This document shows, piece by piece, positions 1-63,474 of a stretch of DNA of 63,474 nucleotides. The number at the start of each line of letters is the position of its first letter. The first letter of the stretch is position 1. Made by a program: the position numbers and the translations under genes. The notes beneath the pieces were generated by a model, which saw only the letters and a program-made list of their open reading frames with translations, was not told where the DNA came from and searched no databases. Origin of the DNA: Candidatus Yonathbacteria bacterium RIFCSPLOWO2_01_FULL_47_33b (GTDB lineage: Bacteria > Patescibacteriota > Minisyncoccia > Phycocordibacterales > UBA1550); assembly GCA_001823575.1 (NCBI GenBank), contig MHUW01000017.1, positions 1 to 63,474 on the forward strand, written 5' to 3'.

Positions 1-51
1 TCCGTGGTAGAATATTGGTAAGTTTTATTAATTTTTTACTTGCCGCCCCGT

Positions 52-3000
52 ATGAATCACGTACCGTTACAAAAAAAAGGATTATCGTCCTTTTTCATTA
101 TCGCAGTAGTTGTTCTTTGTGTGACGTTTAATGTGAAAAATACGACAGCCGTATCACCGATTGATAACCTTCAGCCGGGTGAATGGTACGAGGTGCCAAA
201 CTCAAAAATTCGCGCGGTCCTTCCAAATCCTATTCCACCGGGTAACGGTCCAACAAATATCATCAAGGCATGGAACGGTGGTGCGTATGACACCAGACGC
301 GATAACTTCATCGTATGGGGTGGTGGACATGGTGATTATGCAGGTAATGAAATATACTCCTTTAATATAGGGACACTTCAATGGTCGCGTGCTTGGGGTC
401 CAAGTGCGAACGCTAGCATGGGGCTTCCGGGCACCCCTGTGTGTTCCGAGACATACACCGACGGCATGCCTGCGTCACGCCACACATATGGCGGTATCGA
501 GTTTTTACCTAATGTCGATAAATTTTTTAGTATGGGAGGTTCGTTGTGGTGTGGCCCTGGTAACCCAACAGGAAACGTTTGGACCTTTGATTTTTCAACA
601 CAAGGATGGACCCAGAAGGGAGCGATTACTCCTCTTGCTGGCAGATGGGGCGGTCTTGGGCTTGGTGTAAATACGGCCTATGATCCAAACACTGGACATT
701 TGTTTGCCACAAGTCCTGCAGCAGAACTTTTGGAATATGACCCCACTACGGATATATGGAAGCTGCGTGGCAACACTGCCGCAAAGTATTCTATGACCTC
801 GGCGATCGATTCAAAAAGGAAGCACATGGTCACTATCGGTAACGCCAGCACCTATGGTGTTATCGATACACCAGGTACAATTTACCGCTACAATCTTGCT
901 ACCGTTGGTACTATTACGCAGGAGAAAATTGTTTCAACAGGTGCTACTGAAATCCTTGTTGCTCCCGCGCCCGCTTTTCAGTACGATCCCGTGAGTGATC
1001 AGTATGTTGCATGGAAGGGTGGATCAGATATTTATACACTCAACCCTGACACCTTTGTTTGGACGAGGCGTCCTGCGGCAGCAACGAACACCGTGACTCC
1101 ATCCCAACCGACTGAGTGGGGGACATTTGGTCGATTCCGCTACATCCCTTCAAAGAACGCCTTCATTCTGGTGAATAGTATCGATCAGAATGTATACATT
1201 TATAAATTATCGCAAGGTGCGGGATCGACGGCACCAAGTACTCCTGTTGTGCCTATTGTGGCCCAAAGTGCTGACACTACAGCACCTACTGTTTCCATTA
1301 CAAGCCCGGGAACAGGTGCATCAATTTCTGGAACAATAACCGTTTCTGCAAGTGCTACTGATGCAGGTGGTATGACCGGTGTGCAGTTCAAAATCGATGG
1401 TGCTGTTTTGGGTGCCGAGGATACCACAAGTCCATACTCTGTTTCGCTAAATACGGCACTATTTTCAAACGGGGCACATTCACTGACGGCAATCGCACGC
1501 GACAAAGCAGGCAATCAAAAAACATCAGCAACAGTATCCGTAATTATTGCGAGTACGACAACAACCACTCCAGGAGCAAACACTACACCCCCTACAGAAA
1601 CACCAAGTATTTCTTATGGCACTACAACGGTAACACAAATAGATATTCCCAGTGGCGTATTTGTCGCGCTTGATAGGCCTGATCGTGGCAGGGGTGTTTC
1701 CGGGCTTACCAAGCACACCACATGGGCTCACAATCCTATTGACGGAAGAATGTACCAAACTGGTGGTGATTTTGCCGGTTCAGTAGGGCAGTCATCATAC
1801 CAACAGGAGTCATATTCGATTTCTATAGCTGAACGCTTTGCTAATAAAACAGACAAGAACGCTGGATGGCACAAGGAATACCCATATTGTAGTCCTGTTG
1901 GTGGTATACAGCCAAAGTCCCCCGACTTTGTTGGGTGGACGTGGGATTCGCTAAGAAAAGTTTTCTGGTTTGTCCCGGGACTTTCGGTTACACCCGGGTC
2001 TACGTTCTGCGCAGGGGAAACGACGACGGGGGCTAGTGATCCGCAGTATCTCTTTAATCACATAATGACCTTCAATCCTTTTGAGACTGACCTTGCAAAA
2101 CGGTGGAGTGATTACGATGCAAACCCAGGCCCCAATTATTATGCTACATGGCAGAGTGATTATGATTCTCAGACGGATACGTTGATACGATTTGGTACCA
2201 CAGGATGCTGTGGAGCAGTGGTAAATATTTACGACATTAAAACAAAAACATGGTCAGAATATAAGCTGGGGACGAATGCGCTCAATAAGGACATTCGTAT
2301 CTGGGGTGAAGGGCATGCCGCAGATATTCCAGGACGTGCTATTTACGTTATTGATGGAATCGCAGGAAGAATCTTCCGTTATAATATTGATCGACATAAC
2401 ATAACCGACCTCGGGCCGGTGCCTGGCGGGACTATTATCCACGGGGGAAGTAACGACACCTATCTTGCATGGGACCCGATTCATAAGATTGTATTTTTCT
2501 TCCGTGTAGACACGAACACTCTTCATATTTATCATCCAGACACCAACACATGGGAATCCCCTGCAATCGTCTCGAGCCCCCTCGGGATTACGCCACATAC
2601 GCGACACGGTATGGCGTTTGATCCGTACCAAAACGTTTTAGTGCTTTTTGGACACAACGATGAAGTGAACATCGATCCGTATATGTATCTCTATCGCTAC
2701 GCGTCTGGTGGCAACGCGCAATACACCGTAACCACGACGCCCCCTGCAAGCACCAACACAACCTCTACTGCAGGCACCACAGGGAGTACGGCAACGGTTG
2801 TCGACACAACTCCTCCCGCGGTAACTATTACAAATCCTTATTCCAATACCGTAGTTACGGGCACTATCGCTGTTATGGCAAATGCTTCTGACGCAAGCGG
2901 GATTGGTGGTGTGCAATTTATGATTGATACGATAGCTATGGGGGTCGAAGACGTTATAAGTCCCTATAGTCAGTTGTTGGATACGACGACGCTTTCGAAT

Positions 3001-4077
3001 GGTGTTCATGGTCTTACCGCAATTGCGCGTGACAAGGCAGGTAATAAAAAAGCATCAACAGCAGTGGTTATAAATGTTTCGAACGTCCTCTTGGGAACAA
3101 CAAGTGGAACAAAAGAACAAACTGTTACGACCGTAGCGCCATCTACTGGTGCCACAGGAAGTTCCTCAGGGGTATCCTCGGGGAATACTCAACAGACTGC
3201 CACTACGAATACTGCGTCTGCTACCAGCGGCTCAACATCAACAGGGAATACTTCCTCGGGAAGCATCCAGCAAACAACTTCCGCTACAAACACTTCAGGG
3301 GTAGGAACTTCAGGAGTAATTCCCCAAACATCAACACCATCAGTTTCAACTTCTAACAACCAAAGTAAGGCTACCCAGGTATACTCTGGAGGTGGAGCTC
3401 CTTCTCCTGTTAACCCTATGACCTATGGTTATTCTGGTGGCGGAAGCGTTGGCGTCTCATCACCAAGCGTCAATACGCAAGTAGGGCAAAGAAGCGCTGT
3501 CCTCTTCGAGAAGCCTCTATATCTTGGTTTGAAAGATCAAGAAGTAGTGCGTCTTCAACAGGTGCTGATTAGTAAGGGTTATTTGCCCTCAGGGAACGAT
3601 AGTGGATATTTTGGTGCGCTCACACACGAGTCGGTCAAGAGGTTCCAGTGTGATCAAAAGATTGTCTGTGGTGGTAATCCAAGTGATACCGGGTATGGGC
3701 TTGTAGGAAGTTCAACGAGAAGTAAATTAAACGAGATACTTATCGGCGGAGGTTCATCGAGTGACACGGCAGCAAAATCCGTTACGTTGCCCCAGGACTT
3801 ACCAGTACAGAGTTCTCCAGCTGCTTCTCAGAATATTTTTACTAAGCCATTATTCCCTGGTCTCCGTAATGTCGAGGTAAAGACTTTGCAAGATCTCCTT
3901 ATACGTTTTGGATATCTTAATGTATCGTCAACGGGGTATTTTGGTCCAGCAACACAAGAAGCTGTCAAGAAATTCCAGTGTGCTAAAGGGATAGTCTGTA
4001 GCGGAACCACAGGTACTACTGGGTATGGACTTGTGGGTAGTAAAACAAGAAGCAAGCTTAACGAATTACAAAAATAG
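52..4077 (+). CDS. Giant secreted/cell-surface protein: two Kelch/galactose-oxidase-like propeller regions each followed by an Ig-like domain, a Ser/Thr-rich linker, and two C-terminal peptidoglycan-binding repeats
   Basis: The track ORF is 40..4077, with an in-frame ATG at 52. There is an N-terminal hydrophobic anchor (LSSFFIIAVVVLCVTF). An internal duplication is visible: TAPTVSITSPG...HSLTAIARDKAGNQK vs TPPAVTITNPY...HGLTAIARDKAGNKK. Two C-terminal repeats (V..LQ..LI..GYL....GYFG..T...VK.FQC) resemble PG_binding_1. Confidence 0.7.
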   Translation: MNHVPLQKKGLSSFFIIAVVVLCVTFNVKNTTAVSPIDNLQPGEWYEVPNSKIRAVLPNPIPPGNGPTNIIKAWNGGAYDTRRDNFIVWGGGHGDYAGNEIYSFNIGTLQWSRAWGPSANASMGLPGTPVCSETYTDGMPASRHTYGGIEFLPNVDKFFSMGGSLWCGPGNPTGNVWTFDFSTQGWTQKGAITPLAGRWGGLGLGVNTAYDPNTGHLFATSPAAELLEYDPTTDIWKLRGNTAAKYSMTSAIDSKRKHMVTIGNASTYGVIDTPGTIYRYNLATVGTITQEKIVSTGATEILVAPAPAFQYDPVSDQYVAWKGGSDIYTLNPDTFVWTRRPAAATNTVTPSQPTEWGTFGRFRYIPSKNAFILVNSIDQNVYIYKLSQGAGSTAPSTPVVPIVAQSADTTAPTVSITSPGTGASISGTITVSASATDAGGMTGVQFKIDGAVLGAEDTTSPYSVSLNTALFSNGAHSLTAIARDKAGNQKTSATVSVIIASTTTTTPGANTTPPTETPSISYGTTTVTQIDIPSGVFVALDRPDRGRGVSGLTKHTTWAHNPIDGRMYQTGGDFAGSVGQSSYQQESYSISIAERFANKTDKNAGWHKEYPYCSPVGGIQPKSPDFVGWTWDSLRKVFWFVPGLSVTPGSTFCAGETTTGASDPQYLFNHIMTFNPFETDLAKRWSDYDANPGPNYYATWQSDYDSQTDTLIRFGTTGCCGAVVNIYDIKTKTWSEYKLGTNALNKDIRIWGEGHAADIPGRAIYVIDGIAGRIFRYNIDRHNITDLGPVPGGTIIHGGSNDTYLAWDPIHKIVFFFRVDTNTLHIYHPDTNTWESPAIVSSPLGITPHTRHGMAFDPYQNVLVLFGHNDEVNIDPYMYLYRYASGGNAQYTVTTTPPASTNTTSTAGTTGSTATVVDTTPPAVTITNPYSNTVVTGTIAVMANASDASGIGGVQFMIDTIAMGVEDVISPYSQLLDTTTLSNGVHGLTAIARDKAGNKKASTAVVINVSNVLLGTTSGTKEQTVTTVAPSTGATGSSSGVSSGNTQQTATTNTASATSGSTSTGNTSSGSIQQTTSATNTSGVGTSGVIPQTSTPSVSTSNNQSKATQVYSGGGAPSPVNPMTYGYSGGGSVGVSSPSVNTQVGQRSAVLFEKPLYLGLKDQEVVRLQQVLISKGYLPSGNDSGYFGALTHESVKRFQCDQKIVCGGNPSDTGYGLVGSSTRSKLNEILIGGGSSSDTAAKSVTLPQDLPVQSSPAASQNIFTKPLFPGLRNVEVKTLQDLLIRFGYLNVSSTGYFGPATQEAVKKFQCAKGIVCSGTTGTTGYGLVGSKTRSKLNELQK

Positions 4078-4155
4078 TCAAATGAGGGGCGGGTGTGATA
4101 CCATATTCTCATAAAGATTTGTGTGCATTACCAGAGATAATTATTGACCATACAT

Positions 4156-4740
4156 ATGTACGAAGCAAAAAATTTCGAAGGGTTACTGGGTACAGAGGGA
4201 TTTTCAGATATTCTTTTACGCAACCACTTCACGCTTTACGAGGGATATGTATCAAACACCAACAAGGTCGCTGACCTTTTAAAGACGGCAGAAGTAGGGA
4301 CACCGCAATATAATGAGCTCAAGCGCCGTTTTGGCTGGGAGTGGGATGGTATGCGCCTTCATGAGTTTTACTTCAGCAACATGATTAAAGGAGGAATTGC
4401 ACTCGATAAAAAAAATAGTCTCGCAAAAAAGATTGAAGAAGACTTCGGGTCGTTCGAAGCATGGGAAAAAGATTTTAAGGGCACTGGTGCAATGCGTGGT
4501 ATTGGCTGGGCGATGCTCGTGCGTGACACAGAAACAGGACGCCTCTTTAACGTCTGGGTGAATGAGCACGACGGGGGGCACCTTGTCGGCAGTACGCCAC
4601 TTTTAGTTATGGATGTTTTTGAACACGCATTCGCGCTCGACCACGGACTCAAGCGTGCGGATTATATTACGGCATTTTGGAACGCCATTGATTGGAGTGT
4701 GGTAAGCGCACGATTTGCCCCCACACCTATTCGTGCATAG
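4156..4740 (+). CDS. Fe/Mn superoxide dismutase family protein
   Basis: The C-terminal motif MDVFEHAFALDHG...ADYITAFWNAIDW resembles the D-x-W-E-H-A-Y-Y-L SOD signature, and the length is typical. The ATG at 4156 lies inside track ORF 4144..4740. Confidence 0.7.
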   Translation: MYEAKNFEGLLGTEGFSDILLRNHFTLYEGYVSNTNKVADLLKTAEVGTPQYNELKRRFGWEWDGMRLHEFYFSNMIKGGIALDKKNSLAKKIEEDFGSFEAWEKDFKGTGAMRGIGWAMLVRDTETGRLFNVWVNEHDGGHLVGSTPLLVMDVFEHAFALDHGLKRADYITAFWNAIDWSVVSARFAPTPIRA

Positions 4741-4847
4741 CTTTTGTTCTGCTATTTTGCAGGGTTGAGATTTAAAAATAAGTAATGATAAAGTTCCCGC
4801 AGGCTACCTATCTCAAAAGCAGAACAATGCACGAATAGGTGTGGGGG
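4718..4847. repeat. Long inverted repeat: the last 21+ nt of the SOD CDS are repeated in inverted orientation about 70 nt downstream
   Basis: The left arm is cccccacacctattcgtgcat(agctt)ttgttctgc at 4718-4752. The right arm is gcagaacaatgcacgaataggtgtggggg at 4819-4847. The 21-nt core match is perfect. Confidence 0.8.
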
Positions 4848-4887
4848 TTTGCAGGGAAATAGGAGACGCGGTACTATAGAAGAGAAT

Positions 4888-5742
4888 ATGGAACACTTAA
4901 CAAAATCACAAATTGTCCTCCTCACACTCTTTGTGAGCTTCGTCTCGTCTATGGCCACAGGTATTGTGGTGGTAACCCTCATGCAACAAGCGCCAGAGCC
5001 AATATTGCAGAGTATTACGAACGTTGTTGAGCGCACCATAGAAAAGGTAACCCCAACTATTATTGAAAAACCCGGCAAACAGGTCATTATTAAGGACGAA
5101 GACCTCATGGTTGCCGCAATAGAGCGTAATGCCAAGAGCGTCGTTGCGCTAAGGATTGCAGGTGAAGACGGCGAGATGCATTCAGCAGGCATTGGAACAA
5201 TCGTTTCAAAGGATGGTCTCATTGTCACCGATAAAGGGAATTTTGGTGGTGGCGTCGTAATGGCGACCGTTGACGGTGTCTCGTATGCGCTTGAAGTTGT
5301 TTCCAATGAAAAGCCCGGGAAATTAGGTTTAGGTAAACTTACTCCAGTAAAACCACTTGCTACATCGACACCAGCGGCAACCTTTATCCCCGTTGTATTA
5401 GGAGATGCATCTACGCTCAAAGTAGGACAGACTGCTATTGTGATTGGAGGACGTGACGGCAAGACGATTGCTACAGGACTGATTTCAAGTCTCGATATCC
5501 GCACGGTGACCGACAAAGAAACTAATGTTGAAACAAAATTCCTTGATGGATTCGGTCTTTCTCAACGTCTCTCGGGTTCCTCGAACGGCGCCCCCGTCAT
5601 TACTCTTGAAGGGGTAGTCGTGGGATTTGCGAGCGTTGATGAGTCTGTGGGGACTCAGGTTGCTATCCCCGCAGCTGAAGCACAGGCTCTACTTGCAGCG
5701 CAAGTTGCCCCCGCACCAGCGGCAGCAAAAAAAACACGCTAG
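4888..5742 (+). CDS. Membrane-anchored trypsin-like (HtrA/S1C-like) domain protein; catalytic residues uncertain
   Basis: There is an N-terminal TM helix (IVLLTLFVSFVSSMATGIVVV). It has HtrA-like blocks SAGIGTIVSKDGLIVTDKG and GSSNGAPVITLEGVVVGF. The expected His after the first block is not evident. Confidence 0.4.
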   Translation: MEHLTKSQIVLLTLFVSFVSSMATGIVVVTLMQQAPEPILQSITNVVERTIEKVTPTIIEKPGKQVIIKDEDLMVAAIERNAKSVVALRIAGEDGEMHSAGIGTIVSKDGLIVTDKGNFGGGVVMATVDGVSYALEVVSNEKPGKLGLGKLTPVKPLATSTPAATFIPVVLGDASTLKVGQTAIVIGGRDGKTIATGLISSLDIRTVTDKETNVETKFLDGFGLSQRLSGSSNGAPVITLEGVVVGFASVDESVGTQVAIPAAEAQALLAAQVAPAPAAAKKTR

Positions 5743-5813
5743 GTAGAGCCTCGCGCCAAAGTTGACAGTGTATCACCCCTATGGTACTACATAAACATAA
5801 TCCTTAAGAACAT

Positions 5814-8501
5814 ATGCCGCCATTTAACAATTTCACTACCAAAGCACGCGATGTGATTCGCCGAGCCCACGAGCTTGCTGTGGAGCGCGGACAGAATCAC
5901 GTAAACCCGACACATCTTCTCACCGCACTCGTCCTTGATGATGAGAGTGTTGTCATCTCTATTCTCGATCGCCTCGAGGTGGACTCGATGGCGCTTGCTG
6001 AAGCGATTCTTGATCAAATAGAACCCTCAGCCTCTCAGAATGTTGCGTCAGCATCTTACCAACTTTATCTCACGCCCGAGCTTGGGCAAATCCTTGGCGA
6101 AGCAGCACCGCGCATTGCACAAGAAATGAAGGACGAACAGATTTCTTGCGAGCACCTTTTCCTCGCACTCTTTGATGTTCCTGGACAGGCACGTGAGTTT
6201 TTGATGCGCTACAATATTGACCGTGACAGCGTGATGACCGTACTTGATGAATTCCGTGCGCAGAATATTACGGATAGCACGCCGTCAAAAAAGCTCAAGT
6301 CTATTTATAAGTACACACGCAATCTTACGGCACTGGCGAGCCAGGACAAGCTCGACCCGGTCATTGGTCGCGACAACGAGATTGGACGTATCGTTCAGAT
6401 TCTTTCGCGCCGTACCAAGAACAACCCGATTCTTATCGGTGAAGCTGGTGTTGGGAAAACAGCCGTAGTAGAGGGCTTGGCTATTCGTATGGCAAAGGGT
6501 GATGTACCCGAGTCACTCAAAGACAAAGAGCTCGTATCTCTTGACCTCGGTGCGCTCATTGCGGGAACAAAATATCGCGGTGAGTTTGAGGATCGCTTGA
6601 AGAAGATCATGAAGGAGATTGAACGCTCGGAGGGGAAGATTATTCTCTTTATTGACGAGATTCATACTATCGTAGGGGCTGGTGCCGCCGAGGGTTCGAT
6701 GGACGCATCCAATATGTTGAAACCTGCGCTTGCGCGTGGAGAGCTCCGTGCTATTGGCGCTACCACACTTCGCGAATACCAGAAGCATATTGAAAAAGAT
6801 CCCGCTTTGACGCGTCGTTTTCAGCCGGTGCATGTGAATGAGCCGACCCCTGAGGATGCCATTGCCATTCTTCGTGGCCTCAAGGAAAAGTATGAGCTCT
6901 TCCACGGTGTGCACGTTACCGATGATGCTATTATTGCCGCGGTCAACCTCTCTAGTCGTTATATTACCGACCGATTTTTACCCGACAAGGCCGTAGACCT
7001 TATTGATGAGGCAGCCTCGGCACTCCGTATTTCACTTGAGAATAAACCTCCCGTACTCGAGGATGCACACCGTCGCATCATGCGTCTTGAGATTGAAAAA
7101 GAGGCACTTAAAAAAGAATCTGGCGCAGAAGGGGACACGGGTAAAAATGCTAAAGCACGCACCAAAAAGATCGATAAAGAAATCGGCGACCTCCGTGAAA
7201 AGACGCGCGAGATAGAAATGAAATGGAAGAATGAGAAGGAGCTCGTGGTGGATATTCGTGATATCAAAAAGCAGATGGAAGCGTCGCGCCTCGAAGCAGA
7301 GACCGCTGAAATGAAAGCAGACCTTGCTGTTGCGGCGGAGATTCGCTATGGCCGTATTCCCGCACTCGAAAAGGATCTTGCAACAAAATCATCACGCTTA
7401 AAGAAGCTCCAGTCTTCGCGCCGCATTTTGAAAGAAGAAGTGATGGAGCAGGACATCGCGGAGGTGGTTGCACGTTGGACAGGAATCCCAGTGACCAAGA
7501 TGCTTGAAGAAGAAGCAGGGAAGCTTGCGCATATGGATAAGGAGCTCGAAAAGCGCGTGGTGGGGCAAGTAGATGCCATCCAAAAGGTCGCTGATGCCGT
7601 CAAACGCTCACGCGCGGGTATTGCCGACCCTAACCGCCCCATCGGCTCATTCCTCTTTTTGGGACCTACGGGCGTCGGTAAAACCGAGCTCTCGAAGGCG
7701 CTTGCTCAGTTTATGTTCAACGACGACAAAGCGCTCATTCGCGTCGATATGTCGGAGTATATGGAAAAGCATTCCGTCTCAAAGATGATTGGCTCACCTC
7801 CTGGGTATGTTGGTCACGAAGAGAGTGGTAGTCTCACGGAGACCGTGCGTCATCGTCCATACTCAGTACTTCTCTTTGACGAAATCGAAAAGGCACACCC
7901 CGAGGTGTTCAATATTCTTCTTCAGGTTCTCGACAACGGCCACCTCACTGATTCAAAAGGTCGTGTGGTCAACTTCAAGAACACGGTTATTATTTTGACC
8001 TCAAACATTGGTTCGCAATATATCGACAAAATGCAGGCGATTGGTTTTGGTTCGCACGCAAGCGACAAGGCTGATTATGCAGATGCAAAAGACCGCGTGA
8101 TGGGCTCGCTCAAGGACTTCTTCAGACCCGAGTTCCTAAACCGCCTCGATGAGATTATTATCTTCGATATTTTGTCGCCAGAGGTTATTCAGGAGATTGT
8201 TAAACTTCAAATTGATATCGTAAAGAAGCGCCTTGCAGAAAAAGAGATTGTGCTCGATGTTGCCTCTGATGTCCTCGCATATCTCGGAGAAAAGGGGTAC
8301 GATCCGCACTATGGAGCACGCCCACTCAAGCGCCTCATCCAGAGCAAGATACTTACTCCCGTGGCGTCGTTTATGATTGCGCAAGGGATGCTCAAGGGTG
8401 GCAGGGTAGCCGTCACGATGGAAAAAGGCGAGATTGCAATCCGTGTGGAGAAGAAATCCACTCTCAAGCAACGAGTTCGTGCAAAGGCAGAGGTGGTATA
8501 G
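5814..8501 (+). CDS. clpB: ATP-dependent chaperone ClpB
   Basis: The protein is 895 aa with a Clp_N repeat and two AAA+ modules (GEAGVGKTA and GPTGVGKTE). A long coiled-coil middle domain is present, as is the C-terminal block [10 protein letters not shown]. Confidence 0.95.
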
Positions 8502-8583
8502 GTGCCTGTTCTGTAAGCCAAGGCTATATATACTAGTTTCTGTTTTCTTTAGTAAAGACAACAGAGCATGCTATCATATAGTT

Positions 8584-9201
8584 ATGGTGACTACCGATGA
8601 CAAAAAACTGAACCTTGTAAAACAGCTATATTCTCAAGAGCAGTATTCAATGAGAGAGGTTGGCGAAAAGCTCGACATGTCTCTCGACGCAGTGGTTTAT
8701 TTTATGCGCAAACACAATTTAAAGCGAAGAACACTGAAAGAAGAAAGTGTTCTTCGCTTTAGAAATAAACCACTGTCGTATTGTTTGCAAGAAAATTTGA
8801 CGACAGAGCAGGAAAAGTTGAAGATGGTTGGTGTTGCTTTGTATTGGGGTGAAGGATACAAAACAGAAAAAAGTAGCGGTATCGATCTTGCGAACAGTGA
8901 CGTTTCCATGGTACTTGTTTTTCTGTGTTTTCTACGAGAAATATGTGGAATTGATGAGAAAAGATTGCGTGTTCTTTTGTACTGTTATTCAAATCAAGAT
9001 TCTAAAAAACTTATGAATTTTTGGAGTAAAGTAACAAAAATTCCCATGAAGCAGTTTACAAAACCATATGTGCGTAAAGATTTCAATCCGGCTATGCTGG
9101 ACAAGATGCCTTATGGTATGATACATATAAGGTATTCCGATAAGAAGCTACTTGCTGTGGTCAAGAAGTGGATAGGGGATATTAAAATAAGATATGCGTA
9201 A
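8584..9201 (+). CDS. HTH plus LAGLIDADG-like domain protein
   Basis: The ATG at 8584 avoids overlap with clpB. It has the motif GVALYWGEGYK and an N-terminal HTH-like segment. Its stop codon (9199-9201) lies inside the acceptor stem of tRNA-Tyr. Confidence 0.5.
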   Translation: MVTTDDKKLNLVKQLYSQEQYSMREVGEKLDMSLDAVVYFMRKHNLKRRTLKEESVLRFRNKPLSYCLQENLTTEQEKLKMVGVALYWGEGYKTEKSSGIDLANSDVSMVLVFLCFLREICGIDEKRLRVLLYCYSNQDSKKLMNFWSKVTKIPMKQFTKPYVRKDFNPAMLDKMPYGMIHIRYSDKKLLAVVKKWIGDIKIRYA

Positions 9202-10745
9202 GTGGCGGAGTGGTCAATCGCAGCAGACTGTAAATTTGCCGGCTTCGGCCTTCGAAGGTTCGAATCCTTCCTTACGCACAGCTTAGAACGACTCGGTTTT
9301 TCCGAGAACGATAAGAACGGTTTTCTGGCTTCAATATTGAGTTTTTTGTCTGTGAGCACGAGGTTCGAACCGACTGCGCGGATGATTTGGCGTTTTCGTT
9401 GTTCATCTCCGTCCAAATACCAAGAAATGGCTCTATTGCTAAACGAAATCAACAATCGGGCGGGTTCGAACCACTGGTTTCCTTCTCGGGCTAGCTTCAT
9501 CCTGTCACGTATGCTCGCCTGCTCATCCTGAAGCATTTGGCGCTGGCGAATGAATTCAGTATCGTCAATGACATCACGAATCCGAAGCGTAGTGAGGTTG
9601 GCAATCGACCGAGTTGACTGTTGGTATGCGTCCTCAAGCGCTTGTAGTTGTTTTGCTTGCTCGTCTTTTCGGTGGTTAGCCGCAGTGTCAATTTCCCCAA
9701 GAGTCCATTGGTGAAGTTTCTCTGGAATGACGAGTTGGCGAAGCGCTTCTTTAAAAGCATCATCTAGCAAGATGGCGCTGAGCGATGGTTGACGGCAGCG
9801 GTAATCCAACCTGCGTTTCGAGCAGTGATAGTACATGTAGATGGTTCCGTACCGGTTAATCTTTTTTTCTGCGGTGACCATGAACCCGCATTCGCCGCAT
9901 CGAATAAGACCAGTAAATGGAAAACGATATTTCTTTGGAGCCGGTTTACCCCGTCGTTTGAGAAGCGTCTGTAGTCGCTTGAATTCATCGAGGGTGATAA
10001 TGGGTGGGTGAGCCCCTTGGTAGGTTTCATCGTTCCAGGCGATGCGACCTGCGTAAAATGGATTCTTGAGGATCAGATGAATAGCGCTGATTGTTAGGTA
10101 ATGACCTCCAAGCCGCTTTCTTTGAATGGTTCGCAAGCCCCAAGTGATCGTTTGTTCCCGAAGCTCTCGAAGTGAGTAATTCCCTGTTAGGGCAAGTTCA
10201 AATAGCCGTCGCATAAGCGGAAACCGCTCGGGGTCGGCAGTGATAGTTTTCGTGTTTTTGTCGTTAAGGTACCCAATGGGAGGCATATTGGGGAGCCAGC
10301 CACGTTGCAGCTTCGCCCGGTTACCCCGCTTTACGTTTTCGCTCAGATTGTCCACATAATATTTCGAGTAGCCGAAGATGATGGACAACATGAATTTGCC
10401 CTGCGAGTTATTCTCGAAGGAAAAATTTGCGAACTTGAGGTCTTTGAGCGCTTTCTGGTCGAGCAGGTAGATGATCCGCCCGCCGTCAATTGAGTTGCGT
10501 GCCAAGCGGTCAGGGTGCCAGCAGACGATTCCCTCGGCCTCGCCTCCCTCTATTCTTTTGAGCATCTCGTCAAAAAGTGCACGCCCTGGAGCTTTTGCGC
10601 TGTATGACTCCTCATAGATTCCGACAATTTCAATTTCTGGGTGTGCGCCGAATTTCCTCTCCAGTTCTTGCTTCTGGGATTCAATGGAAAGCACCTGCCG
10701 GTCTTCCGATTCGGTGGACTTGCGACAATAGAGGAAATATTTCAT
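9111..10745 (-). CDS. Large serine recombinase (integrase 1); the ORF reads through the island junction
   Basis: It begins MKYFLYCRKSTESEDRQVLSIESQ (resolvase catalytic Ser region). It has a recombinase domain, a zinc ribbon (CGECG...YYHCS) and a coiled coil. The last 55 codons are antisense to tRNA-Tyr and to the LAGLIDADG-like gene's 3' end. Confidence 0.85.
   Translation of the reverse strand: MKYFLYCRKSTESEDRQVLSIESQKQELERKFGAHPEIEIVGIYEESYSAKAPGRALFDEMLKRIEGGEAEGIVCWHPDRLARNSIDGGRIIYLLDQKALKDLKFANFSFENNSQGKFMLSIIFGYSKYYVDNLSENVKRGNRAKLQRGWLPNMPPIGYLNDKNTKTITADPERFPLMRRLFELALTGNYSLRELREQTITWGLRTIQRKRLGGHYLTISAIHLILKNPFYAGRIAWNDETYQGAHPPIITLDEFKRLQTLLKRRGKPAPKKYRFPFTGLIRCGECGFMVTAEKKINRYGTIYMYYHCSKRRLDYRCRQPSLSAILLDDAFKEALRQLVIPEKLHQWTLGEIDTAANHRKDEQAKQLQALEDAYQQSTRSIANLTTLRIRDVIDDTEFIRQRQMLQDEQASIRDRMKLAREGNQWFEPARLLISFSNRAISWYLDGDEQRKRQIIRAVGSNLVLTDKKLNIEARKPFLSFSEKPSRSKLCVRKDSNLRRPKPANLQSAAIDHSATYAYLILISPIHFLTTASSFLSEYLICIIP
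9196..9278 (+). tRNA. tRNA-Tyr (GTA), class II with long variable arm
   Basis: The sequence folds by hand. The acceptor stem is gcgtaag/cttacgc. The anticodon arm is gcaga-ctGTAaa-tttgc. The T arm is gaagg-ttcgaat-ccttc, and there is a long variable arm. Confidence 0.85.
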
Positions 10746-10855
10746 GGATGGGGTATGCCAAAAATGTAGCATGCCCACTGGATTTGTCACGCAGAGCTAA
10801 TTTGCCAGAGCGACATATTCTCAGGTCTCCTCAAGATGATTCCAGCACGTAAGCT

Positions 10856-12151
10856 GTGCCAATGGAAGAAAAGAAAACCAATCAGGGCATCCCCACCGTA
10901 TCCAAAGTGCTCCCCGATGGCAGCATCATCGAGCTCGTCTACACCCCCGAAGATCACAAAACCCACCTTGCCATATATCGCAAGGGCAGCTTTACCCTGG
11001 AAGAATCCGTCAACACCGGCAACGAACACCTCGTCCCCATATCTCCCGGAAACAATCTACTCAAGCATCGTGTGGTGCTACTCCCAGAACAGCCAGAGGA
11101 ATACGAATCGGTAGAAACCCTCCTCCAAGATATTCAAGCATATCTCTACCGTTACGTTGACCTCACCCCCGCATTCTCCCGCATCGCCAGTTGCTACATC
11201 CTCCTCACCTGGGTCTATGATGTCTTTAACGAGCTGCCGTACCTGCGGCTTCGTGGTGACTATGGCTCCGGCAAGACCCGTGCCCTCCTCATCATCGGAT
11301 CGGTATGCTACAAGCCGTTCTTCGCCAGCGGGGCAAGCACCGTTTCCCCAATCTTCCATACCCTCGACACCTTCCGAGGCACCCTCATCTTCGACGAGGC
11401 CGATTTCCGCTTTAGCGATGAGAAAGCTGAACTGGTAAAAATCTTCAACAACGGCAATGTACGAGGATTCCCGGTACTCCGCACCGCCATTACCCTGAAG
11501 CGAGAATTCGACCCCCGCGCCTTCTTGGTCTACGGCCCCAAGATCGTCGCCATGCGTAATTCTTTTGACGACCAGGCACTGGAGAGTCGCTTCATTACCG
11601 AAGAAATGGGGCAGAGAACCTTACGGAAGGACATCCCCATCAACTTACCGGAAATACAGAAAGAAGAAGCACAAACCTTGCGGAACAAGCTTCTCATGTA
11701 CCGCTTTCAAACACTGGAACACACCAAGATCAACAAGAACCTCATTGACCCAAGCGTATCGGCCAGGCTCAATCAAATCCTCATACCGCTCCTCTCCATC
11801 ATTGAAGATGAAGGAATCAAGGAAGAGATACGGCGGGCGGTAAGCGGAATGCAGGAAGAATTGCGGGTTGAGCGGAGTACCACACCAGAAGGCGAGCTCC
11901 TTGAACTCCTGGTAGAACTAACCACTGACACCAAAGAGGCATATATCCCACTCTCTGAGATCACCAACCTCTTCATTGAGCGGCATAGTGCCGACTATGA
12001 GCGCCCCATCACCAACCGCTATATCGGCCACTTGCTCCGCAAGCGCCTACGGCTTTCTACCTACAAGCGTCATGGAGTGTATGTGCTACCGCTTACTGAA
12101 CAAGGGAAAATTCTTGTGCTTGCGGAACGCTATGGAATCAAGAAGGATTAG
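10856..12151 (+). CDS. P-loop NTPase of unknown role (possible replication/partition function of the element)
   Basis: It has a Walker A motif (GDYGSGKT) and a Walker B-like motif (LIFDEAD). It is divergent from integrase 1. Confidence 0.45.
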   Translation: MPMEEKKTNQGIPTVSKVLPDGSIIELVYTPEDHKTHLAIYRKGSFTLEESVNTGNEHLVPISPGNNLLKHRVVLLPEQPEEYESVETLLQDIQAYLYRYVDLTPAFSRIASCYILLTWVYDVFNELPYLRLRGDYGSGKTRALLIIGSVCYKPFFASGASTVSPIFHTLDTFRGTLIFDEADFRFSDEKAELVKIFNNGNVRGFPVLRTAITLKREFDPRAFLVYGPKIVAMRNSFDDQALESRFITEEMGQRTLRKDIPINLPEIQKEEAQTLRNKLLMYRFQTLEHTKINKNLIDPSVSARLNQILIPLLSIIEDEGIKEEIRRAVSGMQEELRVERSTTPEGELLELLVELTTDTKEAYIPLSEITNLFIERHSADYERPITNRYIGHLLRKRLRLSTYKRHGVYVLPLTEQGKILVLAERYGIKKD

Positions 12152-12828
12152 TGAAGCCGACTTCGTTTCCGCGCCACACCGACGAGGCCGAGAAGACCAC
12201 TACCCAAGAGCCAAAAGGCTGGCGGTACGGGAGTGCTCGTCATTGTTGTCTGCGTGGTGCCAACGAGTGTTGTCTGGCTGGTGTTGATAGGGATCAAGTA
12301 CGTATCGACACCTTCGGCGATGAGCATTGACGCTGACCAGATGAAGGTGTTAGCAGTGGAACAATCACCCAAGAAAGCAAGGCATATGTTAGATGACATA
12401 ATATCCCATACTTGGGTGTTCAGTGCTGCAAGGGCGTTGCTGCCGTAAAACGATGCATAGGTTTGTATTGCAGAGTTAGGGAATTGCTCCATTGGGAAAT
12501 ACCCATGTAGCATATACCCCGCCCGTGCATACTGCGCCGGCGTAAATCGTACCGGCGCGCCTGCCATTACATCCGCATACGTGTAGATATGCAACGTTTG
12601 CACGTCGCCGACCGCCACGCGAGCATTGTAGTCAGCAGACATTACCAGGGTAGGCGTACCCAGGTTTGCCTCCAGAAGCCCTGCATATACCTCGGGATTG
12701 GCCGCAGGGTAGGGGGTTGATAAACCACCAGGGCCCGTAGCATATCCGTCATAGACGAGTGCTGCACGAGCAGAGCCAACGGATACCACAGCTACCACTG
12801 AAAGCAGCACTGCAACAAGTCGTTTCAT
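12148..12828 (-). CDS. Secreted protein with VPLPA/PEP-CTERM-type C-terminal sorting signal (paralog A)
   Basis: It has a signal peptide. The C-terminus is VPPAFWLLGSGLLGLVGVARKRSRLH (motif, TM helix, basic tail). The N-terminal half is homologous to 13618..14316. Confidence 0.7.
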   Translation of the reverse strand: MKRLVAVLLSVVAVVSVGSARAALVYDGYATGPGGLSTPYPAANPEVYAGLLEANLGTPTLVMSADYNARVAVGDVQTLHIYTYADVMAGAPVRFTPAQYARAGYMLHGYFPMEQFPNSAIQTYASFYGSNALAALNTQVWDIMSSNICLAFLGDCSTANTFIWSASMLIAEGVDTYLIPINTSQTTLVGTTQTTMTSTPVPPAFWLLGSGLLGLVGVARKRSRLH

Positions 12829-13133
12829 TTCTTTACTCCCCCATCCTTTTCATTATCTGAATTCCCATAGTTGCAACGTACCGAACCCCTGATGCACAGA
12901 ACGGGGGACCAAAAGGGAGCCCCCTTTGGCCAACGGTCACAATCGGAAATTCAAGAGCCCTGAGCGTTTGTTGTTTTTAGTCCAATACGACTAATTTAAA
13001 GCACATTTCATGCCCGAAAAATATATGCCATATTAAACAACAAGATCGAAATTTGTTGTTTAGAGGAATGTAAAATATTCCGACATCTTAAAGCAAGTTA
13101 CGCTCTTGCGCTGTGATGGATATGAACCATGCG

Positions 13134-13520
13134 CTAATAGACCGTCCCGGTTGGCCCCTTCCAACCTTTTTCAGTTTGTTCAAATGTGATGTCACCCTTC
13201 ACGATTTTCTTCTCACCCGCGCGATGTCCACCGCAGTCGCCTTCAATGAACTCAGCACACCCCATCCTTCTCGGGACGTCCTGGGCGTAAACTACTTCTG
13301 CCTCATAATCGATCTTGTACCACTTTACGCCAAATGTTTCGCCGGTCTGCCCATTAACCTTCTTGAAGGACTTGAGTAATGATTTGTTCATTAGGTCAAA
13401 CGGGTCTCTCTGGACGAATTCTCGTTTTGCGTCCCCTTCTGATGGATGGGAAATGGCCCCACACCCAAAGACCAAGACTGCAACTATCAAGTAGATTGAA
13501 TATCGTATCTTCTGCACCAT
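13134..13520 (-). CDS. Putative lipoprotein
   Basis: The signal peptide ends in the lipobox-like LVFGC. Confidence 0.45.
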   Translation of the reverse strand: MVQKIRYSIYLIVAVLVFGCGAISHPSEGDAKREFVQRDPFDLMNKSLLKSFKKVNGQTGETFGVKWYKIDYEAEVVYAQDVPRRMGCAEFIEGDCGGHRAGEKKIVKGDITFEQTEKGWKGPTGTVY

Positions 13521-13617
13521 GAGGCCCCCGTATATTTCCTAAATATGCTGATATTTTCTATCCGCCAGCCACTTTGCGGAAAAGGAAAGATTTTCGTACT
13601 TGACACGCGTTACGGGA

Positions 13618-14316
13618 TCAAGAAAGGGGAGTAACGCTCTTCCTTCTTTTCCGTGCCACACTCACGAGGCCGAGAAGGCCGCTTCCTAAGAGCCATGCGG
13701 CTGCGGGGAGGGGGACTGACGGGGCAATGGTGACGGTGCCGGAGGCGAGGGTGAGACCTTGGCTGGCGAGCGGGATGAGATACTCATCACGACCGGGACC
13801 GCCAGAAGCGACCGTCATCGTTTGGGACCAGTCGAAGAGGTCGAGATCAGAAGCACTCCAGGAAGAAGTTGCGGAGGTTATTTCCCACACGTTCGTATTT
13901 ACGAAAGCAAGTGTATCGCTGCCCTGCATTGTTGCCCATTGCCGTAGAGAGATGGAGACATGCTGCATAACCTGCGTAGGGAAATTAACGTCAAGAAGGT
14001 ATGCCGCCCGTGCATACTGCGCTGGTGTAAACCGTACCGGTGCGCCTGCTTGCACTTCGGCGTAGGTGTAGAGTGTTACCGGCCAGTATTCACCAAGATG
14101 CGAAAGAGTGTTGCGGTCGGCCGACATTACAAGAATCGGTGACCCACCGTAGTTCAGCTCAATCAACCCCGCGTACACTTCGGGATTAACCGTAGGGTAT
14201 GGAGTAGAAAGACCTCCGGGGCCCGTATCCCATCCGTCATAGACGAGTGCGGCACGGGTAGGGGTGGCAAAGACTGTTATAACGGCAAGTCCAAAAGCAG
14301 CGATCAAGTATCTCAT
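13618..14316 (-). CDS. Secreted protein with VPLPA-CTERM sorting signal (paralog B)
   Basis: The C-terminus is VPLPAAAWLLGSGLLGLVSVARKRRK. It shares AALVYDG..TGPGGLSTPYP..NPEVYAGL and GAPVRFTPAQYARA with 12148..12828. Confidence 0.7.
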   Translation of the reverse strand: MRYLIAAFGLAVITVFATPTRAALVYDGWDTGPGGLSTPYPTVNPEVYAGLIELNYGGSPILVMSADRNTLSHLGEYWPVTLYTYAEVQAGAPVRFTPAQYARAAYLLDVNFPTQVMQHVSISLRQWATMQGSDTLAFVNTNVWEITSATSSWSASDLDLFDWSQTMTVASGGPGRDEYLIPLASQGLTLASGTVTIAPSVPLPAAAWLLGSGLLGLVSVARKRRKSVTPLS

Positions 14317-14990
14317 GATGCTTTCCGCCCAGTAACTTCAAGCAACTTGTCCTTGATCGACTTGGCTATGAATTCTTCCATTTCCCGCCGACTTTTTTCC
14401 TGGCTTGCAGGATTACCGGTCACCACTGCCTTCATTTGTTGTTTCCAAATATCGCGCTTGAGGCTCGGGGAATAGATTTCTAGTGTGTAGGTCATGGAGG
14501 ATTCCGGCGCTTTCAGAGAGAAGAGCGCATTGCCTTCAAATCTCGACCCTTCAACTTCCATCACAAAGATCGCTTCTGTTTTTGTTCGCTCAGTAATCTT
14601 GGTATAGAACCTTCTCCGTTCTTCGTCGGTCATGGCCGGTGAAAGCCGCTCGTTCGTCCGAGATAAAACTTGATCGACTTCGTAGGGTGTTACCACCTCG
14701 TACAATCCGGCACTCTTGATCTCTTTGGCGAGGGTGCTCAATGTTTGTCCCTGAACGGGGTTTGCCATGATCGCAAGGCGCCTGAGTTTTGAAAGCGACC
14801 GCTTGTCCTCTTCTGAAAGTGAGGCGTCCAGAAATTCAACCCGCACTTCTCCCCCTGAGGTTGTCTGATGTATTTTGAGGCCCTGGTACGCCATGGCCGC
14901 TATGGGGACGGCGATGCACCCCTGGAGGGTGACGCAAAGCAAAGGAACCCCCAGGAGTGTGGCCAGTTTGGCTATCTCTCTCTTTTTCAT
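14313..14990 (-). CDS. Putative lipoprotein
   Basis: The internal start MKKREIAKLATLLGVPLLCVTLQGC has a lipobox. The upstream part of track ORF 14313..15323 overlaps a better small membrane-protein ORF. Confidence 0.5.
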   Translation of the reverse strand: MKKREIAKLATLLGVPLLCVTLQGCIAVPIAAMAYQGLKIHQTTSGGEVRVEFLDASLSEEDKRSLSKLRRLAIMANPVQGQTLSTLAKEIKSAGLYEVVTPYEVDQVLSRTNERLSPAMTDEERRRFYTKITERTKTEAIFVMEVEGSRFEGNALFSLKAPESSMTYTLEIYSPSLKRDIWKQQMKAVVTGNPASQEKSRREMEEFIAKSIKDKLLEVTGRKAS

Positions 14991-15001
14991 GTTCGCGCCC
15001 C

Positions 15002-15256
15002 TTATATCGCCAACACTTTCTTGTTTTGCCGATCCGCTGCCAGTGCTGCCCAGATGACGCAAACGGGCCACGTGAAGAGGAGTCCGAAGCCTAAGGTGAA
15101 CAGGCCGACGATGAGGGAAATGATGAGCATAATGACGCCGCCCGAGACGGTGGAGTACATCATGCCGAGCGGGCCGAAGAGGAAGGCCAAGATGACCGCC
15201 ACCATCGTGCTTTTCCCCGCACTCTGTACCACCACAATTTTCTGATCTGCTGCCAT
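15002..15256 (-). CDS. Small integral membrane protein (two TM helices)
   Basis: The start MAADQKIVVV is preceded by a GGGAGGGG-type RBS. It has two hydrophobic helices. Confidence 0.5.
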   Translation of the reverse strand: MAADQKIVVVQSAGKSTMVAVILAFLFGPLGMMYSTVSGGVIMLIISLIVGLFTLGFGLLFTWPVCVIWAALAADRQNKKVLAI

Positions 15257-15533
15257 GGTTACCCCTCCCTTTGGATATTGCTCCACACGGCGGATAGCCC
15301 GCCGCCTCTATCTTCGCCCCCACATGACGGTCAATTCTGAGTTCCTGTGCATTTGAGAATGCTTTTGTTAGGAACTAGCTCAACCCCGTAATTTCTAATA
15401 CTGAAATCGTTGCGTAACGGTGGTTCATAGCTCTGGGAATATCCCGTTGGGGTTAAATATACAGAGGTGAAAACAATAACGCAATCAATATTGTTTTCCT
15501 GTTGTTTTCTTTTACCAAGTCTAAACTCGCCGC

Positions 15534-15902
15534 ATGAACCGAAGATCAAAAGTTTCTCAGGCCGCTGTGGTCATTTCGCCGGGAGGTAAAGGCGACAAAG
15601 GGATCAGGATTGGTGAGACCCAAGGGCTTGTTGCCCCCATCCCCAAGAAAACCACAACGGTAACGCTCCGTTTGTCTGGGCCGTGGCATGTCCTCTGGCA
15701 GCGGCTCCGTGCCGCCGTGCCCGGTGTTTCCGATGCTGAACTCTTGCGCCAGGGGGTGGCGCTCCGCATGGCGCTTGCCGCCTTGGACGGCAAAGGCCAA
15801 AAACCCAAAGCCTTTATCCAGTATTACGATCAGGCGGGTAAGCTTCAGACGGTCGATCTTGAAGAGCATGTCGGTATCGAAGTGCCGGAAGAAAAGGGCT
15901 GA
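15534..15902 (+). CDS. Hypothetical protein
   Basis: This is a 122-aa ORF with island-like composition and no recognisable motif. Confidence 0.3.
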   Translation: MNRRSKVSQAAVVISPGGKGDKGIRIGETQGLVAPIPKKTTTVTLRLSGPWHVLWQRLRAAVPGVSDAELLRQGVALRMALAALDGKGQKPKAFIQYYDQAGKLQTVDLEEHVGIEVPEEKG

Positions 15903-16355
15903 AATTGACAGCAGAATATTCTTTGCCCACAATTAAATTGTGGTTAATACCGTGAAAGGAGGTTTGGGGAAGAGCGCTCACGGAGGGTGAGCATACGGGG
16001 CACGCCTCTACCTATGTCAATCGTTCCGCGCGGAACTGGTAATACACGATTGACATGGGAGTACGCATGAAGAAACCCCGATCACAGCTTGTCTTGTTGC
16101 AGTATCAGGTGGAACGGTTGCTTAGTCGTAAGAGTATGAAGTTTGGGTTCACGGCTTCGGTCACCGAAAAGCATGATGAGACCGAGGCCGTAGAGAAACA
16201 GTCGTCGTCCACAGAGTACACAATACCGTCTTTGCAGAAAAAGGATTGAATGAGATTTAAAGCACCCTGAAGTATCACCAGGGCTGGCTGCCAAAGTAAG
16301 AGCACCCAAAGTTGTGGTTCTAGAAGAACATATTCACCGATAGAAGGACATCCCT

Positions 16356-16385
16356 GGGCAGCGTGCGCACGCTGCCCATTTTTTT
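16356..16385 (+). terminator. Rho-independent terminator
   Basis: It has the hairpin gggcagcgtgcgcacgctgccc followed by attttttt. Confidence 0.6.
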
Positions 16386-16487
16386 GCTTGGTTAACAGAA
16401 TGCTCAATCATATTGCATCTCAAATAATTAAGATGGCATTATGGGTGCTTGGTTATTAAGTATGCTTACTAAATGAAGGGGGTGAAT

Positions 16488-16712
16488 ATGGACAATTATC
16501 ACATTACAAAAGATGGAGATAAGTGGAAATTTACAAAAGAGGGGAATGAGCGCCCCTCTAAAGCAGCCGACACAAAGCAAGAAATCGTTGAAAAAATGAA
16601 GGACTTCATGAGCGACAAGACTGGCTCGGTAAAAATTCACAAAGAAGATGGCAAGATTCAAGAAGAGCGTACTTATCAGCGGAAAAATGATCCTCGAAAG
16701 AGCAAGGGATAA
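16488..16712 (+). CDS. DUF2188-like small protein
   Basis: The sequence YHITKDGDKWKFTKEGNERPSKAADTKQEIVEKMKDFM...VKIHKEDGKIQEERTY fits the DUF2188 pattern. An RBS (aaggggg) lies upstream of the ATG at 16488. Confidence 0.55.
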   Translation: MDNYHITKDGDKWKFTKEGNERPSKAADTKQEIVEKMKDFMSDKTGSVKIHKEDGKIQEERTYQRKNDPRKSKG

Positions 16713-16744
16713 AACGGGATCGTCTTTACCAGAATACGTACTTC

Positions 16745-16878
16745 GGGGGACATGGGGACGTGGGGACGTTGAAAAGGGGTATCCACTGAGCAAGAGCCCC
16801 TTCTTTTCTGCCCATATTTCCCTTGGCTCCCGGCCACCTGACACCCTGTAGCGACGTCCCCACGTCCCCACATCCCCC
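16745..16878. repeat. 25-nt inverted repeat with tandem TGGGGACG octamers, arms separated by about 84 nt
   Basis: The left arm is gggggacatggggacgtggggacgt at 16745-16769. The right arm is acgtccccacgtccccacatccccc at 16854-16878. They match at 23/25, with a perfect 17-nt core. Confidence 0.85.
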
Positions 16879-16983
16879 GAATGTGCCCGAGAGGCATATT
16901 TTCACCACTACGAGTTTCGCTGGCTTTAGCTGACAATGGGGAAAGTTCTTGCAGACACTCTAAGCTCTCCGAGAACAATACTC

Positions 16984-17340
16984 ATGTCATCTATTCACTC
17001 ATACATCCGCACTCACCGGCGGAAATGGGCGCTCACCCAGAAGGACCTTGCATTTCTCCTGGGACGAAAAAGCTCTACGCACGTATCCCGTCTCGAACAA
17101 TCCAAGCGCACGCCGCACGTTGAGATCATCCTCGCGTGCGAAATCCTTTTCGGCATATCGTCCGGTCAACTTCTCCCCAAGCTCTATGAAGAAGTCGAGG
17201 AACAGGTTATGGCGCGTGCCAAAGAGCTTTACGAAAAGCTCGAAGGGGAGCGCAGCCACCCTGCTACCAGGAAGAAAGAGTTCCTTTCGACCGTTCTCAA
17301 GCGTGCAGTTACCAGACTTAATCAGACAGAAGGAGTATGA
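16984..17340 (+). CDS. XRE-family HTH transcriptional regulator
   Basis: It contains the classic XRE HTH LTQKDLAFLLGRKSSTHVSRLEQSKRTP. Confidence 0.7.
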   Translation: MSSIHSYIRTHRRKWALTQKDLAFLLGRKSSTHVSRLEQSKRTPHVEIILACEILFGISSGQLLPKLYEEVEEQVMARAKELYEKLEGERSHPATRKKEFLSTVLKRAVTRLNQTEGV

Positions 17341-17858
17341 ATCAGAAAACCAATCACAATCTTGTGCTCTCCGTATATCCTACCAGTCGCGGCTATGCCT
17401 TCGTGCTTTTTGAAGGCCCGCAAAGCCCATATGATTGGGGTGTAAAGGAGATCAGAAAGAAGAACAAGAACGAGCAGACATTGAAAAGCATCCATGCGCT
17501 CATTGAACGCTACCGCCCAGACTACCTCATCATTGAAGACCACACCGAGCACGGCTCGCGCCGGTCGTCACGGATTCGCAGACTTTATCGGATGATTGCC
17601 CACCTTGCTGAAACCGAACAGGTCGAACTGTTCCGCTATTCGCGGCGCACGGTACGGACATGCTTTGAACCTGTCGGCGCGCGCACCAAGTTTGAAATTG
17701 CTCAGGCTATTGCGCTCCAGATTCCAGCCTTTGCGCACCGGTTGCCACAGATGCGCAAAATCTGGATGAGTGAAGACCCGCGTCAGAGTTTATTTGATGC
17801 GGCGGCGTTGGGGGTAGTGTTCTATATACCGGCCCCACGCGGAAACCCTAGTTCATGA
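17337..17858 (+). CDS. RuvC-like/RNase H-fold protein (possibly inactive), overlapping the XRE gene by 4 nt
   Basis: The pattern VLSVYPTSRGYAFVLFEG ... DYLIIED ... LFDAAALGVV resembles the RuvC layout. The first catalytic Asp position is Tyr. Confidence 0.3.
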   Translation: MNQKTNHNLVLSVYPTSRGYAFVLFEGPQSPYDWGVKEIRKKNKNEQTLKSIHALIERYRPDYLIIEDHTEHGSRRSSRIRRLYRMIAHLAETEQVELFRYSRRTVRTCFEPVGARTKFEIAQAIALQIPAFAHRLPQMRKIWMSEDPRQSLFDAAALGVVFYIPAPRGNPSS

Positions 17859-17938
17859 GTGATCCTCCCCCCTATTGCAAAAAATTCAATGTGGTACTAC
17901 AATTGCGATAGACCTGAATACTTGAAAAAGGGGGCAAT

Positions 17939-18262
17939 ATGCAAAAGTTATGTTTTGCCAATGAAGAATTGCGAAATAAATTTTTTGCGCATGTTTCTCC
18001 GTTAGAAGGTCGCTTATTCGTACAAACAATGGCTGGCCTGGAACCAGGGGTTTATAAGGAACGCTATCCAAGGGTTGGTGTCAGTTTACGTGGTGCGTGT
18101 GTTGCCTTGGAATTTCATGTCAACCAGAATCAAGAGCTAGATATTGAGAAAGTTACCGTACTGCATTATGGCGGACTAAAAGGATTGCGTTGGTCTGCTT
18201 GGGGATTAATGGAGCAGTTTTGGTGCAAACTCCTGAGGCTCATAAGAATTAAAGGGGAGTAA
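17939..18262 (+). CDS. Hypothetical protein (low-GC patch)
   Basis: This is a 107-aa ORF followed by the hairpin aaggccc-ttcgt-gggcctt plus a T-run (18361-18388). Confidence 0.3.
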   Translation: MQKLCFANEELRNKFFAHVSPLEGRLFVQTMAGLEPGVYKERYPRVGVSLRGACVALEFHVNQNQELDIEKVTVLHYGGLKGLRWSAWGLMEQFWCKLLRLIRIKGE

Positions 18263-18409
18263 CCGAAGAGAGTGGACTTCTTTTTCAGAAAAAGTAAATT
18301 TAATAGACCGCTGTTCTTATTAGTAAGGCAAGGCGCAAAAGCGTCCGCGATGTAAGGGTGAAGGCCCTTCGTGGGCCTTTTGTTTTTTGTACTTATTAGG
18401 AGTTCTGCG

Positions 18410-18631
18410 ATGAACAAATCCTCAAACACAAAAGAAAGCAAAGTATGTCTTTCACTTCCTGCGCTTACTCCAGATGAGATTAAGAAAGAGCGGGAAAAAA
18501 TGGGATTGAGTCAATTTTCTTTCAGTGTGAAATATGGCATCCCCATCAACACCTTGCGTGCTTGGGAACAGGGAACGCGAATGCCACGCGCTAAGAACAA
18601 GAATCTGTTGCTAAAGTTGTTTACAACGTGA
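18410..18631 (+). CDS. Small XRE/antitoxin-like HTH protein
   Basis: It contains MGLSQFSFSVKYGIPINTLRAWEQGTRMP, an RBS (taggag), and a terminator at 18658-18686 (ccctcca...tggaggg+T7). Confidence 0.55.
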   Translation: MNKSSNTKESKVCLSLPALTPDEIKKEREKMGLSQFSFSVKYGIPINTLRAWEQGTRMPRAKNKNLLLKLFTT

Positions 18632-18710
18632 TTTATTAAAAATCATGAATCCATGAACCCTCCAGTCTATATGGAGGGTTTTTTTATTGTTCAGCCTGTG
18701 TACCCCTCCT

Positions 18711-19910
18711 TTAAGAGGAGAAGCAAGTCTGTACCCACTGTTGTACCGGCGCACTAAGCTTGTAGAAAAAGAACACAGAGAGCAGGAAGCCAATTGCCAC
18801 GATAGCATCAATGACATATAACACCACGCGCTGCGCCTTGTACCGTTTATCAAGTGCCGAGAATGTGTCGGTAAAATTCGGCGCAATAGCAGCATGCTCT
18901 TTTTCAAGTTTCGCTTTTTGGCGATTGATCTCAATACCGATTACATCGAGCGTGTGTCGTTGGTTGCGCAATAGGAAGTGCATGAGCAACATGAAGACAA
19001 AGGAGCCCATAAGGATCGCGGCACTTATCCAGAAATTCCCGTCGATCTTGGTACTTTCTTTCATCTGGGTTGCAACAATGATGGTGGCAACAGGAATCCC
19101 AAGAAGTTGGTTCTGGATATCTGAAAATATCTTGTGAATCTTCCCGAAATATTCGACTCGTGCCGCTTCGATCTCATCTCGAATCTTCTCATATGAGAAG
19201 CCAGCGGCGAACAGCTTGTATCCTTTATCGAATCGTTCTTTTAGTTCTTTAGCATTTTCAAGAAGTGCCGCAAATCGTTTGGATGATGGGAGTTTGGCAG
19301 TGAGTTCATATATCGCCTCCGCCATGATGGAGGCGCACTGTTCCTCATGTACTCCTTGCGGAATCGCATTTGAGAGGTCTGCAAGCGTTGTAAGATTGGT
19401 TGCTCGCAAGTCCTTCTCGGTGAATTTGACAGGTACGTCGAACTTGCCTTCCTTCACAAAGACAAGAAGCTCATCCTGTTCATCAAGGAATGCCGCGCAT
19501 GATTTCAGCATGGCGATAAACGTAAGAATGGCGCGGTACGTAATGATCATATGTTTCGGAGGCACTGCGTCATTCTTGGAAAAATTAGTATCGAGCAGAT
19601 AGAAATTTGTCGGTTCTTTGACGTGCGCGGTCGGATACTGAAGGAGGGCATCAAAGTTTTCCGAAAGTAGGCCGAACCCTGGTCGCGGGGTTCGGATTTC
19701 TACTTGTACTGTAGAACCTATGCCGATAGTGGCAATGGCAGCGGGACTGAGGAGGGTAAGAGCGCTATTGTCAAAATCTGCTTCGCATGCTTGGAGGGCC
19801 GCAAGCTTCTCGGGGGTGTCAACTGATAACGTTCCCGTTACGATGCCTGCCTGATTGGTTCGGCCTGTGAGAGATCGAACTATCGTGACGAGGTCATTGA
19901 ACTGAGCCAT
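18711..19910 (-). CDS. Membrane protein of unknown function (about 290-aa soluble N-terminal region plus 3 C-terminal TM helices)
   Basis: The TM segments are IPVATIIVATQM, FWISAAILMGSFVFMLLMHFLL and VVLYVIDAIVAIGFLLSVFFFY. Its ATG overlaps the upstream gene's stop (TAATG). Confidence 0.5.
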   Translation of the reverse strand: MAQFNDLVTIVRSLTGRTNQAGIVTGTLSVDTPEKLAALQACEADFDNSALTLLSPAAIATIGIGSTVQVEIRTPRPGFGLLSENFDALLQYPTAHVKEPTNFYLLDTNFSKNDAVPPKHMIITYRAILTFIAMLKSCAAFLDEQDELLVFVKEGKFDVPVKFTEKDLRATNLTTLADLSNAIPQGVHEEQCASIMAEAIYELTAKLPSSKRFAALLENAKELKERFDKGYKLFAAGFSYEKIRDEIEAARVEYFGKIHKIFSDIQNQLLGIPVATIIVATQMKESTKIDGNFWISAAILMGSFVFMLLMHFLLRNQRHTLDVIGIEINRQKAKLEKEHAAIAPNFTDTFSALDKRYKAQRVVLYVIDAIVAIGFLLSVFFFYKLSAPVQQWVQTCFSS

Positions 19911-20923
19911 TAACCAAGCTCGCTACGGAGTTCTGCCTCCAAATTCTCTGGGAGGTTAGTGAGGGTCAGCGTATGTTTTTCAGAGTCATATTTTGCTTGC
20001 CCGTTGGTAAGTGCACGGCGATCAATCTCTACCGACCATAACGGCGTCTTTGCCTTGATCTTAACAAGTGTTTTGAGACTGCGACCATCGGGCACGAAGC
20101 CGTCACTTATTTGAACATCTCCAGTCGTGAGCGCTTTCTGAAGCGATTGGGGGTCGTCTGGCCAAATAGCATTCGTAAGGGTTTCGAGAATGAGGGGCTG
20201 ATCATTTCTTTGACGATCAGAGCAGTGGTCATGCGCAGCCTTGAGAAAATCTTCCTGCTGCTCTGGCGTGAGACCGGATTTCTTGGCGAAGTCTTTGAGA
20301 ACAGCGACGAGCTTCTTTGTTTCCTCCGTGGAGGCGATTAGCTCGTCACAGCCAAGAAACAGTTTGAAGTAATCGGAGACTTCGCCTCTCTGCTTGAGGA
20401 AGCCGATATATCGAACATCCTTTTCACCCTTGAGCCAATCGGTAAGGTTTACCCGTCCAGCAACCCGGAGATTCTGGAGATCGACATGTACTGAATCGAC
20501 CACTTCAAGCGAATCATCATTAATGGCACTACCTTTGATGTTGGTGATGATGGCGACAAGGAACCATCTTACCTTTGCGGTATCCGTGATTTGTGCCATG
20601 AGAACATAGCCACCGGTGGCGAGGGGTGCTTGACCCGCTTTCGTGGCGAGTACCTTCATGAGATCTTGAGATGCCTCAAGGAAAGATTTGCTTTTATCCT
20701 TGAACGTTTTTCGAAGGATGCGGGAAGCCGGATAGTTGGTTTCGTCTGCATGGAACCTACCGTATCCTTTCCCTGTACGATCCGCGTATAGCCCATGGAT
20801 ATCATGCACGAGCTTTTGTACAGGTTCGGTTACGTTCAGAGTTGATGACCGGGTAACAACTGTGGCTCTACCATGTCGCTCTTTGACGAGCTTGTGGATG
20901 ACGACCGAATCGATTGTGCTCAA
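19910..20923 (-). CDS. YejK/NdpA-family nucleoid-associated protein homolog
   Basis: By-eye alignment to the E. coli YejK layout finds four blocks: VVIHKLVKE, GGYVLMAQI....WFLVAIITN, RVNLTDWLKGEKDVRYIGFLKQRGEVSDYFKLFLGC, and the C-terminal HTLTLTNLPENLEAEL. Confidence 0.75.
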   Translation of the reverse strand: MSTIDSVVIHKLVKERHGRATVVTRSSTLNVTEPVQKLVHDIHGLYADRTGKGYGRFHADETNYPASRILRKTFKDKSKSFLEASQDLMKVLATKAGQAPLATGGYVLMAQITDTAKVRWFLVAIITNIKGSAINDDSLEVVDSVHVDLQNLRVAGRVNLTDWLKGEKDVRYIGFLKQRGEVSDYFKLFLGCDELIASTEETKKLVAVLKDFAKKSGLTPEQQEDFLKAAHDHCSDRQRNDQPLILETLTNAIWPDDPQSLQKALTTGDVQISDGFVPDGRSLKTLVKIKAKTPLWSVEIDRRALTNGQAKYDSEKHTLTLTNLPENLEAELRSELG

Positions 20924-20952
20924 AGCCTTTCCCCTAAAGAACGTTGACAGTT

Positions 20953-21216
20953 TCAGCGCGGTTTCTTGGCATTGCCGAGTGCTATTCCGCGCGCCGCTTT
21001 TTTCTCTATGGGCACTCTGGCAATGGCAGTTTCGTAATCAAGGCCTGCATCCTTCATGGAACGAATGAGGGACGCAATCACCGCTAAGTGGGAGGGCACT
21101 TCGCCAACCGACTTATAGTTTGTAATTGAGTTGGGGTTGAGCTTCAAGAGCCGCGCGAAGGCGCGGCCGGAGAGCCCAGCCCGTCTTAATTCTTCTTGAA
21201 ATGAATCGTACCTCAT
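20953..21216 (-). CDS. Small HTH protein, paralog of the RM-associated controller-like protein at 26556..26843
   Basis: The shared blocks are AGL...AFA.L.K.N.NSITNYK..GEVP.H.A and the tail IE.KK.RG.A. Confidence 0.6.
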   Translation of the reverse strand: MRYDSFQEELRRAGLSGRAFARLLKLNPNSITNYKSVGEVPSHLAVIASLIRSMKDAGLDYETAIARVPIEKKAARGIALGNAKKPR

Positions 21217-21325
21217 TAAGGCGGGGACGATAGCATAGATTCACACTAATTTGTGTGGTCATCGCTTGAGCGCACATTAGTTAGTGTGTATAGTTTTGCG
21301 TGTTACAGAAAACAAGGGGGTGGTC

Positions 21326-23131
21326 ATGCGTGAAGATACAAACACCAAGCGCGTCGGCATTTGGATTCGTGTTTCTACCGAAGACCAGGTGAAAGGGGAG
21401 AGTCCTGAGCACCACGAGCGCCGTGCCCGCCTCTACGCCGAAGCCAAGGGCTGGAACGTGGTCGAGGTGTACCGCCTGGATGCAATCTCGGGGAAGACCG
21501 TCAAAGACACCCCCGAAGCCAAGCGTATGCTCGTTGATATCAAGAACGGGCACATCACCGGGCTCATCTTCTCCAAACTCGCCCGCCTTGCCCGCAATAC
21601 CAAAGAACTCCTCGAATTCGCTGAAATCTTCCGCGAGTACGACGCCGACCTCATATCCCTTGCCGAATCCATCGACACTTCAACTCCTGCTGGTCGCCTT
21701 TTCTACACCATGATTGCGGCGATGGCCCAATGGGAGCGGGAAGAAATCGCTGCGCGTGTTGCCGCCTCCGTCCCCATCCGTGCCAAGATGGGGAAGCCAT
21801 TGGGCGGCCAGGCCCCCTTTGGCTACCAATGGAACGAACACAAGCTTCTTCCTCATCCAGCCGAAGCACCAGTACGGAAGCTCATGTATGAACTTTTTCG
21901 GGAATATCGACGCAAGAAAACCATTGCGCGGATGCTCAACGAGCGTGGCTATCGTACCCGGAATGGCTCACTGTTCTCTGACACAACGGTAGACCGCCTT
22001 CTCCGTGACCCCACGGCGAAAGGCATCCGTCGTGCAAACTACACCGTCTCCAAGAACAGCAAGAAAGCATGGGAGTTGAAGCCGGAAAGTGAATGGGTGC
22101 TCCATGAGGTAGAAGCCATCGTTACCGAAGACCTCTGGAACGAATGCAATGCCATCCTTGATGAGCAACGGGCGAAGGGGAAACGTCCCACAAGACAGGT
22201 CATCCACCTCTTTGCCGGGCTTACCTACTGCGGCTGCGGGGAGAAGATGTACGTGCCATCAAACACCCCCAAATACGTCTGCCATTCCTGCCGGAACAAG
22301 ATTCCGGTTGTTGACCTAGAGGGGGTATTCCACGAACAGATCAAGAACTTCTTCTTTTCACCAGAGGAGATCGCCGCACACGTGGGCAAAGCTCACGCCG
22401 TCATCAAAGAAAAAGAAGAACTCTTGAGTACACTTTACCGGGAACAGAAGAAGCTCGCGGCTGAGGTTGACCTACTCTATGACCTCTATCAGTCGGGCGC
22501 AATCGACAAGCACGGTTTTGGTGCCAAGTATCACCCTCTGGCAACCAGGCAGCGGCAGCTTGAAGACGAGATTCCCCAAGTCCAGGCAGAACTTGATGTC
22601 CTCAAAATCTCCCACCTCTCTCAAGAAGAGATCGTCACCAGTGCCCGTGACCTGTATTCCCGCTGGCCTGAGCTTCCCCATGAAGAAAAACGCCGGATCG
22701 TGGAAGTCATCACCGACCGGATCATCATCCACGAAGGGGAAGTAGAAATGAACCTCTTCTACGCTCCGCCTGCATCGACACCAGGCATGACGCCTCCCAC
22801 TTCGCAAACACCCCCGACCCCCTCCACCCCTCCTTTAAACGATGGTGGAATGGCAACGAAACTTCATGGCCGCGTTGCCTTCTTGCCATACGTAGCCGTA
22901 ACGCTTAAGGCATTGAGAAGAAAGGAATTTGATTTTGACCCCAAGACGCTAGGCGAGCACATCAAGAAACGCAGGCTGGAACTCAAACTTACCCAGAAGG
23001 AAGTAGCCGCCCGCCTCAAGGTGAACGCCTGGACGGTGCTCAATTGGGAAAAAGGGGAAACGCAGCCGCTTCCGCAGTCAGTACCAAAGATCATCTTGTT
23101 TCTTGGTTACGATCCAATGTGTGAGGCTTAG
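21326..23131 (+). CDS. Large serine recombinase (integrase 2) with Pro-rich linker and C-terminal XRE-type HTH extension
   Basis: It begins VGIWIRVSTEDQ (catalytic Ser) and has a zinc ribbon (CGCGEKMYVPSNTPKYVCHSCRNK) and a coiled coil. A tail from about 22772 follows (PPTSQTPPTPSTPP then LTQKEVAARLKVNAWTVLNWEKGE). Confidence 0.85.
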   Translation: MREDTNTKRVGIWIRVSTEDQVKGESPEHHERRARLYAEAKGWNVVEVYRLDAISGKTVKDTPEAKRMLVDIKNGHITGLIFSKLARLARNTKELLEFAEIFREYDADLISLAESIDTSTPAGRLFYTMIAAMAQWEREEIAARVAASVPIRAKMGKPLGGQAPFGYQWNEHKLLPHPAEAPVRKLMYELFREYRRKKTIARMLNERGYRTRNGSLFSDTTVDRLLRDPTAKGIRRANYTVSKNSKKAWELKPESEWVLHEVEAIVTEDLWNECNAILDEQRAKGKRPTRQVIHLFAGLTYCGCGEKMYVPSNTPKYVCHSCRNKIPVVDLEGVFHEQIKNFFFSPEEIAAHVGKAHAVIKEKEELLSTLYREQKKLAAEVDLLYDLYQSGAIDKHGFGAKYHPLATRQRQLEDEIPQVQAELDVLKISHLSQEEIVTSARDLYSRWPELPHEEKRRIVEVITDRIIIHEGEVEMNLFYAPPASTPGMTPPTSQTPPTPSTPPLNDGGMATKLHGRVAFLPYVAVTLKALRRKEFDFDPKTLGEHIKKRRLELKLTQKEVAARLKVNAWTVLNWEKGETQPLPQSVPKIILFLGYDPMCEA

Positions 23132-23249
23132 GAAATCAACGTCGGGGATAGTGTATCAACCATCGTGCCGGTTCTGCTGAAAAAATATTCTTGCGCATGC
23201 CTAAGTCGTGCGCTAAGCTTACGCTTACATAATTGCTTAGCGTGTTCCC

Positions 23250-23519
23250 ATGACAGGTTCTGAAATTACCGAGCTCCGTAAATCATTGGGGCTTTCCCAA
23301 GTGGAATTCGCACAGCTTTTTGATGCGCATCATATGACGGTGAGCAAGTGGGAGCGGGGATTGCTCTCACCCTCCCCGTATCAGATAGGACTCATGCGCG
23401 AGTTTCATAAAGCTGCTGAGGCAGAGCGTGCAAAGGTGCAGCAGGAAGTGAAAAATCTGCTCATCGGTGCCGGAGTCATTGCGGCAATTTTTTGGTTATT
23501 AACAACAGCAAAGAAATAA
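23250..23519 (+). CDS. XRE HTH protein with C-terminal TM helix
   Basis: It contains LGLSQVEFAQLFDAHHMTVSKWERG and the C-terminal LLIGAGVIAAIFWLLTTA. Confidence 0.6.
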   Translation: MTGSEITELRKSLGLSQVEFAQLFDAHHMTVSKWERGLLSPSPYQIGLMREFHKAAEAERAKVQQEVKNLLIGAGVIAAIFWLLTTAKK

Positions 23520-23528
23520 GGGGATTGT

Positions 23529-23906
23529 ATGTATGCGAATACTTACTCTCGCATGGCTGTAATTGCGCGAGATAAATTAACGGGGTTCGGCGAGCATTGG
23601 GGCATCCTGCTTCCGACCGGGTATGTTGCTCATAATACGGATGAGCGGAATACCCATGTTGTTACGTTTGAAGAATTTGCTGCGGGAAAGCCCGTGAAGG
23701 TAATCCGCGAAGTGCCACCCTCTGAACACCGGGGAACGTATTGGCGCTTGCAAGCTGAACTTGCCGCAGCACGCCCCTATGACCTTCTTCAATACAACTG
23801 TGAGATATTCGCTAATACGGTTACAGGCTACAAACCGGAGAGTCCGCAGGTGAAGGGATGGGCTCTCCTTGCTCTGCTTGCGCTTGTTGTGCGAATTGCC
23901 GCCTAA
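23529..23906 (+). CDS. LRAT/NlpC-P60-like (NC-domain) papain-fold protein with C-terminal TM helix
   Basis: It has a His block (GEHWGI), the LRAT-type motif YNCEIFAN (compare NCEHF), and the C-terminal WALLALLALVVRIAA. Confidence 0.45.
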   Translation: MYANTYSRMAVIARDKLTGFGEHWGILLPTGYVAHNTDERNTHVVTFEEFAAGKPVKVIREVPPSEHRGTYWRLQAELAAARPYDLLQYNCEIFANTVTGYKPESPQVKGWALLALLALVVRIAA

Positions 23907-24039
23907 ATTGCTATTTTCTAAGTCCCGGGTACGTCTTTCCTTTATGGTTAATTTATCTTCAATTTCAGCGCGATTTGGGTTCGGCCAGCTTTGGGATTCC
24001 CGGTATTATGTAGCTGTTGCCGAGCCACTATAAACACAA

Positions 24040-24468
24040 TCAGTTATGCAATATTTCTTTGTGATCCTCAAGAAATTCGACAATGCGGCGTTTCACGGAC
24101 TCTGGTTCTTTAAGCTCACATTCCCAAATAATAAGAGTTCTCCAACCAAGCTTATTTAGAGCCTCCAGAGTTACCTCATCCCGATCCCGATTGCTGTTGA
24201 TCTTTGCTAACCAGTACGCCGCATTCTGTTTAGGCTTACGCGCACCACGTTGGCAATCGTGTCCGTGCCAGAAACATCCATGAACAAATATGATTTTATG
24301 ACGACCAGCGAATACAAGGTCAGGTTTGCCAGGTAGATCGGCGCAGTGCAGCCGGTAGCGATAACCCATATTAAAAACGAGGCGACGCACCAGCATTTCC
24401 GGGCCAGTATCACGCCCTTTCACTGCACGCATGATGCGGCTGCGAAGCTCGGGCGTGCCTTCCTTCAT
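24040..24468 (-). CDS. vsr: Very short patch repair endonuclease
   Basis: It contains SRIMRAVKGRDTGPEMLVRRLVFNMGYRYRLH...PGKPDLVF...IIFVHGCFWHGH. Confidence 0.85.
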   Translation of the reverse strand: MKEGTPELRSRIMRAVKGRDTGPEMLVRRLVFNMGYRYRLHCADLPGKPDLVFAGRHKIIFVHGCFWHGHDCQRGARKPKQNAAYWLAKINSNRDRDEVTLEALNKLGWRTLIIWECELKEPESVKRRIVEFLEDHKEILHN

Positions 24469-25322
24469 GCGCGGTGAAGGGGTGTATCGTCCGATGCTGC
24501 TATTTCTATCCCATTTCGCACAAGACGGGTGCGCCGGACAGTTTCTGCTCCCTTGTGATTTACCTCAAGATAAACAGATGTTAGTTCGTCATCCTTGCCG
24601 CCAAATACATCAAACAATGCTTGGAGAAAGCCTACATCGTTAAGGCTTTGTGGTGGAGGCGCTGGGTTGTTGCGCACACTCGGCACCGTTGATGGAAAGA
24701 GATAAATACATGGCGGCGCAAGCCTGTAGTCGCCCAATTCCATCGCCTTTACTCTATCAAGCTTAGGGCAGGGCCGCGCCACTGTTCCGCAGAGAATGTC
24801 CCAAATAACCAATCCATCCACCACTTGAGAACGGCCGATGATTTCGGCGCTTAGCCGTGTGTGAATTCCCGACCAGGCACCCTTTCGGGGATCGGAGCCT
24901 TCATTTTGACACATGCTCCAAACGATAAACTCATTTGCATTCGCTGGCCGGTCAAAAATGTTCGTGTTGTTTCCGTCAAGACATCCTTTGAGTTCAATAA
25001 CGGCTGTTCGCCCGTTGGGAAGGCGAACCTGATAATCATGGCGATTATCTTCTCCCGCAGATTTCCAGTCAGCAATCGCGTCTTTTGCTTTCATGTAGTC
25101 CAACACCGTAGCAACGAAGGCACGCTTGTACTTCATCGTCGCGGCTTGTTGACCACGTACACGTTCGATTGCCCCACGAAAGAGGCCGCTTTGATAAAAG
25201 TTTTGTTCGTCTAGGCCATGGTTACCCAACTTGTGCGCTTCATGTTTCAGCGTTTCTGCAAATTCGACAATTAGTTTCCGCAGTGCCGGATTTTTCTCAC
25301 AAGGGGTTATGGGAGAACTCAT
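24465..25322 (-). CDS. Putative type II restriction endonuclease (PD-(D/E)xK)
   Basis: It sits between the C5-methyltransferase and vsr and overlaps vsr by 4 nt. It has the candidate motif HDYQV...GRTAVIELKG. Confidence 0.5.
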   Translation of the reverse strand: MSSPITPCEKNPALRKLIVEFAETLKHEAHKLGNHGLDEQNFYQSGLFRGAIERVRGQQAATMKYKRAFVATVLDYMKAKDAIADWKSAGEDNRHDYQVRLPNGRTAVIELKGCLDGNNTNIFDRPANANEFIVWSMCQNEGSDPRKGAWSGIHTRLSAEIIGRSQVVDGLVIWDILCGTVARPCPKLDRVKAMELGDYRLAPPCIYLFPSTVPSVRNNPAPPPQSLNDVGFLQALFDVFGGKDDELTSVYLEVNHKGAETVRRTRLVRNGIEIAASDDTPLHRA

Positions 25323-25355
25323 ATAAAAACCTCAATCGGGAATGATATCGCGATC

Positions 25356-26522
25356 TTAGCTTAAATTCGGTTGGCCCGCAGTTTGGGCCAAGTGAGACAA
25401 CAGATGCTTGGCAAGGTAACGCGCTACTGGAACAGCAACAGCATCGCCCATGGCGGTATATCCGTCATTGTAGGAACCCGGCAGTTTGTATGATTCCGGT
25501 GCACCCATCAGCCGTGCGGCCTCGCGGACGGTTAAAAGCCGGGTGTCGATACGCTTTCCACGCTTTAGGACAATAACCTGGCGGCTGCTGCCGCCTTGTG
25601 CAGTCCGCAGGCAACCTGCAATATCGTCAAAGCGCAGTTCGAGAACTTGATTGCCTTTACGGGTGCGCTTGTAACCAGGCGCGACCGTAACAGCCTCTTG
25701 GCTCAATCGTTCCCAATGACTGCTTGGGATCATTCCTAATTTTTTAGCCGAAGCCTTTGGTGGATCGCAGGCTGCATCCCATTCAATGACATCCGATAAC
25801 GTGATTTTGCGTTTGCTTGGTTCAGGCATTTTCCACCATACCCAACCTTTCAATCCTTCTGCCGCCTTAACCAAAGTGTCCGAATGAGCCCAATTGGGGC
25901 CAGTATCGATCAGGTTAGCGGGAATCTTTGCCCCTTTCTCGACAGCAATTACAAATACTCGCTGACGGGATTGTGGCACCCAAAGAGACGCATCCAACAT
26001 AACAGCCCCTACGATGTAACCTTTTTTGCGCAAAGCCTCATGCAAAGCGCGGTAATGGATACCGCCATCGGCAGAGATAAGACCCGTCACGTTCTCAGCC
26101 ACCAAGAAAGGCGGACGTTTCGGCATCTCGTCCATAATCCGAAGCCATTGCCATACCAGCCCGCTACGCTCAGCGTGAATGCCAGCCGTTAGTCCGGCAA
26201 GTGACAAATCTTGGCAAGGGAAGCTTGCCCAGGAAAGAACAGCTTGCGGCAGGTCAGCACCATTCACATCGGCAATAGAACCTGAATGGAAATGTTTTTT
26301 CCCGTGGTTGGCAGTGTAAACAGCTGCCTTCTTCTCGCAGATGTCGTTTGCCCATGCAGGCTTGAAAAATTGGCTCAAACCTTGGGCAACAAGGCCGCTA
26401 CCTGCGAAAAATTCCAAGAATGCAGGCTTGGCGCGGCTGGTGCTCTTTTGAGCCGAACGCGGCGCTACTGCACTTGTCCCGGCATCACACTTGAATGAGA
26501 GGGAAACGCCTGAGCTATCCAT
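25356..26522 (-). CDS. dcm: DNA (cytosine-5)-methyltransferase
   Basis: Motif I is FLEFFAGSGL. Motif IV is SFPCQDLSLAG. Motif VI is ENV (LVAENVTGL). A late block, GDAV.VPV, is also present. Confidence 0.9.
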   Translation of the reverse strand: MDSSGVSLSFKCDAGTSAVAPRSAQKSTSRAKPAFLEFFAGSGLVAQGLSQFFKPAWANDICEKKAAVYTANHGKKHFHSGSIADVNGADLPQAVLSWASFPCQDLSLAGLTAGIHAERSGLVWQWLRIMDEMPKRPPFLVAENVTGLISADGGIHYRALHEALRKKGYIVGAVMLDASLWVPQSRQRVFVIAVEKGAKIPANLIDTGPNWAHSDTLVKAAEGLKGWVWWKMPEPSKRKITLSDVIEWDAACDPPKASAKKLGMIPSSHWERLSQEAVTVAPGYKRTRKGNQVLELRFDDIAGCLRTAQGGSSRQVIVLKRGKRIDTRLLTVREAARLMGAPESYKLPGSYNDGYTAMGDAVAVPVARYLAKHLLSHLAQTAGQPNLS

Positions 26523-26555
26523 TGCTATTCCCTCGAAAAAATAAATTCAGTTCCA

Positions 26556-26843
26556 TTACAGTGGAAAATCAGTTTGTTTGCTCCCGCCGAATCGGCCCTT
26601 GATAGCCGTACCCCTGGTTTTCTTTTGCTCAATCTCAATCCCGCCCAAAGCTTCCTTGAAGTCCAGCTTGTGATCGGCCATAACACCCATTAGCACAGAC
26701 ACAATCGCCCAATGAGCAGGGACTTCTCCATCCTTTTTGTAGTTGGTAATGGAGTTGCAGTTGATTTTTACCAACTCGGCAAACGCCTTGTTTGTCAGCC
26801 CAGCTTTGCCGAGTTGGCGGCGGAATTCTTTATAAGTCATCAC
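26556..26843 (-). CDS. Controller-like small HTH protein heading the RM operon
   Basis: It is the first gene of the C-M-R-Vsr operon and has the HTH block AGLTNKAFAELVKINCNSITNYKKDGEVP. Confidence 0.55.
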   Translation of the reverse strand: MMTYKEFRRQLGKAGLTNKAFAELVKINCNSITNYKKDGEVPAHWAIVSVLMGVMADHKLDFKEALGGIEIEQKKTRGTAIKGRFGGSKQTDFPL

Positions 26844-26947
26844 GGCTTATAGCATTGTTTTTTAACGCCGTCAATACATCTATTAATTCAAATGTAGAAC
26901 TAATTAATTTATAAATTAAACTAAATAATGTACTAAAACCCTTGATA

Positions 26948-26985
26948 ATACATTAAGATATGTATGAGTGCATGTCTTAATGTAT
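26948..26985. promoter_or_regulatory. Candidate operator (11-nt inverted repeat) in the AT-rich region upstream of the RM operon
   Basis: The arms are atacattaaga (26948-26958) and tcttaatgtat (26975-26985), separated by 16 nt. The element lies about 100 nt upstream of the controller gene on the minus strand. Confidence 0.3.
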
Positions 26986-26999
26986 TTACGAGATTCGCC

Positions 27000-27146
27000 A
27001 TGTCTCAACGCATCCTACTCTCCGTAAAAGCCCATACCCTCTCCGTGCGCAAGGTCATGGAAATGACACACGACCAAGCGTTTTAGGTATTCATGAAATT
27101 GCGCTGGGGTGCTGGCGAAAAAACCGCCTGCTCGGTACTGAGGTAG
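27000..27146 (+). pseudogene. N-terminal remnant of an IS1595 (ISXO2-like) family transposase, interrupted by an in-frame stop
   Basis: The translation is MSQRILLSVKAHTLSVRKVMEMTHDQAF*VFMKLRWGAGEKTAC.... This resembles the MSQHFLLS..ARTLS....M..eeA...F...RW... start of the family as I recall it. There is no downstream transposase body. Confidence 0.5.
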
Positions 27147-27199
27147 GCCATGCTGTTTCCTTCAATTTAGTGGTAAGGATATACATATAAGTTTAGTAA

Positions 27200-27703
27200 T
27201 TACTGCTCACTTTCAAGCGCAGGACACCCCTCGCCATTAACGTAGGTCTTGTAGGCTGCGATCCAGTTGGTGGCAATGGCCTTCTGCGCATCCGCCAGAG
27301 AGATTTTTTCAGCACACACCATCCGCTTGAGGCGAGTTTCAACCACATCCTTGATTCGTGCCCCACAGCGCGTGTTGTACGGCTCCGGCCATAAGTTTTG
27401 CGGGTCGGTTGGATGGCCGCCTAGCTGGAGGCTAATGAGGTGGTCTTCCTCATATGAAGCCAAACTCTTGTCCCTGTACCGATACTCCTTAATTTGTTTT
27501 TTCTTGAGATCAGTCGTGTAGCTCGACGGTGGCCGTATGGTTTTCGTCCACCCGGATACGCAGATCGTTTGCTTGATGTTTTCTTGAGTTACGTCGGGGT
27601 TCGTAACGCCTGGTGTTCGGACAGGGTCGGGAAGATTGCGTGCAAACGATACGGTCGTTACAAAGCACATCCACAGCACAAAGAACCAGCGGCTTGTTTT
27701 CAT
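27200..27703 (-). CDS. Secreted HNH/His-Me-finger-like protein
   Basis: It has a signal peptide and the block TICVSGWTKTIRPPSSYT...YEEDHLISLQLGGHPTDPQNLWPEP. Confidence 0.5.
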   Translation of the reverse strand: MKTSRWFFVLWMCFVTTVSFARNLPDPVRTPGVTNPDVTQENIKQTICVSGWTKTIRPPSSYTTDLKKKQIKEYRYRDKSLASYEEDHLISLQLGGHPTDPQNLWPEPYNTRCGARIKDVVETRLKRMVCAEKISLADAQKAIATNWIAAYKTYVNGEGCPALESEQ

Positions 27704-27737
27704 AGAGTCCTCCTTGGTGAATTTACCATGTCATTTA

Positions 27738-28037
27738 CTACAACCACTGGCCTACCCCGCCATGGCGAGAGCAGGTGCCGGAACGATGACGGCTGAAGCT
27801 GTAGGTGCCATCGCGGCATTGCGCAGAAGCACCGGCAGGAATCGCCCCTGACGTACTTTTTGCAGGGGAATGGACGCTCTGGCCATCTTTGTTGATGTAG
27901 TGTCGGTGAGAATCTAGATCGCTCTCATTGGGAGAGGCTTCTTGGGTGTACGCCTGGCCAGGGGATTGTCGAGCTTCGGCAATATGCGGAACAACCAACA
28001 CCAACGCGGTTAACAGCGTGACCAATATTCTGTTCAT
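27738..28037 (-). CDS. DUF3761-like secreted protein
   Basis: It has a signal peptide and the C-terminal block CRDGTYSFSRHRSGTCSRHGGVGQWL. Confidence 0.6.
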   Translation of the reverse strand: MNRILVTLLTALVLVVPHIAEARQSPGQAYTQEASPNESDLDSHRHYINKDGQSVHSPAKSTSGAIPAGASAQCRDGTYSFSRHRSGTCSRHGGVGQWL

Positions 28038-28089
28038 ATATCCTCCCTTTCGTGATTAACGTTGTTACCTTACTTACTGACCTGCATCT

Positions 28090-31000
28090 TCAAGCTTTCT
28101 GCGCCCGCGAAAGCGAACGTGCAATCACCTGCGCGACTGCTGACCGCCGCTCGGCAACATCCTCATAGGACATCACTTGGCGGTTCACCTTGACCTTGTA
28201 GCCCCGCACGGTAGTATGGGTCGGCGTTACGGTATCCAGCCGCTCCAAGGCCGCCACAATGTCCTCAGGAGCGAGAAACTCTATGGGTACCACCTGCGCC
28301 ATTTCCCTCAATTTCTTGGTGATCTTTTCTCGCCGCTTGGCATCGGGGGAAATGAAGAGAATCTGGGTAAAGCCAGAAGCGAGGCATTTCTTCAAGTTTT
28401 CCACTTCGTGATCCACATTCGTCGTTATCGAAATCTCGCATGCGATCACCAAGGATTCCTTGCGGAGCACGATATCCACTTTGCCTCCGGTGACCTGCTC
28501 CTCAATGACCGCGCGGAAGCCGCGCTCTTCACCCAAGCGCTTTACCAAATGCTGGAGGTACTTGTGTTCCTGCCCACCTCGTCCAAGAGGTGTAGGTTCC
28601 GGCGGGGGAATGGGGCGAGACTTGGGAGGCGATGTTTTTACTGCGAGAGGTGGAGCTTCAGGTGTTTCTACGGCAAGAATTTCTCGCGCAGCATCGGACT
28701 CTTCCTGTTGTGCAAGGGGAGTGCTTGGAATCTCCGCAGGCGCTGCTTCTTGTGCTGTTGCATGCGCCTTGCGAAGTTCTTCTTCCAGTGCGGAACGAGG
28801 TCTGGCATACGCTTGCCGCGATGCTTCAAGTACCAAGACGCTCCGGGTGGCCACAACATCTGGCTCGATTTTTGAGGCCGGGAATGTTTTCAGGTTGAAG
28901 TCATTTCCGGCGCTCCCGATCCGCACCACCGCTTCACCACGAGTAAGGTTCTGCAAATCACTTGCTTCGAAAGATGCAAAGCCTCGGGCAAGGCTTACCG
29001 CATCGGTATGGTCAACCCGGAATACGATACGGGTATGGATATTGCCAAGGATGGCACTCTCTACCGGGGAGCTGTGAAGTTGAGAAAGCGTTTGGTGGGC
29101 AAGCGTAAGCCCAAGCCCGTACTTTCTCGATTCCGTAAGGAGGGACGCCATTGAAGGCGTCACGAAGTGTTGGAACTCATCAAGGTAGAGGAAGTAGGGG
29201 CGGCGGTCTTCCCTGGCCGTCTGTTGCCGGGCAAGGGCAAGCTGATGGAATTTGCTCACGAGGAGGCTGCCCAGAAGGTGCGCGTTTTCTTCGCCAATGA
29301 CGCCGTGGGAAAGCTTGACGAGGAGTATCTTCCCCTCGTTCATGATGCGGGCAAGGTCGAGATTGCCACGCCGTTCTCCCACCATATACCGGATGAGCTT
29401 GGGTCGGAGAAATGCATCTAGGCGCGTCAGGATCGGGCCAATGGAACGGGAGCCGATGAGGGGATATTCCTTTCCCCAGAAGAAACAGATTTCTTCATCG
29501 TGGATTTCCGCAAGGAATGCTCTTCTCCATGCGTCATCGAGAAGAAAGCGGCGGAGGTCGAGGAGCGTACCGCCCTTGGGATGTTCCAGCATAGCTATCA
29601 CGGCATTTCCCAAGACTGCGCTCATGGTGTCGCCCCAGCTTGTCGCCAGGCGCTTGAAAATTCCCACCAGGTCGGATGCAATGAGGTTCTTTTCCGCCTC
29701 GCTCCCGGCAGAGAGCATATTGAAGCCGATGATCCAATCTTCATCACCGGGATCAAACACCACGACATCACGCACCCGCTCTTCCGGGATACGGGACAGG
29801 ATGTCCTCGATCAAGTCACCATGCGGGTCGAAGACAGCGACCCCTTCGCCATGCTGCATGTCCTGCTCGATCATATTCAAAAGAAGGGTTGATTTCCCCG
29901 TACCCGAGGCACCGATCACATGCACATGCTGGAGCCGGTCAGGAGTGCAGAGTGTTGCTCGGGTGCTGATTCCCCGGTAGATGTTCTCGCCGAGTACCAA
30001 CCTGTGCCCCATCGCAATATCGGGGAGTGCCTTGGTGTGTTTCCGTTCCCGTTTGAGCGCAGGATGAGCTACGGATGCATCTGGGAGGTGGACGAAGCCC
30101 AAGAGTTCATCCAGGGAAAGGATCATCCCGGTACGGAAGCTTTGGCGGGCAAGCAAGGCCAGTTCATGGAGTTCGTCGGGGTACTCATCGTTTTCAAGCG
30201 GCACCAGCTCATTGCTGCCCGGTCGTGCAAACTGAAGGAGGAAGCCTCCCATCGACCGTGCCAGGCTCCATGCGCGCTCTTTGGTGGTTCCCTGTGCGGC
30301 AATGCGGAGCACCACAGCAAAGAGCGGCGTTTTCGTCTTGTCCCGTGCAGAGGGTACAAACTCCGGGGCATCCGCAAAGAGGGAGCCATTCCCGCCATCG
30401 CTTACGGCCTCCCGGATGCTTCGCTCCCACGGATTTCGCACCCGCTCAAAGAGCACCTGGAAGCAGGCCGTTTCGTTGCTGCCCGCTTGTGACAGCGCAG
30501 ACACTAGCGGAATGTAGGGATCGACTTTGAGGGAGTTTACTGCTTGAAGAGGAAGGAAGAATTCATAGGAGAGACCGAAATCAATGACGATACTCTCTCC
30601 GTCTTCATGCCACGCCTCCATGAGGATATCCGGCCCTTCGGTAACGGTCGCTTCCGGGACATACCCGGCAATGGTTTCCATTACTTGCGCCTTATCTGAC
30701 TCCCCACAGGTAAGCGTAAGGGAAACCTCTCCACCGTGGCCGACGATCTCGAAGGAGAGTGGTTCAAGCGCGGTGGAGAGGGCAAGTAAGAGTTTCCCGA
30801 GAACGTCCGCCTGTGCCGCAAAATCCGGGGGGACACTCACCGTGAGGGTGACAAACTGCTCGGCAGGGAGTACAGGAAACGGAGGCGCTTCCTCGAAGGG
30901 GGCGACTTCAGAATTCGCATTTCCCTTGAACAGGGTTACTACCGCATCCACGAGGGAAGAGAGAAGCGTAGGCCGTCTCCCATCATCAATCGGCCCCGAA

Positions 31001-31143
31001 GGGTGCTCAAGGTCAGGCAGCAGGAAGAAAGGACGGTACGGCGGCTCCAAGGATACCGGGTAGTCGGCAATATGCCAGCCACGCCCACGCATTTCCCAAG
31101 CGTAGAAGCTTTCCGTCACCATTTCGGCGGGGGAGCGAGACAC
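28090..31143 (-). CDS. Three-part protein: unknown about 400-aa N-domain, TraD/VirD4/HerA-like P-loop ATPase, Pro/Glu/Ala linker, C-terminal restriction-endonuclease-like domain
   Basis: The ATPase motifs are Walker A GASGTGKST, DPHGDL, Walker B FLYLDEFQ, and LAHQ. The C-terminal block is GGQEHKYLQHLVKRLGEERGF.AVIEEQV.GGKVDIVL....IACEISITT...EVENLKKCL. No TM helix is evident. Confidence 0.6.
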   Translation of the reverse strand: MSRSPAEMVTESFYAWEMRGRGWHIADYPVSLEPPYRPFFLLPDLEHPSGPIDDGRRPTLLSSLVDAVVTLFKGNANSEVAPFEEAPPFPVLPAEQFVTLTVSVPPDFAAQADVLGKLLLALSTALEPLSFEIVGHGGEVSLTLTCGESDKAQVMETIAGYVPEATVTEGPDILMEAWHEDGESIVIDFGLSYEFFLPLQAVNSLKVDPYIPLVSALSQAGSNETACFQVLFERVRNPWERSIREAVSDGGNGSLFADAPEFVPSARDKTKTPLFAVVLRIAAQGTTKERAWSLARSMGGFLLQFARPGSNELVPLENDEYPDELHELALLARQSFRTGMILSLDELLGFVHLPDASVAHPALKRERKHTKALPDIAMGHRLVLGENIYRGISTRATLCTPDRLQHVHVIGASGTGKSTLLLNMIEQDMQHGEGVAVFDPHGDLIEDILSRIPEERVRDVVVFDPGDEDWIIGFNMLSAGSEAEKNLIASDLVGIFKRLATSWGDTMSAVLGNAVIAMLEHPKGGTLLDLRRFLLDDAWRRAFLAEIHDEEICFFWGKEYPLIGSRSIGPILTRLDAFLRPKLIRYMVGERRGNLDLARIMNEGKILLVKLSHGVIGEENAHLLGSLLVSKFHQLALARQQTAREDRRPYFLYLDEFQHFVTPSMASLLTESRKYGLGLTLAHQTLSQLHSSPVESAILGNIHTRIVFRVDHTDAVSLARGFASFEASDLQNLTRGEAVVRIGSAGNDFNLKTFPASKIEPDVVATRSVLVLEASRQAYARPRSALEEELRKAHATAQEAAPAEIPSTPLAQQEESDAAREILAVETPEAPPLAVKTSPPKSRPIPPPEPTPLGRGGQEHKYLQHLVKRLGEERGFRAVIEEQVTGGKVDIVLRKESLVIACEISITTNVDHEVENLKKCLASGFTQILFISPDAKRREKITKKLREMAQVVPIEFLAPEDIVAALERLDTVTPTHTTVRGYKVKVNRQVMSYEDVAERRSAVAQVIARSLSRAQKA

Positions 31144-31157
31144 GGTGCACTCGGAGG

Positions 31158-31664
31158 CTAGAATCGTCCGAAGAAATCGCGCATCTCGGGCTTCCGCTCA
31201 GCCTCAGAGAGCGCCCGCAGTCCCTGCTTGGTCACTATCTGATCCAGTGCTTGCAGCACCGCCGCATGGGTGAGCGACCGGAACATGCTCTCCGTATCAG
31301 CTTTGTAGTAGGTGAGGGGCTTGAGAACGTTGCTGACGAAGAAGCCGAGGATGGGAATGCGGGCCACGAACGCCCAGAATCCTTTCTGTATCTCCCCGAG
31401 CCATGAGGACACGAAGAAGCCATTGCCGAAGGGAGCGGCACAGACATGGAATACGAGGGCATTACGCCGGATTTGCAGGTATTCGCGCTTAGCGGAGAGG
31501 ATACCGCCCTCGGAGAGGTTCACCCGCTCGATCTTGATATCCGTGAGCTTGTGAACCCCGAGCCCTTGCTCAATGGAATCGTAGAATTCCTTTGAGGAGC
31601 AGGAGAGTCCCTGCACCATGTTGCTCCAATGCGAAACAATACCCGTTGGTACGATCACTCCCAT
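31158..31664 (-). CDS. Hypothetical protein with one hydrophobic segment, in an operon with the ATPases
   Basis: This 168-aa ORF lies 14 nt upstream of 28090..31143. It has the hydrophobic stretch FWAFVARIPILGFFVSNVL. Confidence 0.4.
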   Translation of the reverse strand: MGVIVPTGIVSHWSNMVQGLSCSSKEFYDSIEQGLGVHKLTDIKIERVNLSEGGILSAKREYLQIRRNALVFHVCAAPFGNGFFVSSWLGEIQKGFWAFVARIPILGFFVSNVLKPLTYYKADTESMFRSLTHAAVLQALDQIVTKQGLRALSEAERKPEMRDFFGRF

Positions 31665-31812
31665 GATGCTCCCCCTTGGCCGTCCACTTTCGTTATGTGG
31701 TCATTATGCTCCCCAAATATCTTTTTGTTCAAGCACTTCGGAGAATGGCGTCCCGGCTCGTCGGGCTTGGTCTACAATTACTTTCTCCACAACCTCCTAT
31801 CTGCTTTTCATC

Positions 31813-32079
31813 ATGAGCATATATACCGACAGTGAATTCCAGTTGAAACCGGTCAAGTTCCGCACGGATTTTGATGAGGTTGATGAAAGGTGGGGCGTGG
31901 AACCGGCAGACCCGCGCACGGTTGAGTATGTCATTGCGCTCCCGGAGGTGCAGTTTTCTTCCGAGGAGGCTGCTCGGGCATTCTGTGCGTGGCTCAACGA
32001 GACTGGCCAAGCCGGGGATTTCTTTGACTTGATGTGGGATACGGTGAGAAAACCTAGTCCTCTGCATCAGCCGCATTAA
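31813..32079 (+). CDS. Small acidic hypothetical protein (convergent with the 418-aa ATPase gene)
   Basis: It is an 88-aa ORF from the ATG at 31813 inside track ORF 31618..32079. Confidence 0.2.
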   Translation: MSIYTDSEFQLKPVKFRTDFDEVDERWGVEPADPRTVEYVIALPEVQFSSEEAARAFCAWLNETGQAGDFFDLMWDTVRKPSPLHQPH

Positions 32080-32080
32080 T

Positions 32081-33268
32081 CTAAGAAATCTGTTCTTCGA
32101 TGGTATCAGGGTGAAGCGTCCGGGCGCTGAAGGGAGCACTCGGCGCACCGTCGATCATGAGTTTCAAGTAGATATCGTGATTGGGAAGGTTCACCAAATC
32201 TTCCACAGAGAAAACTGGCTCAAACTCGCGGGCGAGGATGAGGGCATCCTCCGGCCCGACGCGGAAGGTAATGATTGTGCCGACATTGGCGAGCACCGCG
32301 TGCCGCACATCCGGCACCAGTTGGTGAAGATGCTGGTGCGCAAGCACGAGCCCCAATTTGAATTTCCGCAGCTCGGAAACCATGTTCGCCACGGACAGTG
32401 TCGTGAAGCTCTGAAACTCGTCCAGGTAGAGGTAGAACGGATGGCGTCTGTCTTCAGGTAGTTCGCTTCGGCTGAAGGCGGCAAGGTTCAAGGTGGTCAC
32501 CAGTAGGGCTCCCAAGAGGTTTGCGCTGTCTTCACCCAAGCGTCCTTTGGCGAGGTTCACGATGAGGATTTTCCCTGCATCCATGATCTGGCGGAAGTGG
32601 AGGTCGGTCTCAGGTTCGGTGAATATGCGGTAAAGCCTCGGATCAGCGAGGAAGGCCCCGATCTTGTTCTGGATGGGGCCGATCATTTCCTGGCGGTAGC
32701 GGGGGTTGTAATGGGGGAATTCTCCTTCCCAGAATTCCCGTACCTGGATGTTTTCCACCTTTTTGAGCACCGCTCGCTGAAACCCGGTATCTGTGAGCAT
32801 TCTCAGTACATCAGGAAGCGTTGCCTCCCCATACTCAATCAAGGCATACAGGGTGTTTCTCAAGATGTGCTCCATGCGTACACCCCAGGCGTCATCAAAC
32901 AATTTTTTGAATGCTTCCATGAGGCCGGATACGGCCAAGGGAACCTTCTCCTTCCGCACCCGCCGCAAGGGGTTGTAGCCATACGGCTGATTGATGTCGG
33001 CAGCATCGAGGTAGATGAGGTCATCGGGGCGGTATTTCTTGATATGGGGGATGAGCCGTTCCGCCAAGTCCCCGTGGGGATCAACGAGACAAATACCCCG
33101 CCCGTTCTGTATATCCTGGAGCGCGAGGGTTTCCAGGAGCGTTGACTTGCCGGTGCCGGTTCTTCCGATGATGTAGAAATGGGAGAGTCGGTCATGTTCC
33201 TTGATCCCAAACCGTACTTTCCTCCTCTTGTTCGTCATCCCGAAGTAATTGATGTCTTTCTTGGTCAT
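32081..33268 (-). CDS. Soluble TraD/VirD4/HerA-like P-loop ATPase, paralog of the central domain of 28090..31143
   Basis: The motifs GRTGTGKST, DPHGDL, FYLYLDEFQ and LAHQ are collinear with the 1017-aa protein. The start is uncertain (33268, 33280 or 33337). Confidence 0.6.
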   Translation of the reverse strand: MTKKDINYFGMTNKRRKVRFGIKEHDRLSHFYIIGRTGTGKSTLLETLALQDIQNGRGICLVDPHGDLAERLIPHIKKYRPDDLIYLDAADINQPYGYNPLRRVRKEKVPLAVSGLMEAFKKLFDDAWGVRMEHILRNTLYALIEYGEATLPDVLRMLTDTGFQRAVLKKVENIQVREFWEGEFPHYNPRYRQEMIGPIQNKIGAFLADPRLYRIFTEPETDLHFRQIMDAGKILIVNLAKGRLGEDSANLLGALLVTTLNLAAFSRSELPEDRRHPFYLYLDEFQSFTTLSVANMVSELRKFKLGLVLAHQHLHQLVPDVRHAVLANVGTIITFRVGPEDALILAREFEPVFSVEDLVNLPNHDIYLKLMIDGAPSAPFSARTLHPDTIEEQIS

Positions 33269-33405
33269 GCATCCAAGCATACCGACTAGGAGCGCGACGT
33301 CACGGTGAGTAATTGTGCCATGCGCGCATATTCCCACGTCATGTAATTATTCGCCGTATGGTTAACTATGTATGTCGGGTTGTTCTTTAACGAAAGGAGC
33401 TCGAC

Positions 33406-33969
33406 ATGAATATGCATACCCGTTCTAACACTGAATTACTCGGTATTCTCATAGGGGAGAAGAAAGCAAATGGACTCTACACCTCGCTGTCATCCCTCAT
33501 CTTTGCCGAAGAGGGAACCAGTCTCTACTTCCTGGAGCTTGCCGCCGCACGGGAGCTTGTAAAGCGGTCGCTCAAGGAAGAGTTGCAGTACCAGGATGTT
33601 CTCTCTTCACCCGGTAATGTTATGGATTACCTCAAGGTGTCGCTCACTGGATATGGGCATGAAGTATTCATTGCACTCTTTCTCGATGCCCAGCATCACC
33701 TCATTACTGCTGAGGAGATGTTCCGGGGGACGCTCACGCAAACCTCGGTGTATCCCCGCGAGGTGGTGAAACGAGCTCTTGCCGTAAATGCCGCAGCCGT
33801 CATCTTTGCTCACAACCATCCTTCTGGGGTGGCGGAGCCGAGTAGAGCGGATGAGGCATTAACAAACGCACTGAAACAGGCGCTGGCACTCGTGGATGTA
33901 AAGGTGCTCGATCACTTCGTGGTGGCAGGGGCGGAGGTGATGAGCTTTGCGGAGAGGGGGTTGATATGA
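33406..33969 (+). CDS. radC: RadC-like JAB/MPN domain protein
   Basis: It contains the JAMM motif [16 protein letters not shown]...VKVLDHFVV. Confidence 0.85.
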
Positions 33970-34027
33970 AAAACTGAAGAAAGCAGTTTACCCCACCGGA
34001 AGGCGGGGTTTTGTTGTTGAGGTGAGG

Positions 34028-34501
34028 TTATGCAGAGTCTGTCTCGGGCTTCCATCCAGATTCGATTCTTTCTATGAGGAGTGTGTCATTCCAAATTCCG
34101 CGAATTGGCATTTTTCGTTGTTCTGGCGTCAAATCACCAACCCGCCATTCTTTTTCACCATCCCAAAGCCACCAAGTAGTTACTTTGCCTGTTGCTGGAT
34201 CGGCAACCCCCGCTCTAAATGTTGGAAATTTCTTTGCAAAATCGGGGACTGGCGCATTTCCTACTATCGACACGATTTGCTTGTTCACCGCTGCACTGAG
34301 GGGAAAGAAAACCACAAACCGTTCCGACTCTTCTGCGATTTGTAAATAGTCATGAACTGGGGCATCGTAGATATTTGGGAGAACACGAATTAGCGCCCCG
34401 TATTGTGGGTGTTTATGAATATATTGCGCATAAGCAAATCCTTTGGAAGTCCGGATTTGCACAATATCGCCAATCTTAAGTTGAGTCATGGATATTCCCA
34501 C
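34028..34501 (-). CDS. Putative immunity protein for the upstream toxin
   Basis: This 157-aa ORF lies 25 nt downstream of the toxin gene on the same strand. It has no signal peptide. Confidence 0.35.
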   Translation of the reverse strand: MGISMTQLKIGDIVQIRTSKGFAYAQYIHKHPQYGALIRVLPNIYDAPVHDYLQIAEESERFVVFFPLSAAVNKQIVSIVGNAPVPDFAKKFPTFRAGVADPATGKVTTWWLWDGEKEWRVGDLTPEQRKMPIRGIWNDTLLIERIESGWKPETDSA

Positions 34502-34526
34502 CCTTATTTAGGGGGTTAAATGTTTG

Positions 34527-36722
34527 CTAAAAACCTGGATAGCCGACTGAATGTAACAACGAATATCCGCGGTTAAGTGCCTGAGCATAGTTTGGGTTGG
34601 TTTTAGCGATGCTGTTAATTTTGTTTACCAGAGTGCCACCATTCTTCCCGAGCCCGTGGTACTCAATCAAGACTTGCTCAACAGCTCGCGCATCTTCCCT
34701 TGAAATGTTTTTAAGGCCAGGAATTTCGTCAATAGCGATTCCCTTCTGATTTAAGTGGGCACTTGCTCTTGCGCTTAGGTTATCTGAAATTCCAACATAT
34801 TTCACTTTCCCACCGCTGTCTACCGACTGATAAACAGATGTCTTACCCGAACTCGGGGCTACTTTATTTATACCACCTGTGCTCGCAGCGTCAACCCCGC
34901 GCGTCGTGGCGGTTTCAGCTACTTTTTTCTCAACCTTTTTTTCTATAACCTTTGCAACTACTTTTCCTCCCGCACCTACTAGTCCGCCGCCGGGGGTGAT
35001 AAGGAGGGCACCTTGTGCTACTTCTCCTGCCGTCTCAGCTGTCTTAAGTATTTTTTCAGCCCGTTGCTCATACTGTGCCTGCTCTTTCTTGTCCTGAGCG
35101 ATTGATTGGTTCGCGTTATTCGTCCCGGCAACATACCCTACCCATTTGCCTTCTCTCTTCATCCGGGCAATCGTACTCGGGGGGAGTTTCCTCGTCGCAT
35201 CATCGGGTGGCAATGAATTCATCCACGCGATTTCTGCGGGTGTTAGCACTTGTTGGTAGGTAGGTGATGGGGCTTGTTGGTTTGAATAAGTCGGGGTTGC
35301 TTGTTGATGTCCTACCGATGGTGTTACGGGCGATTTAGTTTGATTTAGCTTCGTAGCTGATGACGCTTGCTGCAACGGGGCGTTATTGTCAGGTTTGCGG
35401 ATTGCATTACTCTGTCCTACCTGTTGGTTAAATGAATTCTGCGTTGGTAAAGAAGGTGAGTTTGTGCCTAAGCTTGGTAATGCTGACCCATTTGTAGGTT
35501 GCTGCGTAGCAACTTGCGGGGGTTTTGGGGGTGTTTGTCTGTTTGTCGGCGCGGTTGCCGGTTGCGTTGAAACAATAGGGGGGCTCACCGGATTTGCAGT
35601 ATTGCTTCGAGCTTGCGACTCCCTTTGTTTGCGTTCCTCATCAGCGCGTGCTCGGGCTTCGCGTGCTATTTGATCTTGCTTTGCAGAATAGGCGGCACGC
35701 TCTTGCTCTTGGCGTTTCCACTCTTCTTCCTGCTTAGTACGCTGCTTTTTCTGTTCCTCATCAGCGCGTGCTCGGACTTCGCGAGCGGCCTGATCTTGTT
35801 TTGCCAAATTTGCTAGACGTTCCTGCTCTTGACGGCTGCGCTCTTCTTCATATTTAGCCCGCCGCTTCCTATCCTCCTCCTCGGCGCGCGCCCTGATGTC
35901 ACGAGCTTCCTGATCGCGCTTGGCCCAATAGGTGGCGTTCTCTTGTTCCTGCTTGGCGATTACTTCTTGCTTTTTGCGCTCCTCCTCTTCCAGTTTGCGT
36001 CGCTCCCGACGATCTTTTTCTTCGACAAGTTTTTGCCGAACATACGTGTTTGGAGCTTCTCGCAGGGCTTGCGCGATCCGGGGGGCTTGCTCTTTTACCC
36101 CACCAGTCGCACCTCGAAACAATGCACCCACGATGGGAACATTGGCAAGACCGCCGCTTTCTGAGGTTGAGCTGTTACCGCTATAGTCACCCCCTCCGTC
36201 TGACGAGGATTCGGTATTGCCCGAGAATGAAAGGAAACGAGGCTGCGAGGAAGATTGTCCTCGTGCTGTTTTTTCAGCCTTAGCGTAGTAGAGCGGGTCT
36301 TGGGTTACATCAACAGGGGAGGAAGTGATCGCGCCTTCCCGAAAATACATTTCACGGGCTCGATCTTGGGCTGTTTGCGCAATGTGTGCTGTCCCTGTCC
36401 AGCGCTTCCAGTTGTTGAATGTTCCTTCGTACCAGTAGAGCCCGGATTCTTCGGTTTCTTTTCCCGCTCCCGTCAGATAACCACTCTGGAACATTCCTTC
36501 ATAGGTAACAAGGAGCTTCCTCCCCGTTTTTGGGGTCATTTTCCCTACGACCACTTTACCGTAGCCATGTGCTAGTCCTGCATTGCAATTTCCGTTGAAA
36601 GAGGATTGCAAGGTCATGGTGTCAGGGAGAACAATACTGCAAGAGTCGGCGTACCCAACGGGTTGCGCAACTGCAAAGAAAAAACAGAATGCAAGAAATC
36701 GTAGAAATGATTTCATCGCCAA
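34527..36722 (-). CDS. Secreted polymorphic-toxin-like protein: MORN-like N-domain, charged coiled-coil repeats, P/Q-rich linker, C-terminal GIY-YIG-like domain
   Basis: It has a signal peptide. The C-terminus is SVYQSVDSGGKVKYVGISDNLSARASAHL...EQVLIEYHG...NKINS (GIY-YIG layout). It contains 40-aa tandem repeats AK.DQ.AR..RARA.EE. Confidence 0.5.
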   Translation of the reverse strand: MAMKSFLRFLAFCFFFAVAQPVGYADSCSIVLPDTMTLQSSFNGNCNAGLAHGYGKVVVGKMTPKTGRKLLVTYEGMFQSGYLTGAGKETEESGLYWYEGTFNNWKRWTGTAHIAQTAQDRAREMYFREGAITSSPVDVTQDPLYYAKAEKTARGQSSSQPRFLSFSGNTESSSDGGGDYSGNSSTSESGGLANVPIVGALFRGATGGVKEQAPRIAQALREAPNTYVRQKLVEEKDRRERRKLEEEERKKQEVIAKQEQENATYWAKRDQEARDIRARAEEEDRKRRAKYEEERSRQEQERLANLAKQDQAAREVRARADEEQKKQRTKQEEEWKRQEQERAAYSAKQDQIAREARARADEERKQRESQARSNTANPVSPPIVSTQPATAPTNRQTPPKPPQVATQQPTNGSALPSLGTNSPSLPTQNSFNQQVGQSNAIRKPDNNAPLQQASSATKLNQTKSPVTPSVGHQQATPTYSNQQAPSPTYQQVLTPAEIAWMNSLPPDDATRKLPPSTIARMKREGKWVGYVAGTNNANQSIAQDKKEQAQYEQRAEKILKTAETAGEVAQGALLITPGGGLVGAGGKVVAKVIEKKVEKKVAETATTRGVDAASTGGINKVAPSSGKTSVYQSVDSGGKVKYVGISDNLSARASAHLNQKGIAIDEIPGLKNISREDARAVEQVLIEYHGLGKNGGTLVNKINSIAKTNPNYAQALNRGYSLLHSVGYPGF
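35613..35924. repeat. 2.6 tandem copies of a 120-nt unit inside the toxin gene
   Basis: The anchor ttcctcatcagcgcgtgctcgg recurs at 35634 and 35754. The encoded units start at 35924, 35804 and 35684 on the minus strand. Confidence 0.8.
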
Positions 36723-37591
36723 ATTACCTTGGGAGCCGTGCTTGACTGATTGCTCTGGGGCGGCGAGGCGTTCGCTACATCATTGCTTGTTGCAGTTGTG
36801 GAATTTTGGTTAGTGTTTTGTGGCGACGGCGCAACCCCGTTTTGTTGAAGCTTATCATCTACCTTCTGACGGATGCGGTCTCTTACTTTTTCCTCGATTT
36901 GCCTATCAAGAGATATTGCGAATGCCTTAAAGATGGCGCCAATAACGGAAGGTCCCTCATCACTCTGGGTCGGTGGATTTGGGGATTCAGTAGTGTTTGT
37001 ATTGTCCGTGGCGGTGGAGAGGGGGACAAGTGTGCTTTGTTCTTGCGTGAGCAGCTCCTCGATTTCTCCGTTGGATGCAGAAGCGGCATTTTTTTGTAGT
37101 GTGGGTTCACTTGACTGTGTTGCTTTGGCAAGAATCGTCGCCTTGCCACCTGCATATTTCAGTTGTTCAACTGCGGATGCATACGTGATACCTGATCGTA
37201 GTGTGCCATTCCAACGGCGCCATTTTTTGAAAGTTCCTTCAAACCAAGAATATGTCCTTCCATCGAAATGTTGCTCAGTCCCTTTCCCGGTGAAGATTCC
37301 GCGTTTGAATGTTCCATTGAACGTTACGCTATGTGTTTTCTTACCACGCTTGGAATTTGTCCAAAGAACCGCGCGCCCATACCCCTCCGCAAGACCGTTT
37401 TTACAGTCGCCGGTGTAAGGGCTTGCAAGTGTCGCTCCTTTGGGTGGAACGATCTTACAGAGGTCTGCGTGTATTACTGGAGGATCTCTTGGTTTGCCTT
37501 GCGTAAGCGACTTGTAGACGACGCCGGCACAAAGCACTGTGACGAGAGATAGGAAAAGCATTACCACGCCGTATATTAATTTGTCGAACAT
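36713..37591 (-). CDS. Secreted paralog of the toxin N-terminal (MORN-like) domain without a toxin domain
   Basis: The block GDCKNGLAEGYGRAV...FNGTFKRGIFTGKG...SWFEGTFKKWRRWNGT parallels the N-terminus of 34527..36722. It overlaps that gene by 10 nt. Confidence 0.45.
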   Translation of the reverse strand: MFDKLIYGVVMLFLSLVTVLCAGVVYKSLTQGKPRDPPVIHADLCKIVPPKGATLASPYTGDCKNGLAEGYGRAVLWTNSKRGKKTHSVTFNGTFKRGIFTGKGTEQHFDGRTYSWFEGTFKKWRRWNGTLRSGITYASAVEQLKYAGGKATILAKATQSSEPTLQKNAASASNGEIEELLTQEQSTLVPLSTATDNTNTTESPNPPTQSDEGPSVIGAIFKAFAISLDRQIEEKVRDRIRQKVDDKLQQNGVAPSPQNTNQNSTTATSNDVANASPPQSNQSSTAPKVIWR

Positions 37592-37688
37592 CGCCCCCTC
37601 CCCAGGTTCCGGCGAATGTGTGTTGTAGCACTCCTGTTCCCTAATGTCTAGGAGGCCTCATTTAGGGAGAATGGAACGACATCTTTCG

Positions 37689-38006
37689 TTACTGCTGATG
37701 AGGGGGTGATTTTTCTGCTTGATCGAGTTCTGCGGAGATCAGCGGCACCGCCTCTTCCAGGACTTGCAATGCCTTTTGGGTAATAAGCCGCGTACCTTCC
37801 TCTCTTGCCATCAGGTGCGCATGCACAAGAATCGCCAAAACCATTTCAGCGTCCGCCCCTGCCTTCCTTGTGAGCGTCTGAGTTGATGTGCAGGAGAGCA
37901 AATATTTCCTCATCGCCCAATATTTTTCGTCTCTCCCATCACCATCAAATCCGTTCTGGGTCGTGTTTGGTTTAGTTTCAGTAATCATCATCGGCGAAGT
38001 CGTCAA
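37689..38006 (-). CDS. Hypothetical protein
   Basis: This is a 105-aa ORF overlapping the upstream gene's end by 29 nt. Confidence 0.25.
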   Translation of the reverse strand: MTTSPMMITETKPNTTQNGFDGDGRDEKYWAMRKYLLSCTSTQTLTRKAGADAEMVLAILVHAHLMAREEGTRLITQKALQVLEEAVPLISAELDQAEKSPPHQQ

Positions 38007-39054
38007 TGTAAGTGTTGTGTGGATTACTAGCGCGATAACTATTCAATTGTCCGCGTGTTATACGGTGCGTGGCTCGTGGATTTAAATACAGCCAAGAAGG
38101 TACGTCGCTTAAAGGCCAAACATTCACAAAGAAAATTGCGGACAAGAGACGCGAAGCATCACCAATAGTGATACTGGAAGGAACATTCTCACATATTGAA
38201 TTGAGAGGCGTTGAGTCTGTCGAGAATTGCATAAATGCGCGGCGAGCAAGCGAACGGGTGAAATTCGTATCAACGCCAGCAAAATCGCTCTGTATTGAGC
38301 ACGCATTAAACCAAGGATGAATAACAAATATTAATATGAAGGGACTGGTTTTTGTAAACTGCCCCGCATCTTTGAAAGGGTAGAGTGCATTTTCTTTGGC
38401 AAGATAATAGGGGTCGATGTTGCGTGCAGTGACAGATATTAGTTTTTTGGCTTCAAGACGGATGCAGAGGCGGTCGTATTTCACCATACGTTTTTCTTTG
38501 AGTTCGATGGCAATATCTGGAGCTGATCTGATCAGGTCTGAGAATGTTTCAAAAGAAATATCCCACGACTCTTCTACAATCACTTGTTCGTCGGGGGTCG
38601 CCTCCGCTAGCCGCTCCTTTAAAAGTTGAGCGAGTCGCCCGTTGGAGCCAAAAGCTTTCACGTCAAAATAATGGTCGTAGAGATCAATCTGGCCGTCAAG
38701 TGTCGAGCCATTTTTCGAGAGAACGTCACTTGGGGGCATTGAAATCTGAGTAGCAATTCTTACATGGCAACGGGCCAACCAATCATATGCAGCGAGTTCC
38801 GCAAAGCACCCATAGACATTCCGCCCAAACAAATTGCAGAGAAGATTACGAGCGTCCTTAGCCGATGAGAAATTGTTATTTACCAGTTCGTCAATCGCAC
38901 GGGCAATCAGTTGACAATGAATATCACAATTAGCGAGATTGAATGCCTCCGTTCTGAGTTCGACATTATTGATGACGGTTTCAAGCTGCATATTGGCGAT
39001 CACCATGCTTTTGGCAGCAAGCTTGTCAATCCACTCGTGAGAAGTTCTTAACAT
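37978..39054 (-). CDS. Hypothetical protein, possible PD-(D/E)xK-like nuclease
   Basis: This is a 358-aa ORF with the weak candidate motif LDGQIDLYDHYFDVKAF. Its GC looks lower than the island core. Confidence 0.3.
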   Translation of the reverse strand: MLRTSHEWIDKLAAKSMVIANMQLETVINNVELRTEAFNLANCDIHCQLIARAIDELVNNNFSSAKDARNLLCNLFGRNVYGCFAELAAYDWLARCHVRIATQISMPPSDVLSKNGSTLDGQIDLYDHYFDVKAFGSNGRLAQLLKERLAEATPDEQVIVEESWDISFETFSDLIRSAPDIAIELKEKRMVKYDRLCIRLEAKKLISVTARNIDPYYLAKENALYPFKDAGQFTKTSPFILIFVIHPWFNACSIQSDFAGVDTNFTRSLARRAFMQFSTDSTPLNSICENVPSSITIGDASRLLSAIFFVNVWPLSDVPSWLYLNPRATHRITRGQLNSYRASNPHNTYIDDFADDDY

Positions 39055-39180
39055 GGATTACCTCCGCATTTTCTGTCTTTGATTCATCGCCAACCATAAA
39101 TTATCATTGAGGATATTTTATGCCCAATAAGGCACATTTTCTCTCCTATATTTGAACCCGCTTTTCAGTATCCTCATGGG

Positions 39181-39402
39181 ATGCCTATAACAACTGAGCG
39201 CATACAAGAATTCATGCGTCTGTACGAAGAAGAGTTCAACGAGCCATTGAGCGAAGATGAGGCGCGTGAAATAACTTCACGGCTGGTTGAGCTCTATATG
39301 ATGCTTGCAGAACCATTGCCCAGCGAGCGACTTAACCCTATCCCATCACCTCAGAATTCTCCTGAAGTGGTAGCCTATAATTGCGCACAAGATCATCAAT
39401 GA
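39181..39402 (+). CDS. Small hypothetical protein
   Basis: This is a 73-aa acidic ORF. Confidence 0.25.
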   Translation: MPITTERIQEFMRLYEEEFNEPLSEDEAREITSRLVELYMMLAEPLPSERLNPIPSPQNSPEVVAYNCAQDHQ

Positions 39403-39472
39403 TGGCGAGCGTTTCCATCAATTCTGGGTCGCGATTGTTAAAAAGTGTTCGAACCTCTTCAAGAGCTCTGCA

Positions 39473-39522
39473 CCAAAAAACTAAAGTCCCCGCTCTTTTG
39501 AGCGGGGACTTTAGTTTTTTGG
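39473..39522. terminator. Bidirectional rho-independent terminator
   Basis: The sequence ccaaaaaactaaagtccccgctc-tttt-gagcggggactttagttttttgg has a perfect 23-bp stem with A/T runs on both sides. Confidence 0.75.
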
Positions 39523-39619
39523 TGTTGGAAATGATTCAAATGGCGAGTCATTGACGCCAGTCACCCAATCCGCTATCCTTGTACATGGATTCCCAACTTT
39601 TATAAAAAGGGGGTGGGTG

Positions 39620-40015
39620 ATGGATGCGGTTAGCAAAGCATTAAAAGATATTACTCTTGCAAGAGGTAGAAAAGCGGAGGACAAGTTTTTTGAAGCAATG
39701 AGAACCTCTGCCTCAGCAGACATGCCGAGGTGGTTTCGTTCTGTGCGCCGCCCAACCTTTAAAGAAGATAGATATGAAGGGAAAGATGCGGTAATAGAAA
39801 CAACGGATGTGGGGAAGCTTTTTCTTCAGATCAAGAGCTCTAAAGCGGGAGAAACTCATTTTAAAAAGAGTAGGCATTCTAGGCGAAATAAATTTATTAG
39901 TGTCATTGTTATACTAGAACGCGACACGCTTGAAGATGTTCGCATAAAAGCAAGAGTCGCGCTTTCACAGCTTCGTCAGGAAATACTTAATAAACGAAAT
40001 ATCACCGAATGGTGA
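39620..40015 (+). CDS. Hypothetical protein, possible small PD-(D/E)xK-like nuclease
   Basis: It has an RBS (aaaaaggggg) before the ATG at 39620 and the weak motif GKDAVIETTDVGKLFLQIKSS. Confidence 0.3.
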   Translation: MDAVSKALKDITLARGRKAEDKFFEAMRTSASADMPRWFRSVRRPTFKEDRYEGKDAVIETTDVGKLFLQIKSSKAGETHFKKSRHSRRNKFISVIVILERDTLEDVRIKARVALSQLRQEILNKRNITEW

Positions 40016-40175
40016 CCGCAGGGGCTTCAAAACCCCTGTTTTCTTTTGCCCAGTTTTGTGGTTGCGTTTTCCGCCAAGGTGTAGTAGGATAGGGAAACTA
40101 TATTCAAGAGAGCGAGCGAAATTAAAACTAGCAAGTTTTAATTTCCGAGCGAACGCAGAATATATAGTAACCTAT

Positions 40176-40334
40176 ATGTCACAAGATCAATTGATAAAAC
40201 TCGGCTGCAAGAGCTGTAAACACGTGAACTACTGGACCCGCAAGAACAAGAAGCTTGTTGAGCGCAAGATTGAGCTCGATAAATTCTGCAAGTTCTGCCA
40301 CAAGCACACCGTACACAAGGAGGTAAAGAAATAG
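40176..40334 (+). CDS. rpmG: 50S ribosomal protein L33
   Basis: It is 52 aa with the four-Cys pattern CKSCKHVNYWTRKNKK...KFCKFCHKHTVHKE. Confidence 0.85.
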   Translation: MSQDQLIKLGCKSCKHVNYWTRKNKKLVERKIELDKFCKFCHKHTVHKEVKK

Positions 40335-40379
40335 CCTCATTTGCAAAAGCCCCGCAAAGGGGCTTTTGCAAATGAGGCT
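40333..40379 (+). terminator. Terminator hairpin after rpmG
   Basis: The hairpin is agcctcatttgcaaaagcccc-gcaaa-ggggcttttgcaaatgaggct. Confidence 0.7.
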
Positions 40380-40401
40380 CTCCCGTAGCCCCAGTTTGCA
40401 A

Positions 40402-40441
40402 TTAACATACATTCACAGCTATAGCTGTGAATGTATGTTAA
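40402..40441. repeat. Perfect 40-bp palindrome centred on AGCTATAGCT
   Basis: The sequence is ttaacatacattcacAGCTATAGCTgtgaatgtatgttaa. It ends 1 nt before the preferred ATG (40443) of the downstream gene and overlaps the first 11 nt of track ORF 40431..41003. Confidence 0.9.
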
Positions 40442-40442
40442 T

Positions 40443-41003
40443 ATGATTCTTATGAAGAATTACAAAAAAGGGGAACTTGCAAAAGAAATTCTCACAAGCC
40501 TCGCTGCCGGTGCTCTTGTGGTGGCCTTTGTTGCCATGCCAGGGCTTACAAAAATTGCACCTCTTTTTATGCCAAAGAGTGCCCGAGAAAGACAGAGGCT
40601 CAGTCAGTCGTTACGAGCTCTCAAAAGGAAAAAATTAGTGGATATTTATACCAAGAATGGCAACGAGGTCGTGGAGATTACTAACGAAGGTAAGAAAAAA
40701 ATTCTTGAATACAACCTTGATGAAATGAAATTGAAGGTTCCTCAAAAGTGGGATGGGTGGTGGCGCATTGTCATCTTTGATGTTCCAGAATCAAAAAAAA
40801 TTGCGAGGGATGCCATAAGTAGGAAGATAAAAGAGCTTGGTCTGTATCCGATACAAAAATCAGTCTTTGTTTCGCCGTATCTTTGTAAGAATGAAATCGA
40901 TTTTATAGGGGAGTTTTTTGGCGTGAGAGACCATATTATTTATATCAAGGCAAAAGAAATCGAAGGGGTGCGCGAACTAAAAGAACGCTTCGGTATTTCT
41001 TGA
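40443..41003 (+). CDS. PaaX-like / Cas2-fold domain protein with N-terminal hydrophobic segment
   Basis: The block WDGWWRIVIFDVPESKKIARDAISRKIKELGLYPIQKSVFVSPY fits the ferredoxin-like Cas2/PaaX_C pattern. The start is uncertain (40431, 40443 or 40452). Confidence 0.5.
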   Translation: MILMKNYKKGELAKEILTSLAAGALVVAFVAMPGLTKIAPLFMPKSARERQRLSQSLRALKRKKLVDIYTKNGNEVVEITNEGKKKILEYNLDEMKLKVPQKWDGWWRIVIFDVPESKKIARDAISRKIKELGLYPIQKSVFVSPYLCKNEIDFIGEFFGVRDHIIYIKAKEIEGVRELKERFGIS

Positions 41004-41024
41004 CGAGAGAAGCTAGTATTCTTC

Positions 41025-41068
41025 TCCTGCACTGTATTCGAAGCTATAGCTTCGAATACAGTGCAGGA
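41025..41068. repeat. Perfect 44-bp palindrome centred on AGCTATAGCT
   Basis: The sequence is tcctgcactgtattcgaAGCTATAGCTtcgaatacagtgcagga, 22 nt after the stop of 40443..41003. Confidence 0.9.
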
Positions 41069-41090
41069 ATGTAGGGCGGAGGGAATCTAA

Positions 41091-41129
41091 AGAGGAGAGG
41101 AGAGGAGAGGAGAGGAGAGGAGAGGAGAG
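41091..41129. repeat. Pentanucleotide microsatellite (AGAGG)n, about 7.5 units
   Basis: The sequence is agaggagaggagaggagaggagaggagaggagaggagag. Confidence 0.9.
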
Positions 41130-41311
41130 TTGCTAATGGTGGTTTAGTGAGCAGGTTAGCGCACAGTTTCTTTTTGGGGGAAGTTTTGGTATACTCATTT
41201 TTGTAAGGGCCTATATCAAAAGTAAATAATAGACCCTGCATTCGGACATCGTGTAAGTGATTACACTTTCACGCGCTCCTCATTCAGCAGAATGACTCTT
41301 GGAGTAAATTT

Positions 41312-41382
41312 GGGCCTATAGTTCAGTGGTAGAATAGCGGTCTCCAAAACCGTTGACCGAGGTTCGAATCCTCGTGGGCCCG
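41312..41382 (+). tRNA. tRNA-Trp (CCA)
   Basis: The acceptor stem is gggccta/tgggccc. The anticodon arm is gcggt-ctCCAaa-accgt. The T arm is cgagg-ttcgaat-cctcg. Confidence 0.85.
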
Positions 41383-41391
41383 CAGAGACAG

Positions 41392-41419
41392 AAAAAAACG
41401 CGAAAGCGTTTTTTTCTTT
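41392..41419 (+). terminator. Terminator after tRNA-Trp
   Basis: The hairpin is aaaaaaacgc-gaaa-gcgttttttt. Confidence 0.7.
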
Positions 41420-41426
41420 TGTCACT

Positions 41427-41556
41427 GCACGGTCCACGAGGATTCGAATGCCTGAGCCATATTTTGTCAGCAGACGAAATGGCGAGGCAGTGCCCAGACC
41501 GAACCGAGTGGCGACGAGGTGAGAGTCGAGGGAGAAATTCCTCGTGGGCCCGCCAC
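41427..41556. repeat. tRNA-Trp-derived repeats: an inverted 15-nt copy of the T-arm/acceptor and a direct copy of the 3' end carrying CCA
   Basis: The inverted copy ccacgaggattcgaa (41434-41448) is the reverse complement of ttcgaatcctcgtgg. The direct copy cctcgtgggcccgc is at 41540-41553 and is followed by ca. The two can pair as an 11-bp helix. Confidence 0.8.
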
Positions 41557-41644
41557 ATTAAAAACTGTTTGGTAAAAAATTGTTTCTATGATAGTTTTTG
41601 CTTAGGGGATACTTTGAAGTGTAATCAATCAAAAGGAGTGGAAA

Positions 41645-42031
41645 ATGAGCAACTTGCAAGAGGTCATGAATCTTATTGCTGCACGGTTTGTATTTAATCA
41701 AACATCTTATCCAAAATTAAATCAGTCTATTTCTGAAGAAGAAAAACTGTTGTTTGTTATCAATCACAGTATTCTTCATATGGCAAAGTCTCAAGGAAGG
41801 CTTGCTACTGTCGTAGAGGCATGCGACCATGGTAAAAAACTGAATGATTGTACACTCCATAAGTTGACTGGCGAAATGTTTATCCATACACTCAGGCTGG
41901 CAGAAGAGGCGGGGATGACAGCGCAAGAGCTTCTTGATTTGGTTCCTGTGCTTCTGAAATCAAAAGGCGGAAGGGAAGGAGAAAACGGCTGGTTTCAAAA
42001 ACTATTACCGCCAAAGCAACCATTGGAGTAA
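41645..42031 (+). CDS. Hypothetical all-alpha protein
   Basis: This is a 128-aa ORF with an RBS (aaaggag). Confidence 0.4.
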   Translation: MSNLQEVMNLIAARFVFNQTSYPKLNQSISEEEKLLFVINHSILHMAKSQGRLATVVEACDHGKKLNDCTLHKLTGEMFIHTLRLAEEAGMTAQELLDLVPVLLKSKGGREGENGWFQKLLPPKQPLE

Positions 42032-42128
42032 TATGTTTAGACACCCTGCACTTTAGTGTAGGGTGTCTTTTTTATTGTTGGGTTGCATGCTAGGCTTAAG
42101 ATAGAGGTTTTTTACAGGGGAGGGTGTC

Positions 42129-42998
42129 ATGAATACGAGCCACTTGTTTCGTGTAGCTATTTTGCTTTTAGGTGCATTACTTATTTCCTCACCGGCACAG
42201 GCGGCAAAAAAGCCGACTGACAAGGAGCGGAAGGAACGCGCTAATGCGGAATACATACGCTGCATGGCAGTTGTCAAAAACGATGGTGTTTCTGCAATGC
42301 TTGCATATGTGAGGAGCTCACAAAAAGGCACATCGCTCAAGAGCAATCCGGAAAAGCTTGCACAGGAGAACTGTGTTGCTGATGGAATAGGGCTTATGCG
42401 ATATCAAGACCTTGGAGAGATTCTTGCAGATGATGGTGATAAGCTTGTTCCACTGAGATCATCACTTGTCCGTATTAAAGATGATGTCCCGCAGGCGCGG
42501 CATGTAGCACGCCCATGGACACGCGACTATCTCATTGAACTTGCCACATATCTTGAGCAGACACCAGGAATGAAAAAGGTTGCACATTCAGACGCACAAA
42601 TTCTTGTTGCGTCACTTGTCCGTTCTCGAGCAGATCAGGATGTAATCAGTAGGGTCACCAAGGCTTACTATTATATAAAAGGAAAGCTCAGGAAGCTCAC
42701 CGGCGGAAAACGTAGTTTTGCCGACTGCTCTAGTAAGGCGGTGTGCTCGACACATTTAACGGGTGCTACGGTCGACATATCTCTTTTGGGTGCAGATAGA
42801 AAAAAACGCAAACTCCTGATTGAGCGGTTACTGGAGGACAGAGAAGAGGGACGCATTCTCGCGATTCTTGAAAACGCCGGCAATCATTTTCATGTGTTTG
42901 TAATTCCGCCGCAACCTGCTGGACCCGTGCAACTATTGGTAACACCTACCACAGGTCCCGATGTTCACGAAGTACCTGTAAAAACCCCAGCGTCCTAG
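42129..42998 (+). CDS. Secreted LAS/peptidase M15-like (VanY-type) protein
   Basis: It has a signal peptide (LLISSPAQA|AKK), the motif STHLTGATVD (SxHxxGxAxD), and a distal HFH. Confidence 0.45.
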   Translation: MNTSHLFRVAILLLGALLISSPAQAAKKPTDKERKERANAEYIRCMAVVKNDGVSAMLAYVRSSQKGTSLKSNPEKLAQENCVADGIGLMRYQDLGEILADDGDKLVPLRSSLVRIKDDVPQARHVARPWTRDYLIELATYLEQTPGMKKVAHSDAQILVASLVRSRADQDVISRVTKAYYYIKGKLRKLTGGKRSFADCSSKAVCSTHLTGATVDISLLGADRKKRKLLIERLLEDREEGRILAILENAGNHFHVFVIPPQPAGPVQLLVTPTTGPDVHEVPVKTPAS

Positions 42999-43261
42999 CT
43001 GGGGTTTTCTTTTTTATGAATTGCAGTCTGCCTGCTGGTTTGCTACTATTGCCATATAGCTAATCTATTTATGGAATCATTTGCTACCGCACTGTAGGAG
43101 GATTATCGACCAGAAGTCGTACCAGGTCTTGAGATTACCCCTACGAGAGAGGAGAAGCAGGCTCCTGCAATCAGTGATATCAAAGGTGGCCTCAATATTA
43201 TAAATGGCATTATCGAAAGAGAAGGAGATGAAAATACTAGCGAGAAGCTACCCACTCTTCA

Positions 43262-44212
43262 CTAATTCTTTTTTTCTAAAAAAGATTCCACGAGCGTTAT
43301 TATTTTTTTCCTATCATTGAGGTCTGCTGGTTTGAACCAATGAATATCTTTGTTGCGCTTGAACCATACCATTTGTCGTTTTGCATAATGTCGAATGGCA
43401 ATCTCGAGATCGCGAAGCATTATTTCTTTTGAGATCTTGCCTTGTTGAAATTGAGCGAGGAAGCGGTACTCTAAGCCGAGTGCCTCCATGCGTTTCCAAG
43501 AGAGCCCTTCATTATGAAGTCGGGTTATCTCAGCGACCATTCCACGGCGCATACGGGAAAGGAGACGCATGTGAATACGTTCACTCAGTTCATTATGAGG
43601 AAGCGTGAGCCCAATAGTTAGCGTATCGTAACGCTGTTTTGCAGGCACGCGCTCGGGAACACTTCCCAGCACTGTAGCTATTTCGATAGCCCTGATGAGG
43701 CGATGCGGATTTTTTGCGTCAATATTTTCTGCACGCTCGGTATCAAGGGCACTAAGTTTTTTAAAAAGTTCCTCCGTTGAGAGCTTCGATAAAGTGCGAC
43801 GCAAAGTAGCGTTTGGTGGAACAGAGGGAAAGGATGCGTTGGTGAGCACGGTATCAATATAGAGCCCTGTCCCTCCGCAGAGAATAGGAACTTTCCCGCG
43901 TTTCAGAATATCGCGAATCGCCCGTGTGGCAAGCCTCTCGTATTGCACAACCGACATCGTGCGCTTGGGGTTCGCCACGTCGAGGAGGTGATGAGGGACT
44001 CCGCGCATTTCGCGCTTGGTGGCTTTACCGGTGCCGATATCGAGGCCAGTATATATTTGCCGAGAATCCGCTGAAATAACCTCGCCATTAAAGCGACGAG
44101 CGAGCTCTACCGCAAGATCAGTTTTTCCTGATGCTGTTGGGCCCACGACAGCGATAATCTTCGAATCAGCTGATTCGTGTCTTGGACATAAAATTTTCAT
44201 TTTCTCCTCCAT
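43262..44212 (-). CDS. miaA: tRNA dimethylallyltransferase
   Basis: It contains IIAVVGPTASGKTDLAVELA...EVISADSRQIYTGLDIGTGK. Confidence 0.9.
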   Translation of the reverse strand: MEEKMKILCPRHESADSKIIAVVGPTASGKTDLAVELARRFNGEVISADSRQIYTGLDIGTGKATKREMRGVPHHLLDVANPKRTMSVVQYERLATRAIRDILKRGKVPILCGGTGLYIDTVLTNASFPSVPPNATLRRTLSKLSTEELFKKLSALDTERAENIDAKNPHRLIRAIEIATVLGSVPERVPAKQRYDTLTIGLTLPHNELSERIHMRLLSRMRRGMVAEITRLHNEGLSWKRMEALGLEYRFLAQFQQGKISKEIMLRDLEIAIRHYAKRQMVWFKRNKDIHWFKPADLNDRKKIITLVESFLEKKN

Positions 44213-44311
44213 TTTGCTATATTACCTGTATATTAACTATTAGCAAATTAACCAATAACAATTATGGAATGTAAAAATGAACAAGGGTGCTGTCGCGAGG
44301 AAGGAGTGGGA

Positions 44312-44884
44312 ATGCCACTCTTTGCAACTATCGGACATGAGATTCCTGATGTAGAGGTCGATGCGTATCATAACGAGGAGATTAAAAAGGTAAAACTTTC
44401 TGATTATCGTGGGAAGTGGCTTATTCTTTTTTTCTATCCTGCAGACTTTACGTTCGTATGCCCAACCGAGCTTGAGGAGATGGCGGAAAACTACGAGACA
44501 ATCCAGAAGCTTGGTGGCGAAGTGCTCTCGGTTTCAACTGACACCGTCTTTGTTCACAAGGCATGGCACGACACCTCAGAGGCTATCAAGAAGATTAAGT
44601 TCCCTATGCTCTCGGATACCTGCCGTGAGCTTTGTGAAATATTTGGCACCTACATTCCTGAAGAAGGACTTTCGCTTCGCGGAACATTTGTCGTAGACCC
44701 AGATGGTATCTTGCGCATCGTTGAGGTGAACGATAACAGCGTAGGACGTAATGCCAAGGAGCTCGTGCGTAAGCTTCAAGCGGCAAAGTTTGTCCGCGAA
44801 CACGGCGGCAACGTTTGTCCTGCAAGCTGGGAACCAGGTGATGACACGTTGAAGCCAGGACTTGATTTGGTGGGGAAGATATAA
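44312..44884 (+). CDS. 2-Cys peroxiredoxin (AhpC/Prx1 family)
   Basis: It contains FFYPADFTFVCPTE and a resolving Cys in GGNVCPASW. An RBS (aaggag) precedes the ATG at 44312. Confidence 0.9.
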   Translation: MPLFATIGHEIPDVEVDAYHNEEIKKVKLSDYRGKWLILFFYPADFTFVCPTELEEMAENYETIQKLGGEVLSVSTDTVFVHKAWHDTSEAIKKIKFPMLSDTCRELCEIFGTYIPEEGLSLRGTFVVDPDGILRIVEVNDNSVGRNAKELVRKLQAAKFVREHGGNVCPASWEPGDDTLKPGLDLVGKI

Positions 44885-44954
44885 AATAAGTCGAAAGTTC
44901 TAAAGTCAAAAGTAGAAAGTGAAAAACAGGCGCAATTAAATGTTGGGCCTGTTT

Positions 44955-45548
44955 TTATGATTTATCAACGCCAAGTATTTCTATGAGTTTGTCTGATTTT
45001 CTGGATACTCGTATTGTGTGCTTGACTGCTCCATTTTGAGGTTTGTGTGTTTGAACGTTTGGTTTAAAACCAAGCGCCACCATCATCTCCATAACATCTT
45101 TTGCTAGCTCGGGGATGATGGTTACAAAATTTACGGTTAAATAACCTCTATCTTTATATACCGATCCGTCAGTCTCTATGAGTCCCCGTAAGCAAGATGC
45201 ACTCAGTATGTCATTCTTTTTTATCCAGTCTGGTACAGACACTTTTTGGTTTGATTTTGGTCCAGCGCCAGCACTCCATCCTAAAAGATTTTCCCATTTA
45301 TTTGAGTAGCAGCTAATGTCAACACAATTTTCCTTTTTATTGACCACCGATACTTTGTTGTTCGGCATGACCTCTTGTAGAGCTTGTGTGATATTTTTGA
45401 TTATATTGGGATATTTAATGTCACAGGTGATTCGAAGTCGTACGGCTCTACCGCTTGGGTTTGATAGGTTGCCATCACCTATTGCTACGCCGATAATGTA
45501 GGAGATTGTAGTAAGGTTCCCCGTGGTTGGCTTTTTCGCAATAGACAA
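44955..45548 (-). CDS. Double-motif LAGLIDADG homing-endonuclease-like protein
   Basis: The motifs are IGVAIGDGNL and LRGLIETDGSV. The only start not overlapping tRNA-Leu is a TTG at 45548, 2 nt after the tRNA. The upstream part of track ORF 44955..45791 runs through the tRNA. Confidence 0.7.
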   Translation of the reverse strand: MSIAKKPTTGNLTTISYIIGVAIGDGNLSNPSGRAVRLRITCDIKYPNIIKNITQALQEVMPNNKVSVVNKKENCVDISCYSNKWENLLGWSAGAGPKSNQKVSVPDWIKKNDILSASCLRGLIETDGSVYKDRGYLTVNFVTIIPELAKDVMEMMVALGFKPNVQTHKPQNGAVKHTIRVSRKSDKLIEILGVDKS

Positions 45549-45549
45549 G

Positions 45550-45631
45550 TGCCGGAGGTGGGACTCGAACCCACAAGCCTTGCGGCGCACGATTTTGAGT
45601 CGTGTACGGTTACCAATTTCGTCACTCCGGC
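45550..45631 (-). tRNA. tRNA-Leu (CAA), class II
   Basis: On the minus strand the acceptor stem is gccggag/ctccggc. The anticodon arm is cacga-ctCAAaa-tcgtg. There is a long variable arm, and the T arm is gtggg-ttcgagt-cccac. Confidence 0.85.
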
Positions 45632-45713
45632 AATTCATCCATAGTAACAGAAATATGGCGAAAATCAACCAAAGTTTTTTGCGTAATAATTCCTGTGGGG
45701 GTATACTATATGT

Positions 45714-46679
45714 ATGCAAAAAATTCGAGTCGGTGTTATACGTGGTGGATTGGGAAGTGAGTACTATGTCTCGCTTCGCACAGGAAGTCATGTTCTCGCA
45801 AACCTACCGCGTGACCGCTATGAGCCACACGATATTCTTGTTACGCAAGGTGGAGAGTGGCATATTGACGGAGTACCAATACGACCAGCAAAACTTTCTC
45901 AATATATTGATGTCGCTTTCAACGCTCTCCACGGAGAGTTTGGGGAAGACGGCAAAGTCCAAAACATTCTCGAGCTTTTTGGTGTCCCGTATACTGGCTC
46001 AACAGCGACACCTTCAGCTATAGGTATGAATAAAGAGCTTGCAAAGAAGCAGTTTGCTGCTGCAGGTCTTAAGGTTCCACGCGGAGTGATTGTGTCGCGT
46101 GGAGATGAGATAGAAGAGGTTGCTGCTCGAGTACGGGGGGCAATCCATGCTCCCTATATCGTCAAACCTTTGTCGGGGGGGTCGTCAGTCGGGCTTTCTC
46201 TTGTACAGGGTGAGAGCGAACTTGTCCCAGCCCTTGAACGCGCTCTTTCGTATGGAGAAAAAGCGCTTGTCGAGGAATATATGCGCGGGCGTGAGATTAC
46301 GGTAGGGGTGGTGGATGGGGCAGATGGGCTCAGTGCGTACACCATGCCACCCCTTGAGGTACTACTTCCTGAGAGCACGGTTTTTGACTATGAACAAAAA
46401 TACCGATCCTCAGTGCAACCCGTCGGCCCTGCGCGTATGCACGAAGCAGAAAGACAAATTCTCGAGGAGGCTGCCTTGTGTGCTCATCGACAGCTTGGCG
46501 CACGACACTATGCATCATATGATTTCGTCATAACCGACGAGGGTCCATGTCTCCTTGAGGTCAATACGCTCCCAGGTCTTACCGAGATGTCACTTTTTCC
46601 CAAAGCGCTTGCTGCCCGCAACCTATCAATGCCCGAATTCCTTGATTATGTGCTCGGACTTGCATTACAAAAAAAATAA
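45714..46679 (+). CDS. ddl: D-alanine--D-alanine ligase
   Basis: It has the typical N-terminus IRVGVIRGGLGSEYYVSLRTG, an ATP-grasp body, and the C-terminal block EVNTLPGLT..S.FPK. Confidence 0.9.
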   Translation: MQKIRVGVIRGGLGSEYYVSLRTGSHVLANLPRDRYEPHDILVTQGGEWHIDGVPIRPAKLSQYIDVAFNALHGEFGEDGKVQNILELFGVPYTGSTATPSAIGMNKELAKKQFAAAGLKVPRGVIVSRGDEIEEVAARVRGAIHAPYIVKPLSGGSSVGLSLVQGESELVPALERALSYGEKALVEEYMRGREITVGVVDGADGLSAYTMPPLEVLLPESTVFDYEQKYRSSVQPVGPARMHEAERQILEEAALCAHRQLGARHYASYDFVITDEGPCLLEVNTLPGLTEMSLFPKALAARNLSMPEFLDYVLGLALQKK

Positions 46680-46705
46680 GGTAGAATAGCGGAAGTGCTT
46701 TAAAA

Positions 46706-46725
46706 GGGCCCGTAGCTCACCTGGC
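46706..46725 (+). other. Orphan copy of the first 20 nt of tRNA-Ala
   Basis: The sequence gggcccgtagctcacctggc is identical to 46819-46838. The downstream sequence does not fold as a tRNA. Confidence 0.8.
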
Positions 46726-46818
46726 GCGAGGCTCTGCCGAGAGAAATGATTGTCGTCGGTTTCAAAACCGGCACTACAAAAATCAAGGCATGTTTCTATA
46801 GGTAACGTTTTAACACAT

Positions 46819-46892
46819 GGGCCCGTAGCTCACCTGGCTAGAGCGCCGGTTTTGCACTCCGGAGGTAGGGAGTTCGATTCTCCCCGGGTCCA
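46819..46892 (+). tRNA. tRNA-Ala (TGC)
   Basis: The acceptor stem gggcccg/cgggtcc has the G3:U70 identity pair. The anticodon loop is ttTGCac. The T arm is gggag-ttcgatt-ctccc. Confidence 0.85.
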
Positions 46893-46902
46893 CAACGTAA
46901 AG

Positions 46903-46929
46903 AAAAACGACGCCAGCGCGTCGTTTTTT
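46903..46929 (+). terminator. Terminator after tRNA-Ala
   Basis: The hairpin is aaaaacgacgc-cagc-gcgtcgtttttt. Confidence 0.7.
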
Positions 46930-46952
46930 AGTTGTGGAAGCCACAGCCATAT

Positions 46953-46971
46953 TTCGTTCCCCGGGTCCACA
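46953..46971 (+). other. Orphan copy of the tRNA-Ala 3' end
   Basis: The sequence ttcgttccccgggtccaca compares with ttcgattctccccgggtccaca in the tRNA. The match tccccgggtccaca is 14 nt and exact. Confidence 0.75.
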
Positions 46972-46976
46972 AAAAA

Positions 46977-47008
46977 ATTGCCCATCGTCGTTTCGACGAT
47001 GGGCAATT
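46977..47008. terminator. Hairpin terminator between tRNA-Ala region and phoH-like gene
   Basis: The hairpin is attgcccatcgtcg-tttc-gacgatgggcaat, flanked by an A-run upstream. Confidence 0.65.
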
Positions 47009-47024
47009 TGCATTGCACTGTTTT

Positions 47025-48422
47025 TTACAACGTTTCTGCAGCGTAGTCTGCTAACCGTGAACGCTCACCTTTTTGAAGCGTGATATGTCCGCCGTGTGGC
47101 CATCCTTTGAATCGGTCCACAACATATGTGATACCAGAGCTACCTTCGGTGAGGTACGGTGTGTCGATTTGGGCGATGTTGCCCAGACAGACTACCTTGG
47201 TACCAGGGCCAGCGCGCGTAATCAGAGTCTTCATCTGTTTTGGCGTGAGGTTCTGGGCCTCGTCGATGATGAGGTACTTGTTGAGAAATGTCCGGCCACG
47301 CATAAAGTTGAGCGACTTGACCTTAACGCGTGAGCGAATCATATCAAAGGTAGCCGCACGTCCCCATTCACCAGAGTCGTCGTCATGCTTGTTGAGTACA
47401 TCAAGGTTGTCTTGAAGTGCGCCCATCCATGGCAGCATCTTTTCTTCCTCAGTACCCGGTAAAAAGCCGATATCCTCCCCAACCGGCACCGTGACACGAG
47501 TCATGATGATTTCTGAGTAGGTTTTGCTCTCAAGAACTTGCTGTAGTCCAGCGGCCAAAGTTAGCAAAGTTTTTCCGGAGCCAGCCTGCCCAAGCAAAGT
47601 GACAAAGTCAACTTCGGGGTTCATGAGCACACTGAGAGCAAAATTTTGCTCGCGGTTGCGCGCTGTGATGCCCCACACATTGTTTTTCTCATGGGTGTAG
47701 TCCTTGACGGTTTCAAGCACTGCGGTGCTGCCCTCTACCTCCCTGACGATTGCTTGAAGATGGTTGCCGTGTTCATGGTAGACAAATTCATTAATCATCA
47801 TACTGGGACAAAGAGGTCCCTTGATACGGTAAAACGTATGACCACCCTCTTGCCAGGATTCCATGCCTTTACCATGAAGCTCCCAAAAATCTGGTGGTAG
47901 TTCCCGAAGTCCGGTATACAACAAATCGGTGTCCTCCAACACCTTGTCGTTGAAGTAATCCTCCGCTTTGTATCCCAGGGCGCGGGCTTTGATGCGCATA
48001 TTAATGTCCTTTGACACAAGGATAACTTCGCGCCTAGGATACTTTTTTTGCAATGACATCACCACGATGATGATCTGGTTGTCGGCCTTGCTCGTCGGCA
48101 TACCTTCAGGTAATGCGCATTCCATTTGCTTCATTTGCAAGAACAGGCGTCCACTACAACTCCGGTTATTAACAGAGAGGGGAAAACCATCTTCCATTTT
48201 GGCCTGAGTGCGGGTAACAATTTCATCGAGATAGCGACTGACTTGGCGCGCATTGCGTGCCACTTCGGTCATACCCTTCTTGTTGTGATCAAGCTCCTCC
48301 AGGGTAATCATGGGCAGAAATACGTCGTGTTCAGCAAAACGAGACAAGCTTGATGGGTCGTGCATGAGTACATTAGTATCAAGCACGAATATCTTTGTTA
48401 AGGGTTGCTTTTTGGCAGCCAT
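47025..48422 (-). CDS. PIN-domain PhoH-like ATPase (PhoH2/YlaK type)
   Basis: The start MAAKKQPLTKIFVLDTNVLMHD (PIN) has an AAGGAG RBS. It has a P-loop (GQAGSGKT) and the C-terminal PhoH block. The longer track ORF extension has no support. Confidence 0.85.
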   Translation of the reverse strand: MAAKKQPLTKIFVLDTNVLMHDPSSLSRFAEHDVFLPMITLEELDHNKKGMTEVARNARQVSRYLDEIVTRTQAKMEDGFPLSVNNRSCSGRLFLQMKQMECALPEGMPTSKADNQIIIVVMSLQKKYPRREVILVSKDINMRIKARALGYKAEDYFNDKVLEDTDLLYTGLRELPPDFWELHGKGMESWQEGGHTFYRIKGPLCPSMMINEFVYHEHGNHLQAIVREVEGSTAVLETVKDYTHEKNNVWGITARNREQNFALSVLMNPEVDFVTLLGQAGSGKTLLTLAAGLQQVLESKTYSEIIMTRVTVPVGEDIGFLPGTEEEKMLPWMGALQDNLDVLNKHDDDSGEWGRAATFDMIRSRVKVKSLNFMRGRTFLNKYLIIDEAQNLTPKQMKTLITRAGPGTKVVCLGNIAQIDTPYLTEGSSGITYVVDRFKGWPHGGHITLQKGERSRLADYAAETL

Positions 48423-48605
48423 GTTGCTCTCCTTGGTTGTTGTAAAACGAACACTTCCTGATGTGCATACTAGTTTATTTTTATGGATTATGCAAGCTTT
48501 TGAATACTTGCGCAAGAGTGAGCTTTTTTGCTTGCTACCGTAATAATATTGTTCTATGATTAAATATAGAAGTACCCGCCAACCTGCAAAGAGAGGAGGT
48601 GTATC

Positions 48606-48923
48606 ATGGACGCACGATACGACAGAGCGACAAGGAGTCTCTTTCTTGCCTTTACCCCCTTGGAAGCAGATGAGGCGGCAGTGCTCATGCAGCTGGTTTG
48701 GGAAGACGAGTGGCAAAAAGGGACCACTGTTCCTGATTACAGTGACGACTTTTTTAAACAAATTGCTGTGTCAAGAGAAAAAATTCCTGTCGAGCTTGAG
48801 TTCGAATTTCAGGAATTTGCCATTGTTTTTTTAGAAGAAGCTTGTGCCAGGTTGCTAATTAACGATGCTACCATAGCAGAACTCAAAAAGTTCTTGGTAG
48901 AACTTCGCCAGACGGTTCACTAA
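48606..48923 (+). CDS. Hypothetical acidic protein
   Basis: This is a 105-aa ORF with an RBS (gaggagg). Confidence 0.35.
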   Translation: MDARYDRATRSLFLAFTPLEADEAAVLMQLVWEDEWQKGTTVPDYSDDFFKQIAVSREKIPVELEFEFQEFAIVFLEEACARLLINDATIAELKKFLVELRQTVH

Positions 48924-49038
48924 ACCTAAAGCACATATCAAAGGACTATTCTCGCCCGAGCCTAAAAGCTCGGGTTTTTTGTTCCCTGGCCTTTTTATGA
49001 TAGGGGTGGTAAAATTAAGACACCTAACAATAAACAAT

Positions 49039-49596
49039 ATGGATGATACAAAAAAGGACGTACAGAGAATGAGCGACGCGGACCTCGGAGAAAAATTTAA
49101 GGTTTTAACCAATGCATCCCCTGATTGCATCAAACTTTTTGATCTCAATAATAAGATTATCTATATGAACCCGGGAGGGCTTGAGGAGCACGGACTTAAG
49201 ACTTTGGAGGATGCCATTGGTTTTGATTGGACCGAGACCGTTGTGCCTGCCCAGCGCGAGGAAATCCGCCGAAAGATTAAGGAGAGCGTGGAAGAAAGAA
49301 GGACGGTGTCTCTTGACGTGGAGCATCTTCCTCAGTACGCAAACCGCGAATGGTGCTCACTCATTATCAGCCCCGTGTTTGATGATGCTGGTGGCGTGAA
49401 ATATTTCGTTGGTATCTCGCGTGATATCAGCGACCGAAAGGGCTCTGAGGATCGTCTCAAGAAATATGCTCAAGAGCTGGAGAGCTTGAATAGGGCAATG
49501 ATCAATCGCGAGCTAAAGATGGTAGAACTCAAAAAAGAGAACGAAGACCTAAAAGAAAAGTGTATTCCTGGCGAAAAAGAGAATCCTGTGATATAA
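49039..49596 (+). CDS. PAS-domain protein with C-terminal coiled coil
   Basis: It contains ASPDCIKLFDLNNKIIYMNPGGLEEHG...WCSLIISPVFDDAGGVKYFVGISRDISDRK. Confidence 0.65.
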   Translation: MDDTKKDVQRMSDADLGEKFKVLTNASPDCIKLFDLNNKIIYMNPGGLEEHGLKTLEDAIGFDWTETVVPAQREEIRRKIKESVEERRTVSLDVEHLPQYANREWCSLIISPVFDDAGGVKYFVGISRDISDRKGSEDRLKKYAQELESLNRAMINRELKMVELKKENEDLKEKCIPGEKENPVI

Positions 49597-49651
49597 AAAA
49601 GAATAGAAGGTAGCCGTTCGTTTTCAACTTCACCACAAGGGAGAACAGATC

Positions 49652-50194
49652 ATGGATATTACCGATATCACTATTGATCGTGAATGCGCCACGAAGCTAA
49701 GGAGCTGTGTCCGAGCACTCTATGACTTGTTTGTTGGTGTGCGAGAAGCAAGCAAAAAAGAAAAGAGTACAGCGAAGATAGTTGGCCTTGACCCTCAAAG
49801 TATTTTGGCGCTCAGTTCGTCGTTTACTTTTTTAGTCAGCAGGAATAAGGATATTTGTTGCGACGACGGGATGCTTGACGCTGGGTGTAAGGTTGGTCTC
49901 GTGCTTTGCGATGCTCTTAAGTATTCACAATTGCCCAATATCGATGTGATTGAGATACGGTTTCCCGCACTTTTTATTTTTGGAGCACTCATCTTTACGC
50001 TCTTCCTTGTTGAGATTGAAAGGGGCTCTATCGTTCCCGAGGAGGGGGAGGGTATTCCTATCGAAAAACTTAAGGAATTGCTCCAGGGCATTCCCACAAG
50101 GCTTGTCGATTTTGTCAGGGCTCTTCCGATGAAGAACATTGCGGGGGCAAAATTAATAGACGATGACTCATCCTCGGGGCATACCTGCCACTAG
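49652..50194 (+). CDS. Hypothetical protein
   Basis: This is a 180-aa ORF with one hydrophobic stretch. Confidence 0.35.
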   Translation: MDITDITIDRECATKLRSCVRALYDLFVGVREASKKEKSTAKIVGLDPQSILALSSSFTFLVSRNKDICCDDGMLDAGCKVGLVLCDALKYSQLPNIDVIEIRFPALFIFGALIFTLFLVEIERGSIVPEEGEGIPIEKLKELLQGIPTRLVDFVRALPMKNIAGAKLIDDDSSSGHTCH

Positions 50195-50253
50195 TACATT
50201 TTTAAAAACTGCACCCTCGTGCAGTTTTTCTTTTTATACGGTATGATACCTGC

Positions 50254-51216
50254 ATGTTTGAATTTGCCCTCATTATCCTCGGCCTCGTTGTGTTTGAGGT
50301 TGTATCAAGTATCGACAACGCGGTAGTAAATGCTGACGTGCTCTCTACGATGAAGAGCGAACGCGCCAAGCGTTTCTTCCTTACGTGGGGTATCTTTTTT
50401 GCAATCTTTGTAGTTCGTGGAATCCTGCCCTCGCTTATTGTTTTTCTCGCTGATCCATCAATTGGGGTATTTGGCGCACTTCAGGCTATGTGGCAGAACG
50501 ACGATACCGTCACCGCGGCTGTTGAAGCGGCCGCACCGACCATTATGATGGCGGGAGGAATGTTCCTGCTTCTCCTCTGGCTCCACTGGCTCTTTATGGA
50601 GGAAAAGACATTTGGGCTACCCCTCGAGCGCCACATCCAGACGTACGGAGCCGTTTGGTTTTATGCTCTCGCGTCACTTTTGTTGGTGGGCGCGCTCGTT
50701 GAGATCAATCGCTTGAGTGTCGAAAATCCTATGCACTTAGCGCTTGCCGCGGCGGTTGGTTTTAGCGTGTTCTTTATCACGCAGGGATTTAAAGAAAACG
50801 CAGAAAAGATAGAAGAGCGGTTGATTGCATCGGGAGAAGAGAGCTCAATGTCAGACTGGGCAAAAGTGATGTTCCTCGAGGTTATCGATATGGCGTTTAG
50901 TGTTGATGGGGTAGTGGGAGCGTTTGCTTTCACTACCGTTGTGCCGCTCATCCTCATTGGTAACGGTATTGGTGCTATCGTGGTACGCCAGCTCACCGTA
51001 AGTAACGTTGATCGTATTCGCTCGTACGCATACCTAAAAAATGGCGCCATGTACTCGATAGGGTTCTTGGGTACCGTGATGATGCTCGAGGGATTTGGTG
51101 CGCACATTCCTTCGTGGATATCGCCGATAGTAACGATGCTGGTTGTTGGCTACTTCTTCTGGAAGTCCGTCGGGGAGAATAAATTAAATGGTAATACTAC
51201 CGGCAGAACTGTATAA
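50254..51216 (+). CDS. DUF475/TerC-like integral membrane protein
   Basis: It contains FEVVSSIDNAVVNADVL and a repeated second half (EVIDMAFSVDGVVGAFAF). It is polytopic. Confidence 0.65.
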   Translation: MFEFALIILGLVVFEVVSSIDNAVVNADVLSTMKSERAKRFFLTWGIFFAIFVVRGILPSLIVFLADPSIGVFGALQAMWQNDDTVTAAVEAAAPTIMMAGGMFLLLLWLHWLFMEEKTFGLPLERHIQTYGAVWFYALASLLLVGALVEINRLSVENPMHLALAAAVGFSVFFITQGFKENAEKIEERLIASGEESSMSDWAKVMFLEVIDMAFSVDGVVGAFAFTTVVPLILIGNGIGAIVVRQLTVSNVDRIRSYAYLKNGAMYSIGFLGTVMMLEGFGAHIPSWISPIVTMLVVGYFFWKSVGENKLNGNTTGRTV

Positions 51217-51225
51217 TATAAACAT

Positions 51226-52257
51226 ATGAGCTATCAAAAATCAGAACTTTACTTTATTTTTGCACTCCTCGCAATGGCGGGGACACTCACATTTTTTATT
51301 TTTCAACCATTCCTCTACGCACTTATTTTGGCAGTAATTTTTGCCACCGTGTTTGAACCCGTACACAAAAGGATTCTTGCGGCAACACGAGAGAAGGCGG
51401 GGCTCGCGGCACTCTTGACCACCACGTTTGTCCTTGTGGTTATCGTGGTGCCCGTAACGTTTCTAGGTGTACAAATTTTTAAGGAATCAGTACAACTCTA
51501 TTCTTCGCTCGCTAATAACGGCGGCGGAGACGGCCTCTCTCGTAGTATAGGACAAGTCGTGCAACGTCTGGGAATTCCTTTTTTGCCTACAGAATCTCTT
51601 GAGGTGGGCCAGTATATGAGGCAAGGGCTTGGCTTTTTGGTCAAGAATTTGGATACGGTTTTTTCGAATGTAGCAAAAATAATGGCAGGGATTTTTGTGC
51701 TTCTTATCGCGCTCTACCATTTGTTTAAAGATGGCAGTAAAATAAAAAAAACCGTCATTGCCCTCAGTCCGCTCCACGATGTCCACGATGAAACGATTTT
51801 TAGTAAACTACAATTATCGATTAACTCCGTAGTACGAGGCAGTATTTCGATAGGGGCTATCCAGGGAGTAGTGGCTGCTACCGGCCTCGCTCTTTTTGGA
51901 GTCCCTAGTCCCGTGCTCTGGGGGAGCGTTGCAGCAATAGCTGCGCTGATACCGGGGTTTGGAACATCACTCGTGCTTGTCCCCGCTGTCTTGTTCCTCT
52001 TTTTTACGGGAGCAAGCACGGCTGCTCTGGGGCTCCTTGTCTGGGATATCCTTGCGGTAGGTCTTGTTGATAATGTTTTAGGGCCCAAGCTTATAGGGAG
52101 GGGAACCAAACTTCCTTCCTTTTTGGTACTCCTCTCTATTCTCGGTGGAGTTAGTTTTTTTGGACCTATAGGACTCCTTTTTGGGCCACTTGCTGTCAGT
52201 CTATTTGTTGCCTTTCTTGAGATTTACTCGGCTATCAAGAAGGAGAGTAACTCATAA
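51226..52257 (+). CDS. AI-2E family (PerM/UPF0118) transporter
   Basis: It has a polytopic layout with LFKDGSKIKK...SPL and a C-terminal block GLLFGP. Confidence 0.7.
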   Translation: MSYQKSELYFIFALLAMAGTLTFFIFQPFLYALILAVIFATVFEPVHKRILAATREKAGLAALLTTTFVLVVIVVPVTFLGVQIFKESVQLYSSLANNGGGDGLSRSIGQVVQRLGIPFLPTESLEVGQYMRQGLGFLVKNLDTVFSNVAKIMAGIFVLLIALYHLFKDGSKIKKTVIALSPLHDVHDETIFSKLQLSINSVVRGSISIGAIQGVVAATGLALFGVPSPVLWGSVAAIAALIPGFGTSLVLVPAVLFLFFTGASTAALGLLVWDILAVGLVDNVLGPKLIGRGTKLPSFLVLLSILGGVSFFGPIGLLFGPLAVSLFVAFLEIYSAIKKESNS

Positions 52258-52263
52258 TGTAGT

Positions 52264-52644
52264 ATGAAAGATTTTTTTCACTTTTTCGATAAACTAGAAG
52301 ATCATATTCGCGCGGTGCTTTCTCGGCATAATATTCTCTACGCTTTTATTGGCGGTGTCGCTATTGTGCTCTTTTGGCGTGGCGTGTGGATGACTGCGGA
52401 TATGATACCGTTTCTAACGGGCCCGATGTCTATTTTTATAAGCGTCGTCGTGCTCCTTGGTACCGGACTCTTTGTCTCATTTTTTATCGGGGATAAAATT
52501 ATTATCTCAGGAATTAAAAAAGAAAAAAGGCTGGACGAAAAGGTTGCTTCTGAGGTGAAGACTGAACTCGATATGTTAAGCGACATACAAAAACAGTTGA
52601 GTGGTATTGAAAAGGAGCTAAAAATGCAGAAGGAAAACAATTAG
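52264..52644 (+). CDS. Membrane protein with C-terminal coiled coil
   Basis: It has two TM helices followed by a charged tail. Confidence 0.4.
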   Translation: MKDFFHFFDKLEDHIRAVLSRHNILYAFIGGVAIVLFWRGVWMTADMIPFLTGPMSIFISVVVLLGTGLFVSFFIGDKIIISGIKKEKRLDEKVASEVKTELDMLSDIQKQLSGIEKELKMQKENN

Positions 52645-53011
52645 CTGGATATTCACAAACAGCACTGTACAAAAATTCATTTATGTGCTATACTTTTTGT
52701 AGTTAATTGACCTTTAATCTACAATCAGCAAAAGGAGCTTCGAATGATATTCATCACGATTGACCTGCCAAGCGAAATAACGCCAGGGAGCCAGGAGGCA
52801 GAGAAGTTTTTCCGTAAGAAATTTGCACAACTTGGGAAGGGCTTCCAGATTATTCCATCCTCATACAACAAGTTACCCGGCAAGAATGATGCCTACGTAA
52901 CTTCTTTCATGGCGGTCTCTTTGTAGCCCGCGCCAATTACTAAAGCCGCGCAGTACTCCTGTGCGGCTTTTTCTTTTGCCCTATTTCTGCTAGAATGCGC
53001 GCAACCTTCAT

Positions 53012-53755
53012 ATGGCAGAAAACGGCATACATATATCGCTCGCCGCAGAGCAAGTCGGCACCTTTCTCGGGGTTCCGGTTACCAACACGCTCCTTATGAG
53101 CCTAGTGGTTCTGTTCCTGTTGGGTATGCTCGCGTTTTTTGTACGCAAAAACTTATCACTTGTACCAGGTCGCTTACAGACTCTTGTTGAGACGCTTTTC
53201 GTGGGGATTCTCGACTACATGACAGAGACGCTTGAAGATGCAAAGCTTGCCCGCAAACTTTTCCCTCTTATCCTCACCATCTTCCTCTTTATTTTTACGG
53301 CAAATCTGATTGAGTTTACTCCGGGAATTGGGAGTATCGGCTTCTATCACCCTGACGGGGAGTTCTCACCGCTCCTCCGCTCGATGAATACGGACCTCAA
53401 CACGACCCTCGCTCTCACCCTCATCTCATTTTTCGTTATTGAGTTCACGGGGGTCATTACGCTTGGCGCCTTGAGATATGGGCGGAAATTTGTTAATGTT
53501 ACCTCGGTCTTAGGTTTCATGGTGGGAATCATTGAGCTCTTTTCGGAAGTGGCACGTTTAGTCTCATTTTCGTTCCGTCTCTTTGGAAACATCTTTGCGG
53601 GTGAGGTTATGATATTGGTCATACAGCATTTCGTCCCGATGGTGCTCCCGGTCCCCATTATGGCCTTTGAGGTCTTCGTCGGTTTTATGCAGGCGGCGAT
53701 CTTTGCGCTCCTCACGCTCTTCTTTGTAAAGATCGCGGTCACGGAGCCGCATTAG
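53012..53755 (+). CDS. atpB: F0F1 ATP synthase subunit a
   Basis: It has a polytopic layout and the conserved Arg block SFSFRLFGNIFAGE. Confidence 0.9.
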   Translation: MAENGIHISLAAEQVGTFLGVPVTNTLLMSLVVLFLLGMLAFFVRKNLSLVPGRLQTLVETLFVGILDYMTETLEDAKLARKLFPLILTIFLFIFTANLIEFTPGIGSIGFYHPDGEFSPLLRSMNTDLNTTLALTLISFFVIEFTGVITLGALRYGRKFVNVTSVLGFMVGIIELFSEVARLVSFSFRLFGNIFAGEVMILVIQHFVPMVLPVPIMAFEVFVGFMQAAIFALLTLFFVKIAVTEPH

Positions 53756-53773
53756 GAGTGAATTTAATAATAA

Positions 53774-54016
<243 letters not shown>

Positions 54017-54115
54017 ACGCGCAGAGCGCTTTAGTCTTAAAGTCAAAAGTCAAAAGCAAATGCACCGAATTCGTACCCGCTTTCGACTTTCAGACTTTTA
54101 ACTTTTAACTTAATC

Positions 54116-54559
54116 ATGGAACAAATCATCACCGTCTTTGGTATTAATTGGAAACTCCTACTCATCCAGGGGGTAAATTTTGGTTTGCTTCTTTTTGTGT
54201 TACAGCGTTTCCTCTACAAACCAGTACTGGCAATGGTGGATGTGCGCCGTGCAAAGATTGTGCGCGCAATAAAGGACGCAGAACAGGCAGAGGAAGAGCT
54301 TGGTCTCGCCGAAGTAGAAAAGGCACACATCCTTCGCGAAGCAACGCAAAAGGGTGATGAGATTATCGTTGCCGCAAAGAAACACGCTGAAGGTGAGGAG
54401 CACCTCATTATGAAGGACGCACATCGCAAAGCAGTGCACCTGTTGAACGAGGCAGAGCGTCGCGCCGAGCGCGAACACGAGGAGATGATTGCGAAAGCTG
54501 AGCGTGAAGTCGCGCGCATGGCGGTGCTTGCAGCGGAGAAAGTCTTACGCACCCCATAA
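54116..54559 (+). CDS. atpF: F0F1 ATP synthase subunit b
   Basis: It has an N-terminal TM helix followed by a long charged helix, and its operon position fits. Confidence 0.8.
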   Translation: MEQIITVFGINWKLLLIQGVNFGLLLFVLQRFLYKPVLAMVDVRRAKIVRAIKDAEQAEEELGLAEVEKAHILREATQKGDEIIVAAKKHAEGEEHLIMKDAHRKAVHLLNEAERRAEREHEEMIAKAEREVARMAVLAAEKVLRTP

Positions 54560-54560
54560 T

Positions 54561-54959
54561 ATGAAAGCATCTTGGTACGCAGAAGCGCTCGCTGGAGCTC
54601 TTGTGGGGAAGAATGAGAAGGAGGCGGAAAAAGTAGTCGCACGTTTTTATGAAGTAATAAAAGCGCACGGACACACCGGACTCCTCCCGTTCATTCCTGC
54701 CGAGCTTGAAAAAATAGAGGCTCGCGCACAGGCGCATCGCGAGGCAACACTCGTGACTGCGGACGCAAAGAGCCGTACCAAATGGTCCCACGCGTACGAC
54801 CATTATTATCGCGAGACCCTTTTGCCCCTCGATGCAACACGAAAGGACGTCATAGACGAAACGATTATCGGAGGATATCAGATTCGCACCAAAGACCTCC
54901 TTGTCGACAGCAGTTACAAACGCTCACTCATTGAGCTCTATCAAAAAATTACTAACTAG
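54561..54959 (+). CDS. atpH: F0F1 ATP synthase subunit delta (short OSCP-like)
   Basis: It sits between atpF and atpA. It has the C-terminal block IIGGYQIRTKDLLVDSSYK. The ATG at 54561 follows the atpF stop. Confidence 0.7.
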   Translation: MKASWYAEALAGALVGKNEKEAEKVVARFYEVIKAHGHTGLLPFIPAELEKIEARAQAHREATLVTADAKSRTKWSHAYDHYYRETLLPLDATRKDVIDETIIGGYQIRTKDLLVDSSYKRSLIELYQKITN

Positions 54960-54968
54960 CCAACCATT

Positions 54969-56531
54969 ATGAACACCATTCTTATCGAAAAAATCAGGAA
55001 AGAGATTGAAGCGCTTGAACCAACAACAAAGGTCGAGCGTATTGGTACGGTCGTAAAGGCTGGCGACGGTATTGCCGAAATTGAAGGCCTTAAGGATGCC
55101 ATGATGGCAGAGATGGTTGTTTTTGAAACGACTGAAGGCAAGGCGCTCAAGGACGCACTCGATCACGAGCCGGTGGTTGGCTTTGTCCTCAATCTTGAAG
55201 AAGATTTTGTAAAAACGGTTATTCTTTCTGGCGCAGAGCGTATTCGTGAAGGTATGGTAGTCCGTGGTACGGGCAAGACACTTTCAATCCCCGTTTCTTC
55301 CGCAATGGTTGGACGTGTCGTGAATGCTCTTGGCGAACCGATTGACGGCAAAGGTGCTATTAAAGAAGAGAGTCGTCTCCCTATCGAGCGCATCGCATTC
55401 GGCGTGATTGACCGTTCGGGTGTGGACACACCGCTTCATACGGGTATCAAGGCTATCGACGCAATGGTCCCTATTGGTCGCGGACAGCGCGAGCTCATCA
55501 TTGGCGACCGTGGCACCGGCAAGACCGCTATTGCTCTCGACACTATTTTAAATCAAGGGAGCGAACCAAAAGAAACCCGCCCTATTTGTATCTATGTTGC
55601 CATCGGACAAAAAGAGTCAAAGGTTGCGCGCATCGTAGGCGACCTCGAGGAGCGTGGCGCTATGGCATACACGATTGTCGTAGTTGCAGGCGCATCAGAT
55701 CCTGCGGCTATGCAGTACCTCGCACCATTTACCGGCGCAACCATTGGTGAGTTCTTTATGTTGAAGGGTCAGGATGCACTTGTGGTATATGACGACCTTT
55801 CCAAACACGCGGTAGCATACCGCCAAATGTCACTCCTTCTTCGCCGTCCACCAGGACGCGAGGCATATCCCGGTGATATTTTTTACCTCCATTCACGCCT
55901 TCTTGAGCGTTCAGCAAAACTTTCTGCAAAGCTTGGTGGGGGATCTTTGACCGCGCTTCCTATTATTGAAACACAGCAAGGTGACGTGTCCGCGTACATT
56001 CCTACCAATGTGATTTCGATTACTGACGGACAGATTTATCTTGATACTGATCTCTTTAACAAAGATATGCGCCCTGCTATTAACGTTGGTCTCTCGGTAT
56101 CACGCGTGGGTTCGGCTGCGCAGACCAAGGCGATGAAAAAAGTTGCCGGCAAGATTCGTCTCGAGCTTGCACAGTTCCGTGAGCTCGAAGCATTTATGCA
56201 GTTTGCGAGTGACCTCGACAAGGAGACCAAGGATCGTATTGAAAAGGGTCGTCGTCTTTCGGAGCTTTTGAAGCAGCCCAACGGACACCCAAGCTCGTTT
56301 GAAAAAGAGGTGCTCGCTATTTATGCGGGCGTCTCGGGACTTATTGATGGGGTGAAAGTAGAGGACATGCGTCTCTTTGAGACCAAGCTCATGGAGTACT
56401 TTGATCATCACGCTGCTGGTGTTCTGGAATCAATGCGTAAGGAACGCGCTATTTCTGATGAGAACGAGTCAGAGCTCAAAGCAGCCCTCGCAAGCTTCAA
56501 GAGTGTGCATCACGAACTCTTTATCGCATAA
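54969..56531 (+). CDS. atpA: F0F1 ATP synthase subunit alpha
   Basis: It contains GDRGTGKT and the typical alpha blocks. Confidence 0.95.
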
Positions 56532-56534
56532 AAC

Positions 56535-57512
56535 ATGTCGAATCTTCGCGCCATAAAAGACAAGATCCGCTCCGTCGGCAAGACACACCAGGTCACCAAG
56601 GCTATGGAGGCGGTTTCTGGCGTGAAGATGCGCAAGGCACAAATCTCGGCACTTACGGCGCGCCCCTATGCGCTCGCGGCATTTCGTATTCTTGCCCGCG
56701 TGTCGAGCTCTATCGATCTTTCTCGCCATCCTTTTTTGCGAGCAAGGACTCCCGAGGCAGGGAAGGCACTTGCCCACCAAAATTTTCCTAAAGAAAACTT
56801 AGGCGGGCGCGTGCTCGCGGTCGTGATTACGAGTGACAAAGGTCTTGCGGGAGGGCTTAACAGCTCGCTCCTTAAACGCGTAGTAACCGCACTTGATGAG
56901 CGTGGGGTATCACGCGAGCATACCGGTATCCTTGCGGTTGGACGCAAGGGGGAAGACTACTTTGCACGTCGCGGATACATTCTTGAGGAAAAGATTCCCA
57001 CGATAGGGGATGAAAGTCTGACAACGGACTTTGGTGGTATTGTTGAGCTAGTGTCTAATCTCTTTGCGCGCAACGAATACGATGAGTGTATTTTAGCGTA
57101 TACCAACTTCCGCTCAACGTTTGAACAGGAGCCGGTGGTACGCACGCTTCTCCCTCTCTCAATAGAAGGAATAGAGGAGATGATAAAAGGTATCGCTCCT
57201 GAGAAAGGAAAGTTTACGGAATCAAAGGAGGCAACCGAAAAACTTACGCACAGTGCGGACTATCTCTTTGAGCCGTCACCCGAGGCAGTTCTTGAAACAC
57301 TCCTCCCACGTCTCATCTCCGTCGAGCTTCACCATGCGTTCCTTGAATCAAAAGCATCCGAACACTCAGCACGTATGGTCGCGATGCGGAACGCCTCAGA
57401 CAAAGCCGAGGAAGTAGAATTCCTCCTCACGCGTGAATACAACAAAGCCCGCCAGTCGGCCATCACAAGAGAGATGAGCGAGATTATCGGCGGGATTGAG
57501 GCGATGAGGTAA
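56535..57512 (+). CDS. atpG: F0F1 ATP synthase subunit gamma
   Basis: It begins LRAIKDKIRSVGKTHQVTKAMEAVS and ends ITREMSEIIGG.EA. Confidence 0.9.
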   Translation: MSNLRAIKDKIRSVGKTHQVTKAMEAVSGVKMRKAQISALTARPYALAAFRILARVSSSIDLSRHPFLRARTPEAGKALAHQNFPKENLGGRVLAVVITSDKGLAGGLNSSLLKRVVTALDERGVSREHTGILAVGRKGEDYFARRGYILEEKIPTIGDESLTTDFGGIVELVSNLFARNEYDECILAYTNFRSTFEQEPVVRTLLPLSIEGIEEMIKGIAPEKGKFTESKEATEKLTHSADYLFEPSPEAVLETLLPRLISVELHHAFLESKASEHSARMVAMRNASDKAEEVEFLLTREYNKARQSAITREMSEIIGGIEAMR

Positions 57513-57528
57513 AGTCCGCTCGGCACCG

Positions 57529-57641
57529 TCCTTTTGGTGGGGCGCAGGTTTTTTCCTGCGAAAAACCTGCTAATCCTCGGCGCTTTTCGCGCGGAGTACC
57601 GCACGAACCAAGCAAAGCGCCTGCGGACCCCACCAAAAGGA
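57529..57641. repeat. GC-rich long hairpin immediately after atpG
   Basis: The arm tccttttggtggggcgcagg (57529-57548) pairs with cctgcggaccccaccaaaagga (57620-57641). There is an inner hairpin cgcagg-tttttt-cctgcg. Confidence 0.75.
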
Positions 57642-57996
57642 GATGCCTCGCTCCAAGGAAAGAAAGTGATAGTAGTGCATTTTGTGATATTTTTTGATAT
57701 CATTTTAAATGAAAGTGAGAAGAATTTACGTGGTATTTAAATTACAAAATAATGGAAAATTCAGGCGGTGACTCAATGACTCAAAATAAATTACAACAAA
57801 AGAAAGGTTTCAAATTAGACACGTCTTGGAAAGAGAATAAAGAAGCACTTATTGCAATAATTAAGTGGGCAGTGCTCCTGATTGTAATTAAGACTGGGCT
57901 AGTAATATTTCAATGAGTTTGAATATATTACTGGTATCATAAAACAAAGAACCGAAGACTCAAATAATGATAGTTAAAAATCATTTAATAACGAAC

Positions 57997-58506
57997 ATGA
58001 AACAAACTTTACTGACTGTCGCAATTATTTCTGTTATTTCATTTGTAATGCCGGCTCATGTTTATGCGACTTGGTGGAATCCGTCGTCGTGGCATTTAAA
58101 TAGACAGCAAGCAGGAGTACAAAAAGAATCACAAAATATACCGAGTGATATTCCTGGAGATGGTAGTAAATCTTTTAATGTAAAAACGAATGAAGACTTG
58201 AAGGCAGAAATTTCTACGTTAAAGTCTAGCTTAGATGATTTATATAAAGCGCACAATCGTTTGGTAGATGACCATAACTCACTCCTGAAGTATGTAGATT
58301 CAATAGTATCCCCTAGTAGTAATTTGACCGTAGATACTAATCACATTCTAGGTAGTAAAGTTGCGGACCTAGAAAAAAGCTTGAATTATGTTTGTGGAAA
58401 AATATTCAGTCACCCTCTTAGTTTCAATGGAAAGTGCCCCGCTCCAGGTGGTATTACTGGAAAAATTCTTGAAGATAGGATTAAAAAACTTGAAGGAGGG
58501 TATTAA
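57997..58506 (+). CDS. Secreted coiled-coil protein (AT-rich insertion cargo)
   Basis: It has the signal peptide MKQTLLTVAIISVISFVMPAHVYA and heptad-like segments. Confidence 0.45.
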   Translation: MKQTLLTVAIISVISFVMPAHVYATWWNPSSWHLNRQQAGVQKESQNIPSDIPGDGSKSFNVKTNEDLKAEISTLKSSLDDLYKAHNRLVDDHNSLLKYVDSIVSPSSNLTVDTNHILGSKVADLEKSLNYVCGKIFSHPLSFNGKCPAPGGITGKILEDRIKKLEGGY

Positions 58507-58756
58507 AGTTTATGGCTCCCAATGTGTGATATAAATGGGACAGTATCTACATAGGTGAGTCCTCATTTAACAAAATGACCTACTGGGTATGTAGATGAGA
58601 GGTGTTGCAGCTCCGAAGGTCAGCTCCGAAGGTCCGACCTTTGTAAAAGGTTGCTTGTGTTGTAATTTGGTTTCTTATAAGGGCTCCCAAGGTGAGTCCT
58701 TGGAAAAGAAGCAGTGTGGTGTAATTTTGTTTGATGCAGTTCATTAAATATAAATA

Positions 58757-59000
58757 TCGATACCCGCCACCTTGCGGTGACGGGTATCTCGGAGGCCGAA
58801 GCCCTAATACGTAAAATATATACTACTTGTGAAAGAATTGCAACATTGCGAAATTAAAAGGATTAAAAGGGACAGCCTTTGTTTGATTTTGAGGAGTTAA
58901 AGAAAAACTCAAGGCATTGGCTGCCTTGAGTTTTTCTTTTTCCGCTACCTTGTGGCAGAGTCGGGCCGAGGCCGTTTGTAAATACACTATATACTACATG
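58757..59000. repeat. Two diverged copies of an intergenic element of about 65 nt (ACCTTG-loop hairpin, GC-rich box, ACTATATAC box)
   Basis: Copy 1 is at 58757-58825: ...cgccACCTTGCggtgacgg...tcggaggccgaagccc...atatatactacttgt. Copy 2 is at 58938-59000: ccgctACCTTGTggcag...tcgggccgaggccg...ctatatactacatgt. Confidence 0.6.
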
Positions 59001-59061
59001 TAAATTTATTGCTATGGTCTTGGGTAAAAATACTTAGCCTGTATGTTACAATGAAAACATC

Positions 59062-59535
59062 ATGACGCTTGATCTTGAAAATTTTGAAGAGGTGAGAATA
59101 AAAGGTGAAGAATTTTATAAATCAATTGGCGAGGTTCACTGTCCATATTTCAAAGAAAAAATTTCTTTTGGTTCGCAGGGGCTTGAGCATCTTAAATTTA
59201 AACGGAGAGACAAGGCTCGTCTGGAGCAGGACCAGTATATGAGACTCAAGCTTTTGCACATGGCACCAGAAATATTAAAATCTTCGCATACACTGCAGGG
59301 GCTCCTTGAAACCAAAAAGTTTGAGAGAATACGGGTACATAGTCGAACTGATACTGTTCTGAAACTCGTAAGCTATTATGAATTTATCGCTGTTTTAAAA
59401 AGAAATCGTGTGCGGATAATCATTAAACAGGTAGAAGGCGGGCAAAAATTCTTTTGGAGTATCGTTCCATTTTGGGGAATGAATACAGAGACCATGGGTA
59501 GGATACTGCATGAAGGAGCACCAGAAGAAGACTAA
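59062..59535 (+). CDS. Hypothetical protein (AT-rich insertion cargo)
   Basis: This is a 157-aa ORF followed by the hairpin ccgcc-aaat-ggcgg. Confidence 0.4.
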   Translation: MTLDLENFEEVRIKGEEFYKSIGEVHCPYFKEKISFGSQGLEHLKFKRRDKARLEQDQYMRLKLLHMAPEILKSSHTLQGLLETKKFERIRVHSRTDTVLKLVSYYEFIAVLKRNRVRIIIKQVEGGQKFFWSIVPFWGMNTETMGRILHEGAPEED

Positions 59536-59755
59536 AAACAAAAAATCCGCCAAATGGCGGGTTCTTTGTAGGTGTTTGGTTACAGCTTGAAAGCCGTGAG
59601 AGGGCGAACCCTCCAAACACCTAAATACATGATAGCAAGGGGGTTGTTATAAGTCAAGCAAAATATACAGAGAGGAAACCATCGTTTGCTTGGTTTTTTG
59701 GGTAAAAAATGGTAGAGTTTCGGCATTATGTTGGCTCTGCGGGGCTTGCGAGTGA

Positions 59756-61180
<1,425 letters not shown>

Positions 61181-61186
61181 TTTACT

Positions 61187-61423
61187 ATGCTTAGACTCAT
61201 CGTCGCACAAGTAGACAAAACTCTTTTTGAGGGAGAGATTACACAGGTGACCTGCCCTGGAGAGATGGGAGACCTTACGGTACTTTCGCATCACGCACCC
61301 CTCGTGACACCCCTCCGTGCCGGCGAGCTCAAAATCGTTGACCACGAAGGCGTCGAAACATATATCAAAGTCACTGGCGGTATCCTCGAAGTGGGCTCAA
61401 ATACTGCGACCATACTTCTGTAG
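61187..61423 (+). CDS. atpC: F0F1 ATP synthase subunit epsilon, short form (beta-sandwich only)
   Basis: It is 78 aa. The block VTCPGEMGDLTVLSHHAPLVTPLRAGELKI matches the epsilon N-domain. There is no C-terminal helical hairpin. Confidence 0.75.
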   Translation: MLRLIVAQVDKTLFEGEITQVTCPGEMGDLTVLSHHAPLVTPLRAGELKIVDHEGVETYIKVTGGILEVGSNTATILL

Positions 61424-61452
61424 GCACGAGCAGGAGACGACATAAAAAAGTA

Positions 61453-61482
61453 AAACCCCGACTGCTTGCGCATTCGGGGTTT
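61453..61482. terminator. Hairpin terminator between atpC and the convergent gene
   Basis: The hairpin is aaaccccga-ctgcttgcgcat-tcggggttt. Confidence 0.6.
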
Positions 61483-61494
61483 AAAGAACTAGGT

Positions 61495-62061
61495 TTACAT
61501 TTCAGGGAACCTTGCGAGGATTTTTACGAGCGGGCTTCCTTGGTAGTCTGTCGCTCTGCGTGTTGCGTACTGCGGAGGAAGGTCGCCAGGCTCATCAAGG
61601 AAGGGTGGGTTTTTTACTGCAAGAACCCACTCAAACCAATACGTGCAAAGCTTTTCATCGCGTACGGATGCCACAGTAAGGAAATGAGTTTCTTTTACCA
61701 TCTTGCCCGGGTTGAAGGGGCAAGGGCTCTCGAGAATGTCTTTCGTCCAGGGGACGTTAGCGATTCTCTCAAGATCCTCTGGTGAAAGAAATACAGCCTG
61801 CATTTCTTCTTCAAACTCAGTTGGGCCATAAAAATTAGAGCCCATCAGAATTCTTGCAAATTGCCGCGCAGGGTACTTTGCATAGTCGGGAACATCCTCA
61901 GACCGTTGAAAAGGAACCTTGAAGGTGATGCCTTTATCGTTTGTTACTTCAACATCGGCGATAAAGCGGAACTGACACCTTTCTGGCACAGGGTGCTTTA
62001 AGGGCTTGGTAAAATGAACTGACGCAGGAACATTACTGGGGGTCGAATGGACGATTTGCAT
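61495..62061 (-). CDS. Hypothetical protein
   Basis: This is a 188-aa ORF with an RBS (aaggagaa). Confidence 0.4.
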   Translation of the reverse strand: MQIVHSTPSNVPASVHFTKPLKHPVPERCQFRFIADVEVTNDKGITFKVPFQRSEDVPDYAKYPARQFARILMGSNFYGPTEFEEEMQAVFLSPEDLERIANVPWTKDILESPCPFNPGKMVKETHFLTVASVRDEKLCTYWFEWVLAVKNPPFLDEPGDLPPQYATRRATDYQGSPLVKILARFPEM

Positions 62062-62214
62062 CGCTGTTCTCCTTGGTTGTTTCTCCTGTGTTTGGGTCTC
62101 CTTAAAGGGAAGATCCCTTCAAAGAGAAGTTAATTTTAACAAAAATACCCGGAAACCTCAAACGGCACTTCTACCACTAATTATAGCAGGTTTGTAGAAA
62201 AAGTCAAGCCATCA

Positions 62215-62811
62215 CTACTCACGCTTGTGTGGATTTTCTTCAGCGATATTTTTGAGGATTAGAGGTATCTCTTTGAAGTCTTCTTTAAGGGTTGCGCGGA
62301 GCGAACCATTGTAGAGCGCGGCGGCAGGGTGGTAGAGAGGGAGGAAGTGTTGAATTTTACCAAAGAGCGGCAGAACAGAAACAATGCCGTGTTCCCCAGA
62401 TATTTTTTTGTCAGGAAAGAAGTGGTTCATCGCGTGCCGTCCGAGGAGTACGATGAGGGTTGGTTCGATGAGTTTTATTTCGCCCTCGAGCCATGGAGCA
62501 CACGCTGCAATTTCATCAGATAGCGGATCACGATTTTCAGGCGGTCGATATTTTACGATATTAGTGATGTACACATCCTCTCGTTTCATTTTTATATCAG
62601 CAAGCATCGCTGCGAGAAACTTTCCCGCAGCGCCGATGAACGGTCGCCCCTCACGGTCCTCCTTTGCGCCCGGAGCCTCGCCAATAAACACAATATCGGC
62701 ATCCGCATTGCCGTCACCGAGTACGCCTTGTGTTACAGTTTTGCGTAGTTCGCAGGTGCACTCCGCGAGCCATTTGGCATTGAGTTCTCTAAGCTTAGCT
62801 GTTTTGTTCAT
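62215..62811 (-). CDS. Uracil-DNA glycosylase, family 4
   Basis: It contains VFIGEAPGAKEDREGRPFIGAAGKFL and a late His block. Confidence 0.85.
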   Translation of the reverse strand: MNKTAKLRELNAKWLAECTCELRKTVTQGVLGDGNADADIVFIGEAPGAKEDREGRPFIGAAGKFLAAMLADIKMKREDVYITNIVKYRPPENRDPLSDEIAACAPWLEGEIKLIEPTLIVLLGRHAMNHFFPDKKISGEHGIVSVLPLFGKIQHFLPLYHPAAALYNGSLRATLKEDFKEIPLILKNIAEENPHKRE

Positions 62812-62913
62812 GTGCTGATTTTAGCACACCAGAGCAAGCACTTGCCAGAATACATTTTACGTGTTAATGTGGGCGCAGGCAGTTTTTTATCAACAAGAAA
62901 AAGGAGAGTTCGT

Positions 62914-63330
62914 ATGGCTTGGTTTATGAAGTTTTTCTACGGGAGACCTGTTTACGCTGTTAAATTCATTAACATCGATTGCGACAAGCGTATGTTCTTG
63001 GATCATATTCATGCGCATATCCATCGCAATAATGATATTGACCTGATCGAGAAGTATGGACTTTCGATTCGTACCGCAAAGACACTTATGGGGCAGCAAT
63101 GGTTCATTACTGACATGGGCAATCTCGTACGCGGTGAAACAAAAGGACTCATGCCTCTTCATGTTCGGATACCAATCGACTGCAATCTTGATTTCCTTTC
63201 TTCTTGCGGCCGCGAAAAAATGAACAGAAGCTATGCAAACGTTCCTGTTCACATTAAAGGTTTCCATTTGGAAGAAAATGGGAAAGTTGATTCTTCTGGT
63301 GGATTTAGAATTCTCTTTAAGAAAAAATAA
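62914..63330 (+). CDS. Hypothetical protein
   Basis: An RBS (aaaggagag) precedes the ATG at 62914 inside track ORF 62812..63330. Confidence 0.4.
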   Translation: MAWFMKFFYGRPVYAVKFINIDCDKRMFLDHIHAHIHRNNDIDLIEKYGLSIRTAKTLMGQQWFITDMGNLVRGETKGLMPLHVRIPIDCNLDFLSSCGREKMNRSYANVPVHIKGFHLEENGKVDSSGGFRILFKKK

Positions 63331-63395
63331 AACCGGCAACCTTGTGTTGTCGAACCGTCTAGCACTATATGCTTGGCGGTTTTTTTATAAAAAAT

Positions 63396-63420
63396 AGCCC
63401 CGCACTTAATATGCGGGGCT
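63396..63420 (-). terminator. Terminator hairpin for a minus-strand gene beyond the right edge
   Basis: The hairpin is agccccgc-acttaatat-gcggggct, with the T-run on the minus strand (tataaaaaata on plus). Confidence 0.5.
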
Positions 63421-63474
63421 GGAAAGGTTAGTGCAAGGTATTACCTTTTGAGGTAGGTTGTCCAACACCGTCAG

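Follow-up and report, generated by a model that had tools for sequence, protein, structure and literature searches.

The two adjacent genes at 18711-20923 on the minus strand of the window (the whole 63,474-nt stretch of DNA analysed here), termed A and B below, probably constitute a defence system of the DS-1 / PANGU type II kind that acts by abortive infection, with a YejK-like clamp as the proposed sensor and a membrane protein as the proposed effector. They represent a divergent new member of a kind of system that has itself been in print since 2026. A first-pass annotation of the bare sequence had suggested an abortive-infection-like pairing of a DNA sensor with a membrane effector, and this agrees with what has been published for the closest relatives, DS-1 and PANGU type II. 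The open reading frames of the three genes that it had listed (HTH, YejK-like and 399-aa) were all confirmed in their coordinates and in their shared orientation, and the locus is laid out as follows:

20953-21216, minus strand: HTH gene, 87 aa, predicted XRE fold, 29 nt upstream of A
19910-20923, minus strand: gene A, YejK-like, 337 aa, proposed nucleoid-bound sensor
19908-19912, minus strand: overlap of the A stop and the B ATG, TAATG (ggTTAATGgct), with one base in common
18711-19910, minus strand: gene B, partner of A, 399 aa, proposed effector
18655-18681, no strand assigned: G+C-rich hairpin, 30 nt 3' of the B stop, from a terminator scan and the sequence

Gene A begins with a TTG codon, with GGGGAAAGG ahead of it, and the TAATG overlap, which was read directly, points to translational coupling of A and B. 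The hairpin lies between B and a convergent HTH gene (18371-18631) and is probably the end of the operon; as its T-run is good on the plus strand only, termination of the minus-strand operon at this point is a prediction. Matches from a promoter scan of the operon region did not rise above those in shuffled sequence, and we therefore assign no promoter. Purifying selection acts on all three genes, with dN/dS in the range 0.06-0.12 (0.055 for the HTH gene, 0.12 for A in comparison with the locus L027, and 0.10 for B).

Gene A is a full-length member of the NA37 / YejK-NdpA superfamily, and the homology that had first been recognized by eye does not vanish in profile searches. The Pfam model PF04245 (NA37) recovers it with E 1.1e-72 (245.6 bits; cut-off 24.6) and spans residues 8-328 of A, equivalent to positions 1-324 of the 325 in the model. 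E. coli YejK (PDB: 9BE2) aligns with it at E 2.4e-29 (residues 4-333), and PHROG 3767, 'nucleoid associated protein', matches at 8.6e-87. We considered A as an orthologue of the housekeeping YejK and rejected this, because its score of 192.4 bits lies under the cut-off of 341 of the corresponding equivalog (NF001557) and the gene is always found on mobile DNA; it is a paralogous, element-borne member of the YejK family rather than the chromosomal orthologue. The NCBIfam model DS1_1_antiphage also recovers A (E 1.1e-15, 57.5 bits; equivalog cut-off 330), and given that the YejK model scores higher than DS1_1, the partnership of A with B could have arisen separately from that of DS-1A with its own partner.

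In YejK, the basic residues of the clamp pore are R173, R176, K177, R276, R280 and K284 (PMC11229321). A comparison of these positions across 21 pair-associated A proteins, the one in the window included, showed that: 1) a basic residue occupies the equivalents of R173, R280 and K284 in 19-20 of the 21. 2) The equivalent of R276 is displaced by one residue in the A family. 3) R176/K177 are replaced by Gly/Glu or Asp, together with a deletion of two residues, in all 21 proteins. Thus, A resembles YejK in fold family over its full length and in four of the six basic pore positions, kept or shifted by one residue, but differs from it in being only 25% identical, borne on an element and always coupled to B. 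The acidic change and deletion at R176/K177 are specific to this family, which suggests that DNA binding by A may differ from that of YejK.

Gene B, on the other hand, has no Pfam domain; a PDB sequence search gave a single match at E 0.07, which we judged to be noise, and neither Pfam nor NCBIfam places it in a housekeeping family, an assignment that would have undermined the first-pass proposal. The NCBIfam model DS1_2_antiphage does recover it (E 4.1e-27, 95.3 bits; equivalog cut-off 315), as does PHROG 5023 (1.1e-78). The B family counts 1127 representatives when clustered at 50% identity, and its profile can be laid collinearly along DS-1B for 260 columns (hhalign, probability 91.6%, E 8e-7). 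The N-terminal region of B (about residues 1-264) is soluble and acidic with a pI of 5.3; its net charge of -7, next to -5 to -16 in the family and -9 in DS-1B, makes this acidity only moderate. An AF2 model of B (pLDDT 83.7) folds this region confidently, and Foldseek searches with the model found nothing at E < 0.2 in the PDB or BFVD. Kyte-Doolittle analysis identified strongly hydrophobic 19-mers at 295-313 and 362-380 and a third, weaker segment at 261-279 (as a helix, about 265-283), where conservation within the family is highest. Hence, of the three transmembrane helices initially assigned to B, two are unambiguous and the third is weak and plausible only, with the positive-inside rule favouring three. 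At the point of membrane entry the family displays an almost invariant segment of the form GFSYEK.RD..EAAR.E..GK.HK.F.DIQNQLL..P. PADLOC-DB 2023 returned no match for the HTH, A or B proteins; as this release is older than the description of the family, the missing match is not counted against a role in defence.

The pairing of A with B, on whose conservation the first-pass proposal depended, extends well beyond the window. In all 21 related genomes with enough sequence, A is followed by B in an overlapping or abutting frame (as counted from simple ORF calls that take the first start codon after a stop), and in annotated phage and plasmid records the two overlap by 8 nt. A and B are therefore a conserved two-gene unit. 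The 21 genomes include Beta- and Gammaproteobacteria, 'delta proteobacterium' MAGs and an Acidobacteriota MAG; the pair is also carried by the temperate phage phi2LM21 and by a Sphingomonas plasmid, and further settings include a prophage, an IS21 and an ICE. Within 4.5 kb of the pair in 19 genomes we find MADS, type I and type III RM, Dpd, Shedu, NsnB and PDC-M30/M41 genes, along with integrases and transposases, and at the locus L032 an AbiEii gene directly adjoins A-B. The window conforms to this pattern, with a known defence system, a type II RM cassette, at 2.8 kb from the A-B operon and hence within 10 kb of it.

Two published systems provide the basis for interpreting the pair. DS-1 of E. 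coli, whose anti-phage protection has been validated, consists of a YejK-domain protein and a second protein of 404 aa whose TM region spans 269-404 (DefensePredictor, Science 2026; PMC13092281), here represented by WP_000355468.1 and WP_000150292.1 and the NCBIfam models NF053868/NF053869. As in the window, the YejK-domain gene is followed directly by the gene for a partner of about 400 aa, with a gap of 2 nt between them in DS-1 and a 1-nt overlap in the window; in both partners a soluble acidic N-terminal region precedes a hydrophobic or TM C-terminal part, which starts at about 265 and runs to 399 in B. The differences are also considerable: the identity is just 21-24%, the NCBIfam scores are significant but far under the equivalog cut-offs, DS-1A (391 aa) has an N-terminal zinc-ribbon extension that is absent from A, the hydrophobic helices are much weaker in DS-1B than in B, and host, element and upstream HTH gene set the window apart from DS-1. 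By sequence comparison, A-B is homologous to DS-1 and lies outside its equivalog group.

PANGU type II pairs a YejK-like NAP with an effector that carries an acidic DNA-mimic domain at its N terminus and a TM domain at its C terminus; both genes are needed, and the system acts by abortive infection (bioRxiv 10.64898/2026.04.06.716658). In that system Pag2A leaves the degraded nucleoid and binds the acidic domain of Pag2B with a KD of 19 nM, and the relocalisation of the NAP follows T4 infection (bioRxiv 10.64898/2026.04.06.716658). According to the same preprint 47% of YejK-like genes lie in operons, which corrects the earlier statement that such genes normally stand alone (bioRxiv 10.64898/2026.04.06.716658). 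PANGU type II is like A-B in being a bicistronic unit (gap < 40 bp) of a YejK-like NAP and a TM effector, and it too occurs near RM and other defence genes and is spread over phyla. Its mechanism has been demonstrated in E. coli and may be extended to the A-B family by analogy, and the HTH leader and CPR host seen in the window are not among the features that the preprint describes. Going by architecture only, PANGU type II would be the same as DS-1, and the A-B family would fall in PANGU 'Cluster 2'. The agreement of A-B with these systems supports its interpretation as a sensor with a membrane effector, and nothing specific was found for the nucleoid-to-membrane tether that had been offered beside it.

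A comparable logic is known from lambda, where the cytoplasmic sensor RexA activates the membrane ion-channel effector RexB to give abortive infection. Like A-B, this is a two-gene prophage-borne arrangement, in which the sensor is soluble and nucleic-acid-related and the membrane effector polytopic; the likeness is an analogy only, and Pfam and Foldseek detected no relationship in sequence or fold between A-B and RexA/RexB.

On these grounds we propose that A, with its YejK-type fold and the retained part of the basic pore, would sit as a dimeric clamp on chromosomal DNA. B would be held in the membrane by its C-terminal helices, with the acidic region of ~260 residues predicted to face the cytoplasm. 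By analogy with Pag2A and Pag2B, degradation of the host DNA by a phage would deprive A of its substrate and cause it to leave the nucleoid, and the freed A would then bind to the acidic region of B as a substitute for DNA. Such binding might bring the TM part of B into a membrane-damaging state, so that growth would stop before the phage cycle is completed.

The pair could also serve defence with another trigger or another output, with A recognising incoming phage or plasmid DNA (through ends, modification or AT-richness), or with B blocking DNA injection as in superinfection exclusion, without killing. For the former, the replacement of R176/K177 by acidic residues and the accompanying deletion, which are specific to the A family, may mean that DNA binding by the clamp is altered. 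For the latter, temperate phages carry A-B in moron positions, which are typical of superinfection-exclusion genes, and the step by which Pag2B is activated is left open in the preprint. Against both stands the published relative, which acts by abortive infection and whose NAP relocalises after T4 infection, and we consider either variant unlikely.

Maintenance of the element itself is a different type of alternative, in which A would be a 'stealth' NAP tuning the transcription or topology of host or element, and B would tether DNA to the membrane to serve segregation, transfer or excision of the element or of chromosomal DNA. There is precedent for a NAP on a mobile element in the NdpA-like Pnd of plasmid pCAR1. 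The constant association of A-B with mobile DNA (a serine-recombinase element, prophage, plasmid or ICE), the better fit of A to the housekeeping YejK model than to DS1_1, and the T4SS coupling-protein-like genes near A-B in the window are all in keeping with such a role. However, a backbone function is expected to remain with one backbone, and A-B instead moves among unrelated types of elements with differing replication and transfer machinery, in accessory or moron positions beside defence genes. Further, the sister elements described below carry other cargo in the same slot, and the homologous DS-1 protects plasmid-bearing E. coli with no element involved, which together make maintenance distinctly improbable. 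An addiction module, with B as a membrane toxin restrained by A such that cells losing the element die and the element is stabilised, is brought to mind by the overlapping two-gene operon with a membrane protein on mobile elements and by the upstream XRE-type HTH gene, as at many toxin-antitoxin loci, but is kept only as a minor and very improbable rival, as in PANGU types I and II no toxicity is reported for either gene by itself or for both together and the NAP is an activator, not an antitoxin (bioRxiv 10.64898/2026.04.06.716658), purifying selection acts on A, which at 337 aa is a full-size DNA clamp rather than a small labile antitoxin, and the HTH gene is not conserved with A-B.

The abortive-infection system proper would consist of A and B, and the HTH gene upstream of them has other affinities. 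At the sequence level its identification as an HTH protein is weak (Pfam HTH_31, E 0.045), with no significant Pfam match to C-protein families. The fold is better supported: an AF2 model (pLDDT 84) has five helices, and nearly all of the best Foldseek matches listed for it are of the XRE fold (HigA2, C.EcoT38IS, C.BclI, Aca1, Cro), at probabilities of at most 0.98 and E-values of only 0.15-1. We rejected this gene as a third core component, a status implied when it was first described as part of the system: phmmer found no homologue in any of the 21 distant A-B loci, and its own family, which has 21 members, tracks the recombinase and not A-B. In 6 of the 7 loci looked up it adjoins a serine recombinase from which it is divergent (the exception being L040, where the recombinase is not there), and downstream of it the cargo differs from locus to locus. 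The HTH gene is part of the serine-recombinase element, where it heads a variable cargo slot of which it is probably the regulator. The divergent intergenic region between recombinase and HTH gene (21242-21289) contains two candidate operators:

21273-21289: palindromic box 1, inverted repeat, ACACACTAACTAATGTG as read on the minus strand
21242-21257: palindromic box 2, inverted repeat, CACACAAATTAGTGTG as read on the minus strand

Each of the four other loci whose sequence spans box 1 (L027, L037, L041, L042) keeps it, and three of these keep box 2, the L042 stretch stopping inside box 2; both are kept whatever cargo follows, while their flanks diverge. The 87-aa protein may control transcription of the cargo slot through the two boxes in the manner of a C protein, although the boxes could serve the recombinase instead. 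In its model it shares with RM C proteins and Aca regulators a small five-helix XRE fold, and as with C proteins it is the first gene of its cassette, with palindromic boxes just upstream. Unlike C proteins, it stays in sister elements at the recombinase end and not with one cargo.

A similar arrangement recurs in the neighboring cassette (24040-26843, minus strand), which is a type II RM system:

26556-26843, minus strand: leader HTH gene, 95 aa, paralog of the 87-aa HTH
25356-26522, minus strand: C5-MTase (Dcm), PADLOC MTase_II/DruM 3.9e-106, NCBIfam dcm above cut-off
24465-25322, minus strand: REase, PADLOC REase_II 1.3e-115
24040-24468, minus strand: Vsr, PADLOC 1.1e-28, NCBIfam vsr above cut-off

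Its leader is 48% identical to the 87-aa protein (E 1e-28), which bears out the original remark that the two cassettes are built alike, and upstream of it lies an inverted repeat (26947-26986, core ACATTAA) that resembles boxes 1 and 2.

The HTH-A-B genes are carried by an element of roughly 14 kb that has an outward-facing large serine recombinase at each end:

21284-23131, plus strand: right-end recombinase, Pfam Resolvase, Recombinase and C-terminal HTH_3
9111-10790, minus strand: left-end recombinase, Pfam Resolvase, Recombinase and Zn_ribbon_recom

The right-end arrangement is the same in L027 and L028, the left-end recombinase has counterparts in L027 and L023-L025, and blastn identity between the window and L027 stops at 22869. 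In sister elements the place of A-B is taken by an RM system, by a RelA/SpoT-domain protein or by unknown genes, which indicates that A-B is dispensable for the element. The window element is 77-84% identical in nucleotide sequence to one in a probably Gram-negative genome, and the host of the window copy is a Yonathbacteria-like, ultra-small CPR bacterium. VPLPA-CTERM proteins, which are still encoded on the window copy, rely on exosortase-type sorting, a system described from Gram-negative bacteria. We judged a chimeric contig unlikely as the source of proteobacterial-type cargo in a CPR genome, because independent assemblies from at least 3 further samples contain the island core and CPR-type genes lie on both sides of the island. 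In addition, AtpD and the A variant are each on record from a contig of 96,692 bases, a length shared with one ENA scaffold on which the locus lies. Two readings are offered tentatively, at a likelihood somewhat short of even: a recent crossing of the defence-carrying element between a Gram-negative bacterium and a Patescibacteria (CPR) bacterium, and the B family as a separate effector clade whose partner clamp, with its family-wide acidic substitution in the DNA pore, may sense something besides the bulk loss of host DNA.

Validation of this kind of system, in which a nucleoid-associated clamp guards genome integrity and is wired to a membrane effector, dates only from 2026 and comes from E. 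coli alone. To this the window adds a large divergent branch in which both partners are well conserved. Gene order, overlapping frames, the acidic N-terminal region and the almost invariant segment at membrane entry are constant between the B family and DS-1B, and hence offer concrete targets for mutagenesis. In annotation, 'hypothetical protein' can give way to 'probable DS-1/PANGU-type effector' for members of the B family. The window also shows that, within a CPR genome, A-B can occupy a defined slot of a serine-recombinase element as cargo that is exchangeable; few defences beyond RM are known from such genomes. If the proposed crossing is true, genes would seem to have passed between an episymbiont and its probable host, and a nucleoid-guard abortive-infection system would then work inside an ultra-small cell.

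The first-pass annotation had described a cassette composed of a small HTH gene, a YejK/NdpA-like gene (A) and a gene for a membrane protein (B), and these are found as three co-oriented ORFs:

20953-21216, minus strand: HTH, 87-aa ORF
19910-20923, minus strand: A, 337-aa ORF with a TTG start
18711-19910, minus strand: B, 399-aa ORF

The TTG start of A sits five bases past GGGGAAAGG, and the overlap of its stop with the start of B, noted earlier by eye, is read directly as a single base common to both genes within TAATG. When one genome per species was scanned, 22 loci were recovered, 21 of them with enough upstream sequence. In all 21 an A homologue lies immediately upstream of B on the same strand, and by simple ORF calling, which takes the first start codon that follows a stop, it overlaps or abuts B in every case. 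These loci come from Burkholderiales, Thiobacillus, Dechloromonas/Accumulibacter, Moraxellaceae/Acinetobacter, "delta proteobacterium" MAGs and one Thermoanaerobaculia MAG, among others. The pair is also annotated, each time with an 8-nt overlap, on a Sphingomonas plasmid and in the Sinorhizobium temperate phage phi2LM21, where it corresponds to p68/p67 at the genome end with a methyltransferase adjoining. A single B protein occurs in two settings: on one contig it adjoins an IS21-type transposon, and on others it sits at the integrase-bearing end of a prophage-like region. The A-B pairing is obligate and translationally coupled, and A, B and HTH are all under purifying selection (dN/dS of 0.12, 0.10 and 0.055, respectively, between the window and an 84%-identical sister element).

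The YejK/NdpA homology claimed for A holds over its full length (Pfam PF04245, E = 1.1e-72), and A further matches the "nucleoid associated protein" family phrog_3767 (PHROGs, E = 8.6e-87) and the solved clamp of E. coli YejK (PDB 9BE2, E = 2.4e-29). A comparison of the 21 pair-associated A proteins with YejK showed that: 1) the positions equivalent to R173, R280 and K284 are basic in 19-20 of the 21 proteins. 2) The equivalent of R276 is displaced by one residue. 3) R176/K177, which are part of a triple mutant of YejK with abolished DNA binding, are replaced in all 21, alongside a two-residue deletion, by Gly-Glu or Asp. This family-specific acidic change and deletion could lower DNA affinity or alter what A senses.

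A Pfam search of the 399-aa B protein returned no domain, and none was found among the 308 homologues recovered in a search initiated with it. An exhaustive profile search expanded the family to 1127 representatives (50% identity level), of which 309 have E < 1e-30 and almost all are 380-420 aa in length; B also matches phrog_5023, a family of unknown function (PHROGs, E = 1.1e-78). Two segments, 295-313 and 362-380, are clearly hydrophobic, and a third, 261-279, is more weakly so, yet is the most conserved stretch of the family. B also contains an almost invariant DIQNQLL..P segment. An AlphaFold2 model built with 25 homologues is confident (pLDDT 83.7): residues 1-160 form an alpha/beta domain, residues 165-285 are helical, and 291-338 and 343-385 each form a helix about 45 residues long; a Foldseek search with it against PDB and BFVD found nothing comparable. 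Under the positive-inside rule, the net positive charge of the loop 314-361 would favour a topology with three membrane passes, the N-terminus in and the C-terminus out.

The 87-aa HTH protein has only a marginal HTH match in Pfam, and its AlphaFold2 model is a five-helix bundle (pLDDT 84); XRE-fold regulators make up nearly all of the best structural matches listed for it (HigA2, C.EcoT38IS, C.BclI, Aca1 and Cro). The view that the cassette is built like its neighbour (24040-26843, minus strand) was borne out, in that the 95-aa leader protein of the latter is 48% identical to the 87-aa protein and PADLOC identifies this neighbour as a type II RM system with Vsr. The HTH family is small (21 proteins), and in 6 of the 7 loci looked up its gene adjoins a large serine recombinase in divergent orientation, the locus L040 having no recombinase beside it. 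The slot led by this gene carries differing cargo. The window and L027/L028 have NA37 with B; L037-L039 have a small ORF, after which comes a Vsr/Dcm RM system in convergent orientation; L040/L041 have unknown genes (389, 127 and 219 aa); and L042 has a RelA/SpoT-domain protein of 547 aa, close to which lies a TIR protein. Two palindromic boxes lie in the recombinase-HTH intergenic region:

21273-21289: box 1, ACACACTAACTAATGTG
21242-21257: box 2, CACACAAATTAGTGTG

Irrespective of cargo, box 1 is kept at each of the four other loci whose sequence extends over it, and box 2 at three of these, the L042 stretch ending within box 2; a related inverted repeat is present upstream of the HTH paralog in the RM cassette. 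The possibility that HTH belongs to the A-B system is rejected, as it was found in none of the 21 A-B loci searched and sits with the recombinase across differing cargoes; the conserved unit is A-B and not HTH-A-B. Hence, given its location at the recombinase end, the differing cargo and the conservation of the boxes whatever the cargo, HTH, which resembles C-proteins in form, is best read as a backbone regulator that heads a variable, largely defensive cargo slot and stands outside the A-B system. Across L037-L042 this slot, at the recombinase end of the element family, has the appearance of a defence hotspot with candidate systems.

The element that carries the A-B module is about 14 kb long, and a large serine recombinase facing outward marks either end:

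9111-10790, minus strand: left large serine recombinase
21284-23131, plus strand: right large serine recombinase

Window positions 10814-22869 align with 7039-16253 of L027, a sister element also carrying all three genes, in four blocks of 77-84% nucleotide identity. The L027 element adjoins a truncated comM-like gene, and its genome carries LptFG, BamE, Gcw_chp and amt/P-II genes; the first three of these indicate that its host is probably Gram-negative. The window flanks (1-9000 and 42000-63474) are CPR/Patescibacteria chromosome, with the following landmarks:

5814-8501: ClpB
54969-56531: AtpA
59783-61180: AtpD

AtpD shares 92% identity with a protein of Candidatus Yonathbacteria, its other named matches being Patescibacteria without exception; both it and ClpB cluster with proteins from a "Minisyncoccota bacterium" MAG. 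AtpD and an A variant are each recorded on a 96,692-base contig, and one ENA scaffold bearing the locus is also of 96,692 bases. The nucleotide identity between the window element and that of L027 suggests a recent transfer between phyla.

Several other features of the element were observed. The right recombinase has a C-terminal HTH_3 domain (residues 556-611) past the end of the nucleotide homology with L027 (22869-23131), and no such domain is on record for the L027 recombinase; its reading frame may cross the element junction into a target gene. L023 and L024 are population variants of the window locus from other samples: in the former (6726-7604) the right-hand recombinase is reduced to a called 292-aa HTH_3 protein, and in the latter (9102-10001) A is called as 299 aa with a shorter N-terminus. 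A tRNA-Tyr (9196-9279, plus strand) falls within the 3' end of the left recombinase ORF, and may be the attachment site, or this ORF may be over-extended. Two paralogous minus-strand ORFs (12148-12828 and 13618-14316; direct repeats D2-D4, 74-79% identical) terminate in a VPLPA-CTERM/PEP-CTERM signal (TIGR03370, 30.8 bits; cut-off 25.35). The block that contains them is missing from L027. Such sorting signals are exosortase-dependent, which makes their presence in an element of a CPR genome odd. A GGGGAC-rich, 57-nt imperfect inverted repeat (16742-16881; 74% complementary, 26-nt spacing) lies between the element's small ORFs.

Past the RM cassette is a block of large minus-strand genes (27200-39054), in which proteins of 1017 aa (28090-31143) and 418 aa (32081-33337) have TrwB/TraG-type coupling-protein or HerA-like ATPase domains, and those of 731, 292 and 358 aa had no match in family searches; the block may represent a further mobile element, or a module resembling a conjugation system, in a CPR genome. 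The 731-aa ORF (34527-36722) contains a tandem 120-nt duplication (35628-35867, copies 76% identical), and the AT skew at 35-36 kb is strongly negative (-0.44). Four perfect palindromes or hairpins (39471-39524, 40333-40379, 40401-40442 and 41025-41068; arms of 21-25 nt, 100% complementary) cluster within 2 kb ahead of a tRNA-Trp (41312-41383), close to the right end of the island, and are candidate terminators or recombination sites. Within the ATP synthase operon, about 2.3 kb of low G+C (57512-59783, 0.39-0.44), with two ORFs (57967-58506 and 59062-59535), separates atpD from a putative atpG (56535-57512) assigned by position only.

The neighbourhood of the pair points to defence. Among 144 ORFs within 4.5 kb of it in 19 non-redundant genomes, PADLOC matches include MADS (mad1-3), type I methyltransferase and specificity subunits, a type III restriction endonuclease, DpdJ/DpdF, Shedu SduA, NsnB and PDC-M30/M41, and Pfam matches include integrases, transposases and ICE genes. 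In a Hydrogenophaga MAG AbiEii flanks the pair, with a RES-domain gene and TniQ nearby, and in the window the RM cassette lies 2.8 kb from A-B. Further, two NCBIfam models of June 2026, DS1_1_antiphage ("nucleoid-associated anti-phage protein") and DS1_2_antiphage, match A (E = 1.1e-15) and B (E = 4.1e-27), respectively, both far under the equivalog cut-off. DS-1 is system 1 of DefensePredictor (Science 2026, PMC13092281); it is made up of a 391-aa E. coli protein (WP_000355468.1) with a YejK domain and an N-terminal zinc ribbon, and a 404-aa protein (WP_000150292.1) with a TM region at 269-404, encoded 2 nt after the first gene. The system, cloned in MG1655 with its native promoter, scored as defensive, and this was replicated. 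A and B of the window are 24% and 21% identical, respectively, to their DS-1 counterparts; between the N-terminus and the first hydrophobic helix the B-family profile is collinear with DS-1B (hhalign 91.6%, E = 8e-7), and the acidity of the N-region is comparable (net charge: window B -7, B family -5 to -16, DS-1B -9). A 2026 preprint (10.64898/2026.04.06.716658) describes PANGU type II, comprised of the YejK-like NAP Pag2A and of Pag2B, whose N-terminal part is an acidic DNA-mimic domain and whose C-terminal part is a TM domain. Defence against T4 needs both genes and shows an abortive-infection phenotype; upon infection Pag2A-GFP departs from the nucleoid, and the KD of Pag2A for the acidic domain is 19 nM; the preprint leaves the activation step of Pag2B open. 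From their identical architecture and species, with Pag2 compared by its description, we infer that DS-1 and PANGU type II belong to a single family.

The reading of the pair as a DNA sensor with a membrane effector, advanced in the first-pass annotation, is thus supported by the data on these relatives and by the defence context. The clamp fold of A, its basic residues at the R173, R280 and K284 positions and the architecture of B are established for the window system; anti-phage activity, the need for both genes, relocalisation of the NAP and its binding to the effector were demonstrated in the relatives. We propose that A would be carried on host DNA, that DNA loss caused by a phage would release it to bind the acidic N-region of B, and that B, once bound, would harm the membrane and so abort the infection. 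It is likely, in our judgement, that the A-B pair of the window is an anti-phage abortive-infection system of the DS-1/PANGU type II kind. As this kind of system was already described in 2026, the pair is a divergent new member and not a new kind; its interest lies mainly in the size and divergence of the branch to which it belongs, in the mechanism of the effector and in its CPR and inter-phylum setting.

What the first reader, a model, noticed from the sequence alone, without database searches (positions are those of the whole stretch)
28090..33337. Soluble TraD/VirD4-like ATPase pair, one fused to a nuclease-like domain: candidate uncharacterised DNA-targeting (defence or DNA-processing) module
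Three co-oriented genes form a compact unit. They are a 395-418-aa ATPase, a 168-aa protein with one hydrophobic segment, and a 1017-aa protein. The two ATPase regions are clear paralogs, collinear at G(A/R)(S/T)GTGKST, DPHGDL, F(L/Y)LYLDEFQ and LAHQ. This resembles the coupling-protein/HerA-FtsK clade. Neither protein shows the N-terminal TM helices of genuine type IV coupling proteins. No relaxase, VirB4 or pilus genes occur anywhere in the island. The large protein adds an unrecognisable N-domain of about 400 aa (it starts ...YAWEMRGRGWHIADYPVSLEPPYRPFF). It also adds a Pro/Glu/Ala-rich linker and a C-terminal block (GGQEHKYLQ...GKVDIVL...IACEISITT...ENLKKCL) that looks like a restriction-endonuclease fold. 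A translocase plus nuclease plus sensor-like domain is the logic of many anti-MGE systems. I cannot match this gene set to a named system.
Basis: partly seen in the sequence, partly recalled or inferred. Interest (0 to 1): 0.72.

Follow-up and report, generated by a model that had tools for sequence, protein, structure and literature searches.

The report
Membrane-tethered DNA-pump–nuclease module, likely defence
A widespread but unstudied gene pair, a small membrane-type protein plus a 1017-aa conjugation-type DNA-pumping ATPase fused to a restriction-enzyme-like nuclease (here with a second ATPase), rides on integrative islands in the slot where related islands carry restriction systems, so it is probably an undescribed defence against foreign DNA.

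Summary
Three minus-strand genes encode A (395-418 aa ATPase), B (168 aa) and C (1017 aa). A and C's ATPase region are paralogs (39% identity, E 2e-68) of the VirD4/TraD/TrwB-HerA-FtsK kind, and neither has TM helices. C's C-terminus is a confident PD-(D/E)xK fold with near-invariant acidic residues. C's "unrecognisable" N-domain has a VirB4/TrwK N-terminal-domain-like fold.

The unit needs correcting. B-C is the conserved core: B is present in 75/75 evaluable loci, and the nuclease domain in 96/98 full-length representatives. A is accessory (20/70 loci) and tracks a divergently transcribed RadC gene. Most B homologs carry strong TM-like segments, so the machine probably sits at the membrane.

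The family is large (599 clusters at E<=1e-30), spans many phyla, and was found only in MAGs among the 80 loci kept. It lies on integrative islands without relaxase or T4SS genes. In serine-recombinase islands inserted in comM, B-C sits beside the recombinase in about 30% of cases. Most of the other occupants examined were R-M-type genes or a STAND NTPase. No named system matches; PADLOC hits only mad8, and the other MADS genes are absent.

Best reading (about 0.55): an uncharacterised membrane-associated translocase-nuclease defence module. Main rival (about 0.25): DNA processing or transfer for the island itself.

The parts
28090..31143 (-). Gene C, 1017 aa: N-domain + VirD4/TraD-like ATPase + linker + PD-(D/E)xK nuclease. 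Core component.
   Evidence: ORF. Pfam TrwB_AAD_bind, T4SS-DNA_transf and TraG-D_C. More than 1500 homologs, the listed ones mostly full length at about 1000 aa. Architecture kept in 96/98 full-length representatives.
29989..31143 (-). C residues 1-385: N-terminal domain (DUF8128-like; VirB4/TrwK N-terminal-domain-like fold).
   Evidence: AF2 model pLDDT 84.4, pTM 0.82. Best PDB matches are TrwK/VirB4 chains, E about 1e-4, prob 1.0, TMq 0.36-0.41. BFVD matches to Bacillus phage Slash, G and JL proteins, E 1e-17 to 1e-13. hhalign to the N-terminus of a Bacillus plasmid DUF87 protein, E 1.6e-4, prob 50%.
28789..29988 (-). C residues 386-785: FtsK/HerA-superfamily P-loop ATPase of VirD4/TraD/TrwB type (Walker A K417, Walker B D655-E656, LAHQ 681).
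   Evidence: Motifs conserved across homologs.
28588..28788 (-). C residues 786-852: Pro/Ala/Glu-rich, poorly conserved linker.
   Evidence: Composition. Low conservation and gaps in the alignment.
28219..28587 (-). C residues 853-975: PD-(D/E)xK (restriction-endonuclease-like) domain. Conserved H860, E881, D890, E903, E913, N916, K919.
   Evidence: AF2 pLDDT 82. Foldseek hits AF1548 (1y88), R.BspD6I small subunit, R2 endonuclease domain, Bax1 and Can2. In 97 divergent representatives D and E are 97/97, the other two E 96/97, K and H 93/97. Weak Mrr_cat hit, E 0.029.
28093..28218 (-). C residues 976-1017: C-terminal tail (conserved RGYKV hairpin, then a long helix).
   Evidence: Secondary structure of the model; pLDDT is lower here. 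Conserved G and Y-x-V.
31158..31664 (-). Gene B, 168 aa: obligatory small partner of C, short form with one borderline hydrophobic segment (residues 96-114).
   Evidence: ORF. About 320 homologs, no Pfam family. Present upstream of C in 75/75 evaluable loci, within 250 bp in 68. 46/71 homologs have at least one strong TM-like segment, inserted at this position.
31703..31732 (-). Promoter-like site (TTGAAC-18-CATAAT) ahead of B, with a GGGGGAG ribosome-binding site before the ATG at 31664.
   Evidence: Consensus scan only, and the number of sites is not above the shuffle expectation. Sequence read. Weak evidence.
32081..33337 (-). Gene A, 395-418 aa: stand-alone paralogous ATPase (Walker A 58-65, Walker B 301-307). 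Accessory component.
   Evidence: Orthologs at 45% identity or more in 20/70 loci, adjacent in 15. They form a clade separate from C's ATPase: 45-77% versus 34-43% identity to window A.
33406..33969 (+). RadC-like JAB-domain gene, divergently transcribed from A. Recurrent companion of A.
   Evidence: Pfam RadC, E 1e-43. RadC is present in 11 loci, 10 of them with A, usually directly adjacent and divergent; the pair stays together even when B-C is 5 kb away in L013.

Best explanation
B-C is an uncharacterised, self-contained anti-foreign-DNA (defence) module carried as cargo on integrative islands. A and RadC form an accessory pair in the window's sub-clade.

Proposed mechanism:
- C assembles, like its VirD4/TrwB/FtsK/HerA relatives, into a ring ATPase that translocates DNA. 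This is inferred from family membership.
- Its VirB4-NTD-like N-domain docks the small partner B. In most members B has one or two TM-like segments, so it would hold the motor at the inner membrane, much as VirB3 holds VirB4. This is an analogy, not shown homology.
- The PD-(D/E)xK domain, on a flexible Pro/Ala/Glu linker, cuts the DNA that the motor engages. The fold and residue conservation are shown; activity is inferred.
- The likely substrate is DNA entering or being moved at the membrane: phage, conjugative or transforming DNA.
- A would act as a second motor, loader or regulator where it is present.

How self is spared is unknown. No methyltransferase is consistently linked.
For: 1. Domain logic is shown: an intact ATPase plus a PD-(D/E)xK fold with near-invariant D, E, E, E, K and H across 97 divergent representatives.
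2. B-C is a tight two-gene unit: 14-nt spacing in the window, and B upstream in 75/75 loci.
3. It sits in a cargo position. In at least 9 genome loci the order is B-C-serine recombinase next to comM truncated at residue about 351-357.
4. It is optional there. Of 41 loci of related comM-type recombinases with at least 4.5 kb upstream, 8 have C, 4 have ATPase-nuclease variants, 3 have only an A-like ATPase and 26 have none of these.
5. Ten large proteins from 8 of those 26 loci were scanned. They include type I R-M (L155), a PLD-SNF2 helicase plus an Eco57I/MmeI-type methylase (L137, and by homology L169), N6_N4 methylases next to large unscanned genes (L108, L118, L127, and by homology L121) and an HTH-STAND NTPase (L149).
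6. Other contexts are defence-rich: type II REase + C5-MTase + Vsr 1.6 kb downstream of C in the window, and an E1/JAB cluster, ORC-CDC6-like, N6-MTase and SIR2 around B-C in L088.
7. Split and shuffled variants exist: the N-domain as a separate protein, and an ATPase-nuclease without the N-domain plus an A-like ATPase.
8. No T4SS or relaxase genes appear in the close family's neighbourhoods, and only one viral contig carries the family.
9. The nearest defence model is Mad8 of MADS (E 6.5e-23). The published 'HerA/FtsK capture' concept proposes exactly such ATPase + REase anti-invader modules.
Against: - There is no experimental evidence, and no named system in PADLOC 2.0 matches beyond the ATPase.
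- The architecture is unusually rigid: 96/98 representatives have the same nuclease and no effector swapping was seen among the top 150. Many defence families swap effectors.
- The whole ATPase lineage comes from DNA-transfer machinery, and its distant relatives sit in conjugation operons.
- The islands with A also carry RadC, ArdC and NA37, genes typical of transferable elements.
- No self/non-self discrimination component was identified.
- The 'defence slot' argument rests on one island family and on 10 annotated proteins from 8 loci. One of the ten was a GGDEF-EAL sensor and one had no hit.
- Every one of the 80 genome loci kept is from a MAG, so no genetic system is at hand.
Confidence: 0.55

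Rival explanations
1. B-C (with A where present) is DNA-processing and transfer machinery of the island itself: a minimal, relaxase-independent conjugation or mobilisation device. The membrane-tethered VirB4/VirD4-like motor would pump the excised element. The PD-(D/E)xK domain would nick or linearise it in place of a relaxase. A would serve as a coupling protein to a helper's secretion system.
For: - The ATPases belong to the conjugation ATPase assemblage, and the N-domain has a VirB4-NTD-like fold.
- A distant relative (885-aa DUF87 protein) heads a Gram-positive conjugation operon next to a replication-relaxation protein. Sulfolobus and haloarchaeal plasmids also carry relatives.
- B is a membrane-type protein.
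- B-C sits directly beside the integrase in many islands.
- The architecture is rigid, as expected of a core machine.
- Islands with A also carry RadC, ArdC, DUF932 and NA37, and some carry Replic_Relax plus a primase.
- From my own knowledge, not checked here: MOB_C-type relaxases (pAD1 TraX, CloDF13 MobC) are restriction-endonuclease-like, so a PD-(D/E)xK relaxase has precedent.
Against: - B-C is optional among closely related comM-targeting recombinase islands: absent from 26 of 41.
- The proteins examined in B-C's place are mostly R-M-type or STAND, not alternative transfer modules.
- No channel, pilus, VirB6/8/9/10, peptidoglycan hydrolase or recognised relaxase accompanies it in the neighbourhoods annotated.
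- Most hosts belong to diderm phyla, where a cytoplasmic-face motor alone cannot move DNA between cells.
- A, the most coupling-protein-like piece, is missing from about 70% of loci.
Confidence: 0.25
2. B-C serves the island in competition or maintenance rather than host immunity. It would degrade incoming transforming DNA or rival elements (anti-transformation or entry exclusion) so that the island is not cured or displaced. This overlaps mechanistically with the best explanation but has a different beneficiary.
For: - Many carrier islands insert in comM, a natural-transformation gene, at one conserved position.
- B is membrane-associated.
- The motor is of coupling-protein type, suited to engaging transferred DNA.
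- Two copies occur on one contig (L071 and L080) and in one MAG (L020 and L023), as expected of element-linked genes.
Against: - Nothing distinguishes this from general defence with the data at hand.
- Islands that already disrupt comM would gain little from a second anti-transformation device.
- The window's island is bounded by tRNA genes, with no comM at either boundary.
Confidence: 0.12
3. The genes are decaying remnants of a conjugation system with no current function.
For: No other T4SS genes are nearby.
Against: - The reading frames are intact.
- ATPase and nuclease motifs are near-invariant over hundreds of clusters from many phyla.
- The B-C pairing is strictly conserved.
- All of this indicates strong purifying selection.
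Confidence: 0.02

Closest known systems
Type IV coupling proteins (TrwB/VirD4/TraD/TraG)
   Same: The P-loop ATPase domain is of the same clade by Pfam (TrwB_AAD_bind, T4SS-DNA_transf, TraG-D_C). TrwB is the best PDB sequence match. A ring DNA motor is expected.
   Different: There is no N-terminal TM domain and no relaxase or T4SS partners. NCBIfam scores (about 30-40 bits) are far below every equivalog cut-off (250-800). C carries an extra N-domain and a nuclease.
VirB3-VirB4 pair of type IV secretion systems (e.g. TrwM-TrwK of R388)
   Same: C's N-domain is structurally closest to the TrwK/VirB4 N-terminal domain. The layout is N-domain then ATPase. A small protein, membrane-type in most members, is encoded immediately upstream, as virB3 is before virB4.
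   Different: No sequence-level match to VirB4 families (TIGR00929 29.5 bits versus a 643 cut-off; hhalign to a plasmid VirB4-like protein is negative). B has no similarity to VirB3. There is no other MPF gene, and VirB4 has no nuclease domain.
MADS defence system (Mad8 ATPase)
   Same: The best PADLOC hit for both A (E 1.9e-19) and C (E 6.5e-23) is the mad8 model, over most of its 314-position profile. Mad8 is mandatory in the authors' detection model for an experimentally validated anti-phage system.
   Different: MADS is an 8-gene, roughly 22-kb operon with a methylase, kinase and specificity subunit, and mad6-8 are all mandatory. None of the other genes is present here, and Mad8 has no N-domain or nuclease fusion by profile length.
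'HerA/FtsK capture' systems and DndH (Aravind-lab proposal, PMC10853773)
   Same: The same logic: a HerA/FtsK-superfamily ATPase taken from mobile-element DNA pumps and combined with an active REase domain, in neighbourhoods that look both mobile and defensive. The proposed role is to intercept DNA during transfer, packaging or segregation.
   Different: The families described there are DndH, D5-helicase-linked and Orc/CDC6-linked systems. This N-domain + VirD4-like ATPase + C-terminal REase with partner B is not among them. Those proposals are also untested.
HerA-effector defence systems (Sir2-HerA, DUF4297-HerA) and NurA-HerA
   Same: A ring ATPase of the same superfamily working with a nuclease or other effector.
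   Different: Only Walker-A-level matches to the HerA models (E about 5e-5). Here the effector is fused rather than separate, and there is a membrane-type partner.
phrog_5156 / Bacillus phage (SPO1 gp27.4, JL, G, Slash) and Bacillus plasmid DUF87 proteins; haloarchaeal DUF8128 proteins
   Same: They share the N-domain + ATPase unit: phrog_5156 E 1.7e-65 over C residues 266-799, BFVD E 1e-17, and hhalign E 1.6e-4 to the plasmid protein.
   Different: In phrog_5156 and the Bacillus plasmid protein the match ends before C's nuclease region, so they appear to lack that domain. No B partner was looked for. Functions are unknown, and the plasmid version sits in a conjugation operon.

Membership tests
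Type IV coupling protein (VirD4/TraD/TrwB) | FtsK/HerA-type nucleotide-binding domain recognised by the family's Pfam models | tested here: met
   TrwB_AAD_bind: 38 bits (A) and 53 bits (C) against a cut-off of 20.5. C also passes T4SS-DNA_transf and TraG-D_C. TrwB is the top PDB hit.
Type IV coupling protein (VirD4/TraD/TrwB) | N-terminal transmembrane anchor | tested here: not met
   Maximum 19-residue hydropathy is 1.40 (A) and 1.37 (C), with no TM-like segment.
Type IV coupling protein (VirD4/TraD/TrwB) | Encoded with a relaxase and a mating-pair-formation (T4SS) gene set | tested here: not met
   None found in the window island or in 8 Pfam-annotated homolog neighbourhoods. Replic_Relax appears in 5 of about 80 loci only.
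Type IV coupling protein (VirD4/TraD/TrwB) | Score above curated NCBIfam equivalog cut-offs | tested here: not met
   Best scores are 36-41 bits against cut-offs of 250-800.
VirB4 ATPase | VirB4-type N-terminal domain preceding the ATPase | tested here: inconclusive
   Foldseek's best PDB hits are TrwK/VirB4 chains (prob 1.0, E about 1e-4), but TMq is only 0.36-0.41 and rmsd 7-11 A. There is no sequence-profile match to a plasmid VirB4-like protein.
VirB4 ATPase | Match to VirB4 sequence families | tested here: not met
   TIGR00929 scores 29.5 bits against a cut-off of 643, over a C-terminal stretch only. No CagE_TrbE_VirB Pfam hit.
VirB4 ATPase | Adjacent VirB3-type small membrane partner | tested here: inconclusive
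   B is always immediately upstream, and 46/71 homologs have TM-like segments. B has no detectable similarity to VirB3 or to any Pfam family, and its structure was not predicted.
MADS defence system | Mad8-like ATPase | tested here: met
   PADLOC mad8: E 1.9e-19 (A) and 6.5e-23 (C).
MADS defence system | mad6 and mad7 (mandatory) and the methylase, kinase and specificity genes in the same operon | tested here: not met
   B has no PADLOC hit. Ten neighbours gave only type II REase and C5-MTase hits. The definition comes from the MADS preprint.
PD-(D/E)xK nuclease superfamily | alpha-beta-beta-beta-alpha-beta core fold | tested here: met
   The AF2 model (pLDDT 82) has this topology. Foldseek hits AF1548, the R.BspD6I small subunit, the R2 endonuclease domain, Bax1 and Can2 at prob 0.95-1.0.
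PD-(D/E)xK nuclease superfamily | Catalytic D ... (D/E)xK motif | tested here: inconclusive
   D890 and E903 are invariant (97/97), but the third position is E-x-S. An invariant-like K919 (93/97) lies in the following helix, possibly a migrated lysine. Activity was not tested.
HerA-effector defence systems (Sir2-HerA, DUF4297-HerA) | Match to HerA defence models over the whole ATPase | tested here: not met
   PADLOC and NCBIfam HerA hits are limited to about 40 residues around Walker A, or are at E about 1e-3 to 1e-5.
'HerA/FtsK capture' anti-invader systems (concept) | HerA/FtsK-superfamily ATPase combined with an apparently active REase domain in a mobile, defence-like neighbourhood | tested here: met
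   The concept is read. It is a descriptive class with no formal definition or experimental basis.

The most novel reading that the evidence does not exclude
A conjugation-derived motor has been turned into an immune sentinel. On this reading, a VirB3/VirB4-like pair (B plus C's N-domain and ATPase), stripped of the rest of the secretion system and fused to a restriction-type nuclease, sits at the inner membrane. There it captures and cuts DNA as it enters the cell, whether from phage injection, conjugation or transformation. It would be a widespread defence class (hundreds of clusters across many phyla, so far seen only in uncultured lineages) that recognises foreign DNA by its route of entry rather than by sequence or modification.
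Probability: 0.3. Interest if true: 0.85.

Novelty: new variant of a known kind. Interest (0 to 1): 0.64.

Why it matters
If B-C is a defence system, it adds a new architecture to the translocase-plus-nuclease theme: a membrane-tethered, conjugation-type ring ATPase with a fused restriction-like nuclease and no modification partner. That raises the question of how it tells foreign DNA from self, possibly by where and how the DNA enters.

It would also be a concrete, testable case of the proposed 'HerA/FtsK capture' idea, and an example of secretion-system parts being reused for immunity.

The family is large and phylogenetically broad, yet it was absent from cultured isolates among the 80 best genome hits. 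It is therefore invisible to screens based on model organisms.

The work also shows that serine-recombinase islands inserting at one conserved position of comM carry exchangeable cargo next to the recombinase, much of it defence-type. That slot could be mined for further systems.

If the rival is right instead, it would be a relaxase-free, T4SS-free DNA-transfer device in diderm bacteria, which would be at least as interesting.

Tried and rejected
- **MADS membership.** Suggested by the PADLOC mad8 hits. Rejected because no other MADS gene is present and MADS is an 8-gene operon with mad6-8 mandatory.
- **MANTIS/Gao_RL 'dual ATPase'.** Read and found unrelated: it uses an AAA+ ATPase and an SF2-PLD effector.
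- **B-C as the obligatory core of comM-targeting islands.** Suggested by the B-C-recombinase|comM layout. Rejected by the reverse test.
- **L071 as a complete 9-kb minimal element.** The comM duplication brackets B-C, but the segment holds no recombinase. Its other genes are a PtuA-like ABC ATPase and a radical-SAM enzyme, so I describe it only as a comM-site island segment.
- **Sequence-level identification of B.** Pfam, PADLOC, NCBIfam and PHROGs gave nothing.
- **Profile search of the nuclease domain against PDB sequences.** It gave only marginal hits: 6ahx at E 0.03 and AF1548 at E 0.23. The fold search was needed.
- **Antisense 88-aa ORF in the A-B gap (31813-32079).** No homolog in any fetched locus and no ribosome-binding site, so probably not a gene.
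- **Literature searches.** Searches for DUF8128, for coupling-protein-like defence systems and for comM serine-recombinase islands found no description of this family.
- **Phage carriage.** Only one IMG/VR contig carries the family.
- **Host identity of the window.** Not determined. The closest syntenic island (69% identical C) is in a Patescibacteria MAG, which is only a hint.

Full report
**1. The observation**

- A: 32081-33337, 418 aa from a GTG. The ATG at 33268 gives 395 aa, which matches homolog lengths.
- B: 31158-31664, 168 aa.
- C: 28090-31143, 1017 aa.

A aligns to C residues 402-763 at 39% identity over 372 aa (E 2e-68). Walker A, DPHGD, Walker B and LAHQ are in register in both. 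Both proteins pass Pfam's cut-off for TrwB_AAD_bind. A also passes DUF87, and C also passes T4SS-DNA_transf and TraG-D_C. TrwB is the best PDB sequence match. Neither A nor C has a hydrophobic stretch that could span a membrane, while B has one borderline segment.

The region has the highest G+C of the window, 0.55-0.57 against about 0.44-0.47 in the flanking backbone. B and C are 14 nt apart. A and B are separated by 416 bp that contain a promoter-like site and a good ribosome-binding site for B. In this window B-C may therefore be transcribed separately from A.

**2. Anatomy of C**

I aligned homologs and predicted two domains separately.

- **C-terminal domain.** Residues 848-1017 fold with pLDDT 82 into an alpha-beta-beta-beta-alpha-beta core. 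Its best PDB matches are restriction-endonuclease-fold proteins: AF1548, the small subunit of R.BspD6I, the endonuclease domain of the R2 retrotransposon, Bax1 and Can2.
- **Catalytic-type residues.** In 97 divergent representatives, D890 and E903 are invariant, E881 and E913 are 96/97, and K919 and H860 are 93/97. The third motif reads E-x-S, with the conserved lysine in the next helix. The domain is therefore probably an active but non-canonical PD-(D/E)xK nuclease.
- **N-terminal domain.** Residues 1-385 fold with pLDDT 84 and pTM 0.82. The best PDB matches are chains of TrwK/VirB4 from the R388 type IV secretion system (E about 1e-4, probability 1.0, TM 0.36-0.41).
- **Where else the N-domain fold occurs.** In the viral structure library the same fold appears in uncharacterised Bacillus phage proteins (Slash, G, JL; E 1e-17 to 1e-13). 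PHROG family 5156 covers C residues 266-799 (E 1.7e-65). By profile comparison the N-domain is distantly homologous to the N-terminus of an 885-aa DUF87 protein of a Bacillus plasmid (E 1.6e-4, probability 50%). It shows no sequence match to that plasmid's VirB4-like ATPase.

So the N-domain plus ATPase unit is an old mobile-element module, and the nuclease is this family's addition.

**3. What is conserved**

- **C.** It has more than 1500 homologs in the word-indexed search, the listed ones mostly full length at about 1000 aa. An exhaustive profile search with the N-domain finds 599 clusters (at 50% identity) at E<=1e-30 and 2611 at E<=1e-3. Of 98 full-length representatives, 96 have the nuclease domain.
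- **Taxonomy.** A scan of one genome per species found 113 related stretches, of which the best 80 were kept. All 80 are metagenome-assembled genomes. They include Acidobacteriota, Planctomycetota, Bacteroidota, Binatia, Burkholderiales, Bdellovibrionales, Verrucomicrobiota and Patescibacteria.
- **B.** It is present upstream of C in 75 of 75 evaluable loci, and within 250 bp in 68.
- **A.** An ortholog (45% identity or more) is present in only 20 of 70 loci and adjacent in 15. A orthologs form their own clade, 45-77% identical to window A, against 34-43% for the C ATPase regions. The duplication is therefore old.
- **RadC.** It occurs in 11 loci, 10 of which also have A. It is usually directly adjacent to A and divergent from it. 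In L013 the RadC-A pair stays together 5 kb away from B-C.

The conserved core is therefore B-C, and A plus RadC is an accessory pair of the window's sub-clade.

**4. B is a membrane-type partner**

B has about 320 homologs and matches no family in any library. The alignment shows that longer B variants (about 220-250 aa) carry an insertion of strongly hydrophobic segments. The insertion lies exactly where the window's short B has its weakly hydrophobic stretch. Of 71 B proteins, 46 have at least one strong TM-like segment and 22 have two or more.

A small membrane protein encoded immediately before a protein with a VirB4-like N-domain recalls virB3-virB4. That is an analogy only, because B shows no similarity to VirB3.

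**5. Genomic context**

The window's island lies between ClpB/tRNA-Tyr and tRNA-Trp/MiaA, at about 9.1-41 kb. Its recognisable genes are:
- two large serine recombinases (9111-10790 and 21284-23131);
- an XRE plus RuvC-like pair;
- an NA37 nucleoid protein;
- a type II REase + C5-methylase + Vsr cassette (24040-26522);
- RadC.

No relaxase or T4SS gene was recognised.

The closest relative (69% identical C, in a Patescibacteria MAG) is syntenic and adds ArdC. Across 78 loci the recurrent neighbours are as follows:

| Neighbour | Loci |
|---|---|
| Large serine recombinase | 26 |
| RuvC-like protein | 15 |
| Truncated ComM | 14 |
| RadC | 11 |
| Tyrosine integrase (by sequence inspection, not scanned) | 8 |
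| DUF932 | 6 |
| DnaG-like primase | 5 |
| Replic_Relax | 5 |

Eight Pfam-annotated neighbourhoods show no T4SS. Only one of 2.9 million viral contigs carries the family.

**6. The decisive context test**

In at least nine loci from several phyla the order is B, C, serine recombinase, then a comM gene truncated at residue about 351-357. These are islands integrated at one conserved site in comM, with B-C next to the integrase.

I then asked the reverse question, fetching 80 metagenomic loci of relatives of that recombinase (61-86% identity). Among the 41 with at least 4.5 kb of upstream sequence:
- 8 have a full C;
- 4 have ATPase-nuclease variants;
- 3 have only an A-like ATPase;
- 26 have none of these.

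I scanned ten large proteins from eight of those 26 loci. They turned out to be:
- type I R-M HsdR and HsdM in L155 (L133 has homologs of the L155 HsdM gene and of the adjacent, unscanned 411-aa gene);
- a PLD-SNF2 helicase with an Eco57I/MmeI-type methylase in L137 (L169 is homologous);
- N6_N4 methylases beside large unscanned genes in L108, L118 and L127 (L121 is homologous), which may be R-M systems but were not shown to be;
- an HTH-STAND NTPase in L149;
- one GGDEF-EAL sensor, and one protein with no hit.

B-C is thus an optional cargo module in a slot that otherwise mostly carries defence-type genes. L088 adds an E1/JAB cluster, ORC-CDC6-like, N6-methylase and SIR2 genes around B-C. Split and shuffled variants of the module also occur: the N-domain as a separate 499-aa protein, and a 659-683-aa ATPase-nuclease without the N-domain, in L100 together with an A-like ATPase.

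**7. Interpretation**

The best-supported reading is a defence or anti-mobile-element module.
- C would form a ring DNA motor. This is inferred from its family.
- B would hold it at the membrane. This is inferred from hydrophobicity and gene order.
- The tethered nuclease would cut the DNA that the motor engages. The fold and residue conservation are shown, but activity is not.
- How self DNA is spared is unknown.

The main rival is that the module serves the island's own DNA processing or transfer. In its favour are the lineage's conjugative ancestry, a distant relative at the head of a Bacillus conjugation operon, the rigid architecture, and the RadC/ArdC company. Against it are the optional presence of B-C, the defence-type alternatives in its slot, and the absence of any channel or relaxase.

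**8. Comparison with the known**

- It is not a coupling protein: no TM anchor, no relaxase or T4SS context, and scores far below the equivalog cut-offs.
- It is not a VirB4 by sequence.
- It is not MADS: only Mad8 matches.
- It is not a HerA-effector system.
- It fits the descriptive class of 'HerA/FtsK capture' systems proposed in PMC10853773, but it is not one of the families described there.
- Literature searches found no description of this family or of DUF8128.

I file it as a new variant of a known kind, a translocase-nuclease defence module, still untested.

Noticed in passing
window 24040-26522 (minus strand): A complete type II restriction-modification cassette with its repair partner: Vsr (24040-24468), a type II REase (24465-25322; PADLOC REase_II E 1e-115) and a C5-cytosine methylase (25356-26522). 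It lies 1.6 kb downstream of C and is a separate system.
   Followed up: partly
window 9111-10790 (-) and 21284-23131 (+): Two large serine recombinases in one island. The first abuts or overlaps tRNA-Tyr (9196-9279), which may mark the island's left end, or two elements in tandem. The att sites were not determined.
   Followed up: partly
L013, L019, L026, L027, L036, L042, L051, L069, L075 and many of L093-L172: Serine-recombinase islands from several phyla are inserted at the same position of comM (ComM residue about 351-357). The recombinase-proximal slot carries exchangeable cargo: type I R-M, a PLD-SNF2 helicase plus methylase, N6_N4 methylases, a STAND NTPase, or B-C. It looks like a cross-phylum cargo hotspot, much of it defence-type, that could be mined.
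   Followed up: partly
window 16936-17340 and 17337-17858 (+): An XRE-type HTH gene overlapping a 173-aa gene. The window copy gave no Pfam hit, but its cluster relatives match RuvC (E 9.5e-8). The pair recurs in 10-15 related islands, sometimes with a 431-444-aa P-loop protein (window 10856-12151) that has no Pfam match.
   Followed up: partly
window 18711-20923 (minus strand): An NA37 nucleoid-associated protein (19910-20923) is followed by an unannotated 399-aa protein. In the syntenic Patescibacteria island, the gene next to NA37 is a RelA/SpoT-domain protein instead.
   Followed up: no
window 31813-32079 (+), inside the A-B gap: An 88-aa antisense ORF fills most of the 416-bp gap between A and B. 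In L003 the equivalent gap is 61 bp. The ORF has no homolog in any fetched locus and no ribosome-binding site, so it is probably not a gene. The origin of the extra DNA is unexplained.
   Followed up: yes
window 34527-37591 (minus strand): Two adjacent genes (731 and 292 aa) share an N-terminal signal-like segment and a similar N-terminal region. The larger has long E/R/K/Q-rich repeats and a Pro/Thr/Gln-rich region. There is no Pfam match, and the region has a strong AT skew (about -0.29).
   Followed up: no
window 40431-41003 (+): A 190-aa protein with a PaaX central (Cas2-like) domain lies near the island's right edge, just before tRNA-Trp (41312-41383).
   Followed up: no
L088 5458-8013 and 14852-23057: B-C is flanked on one side by an E1(ThiF)/JAB/two-small-protein cluster resembling a ubiquitin-like (Bil-type) defence system. 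On the other side are PRTase-CE + ORC-CDC6-like, N6-methylase and SIR2 genes. Together they form a dense defence island next to a serine recombinase.
   Followed up: no
L099, L100/L101, L128: Domain-shuffled relatives next to comM-type recombinases. L099 has the N-domain as a separate 499-aa protein followed by a 683-aa ATPase-nuclease. L100 has a 659-aa ATPase-nuclease without the N-domain plus a 391-aa A-like ATPase.
   Followed up: partly
L071 6307-16769: An intact comM and a displaced comM 3' fragment bracket about 9 kb. The segment holds a possible AbiE-like pair (by inspection only; no PDB hit), B-C, a PtuA-like small ABC ATPase and a radical-SAM enzyme, but no recombinase. A second B-C copy (L080) lies about 70 kb away on the same contig.
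   Followed up: partly
L092 (Bacillus subtilis plasmid NZ_CP154917.1): A distant relative (885-aa DUF87 protein) is the first gene of a Gram-positive conjugation operon. It sits directly before a replication-relaxation protein, yet PLSDB types the plasmid as non-mobilizable.
   Followed up: no
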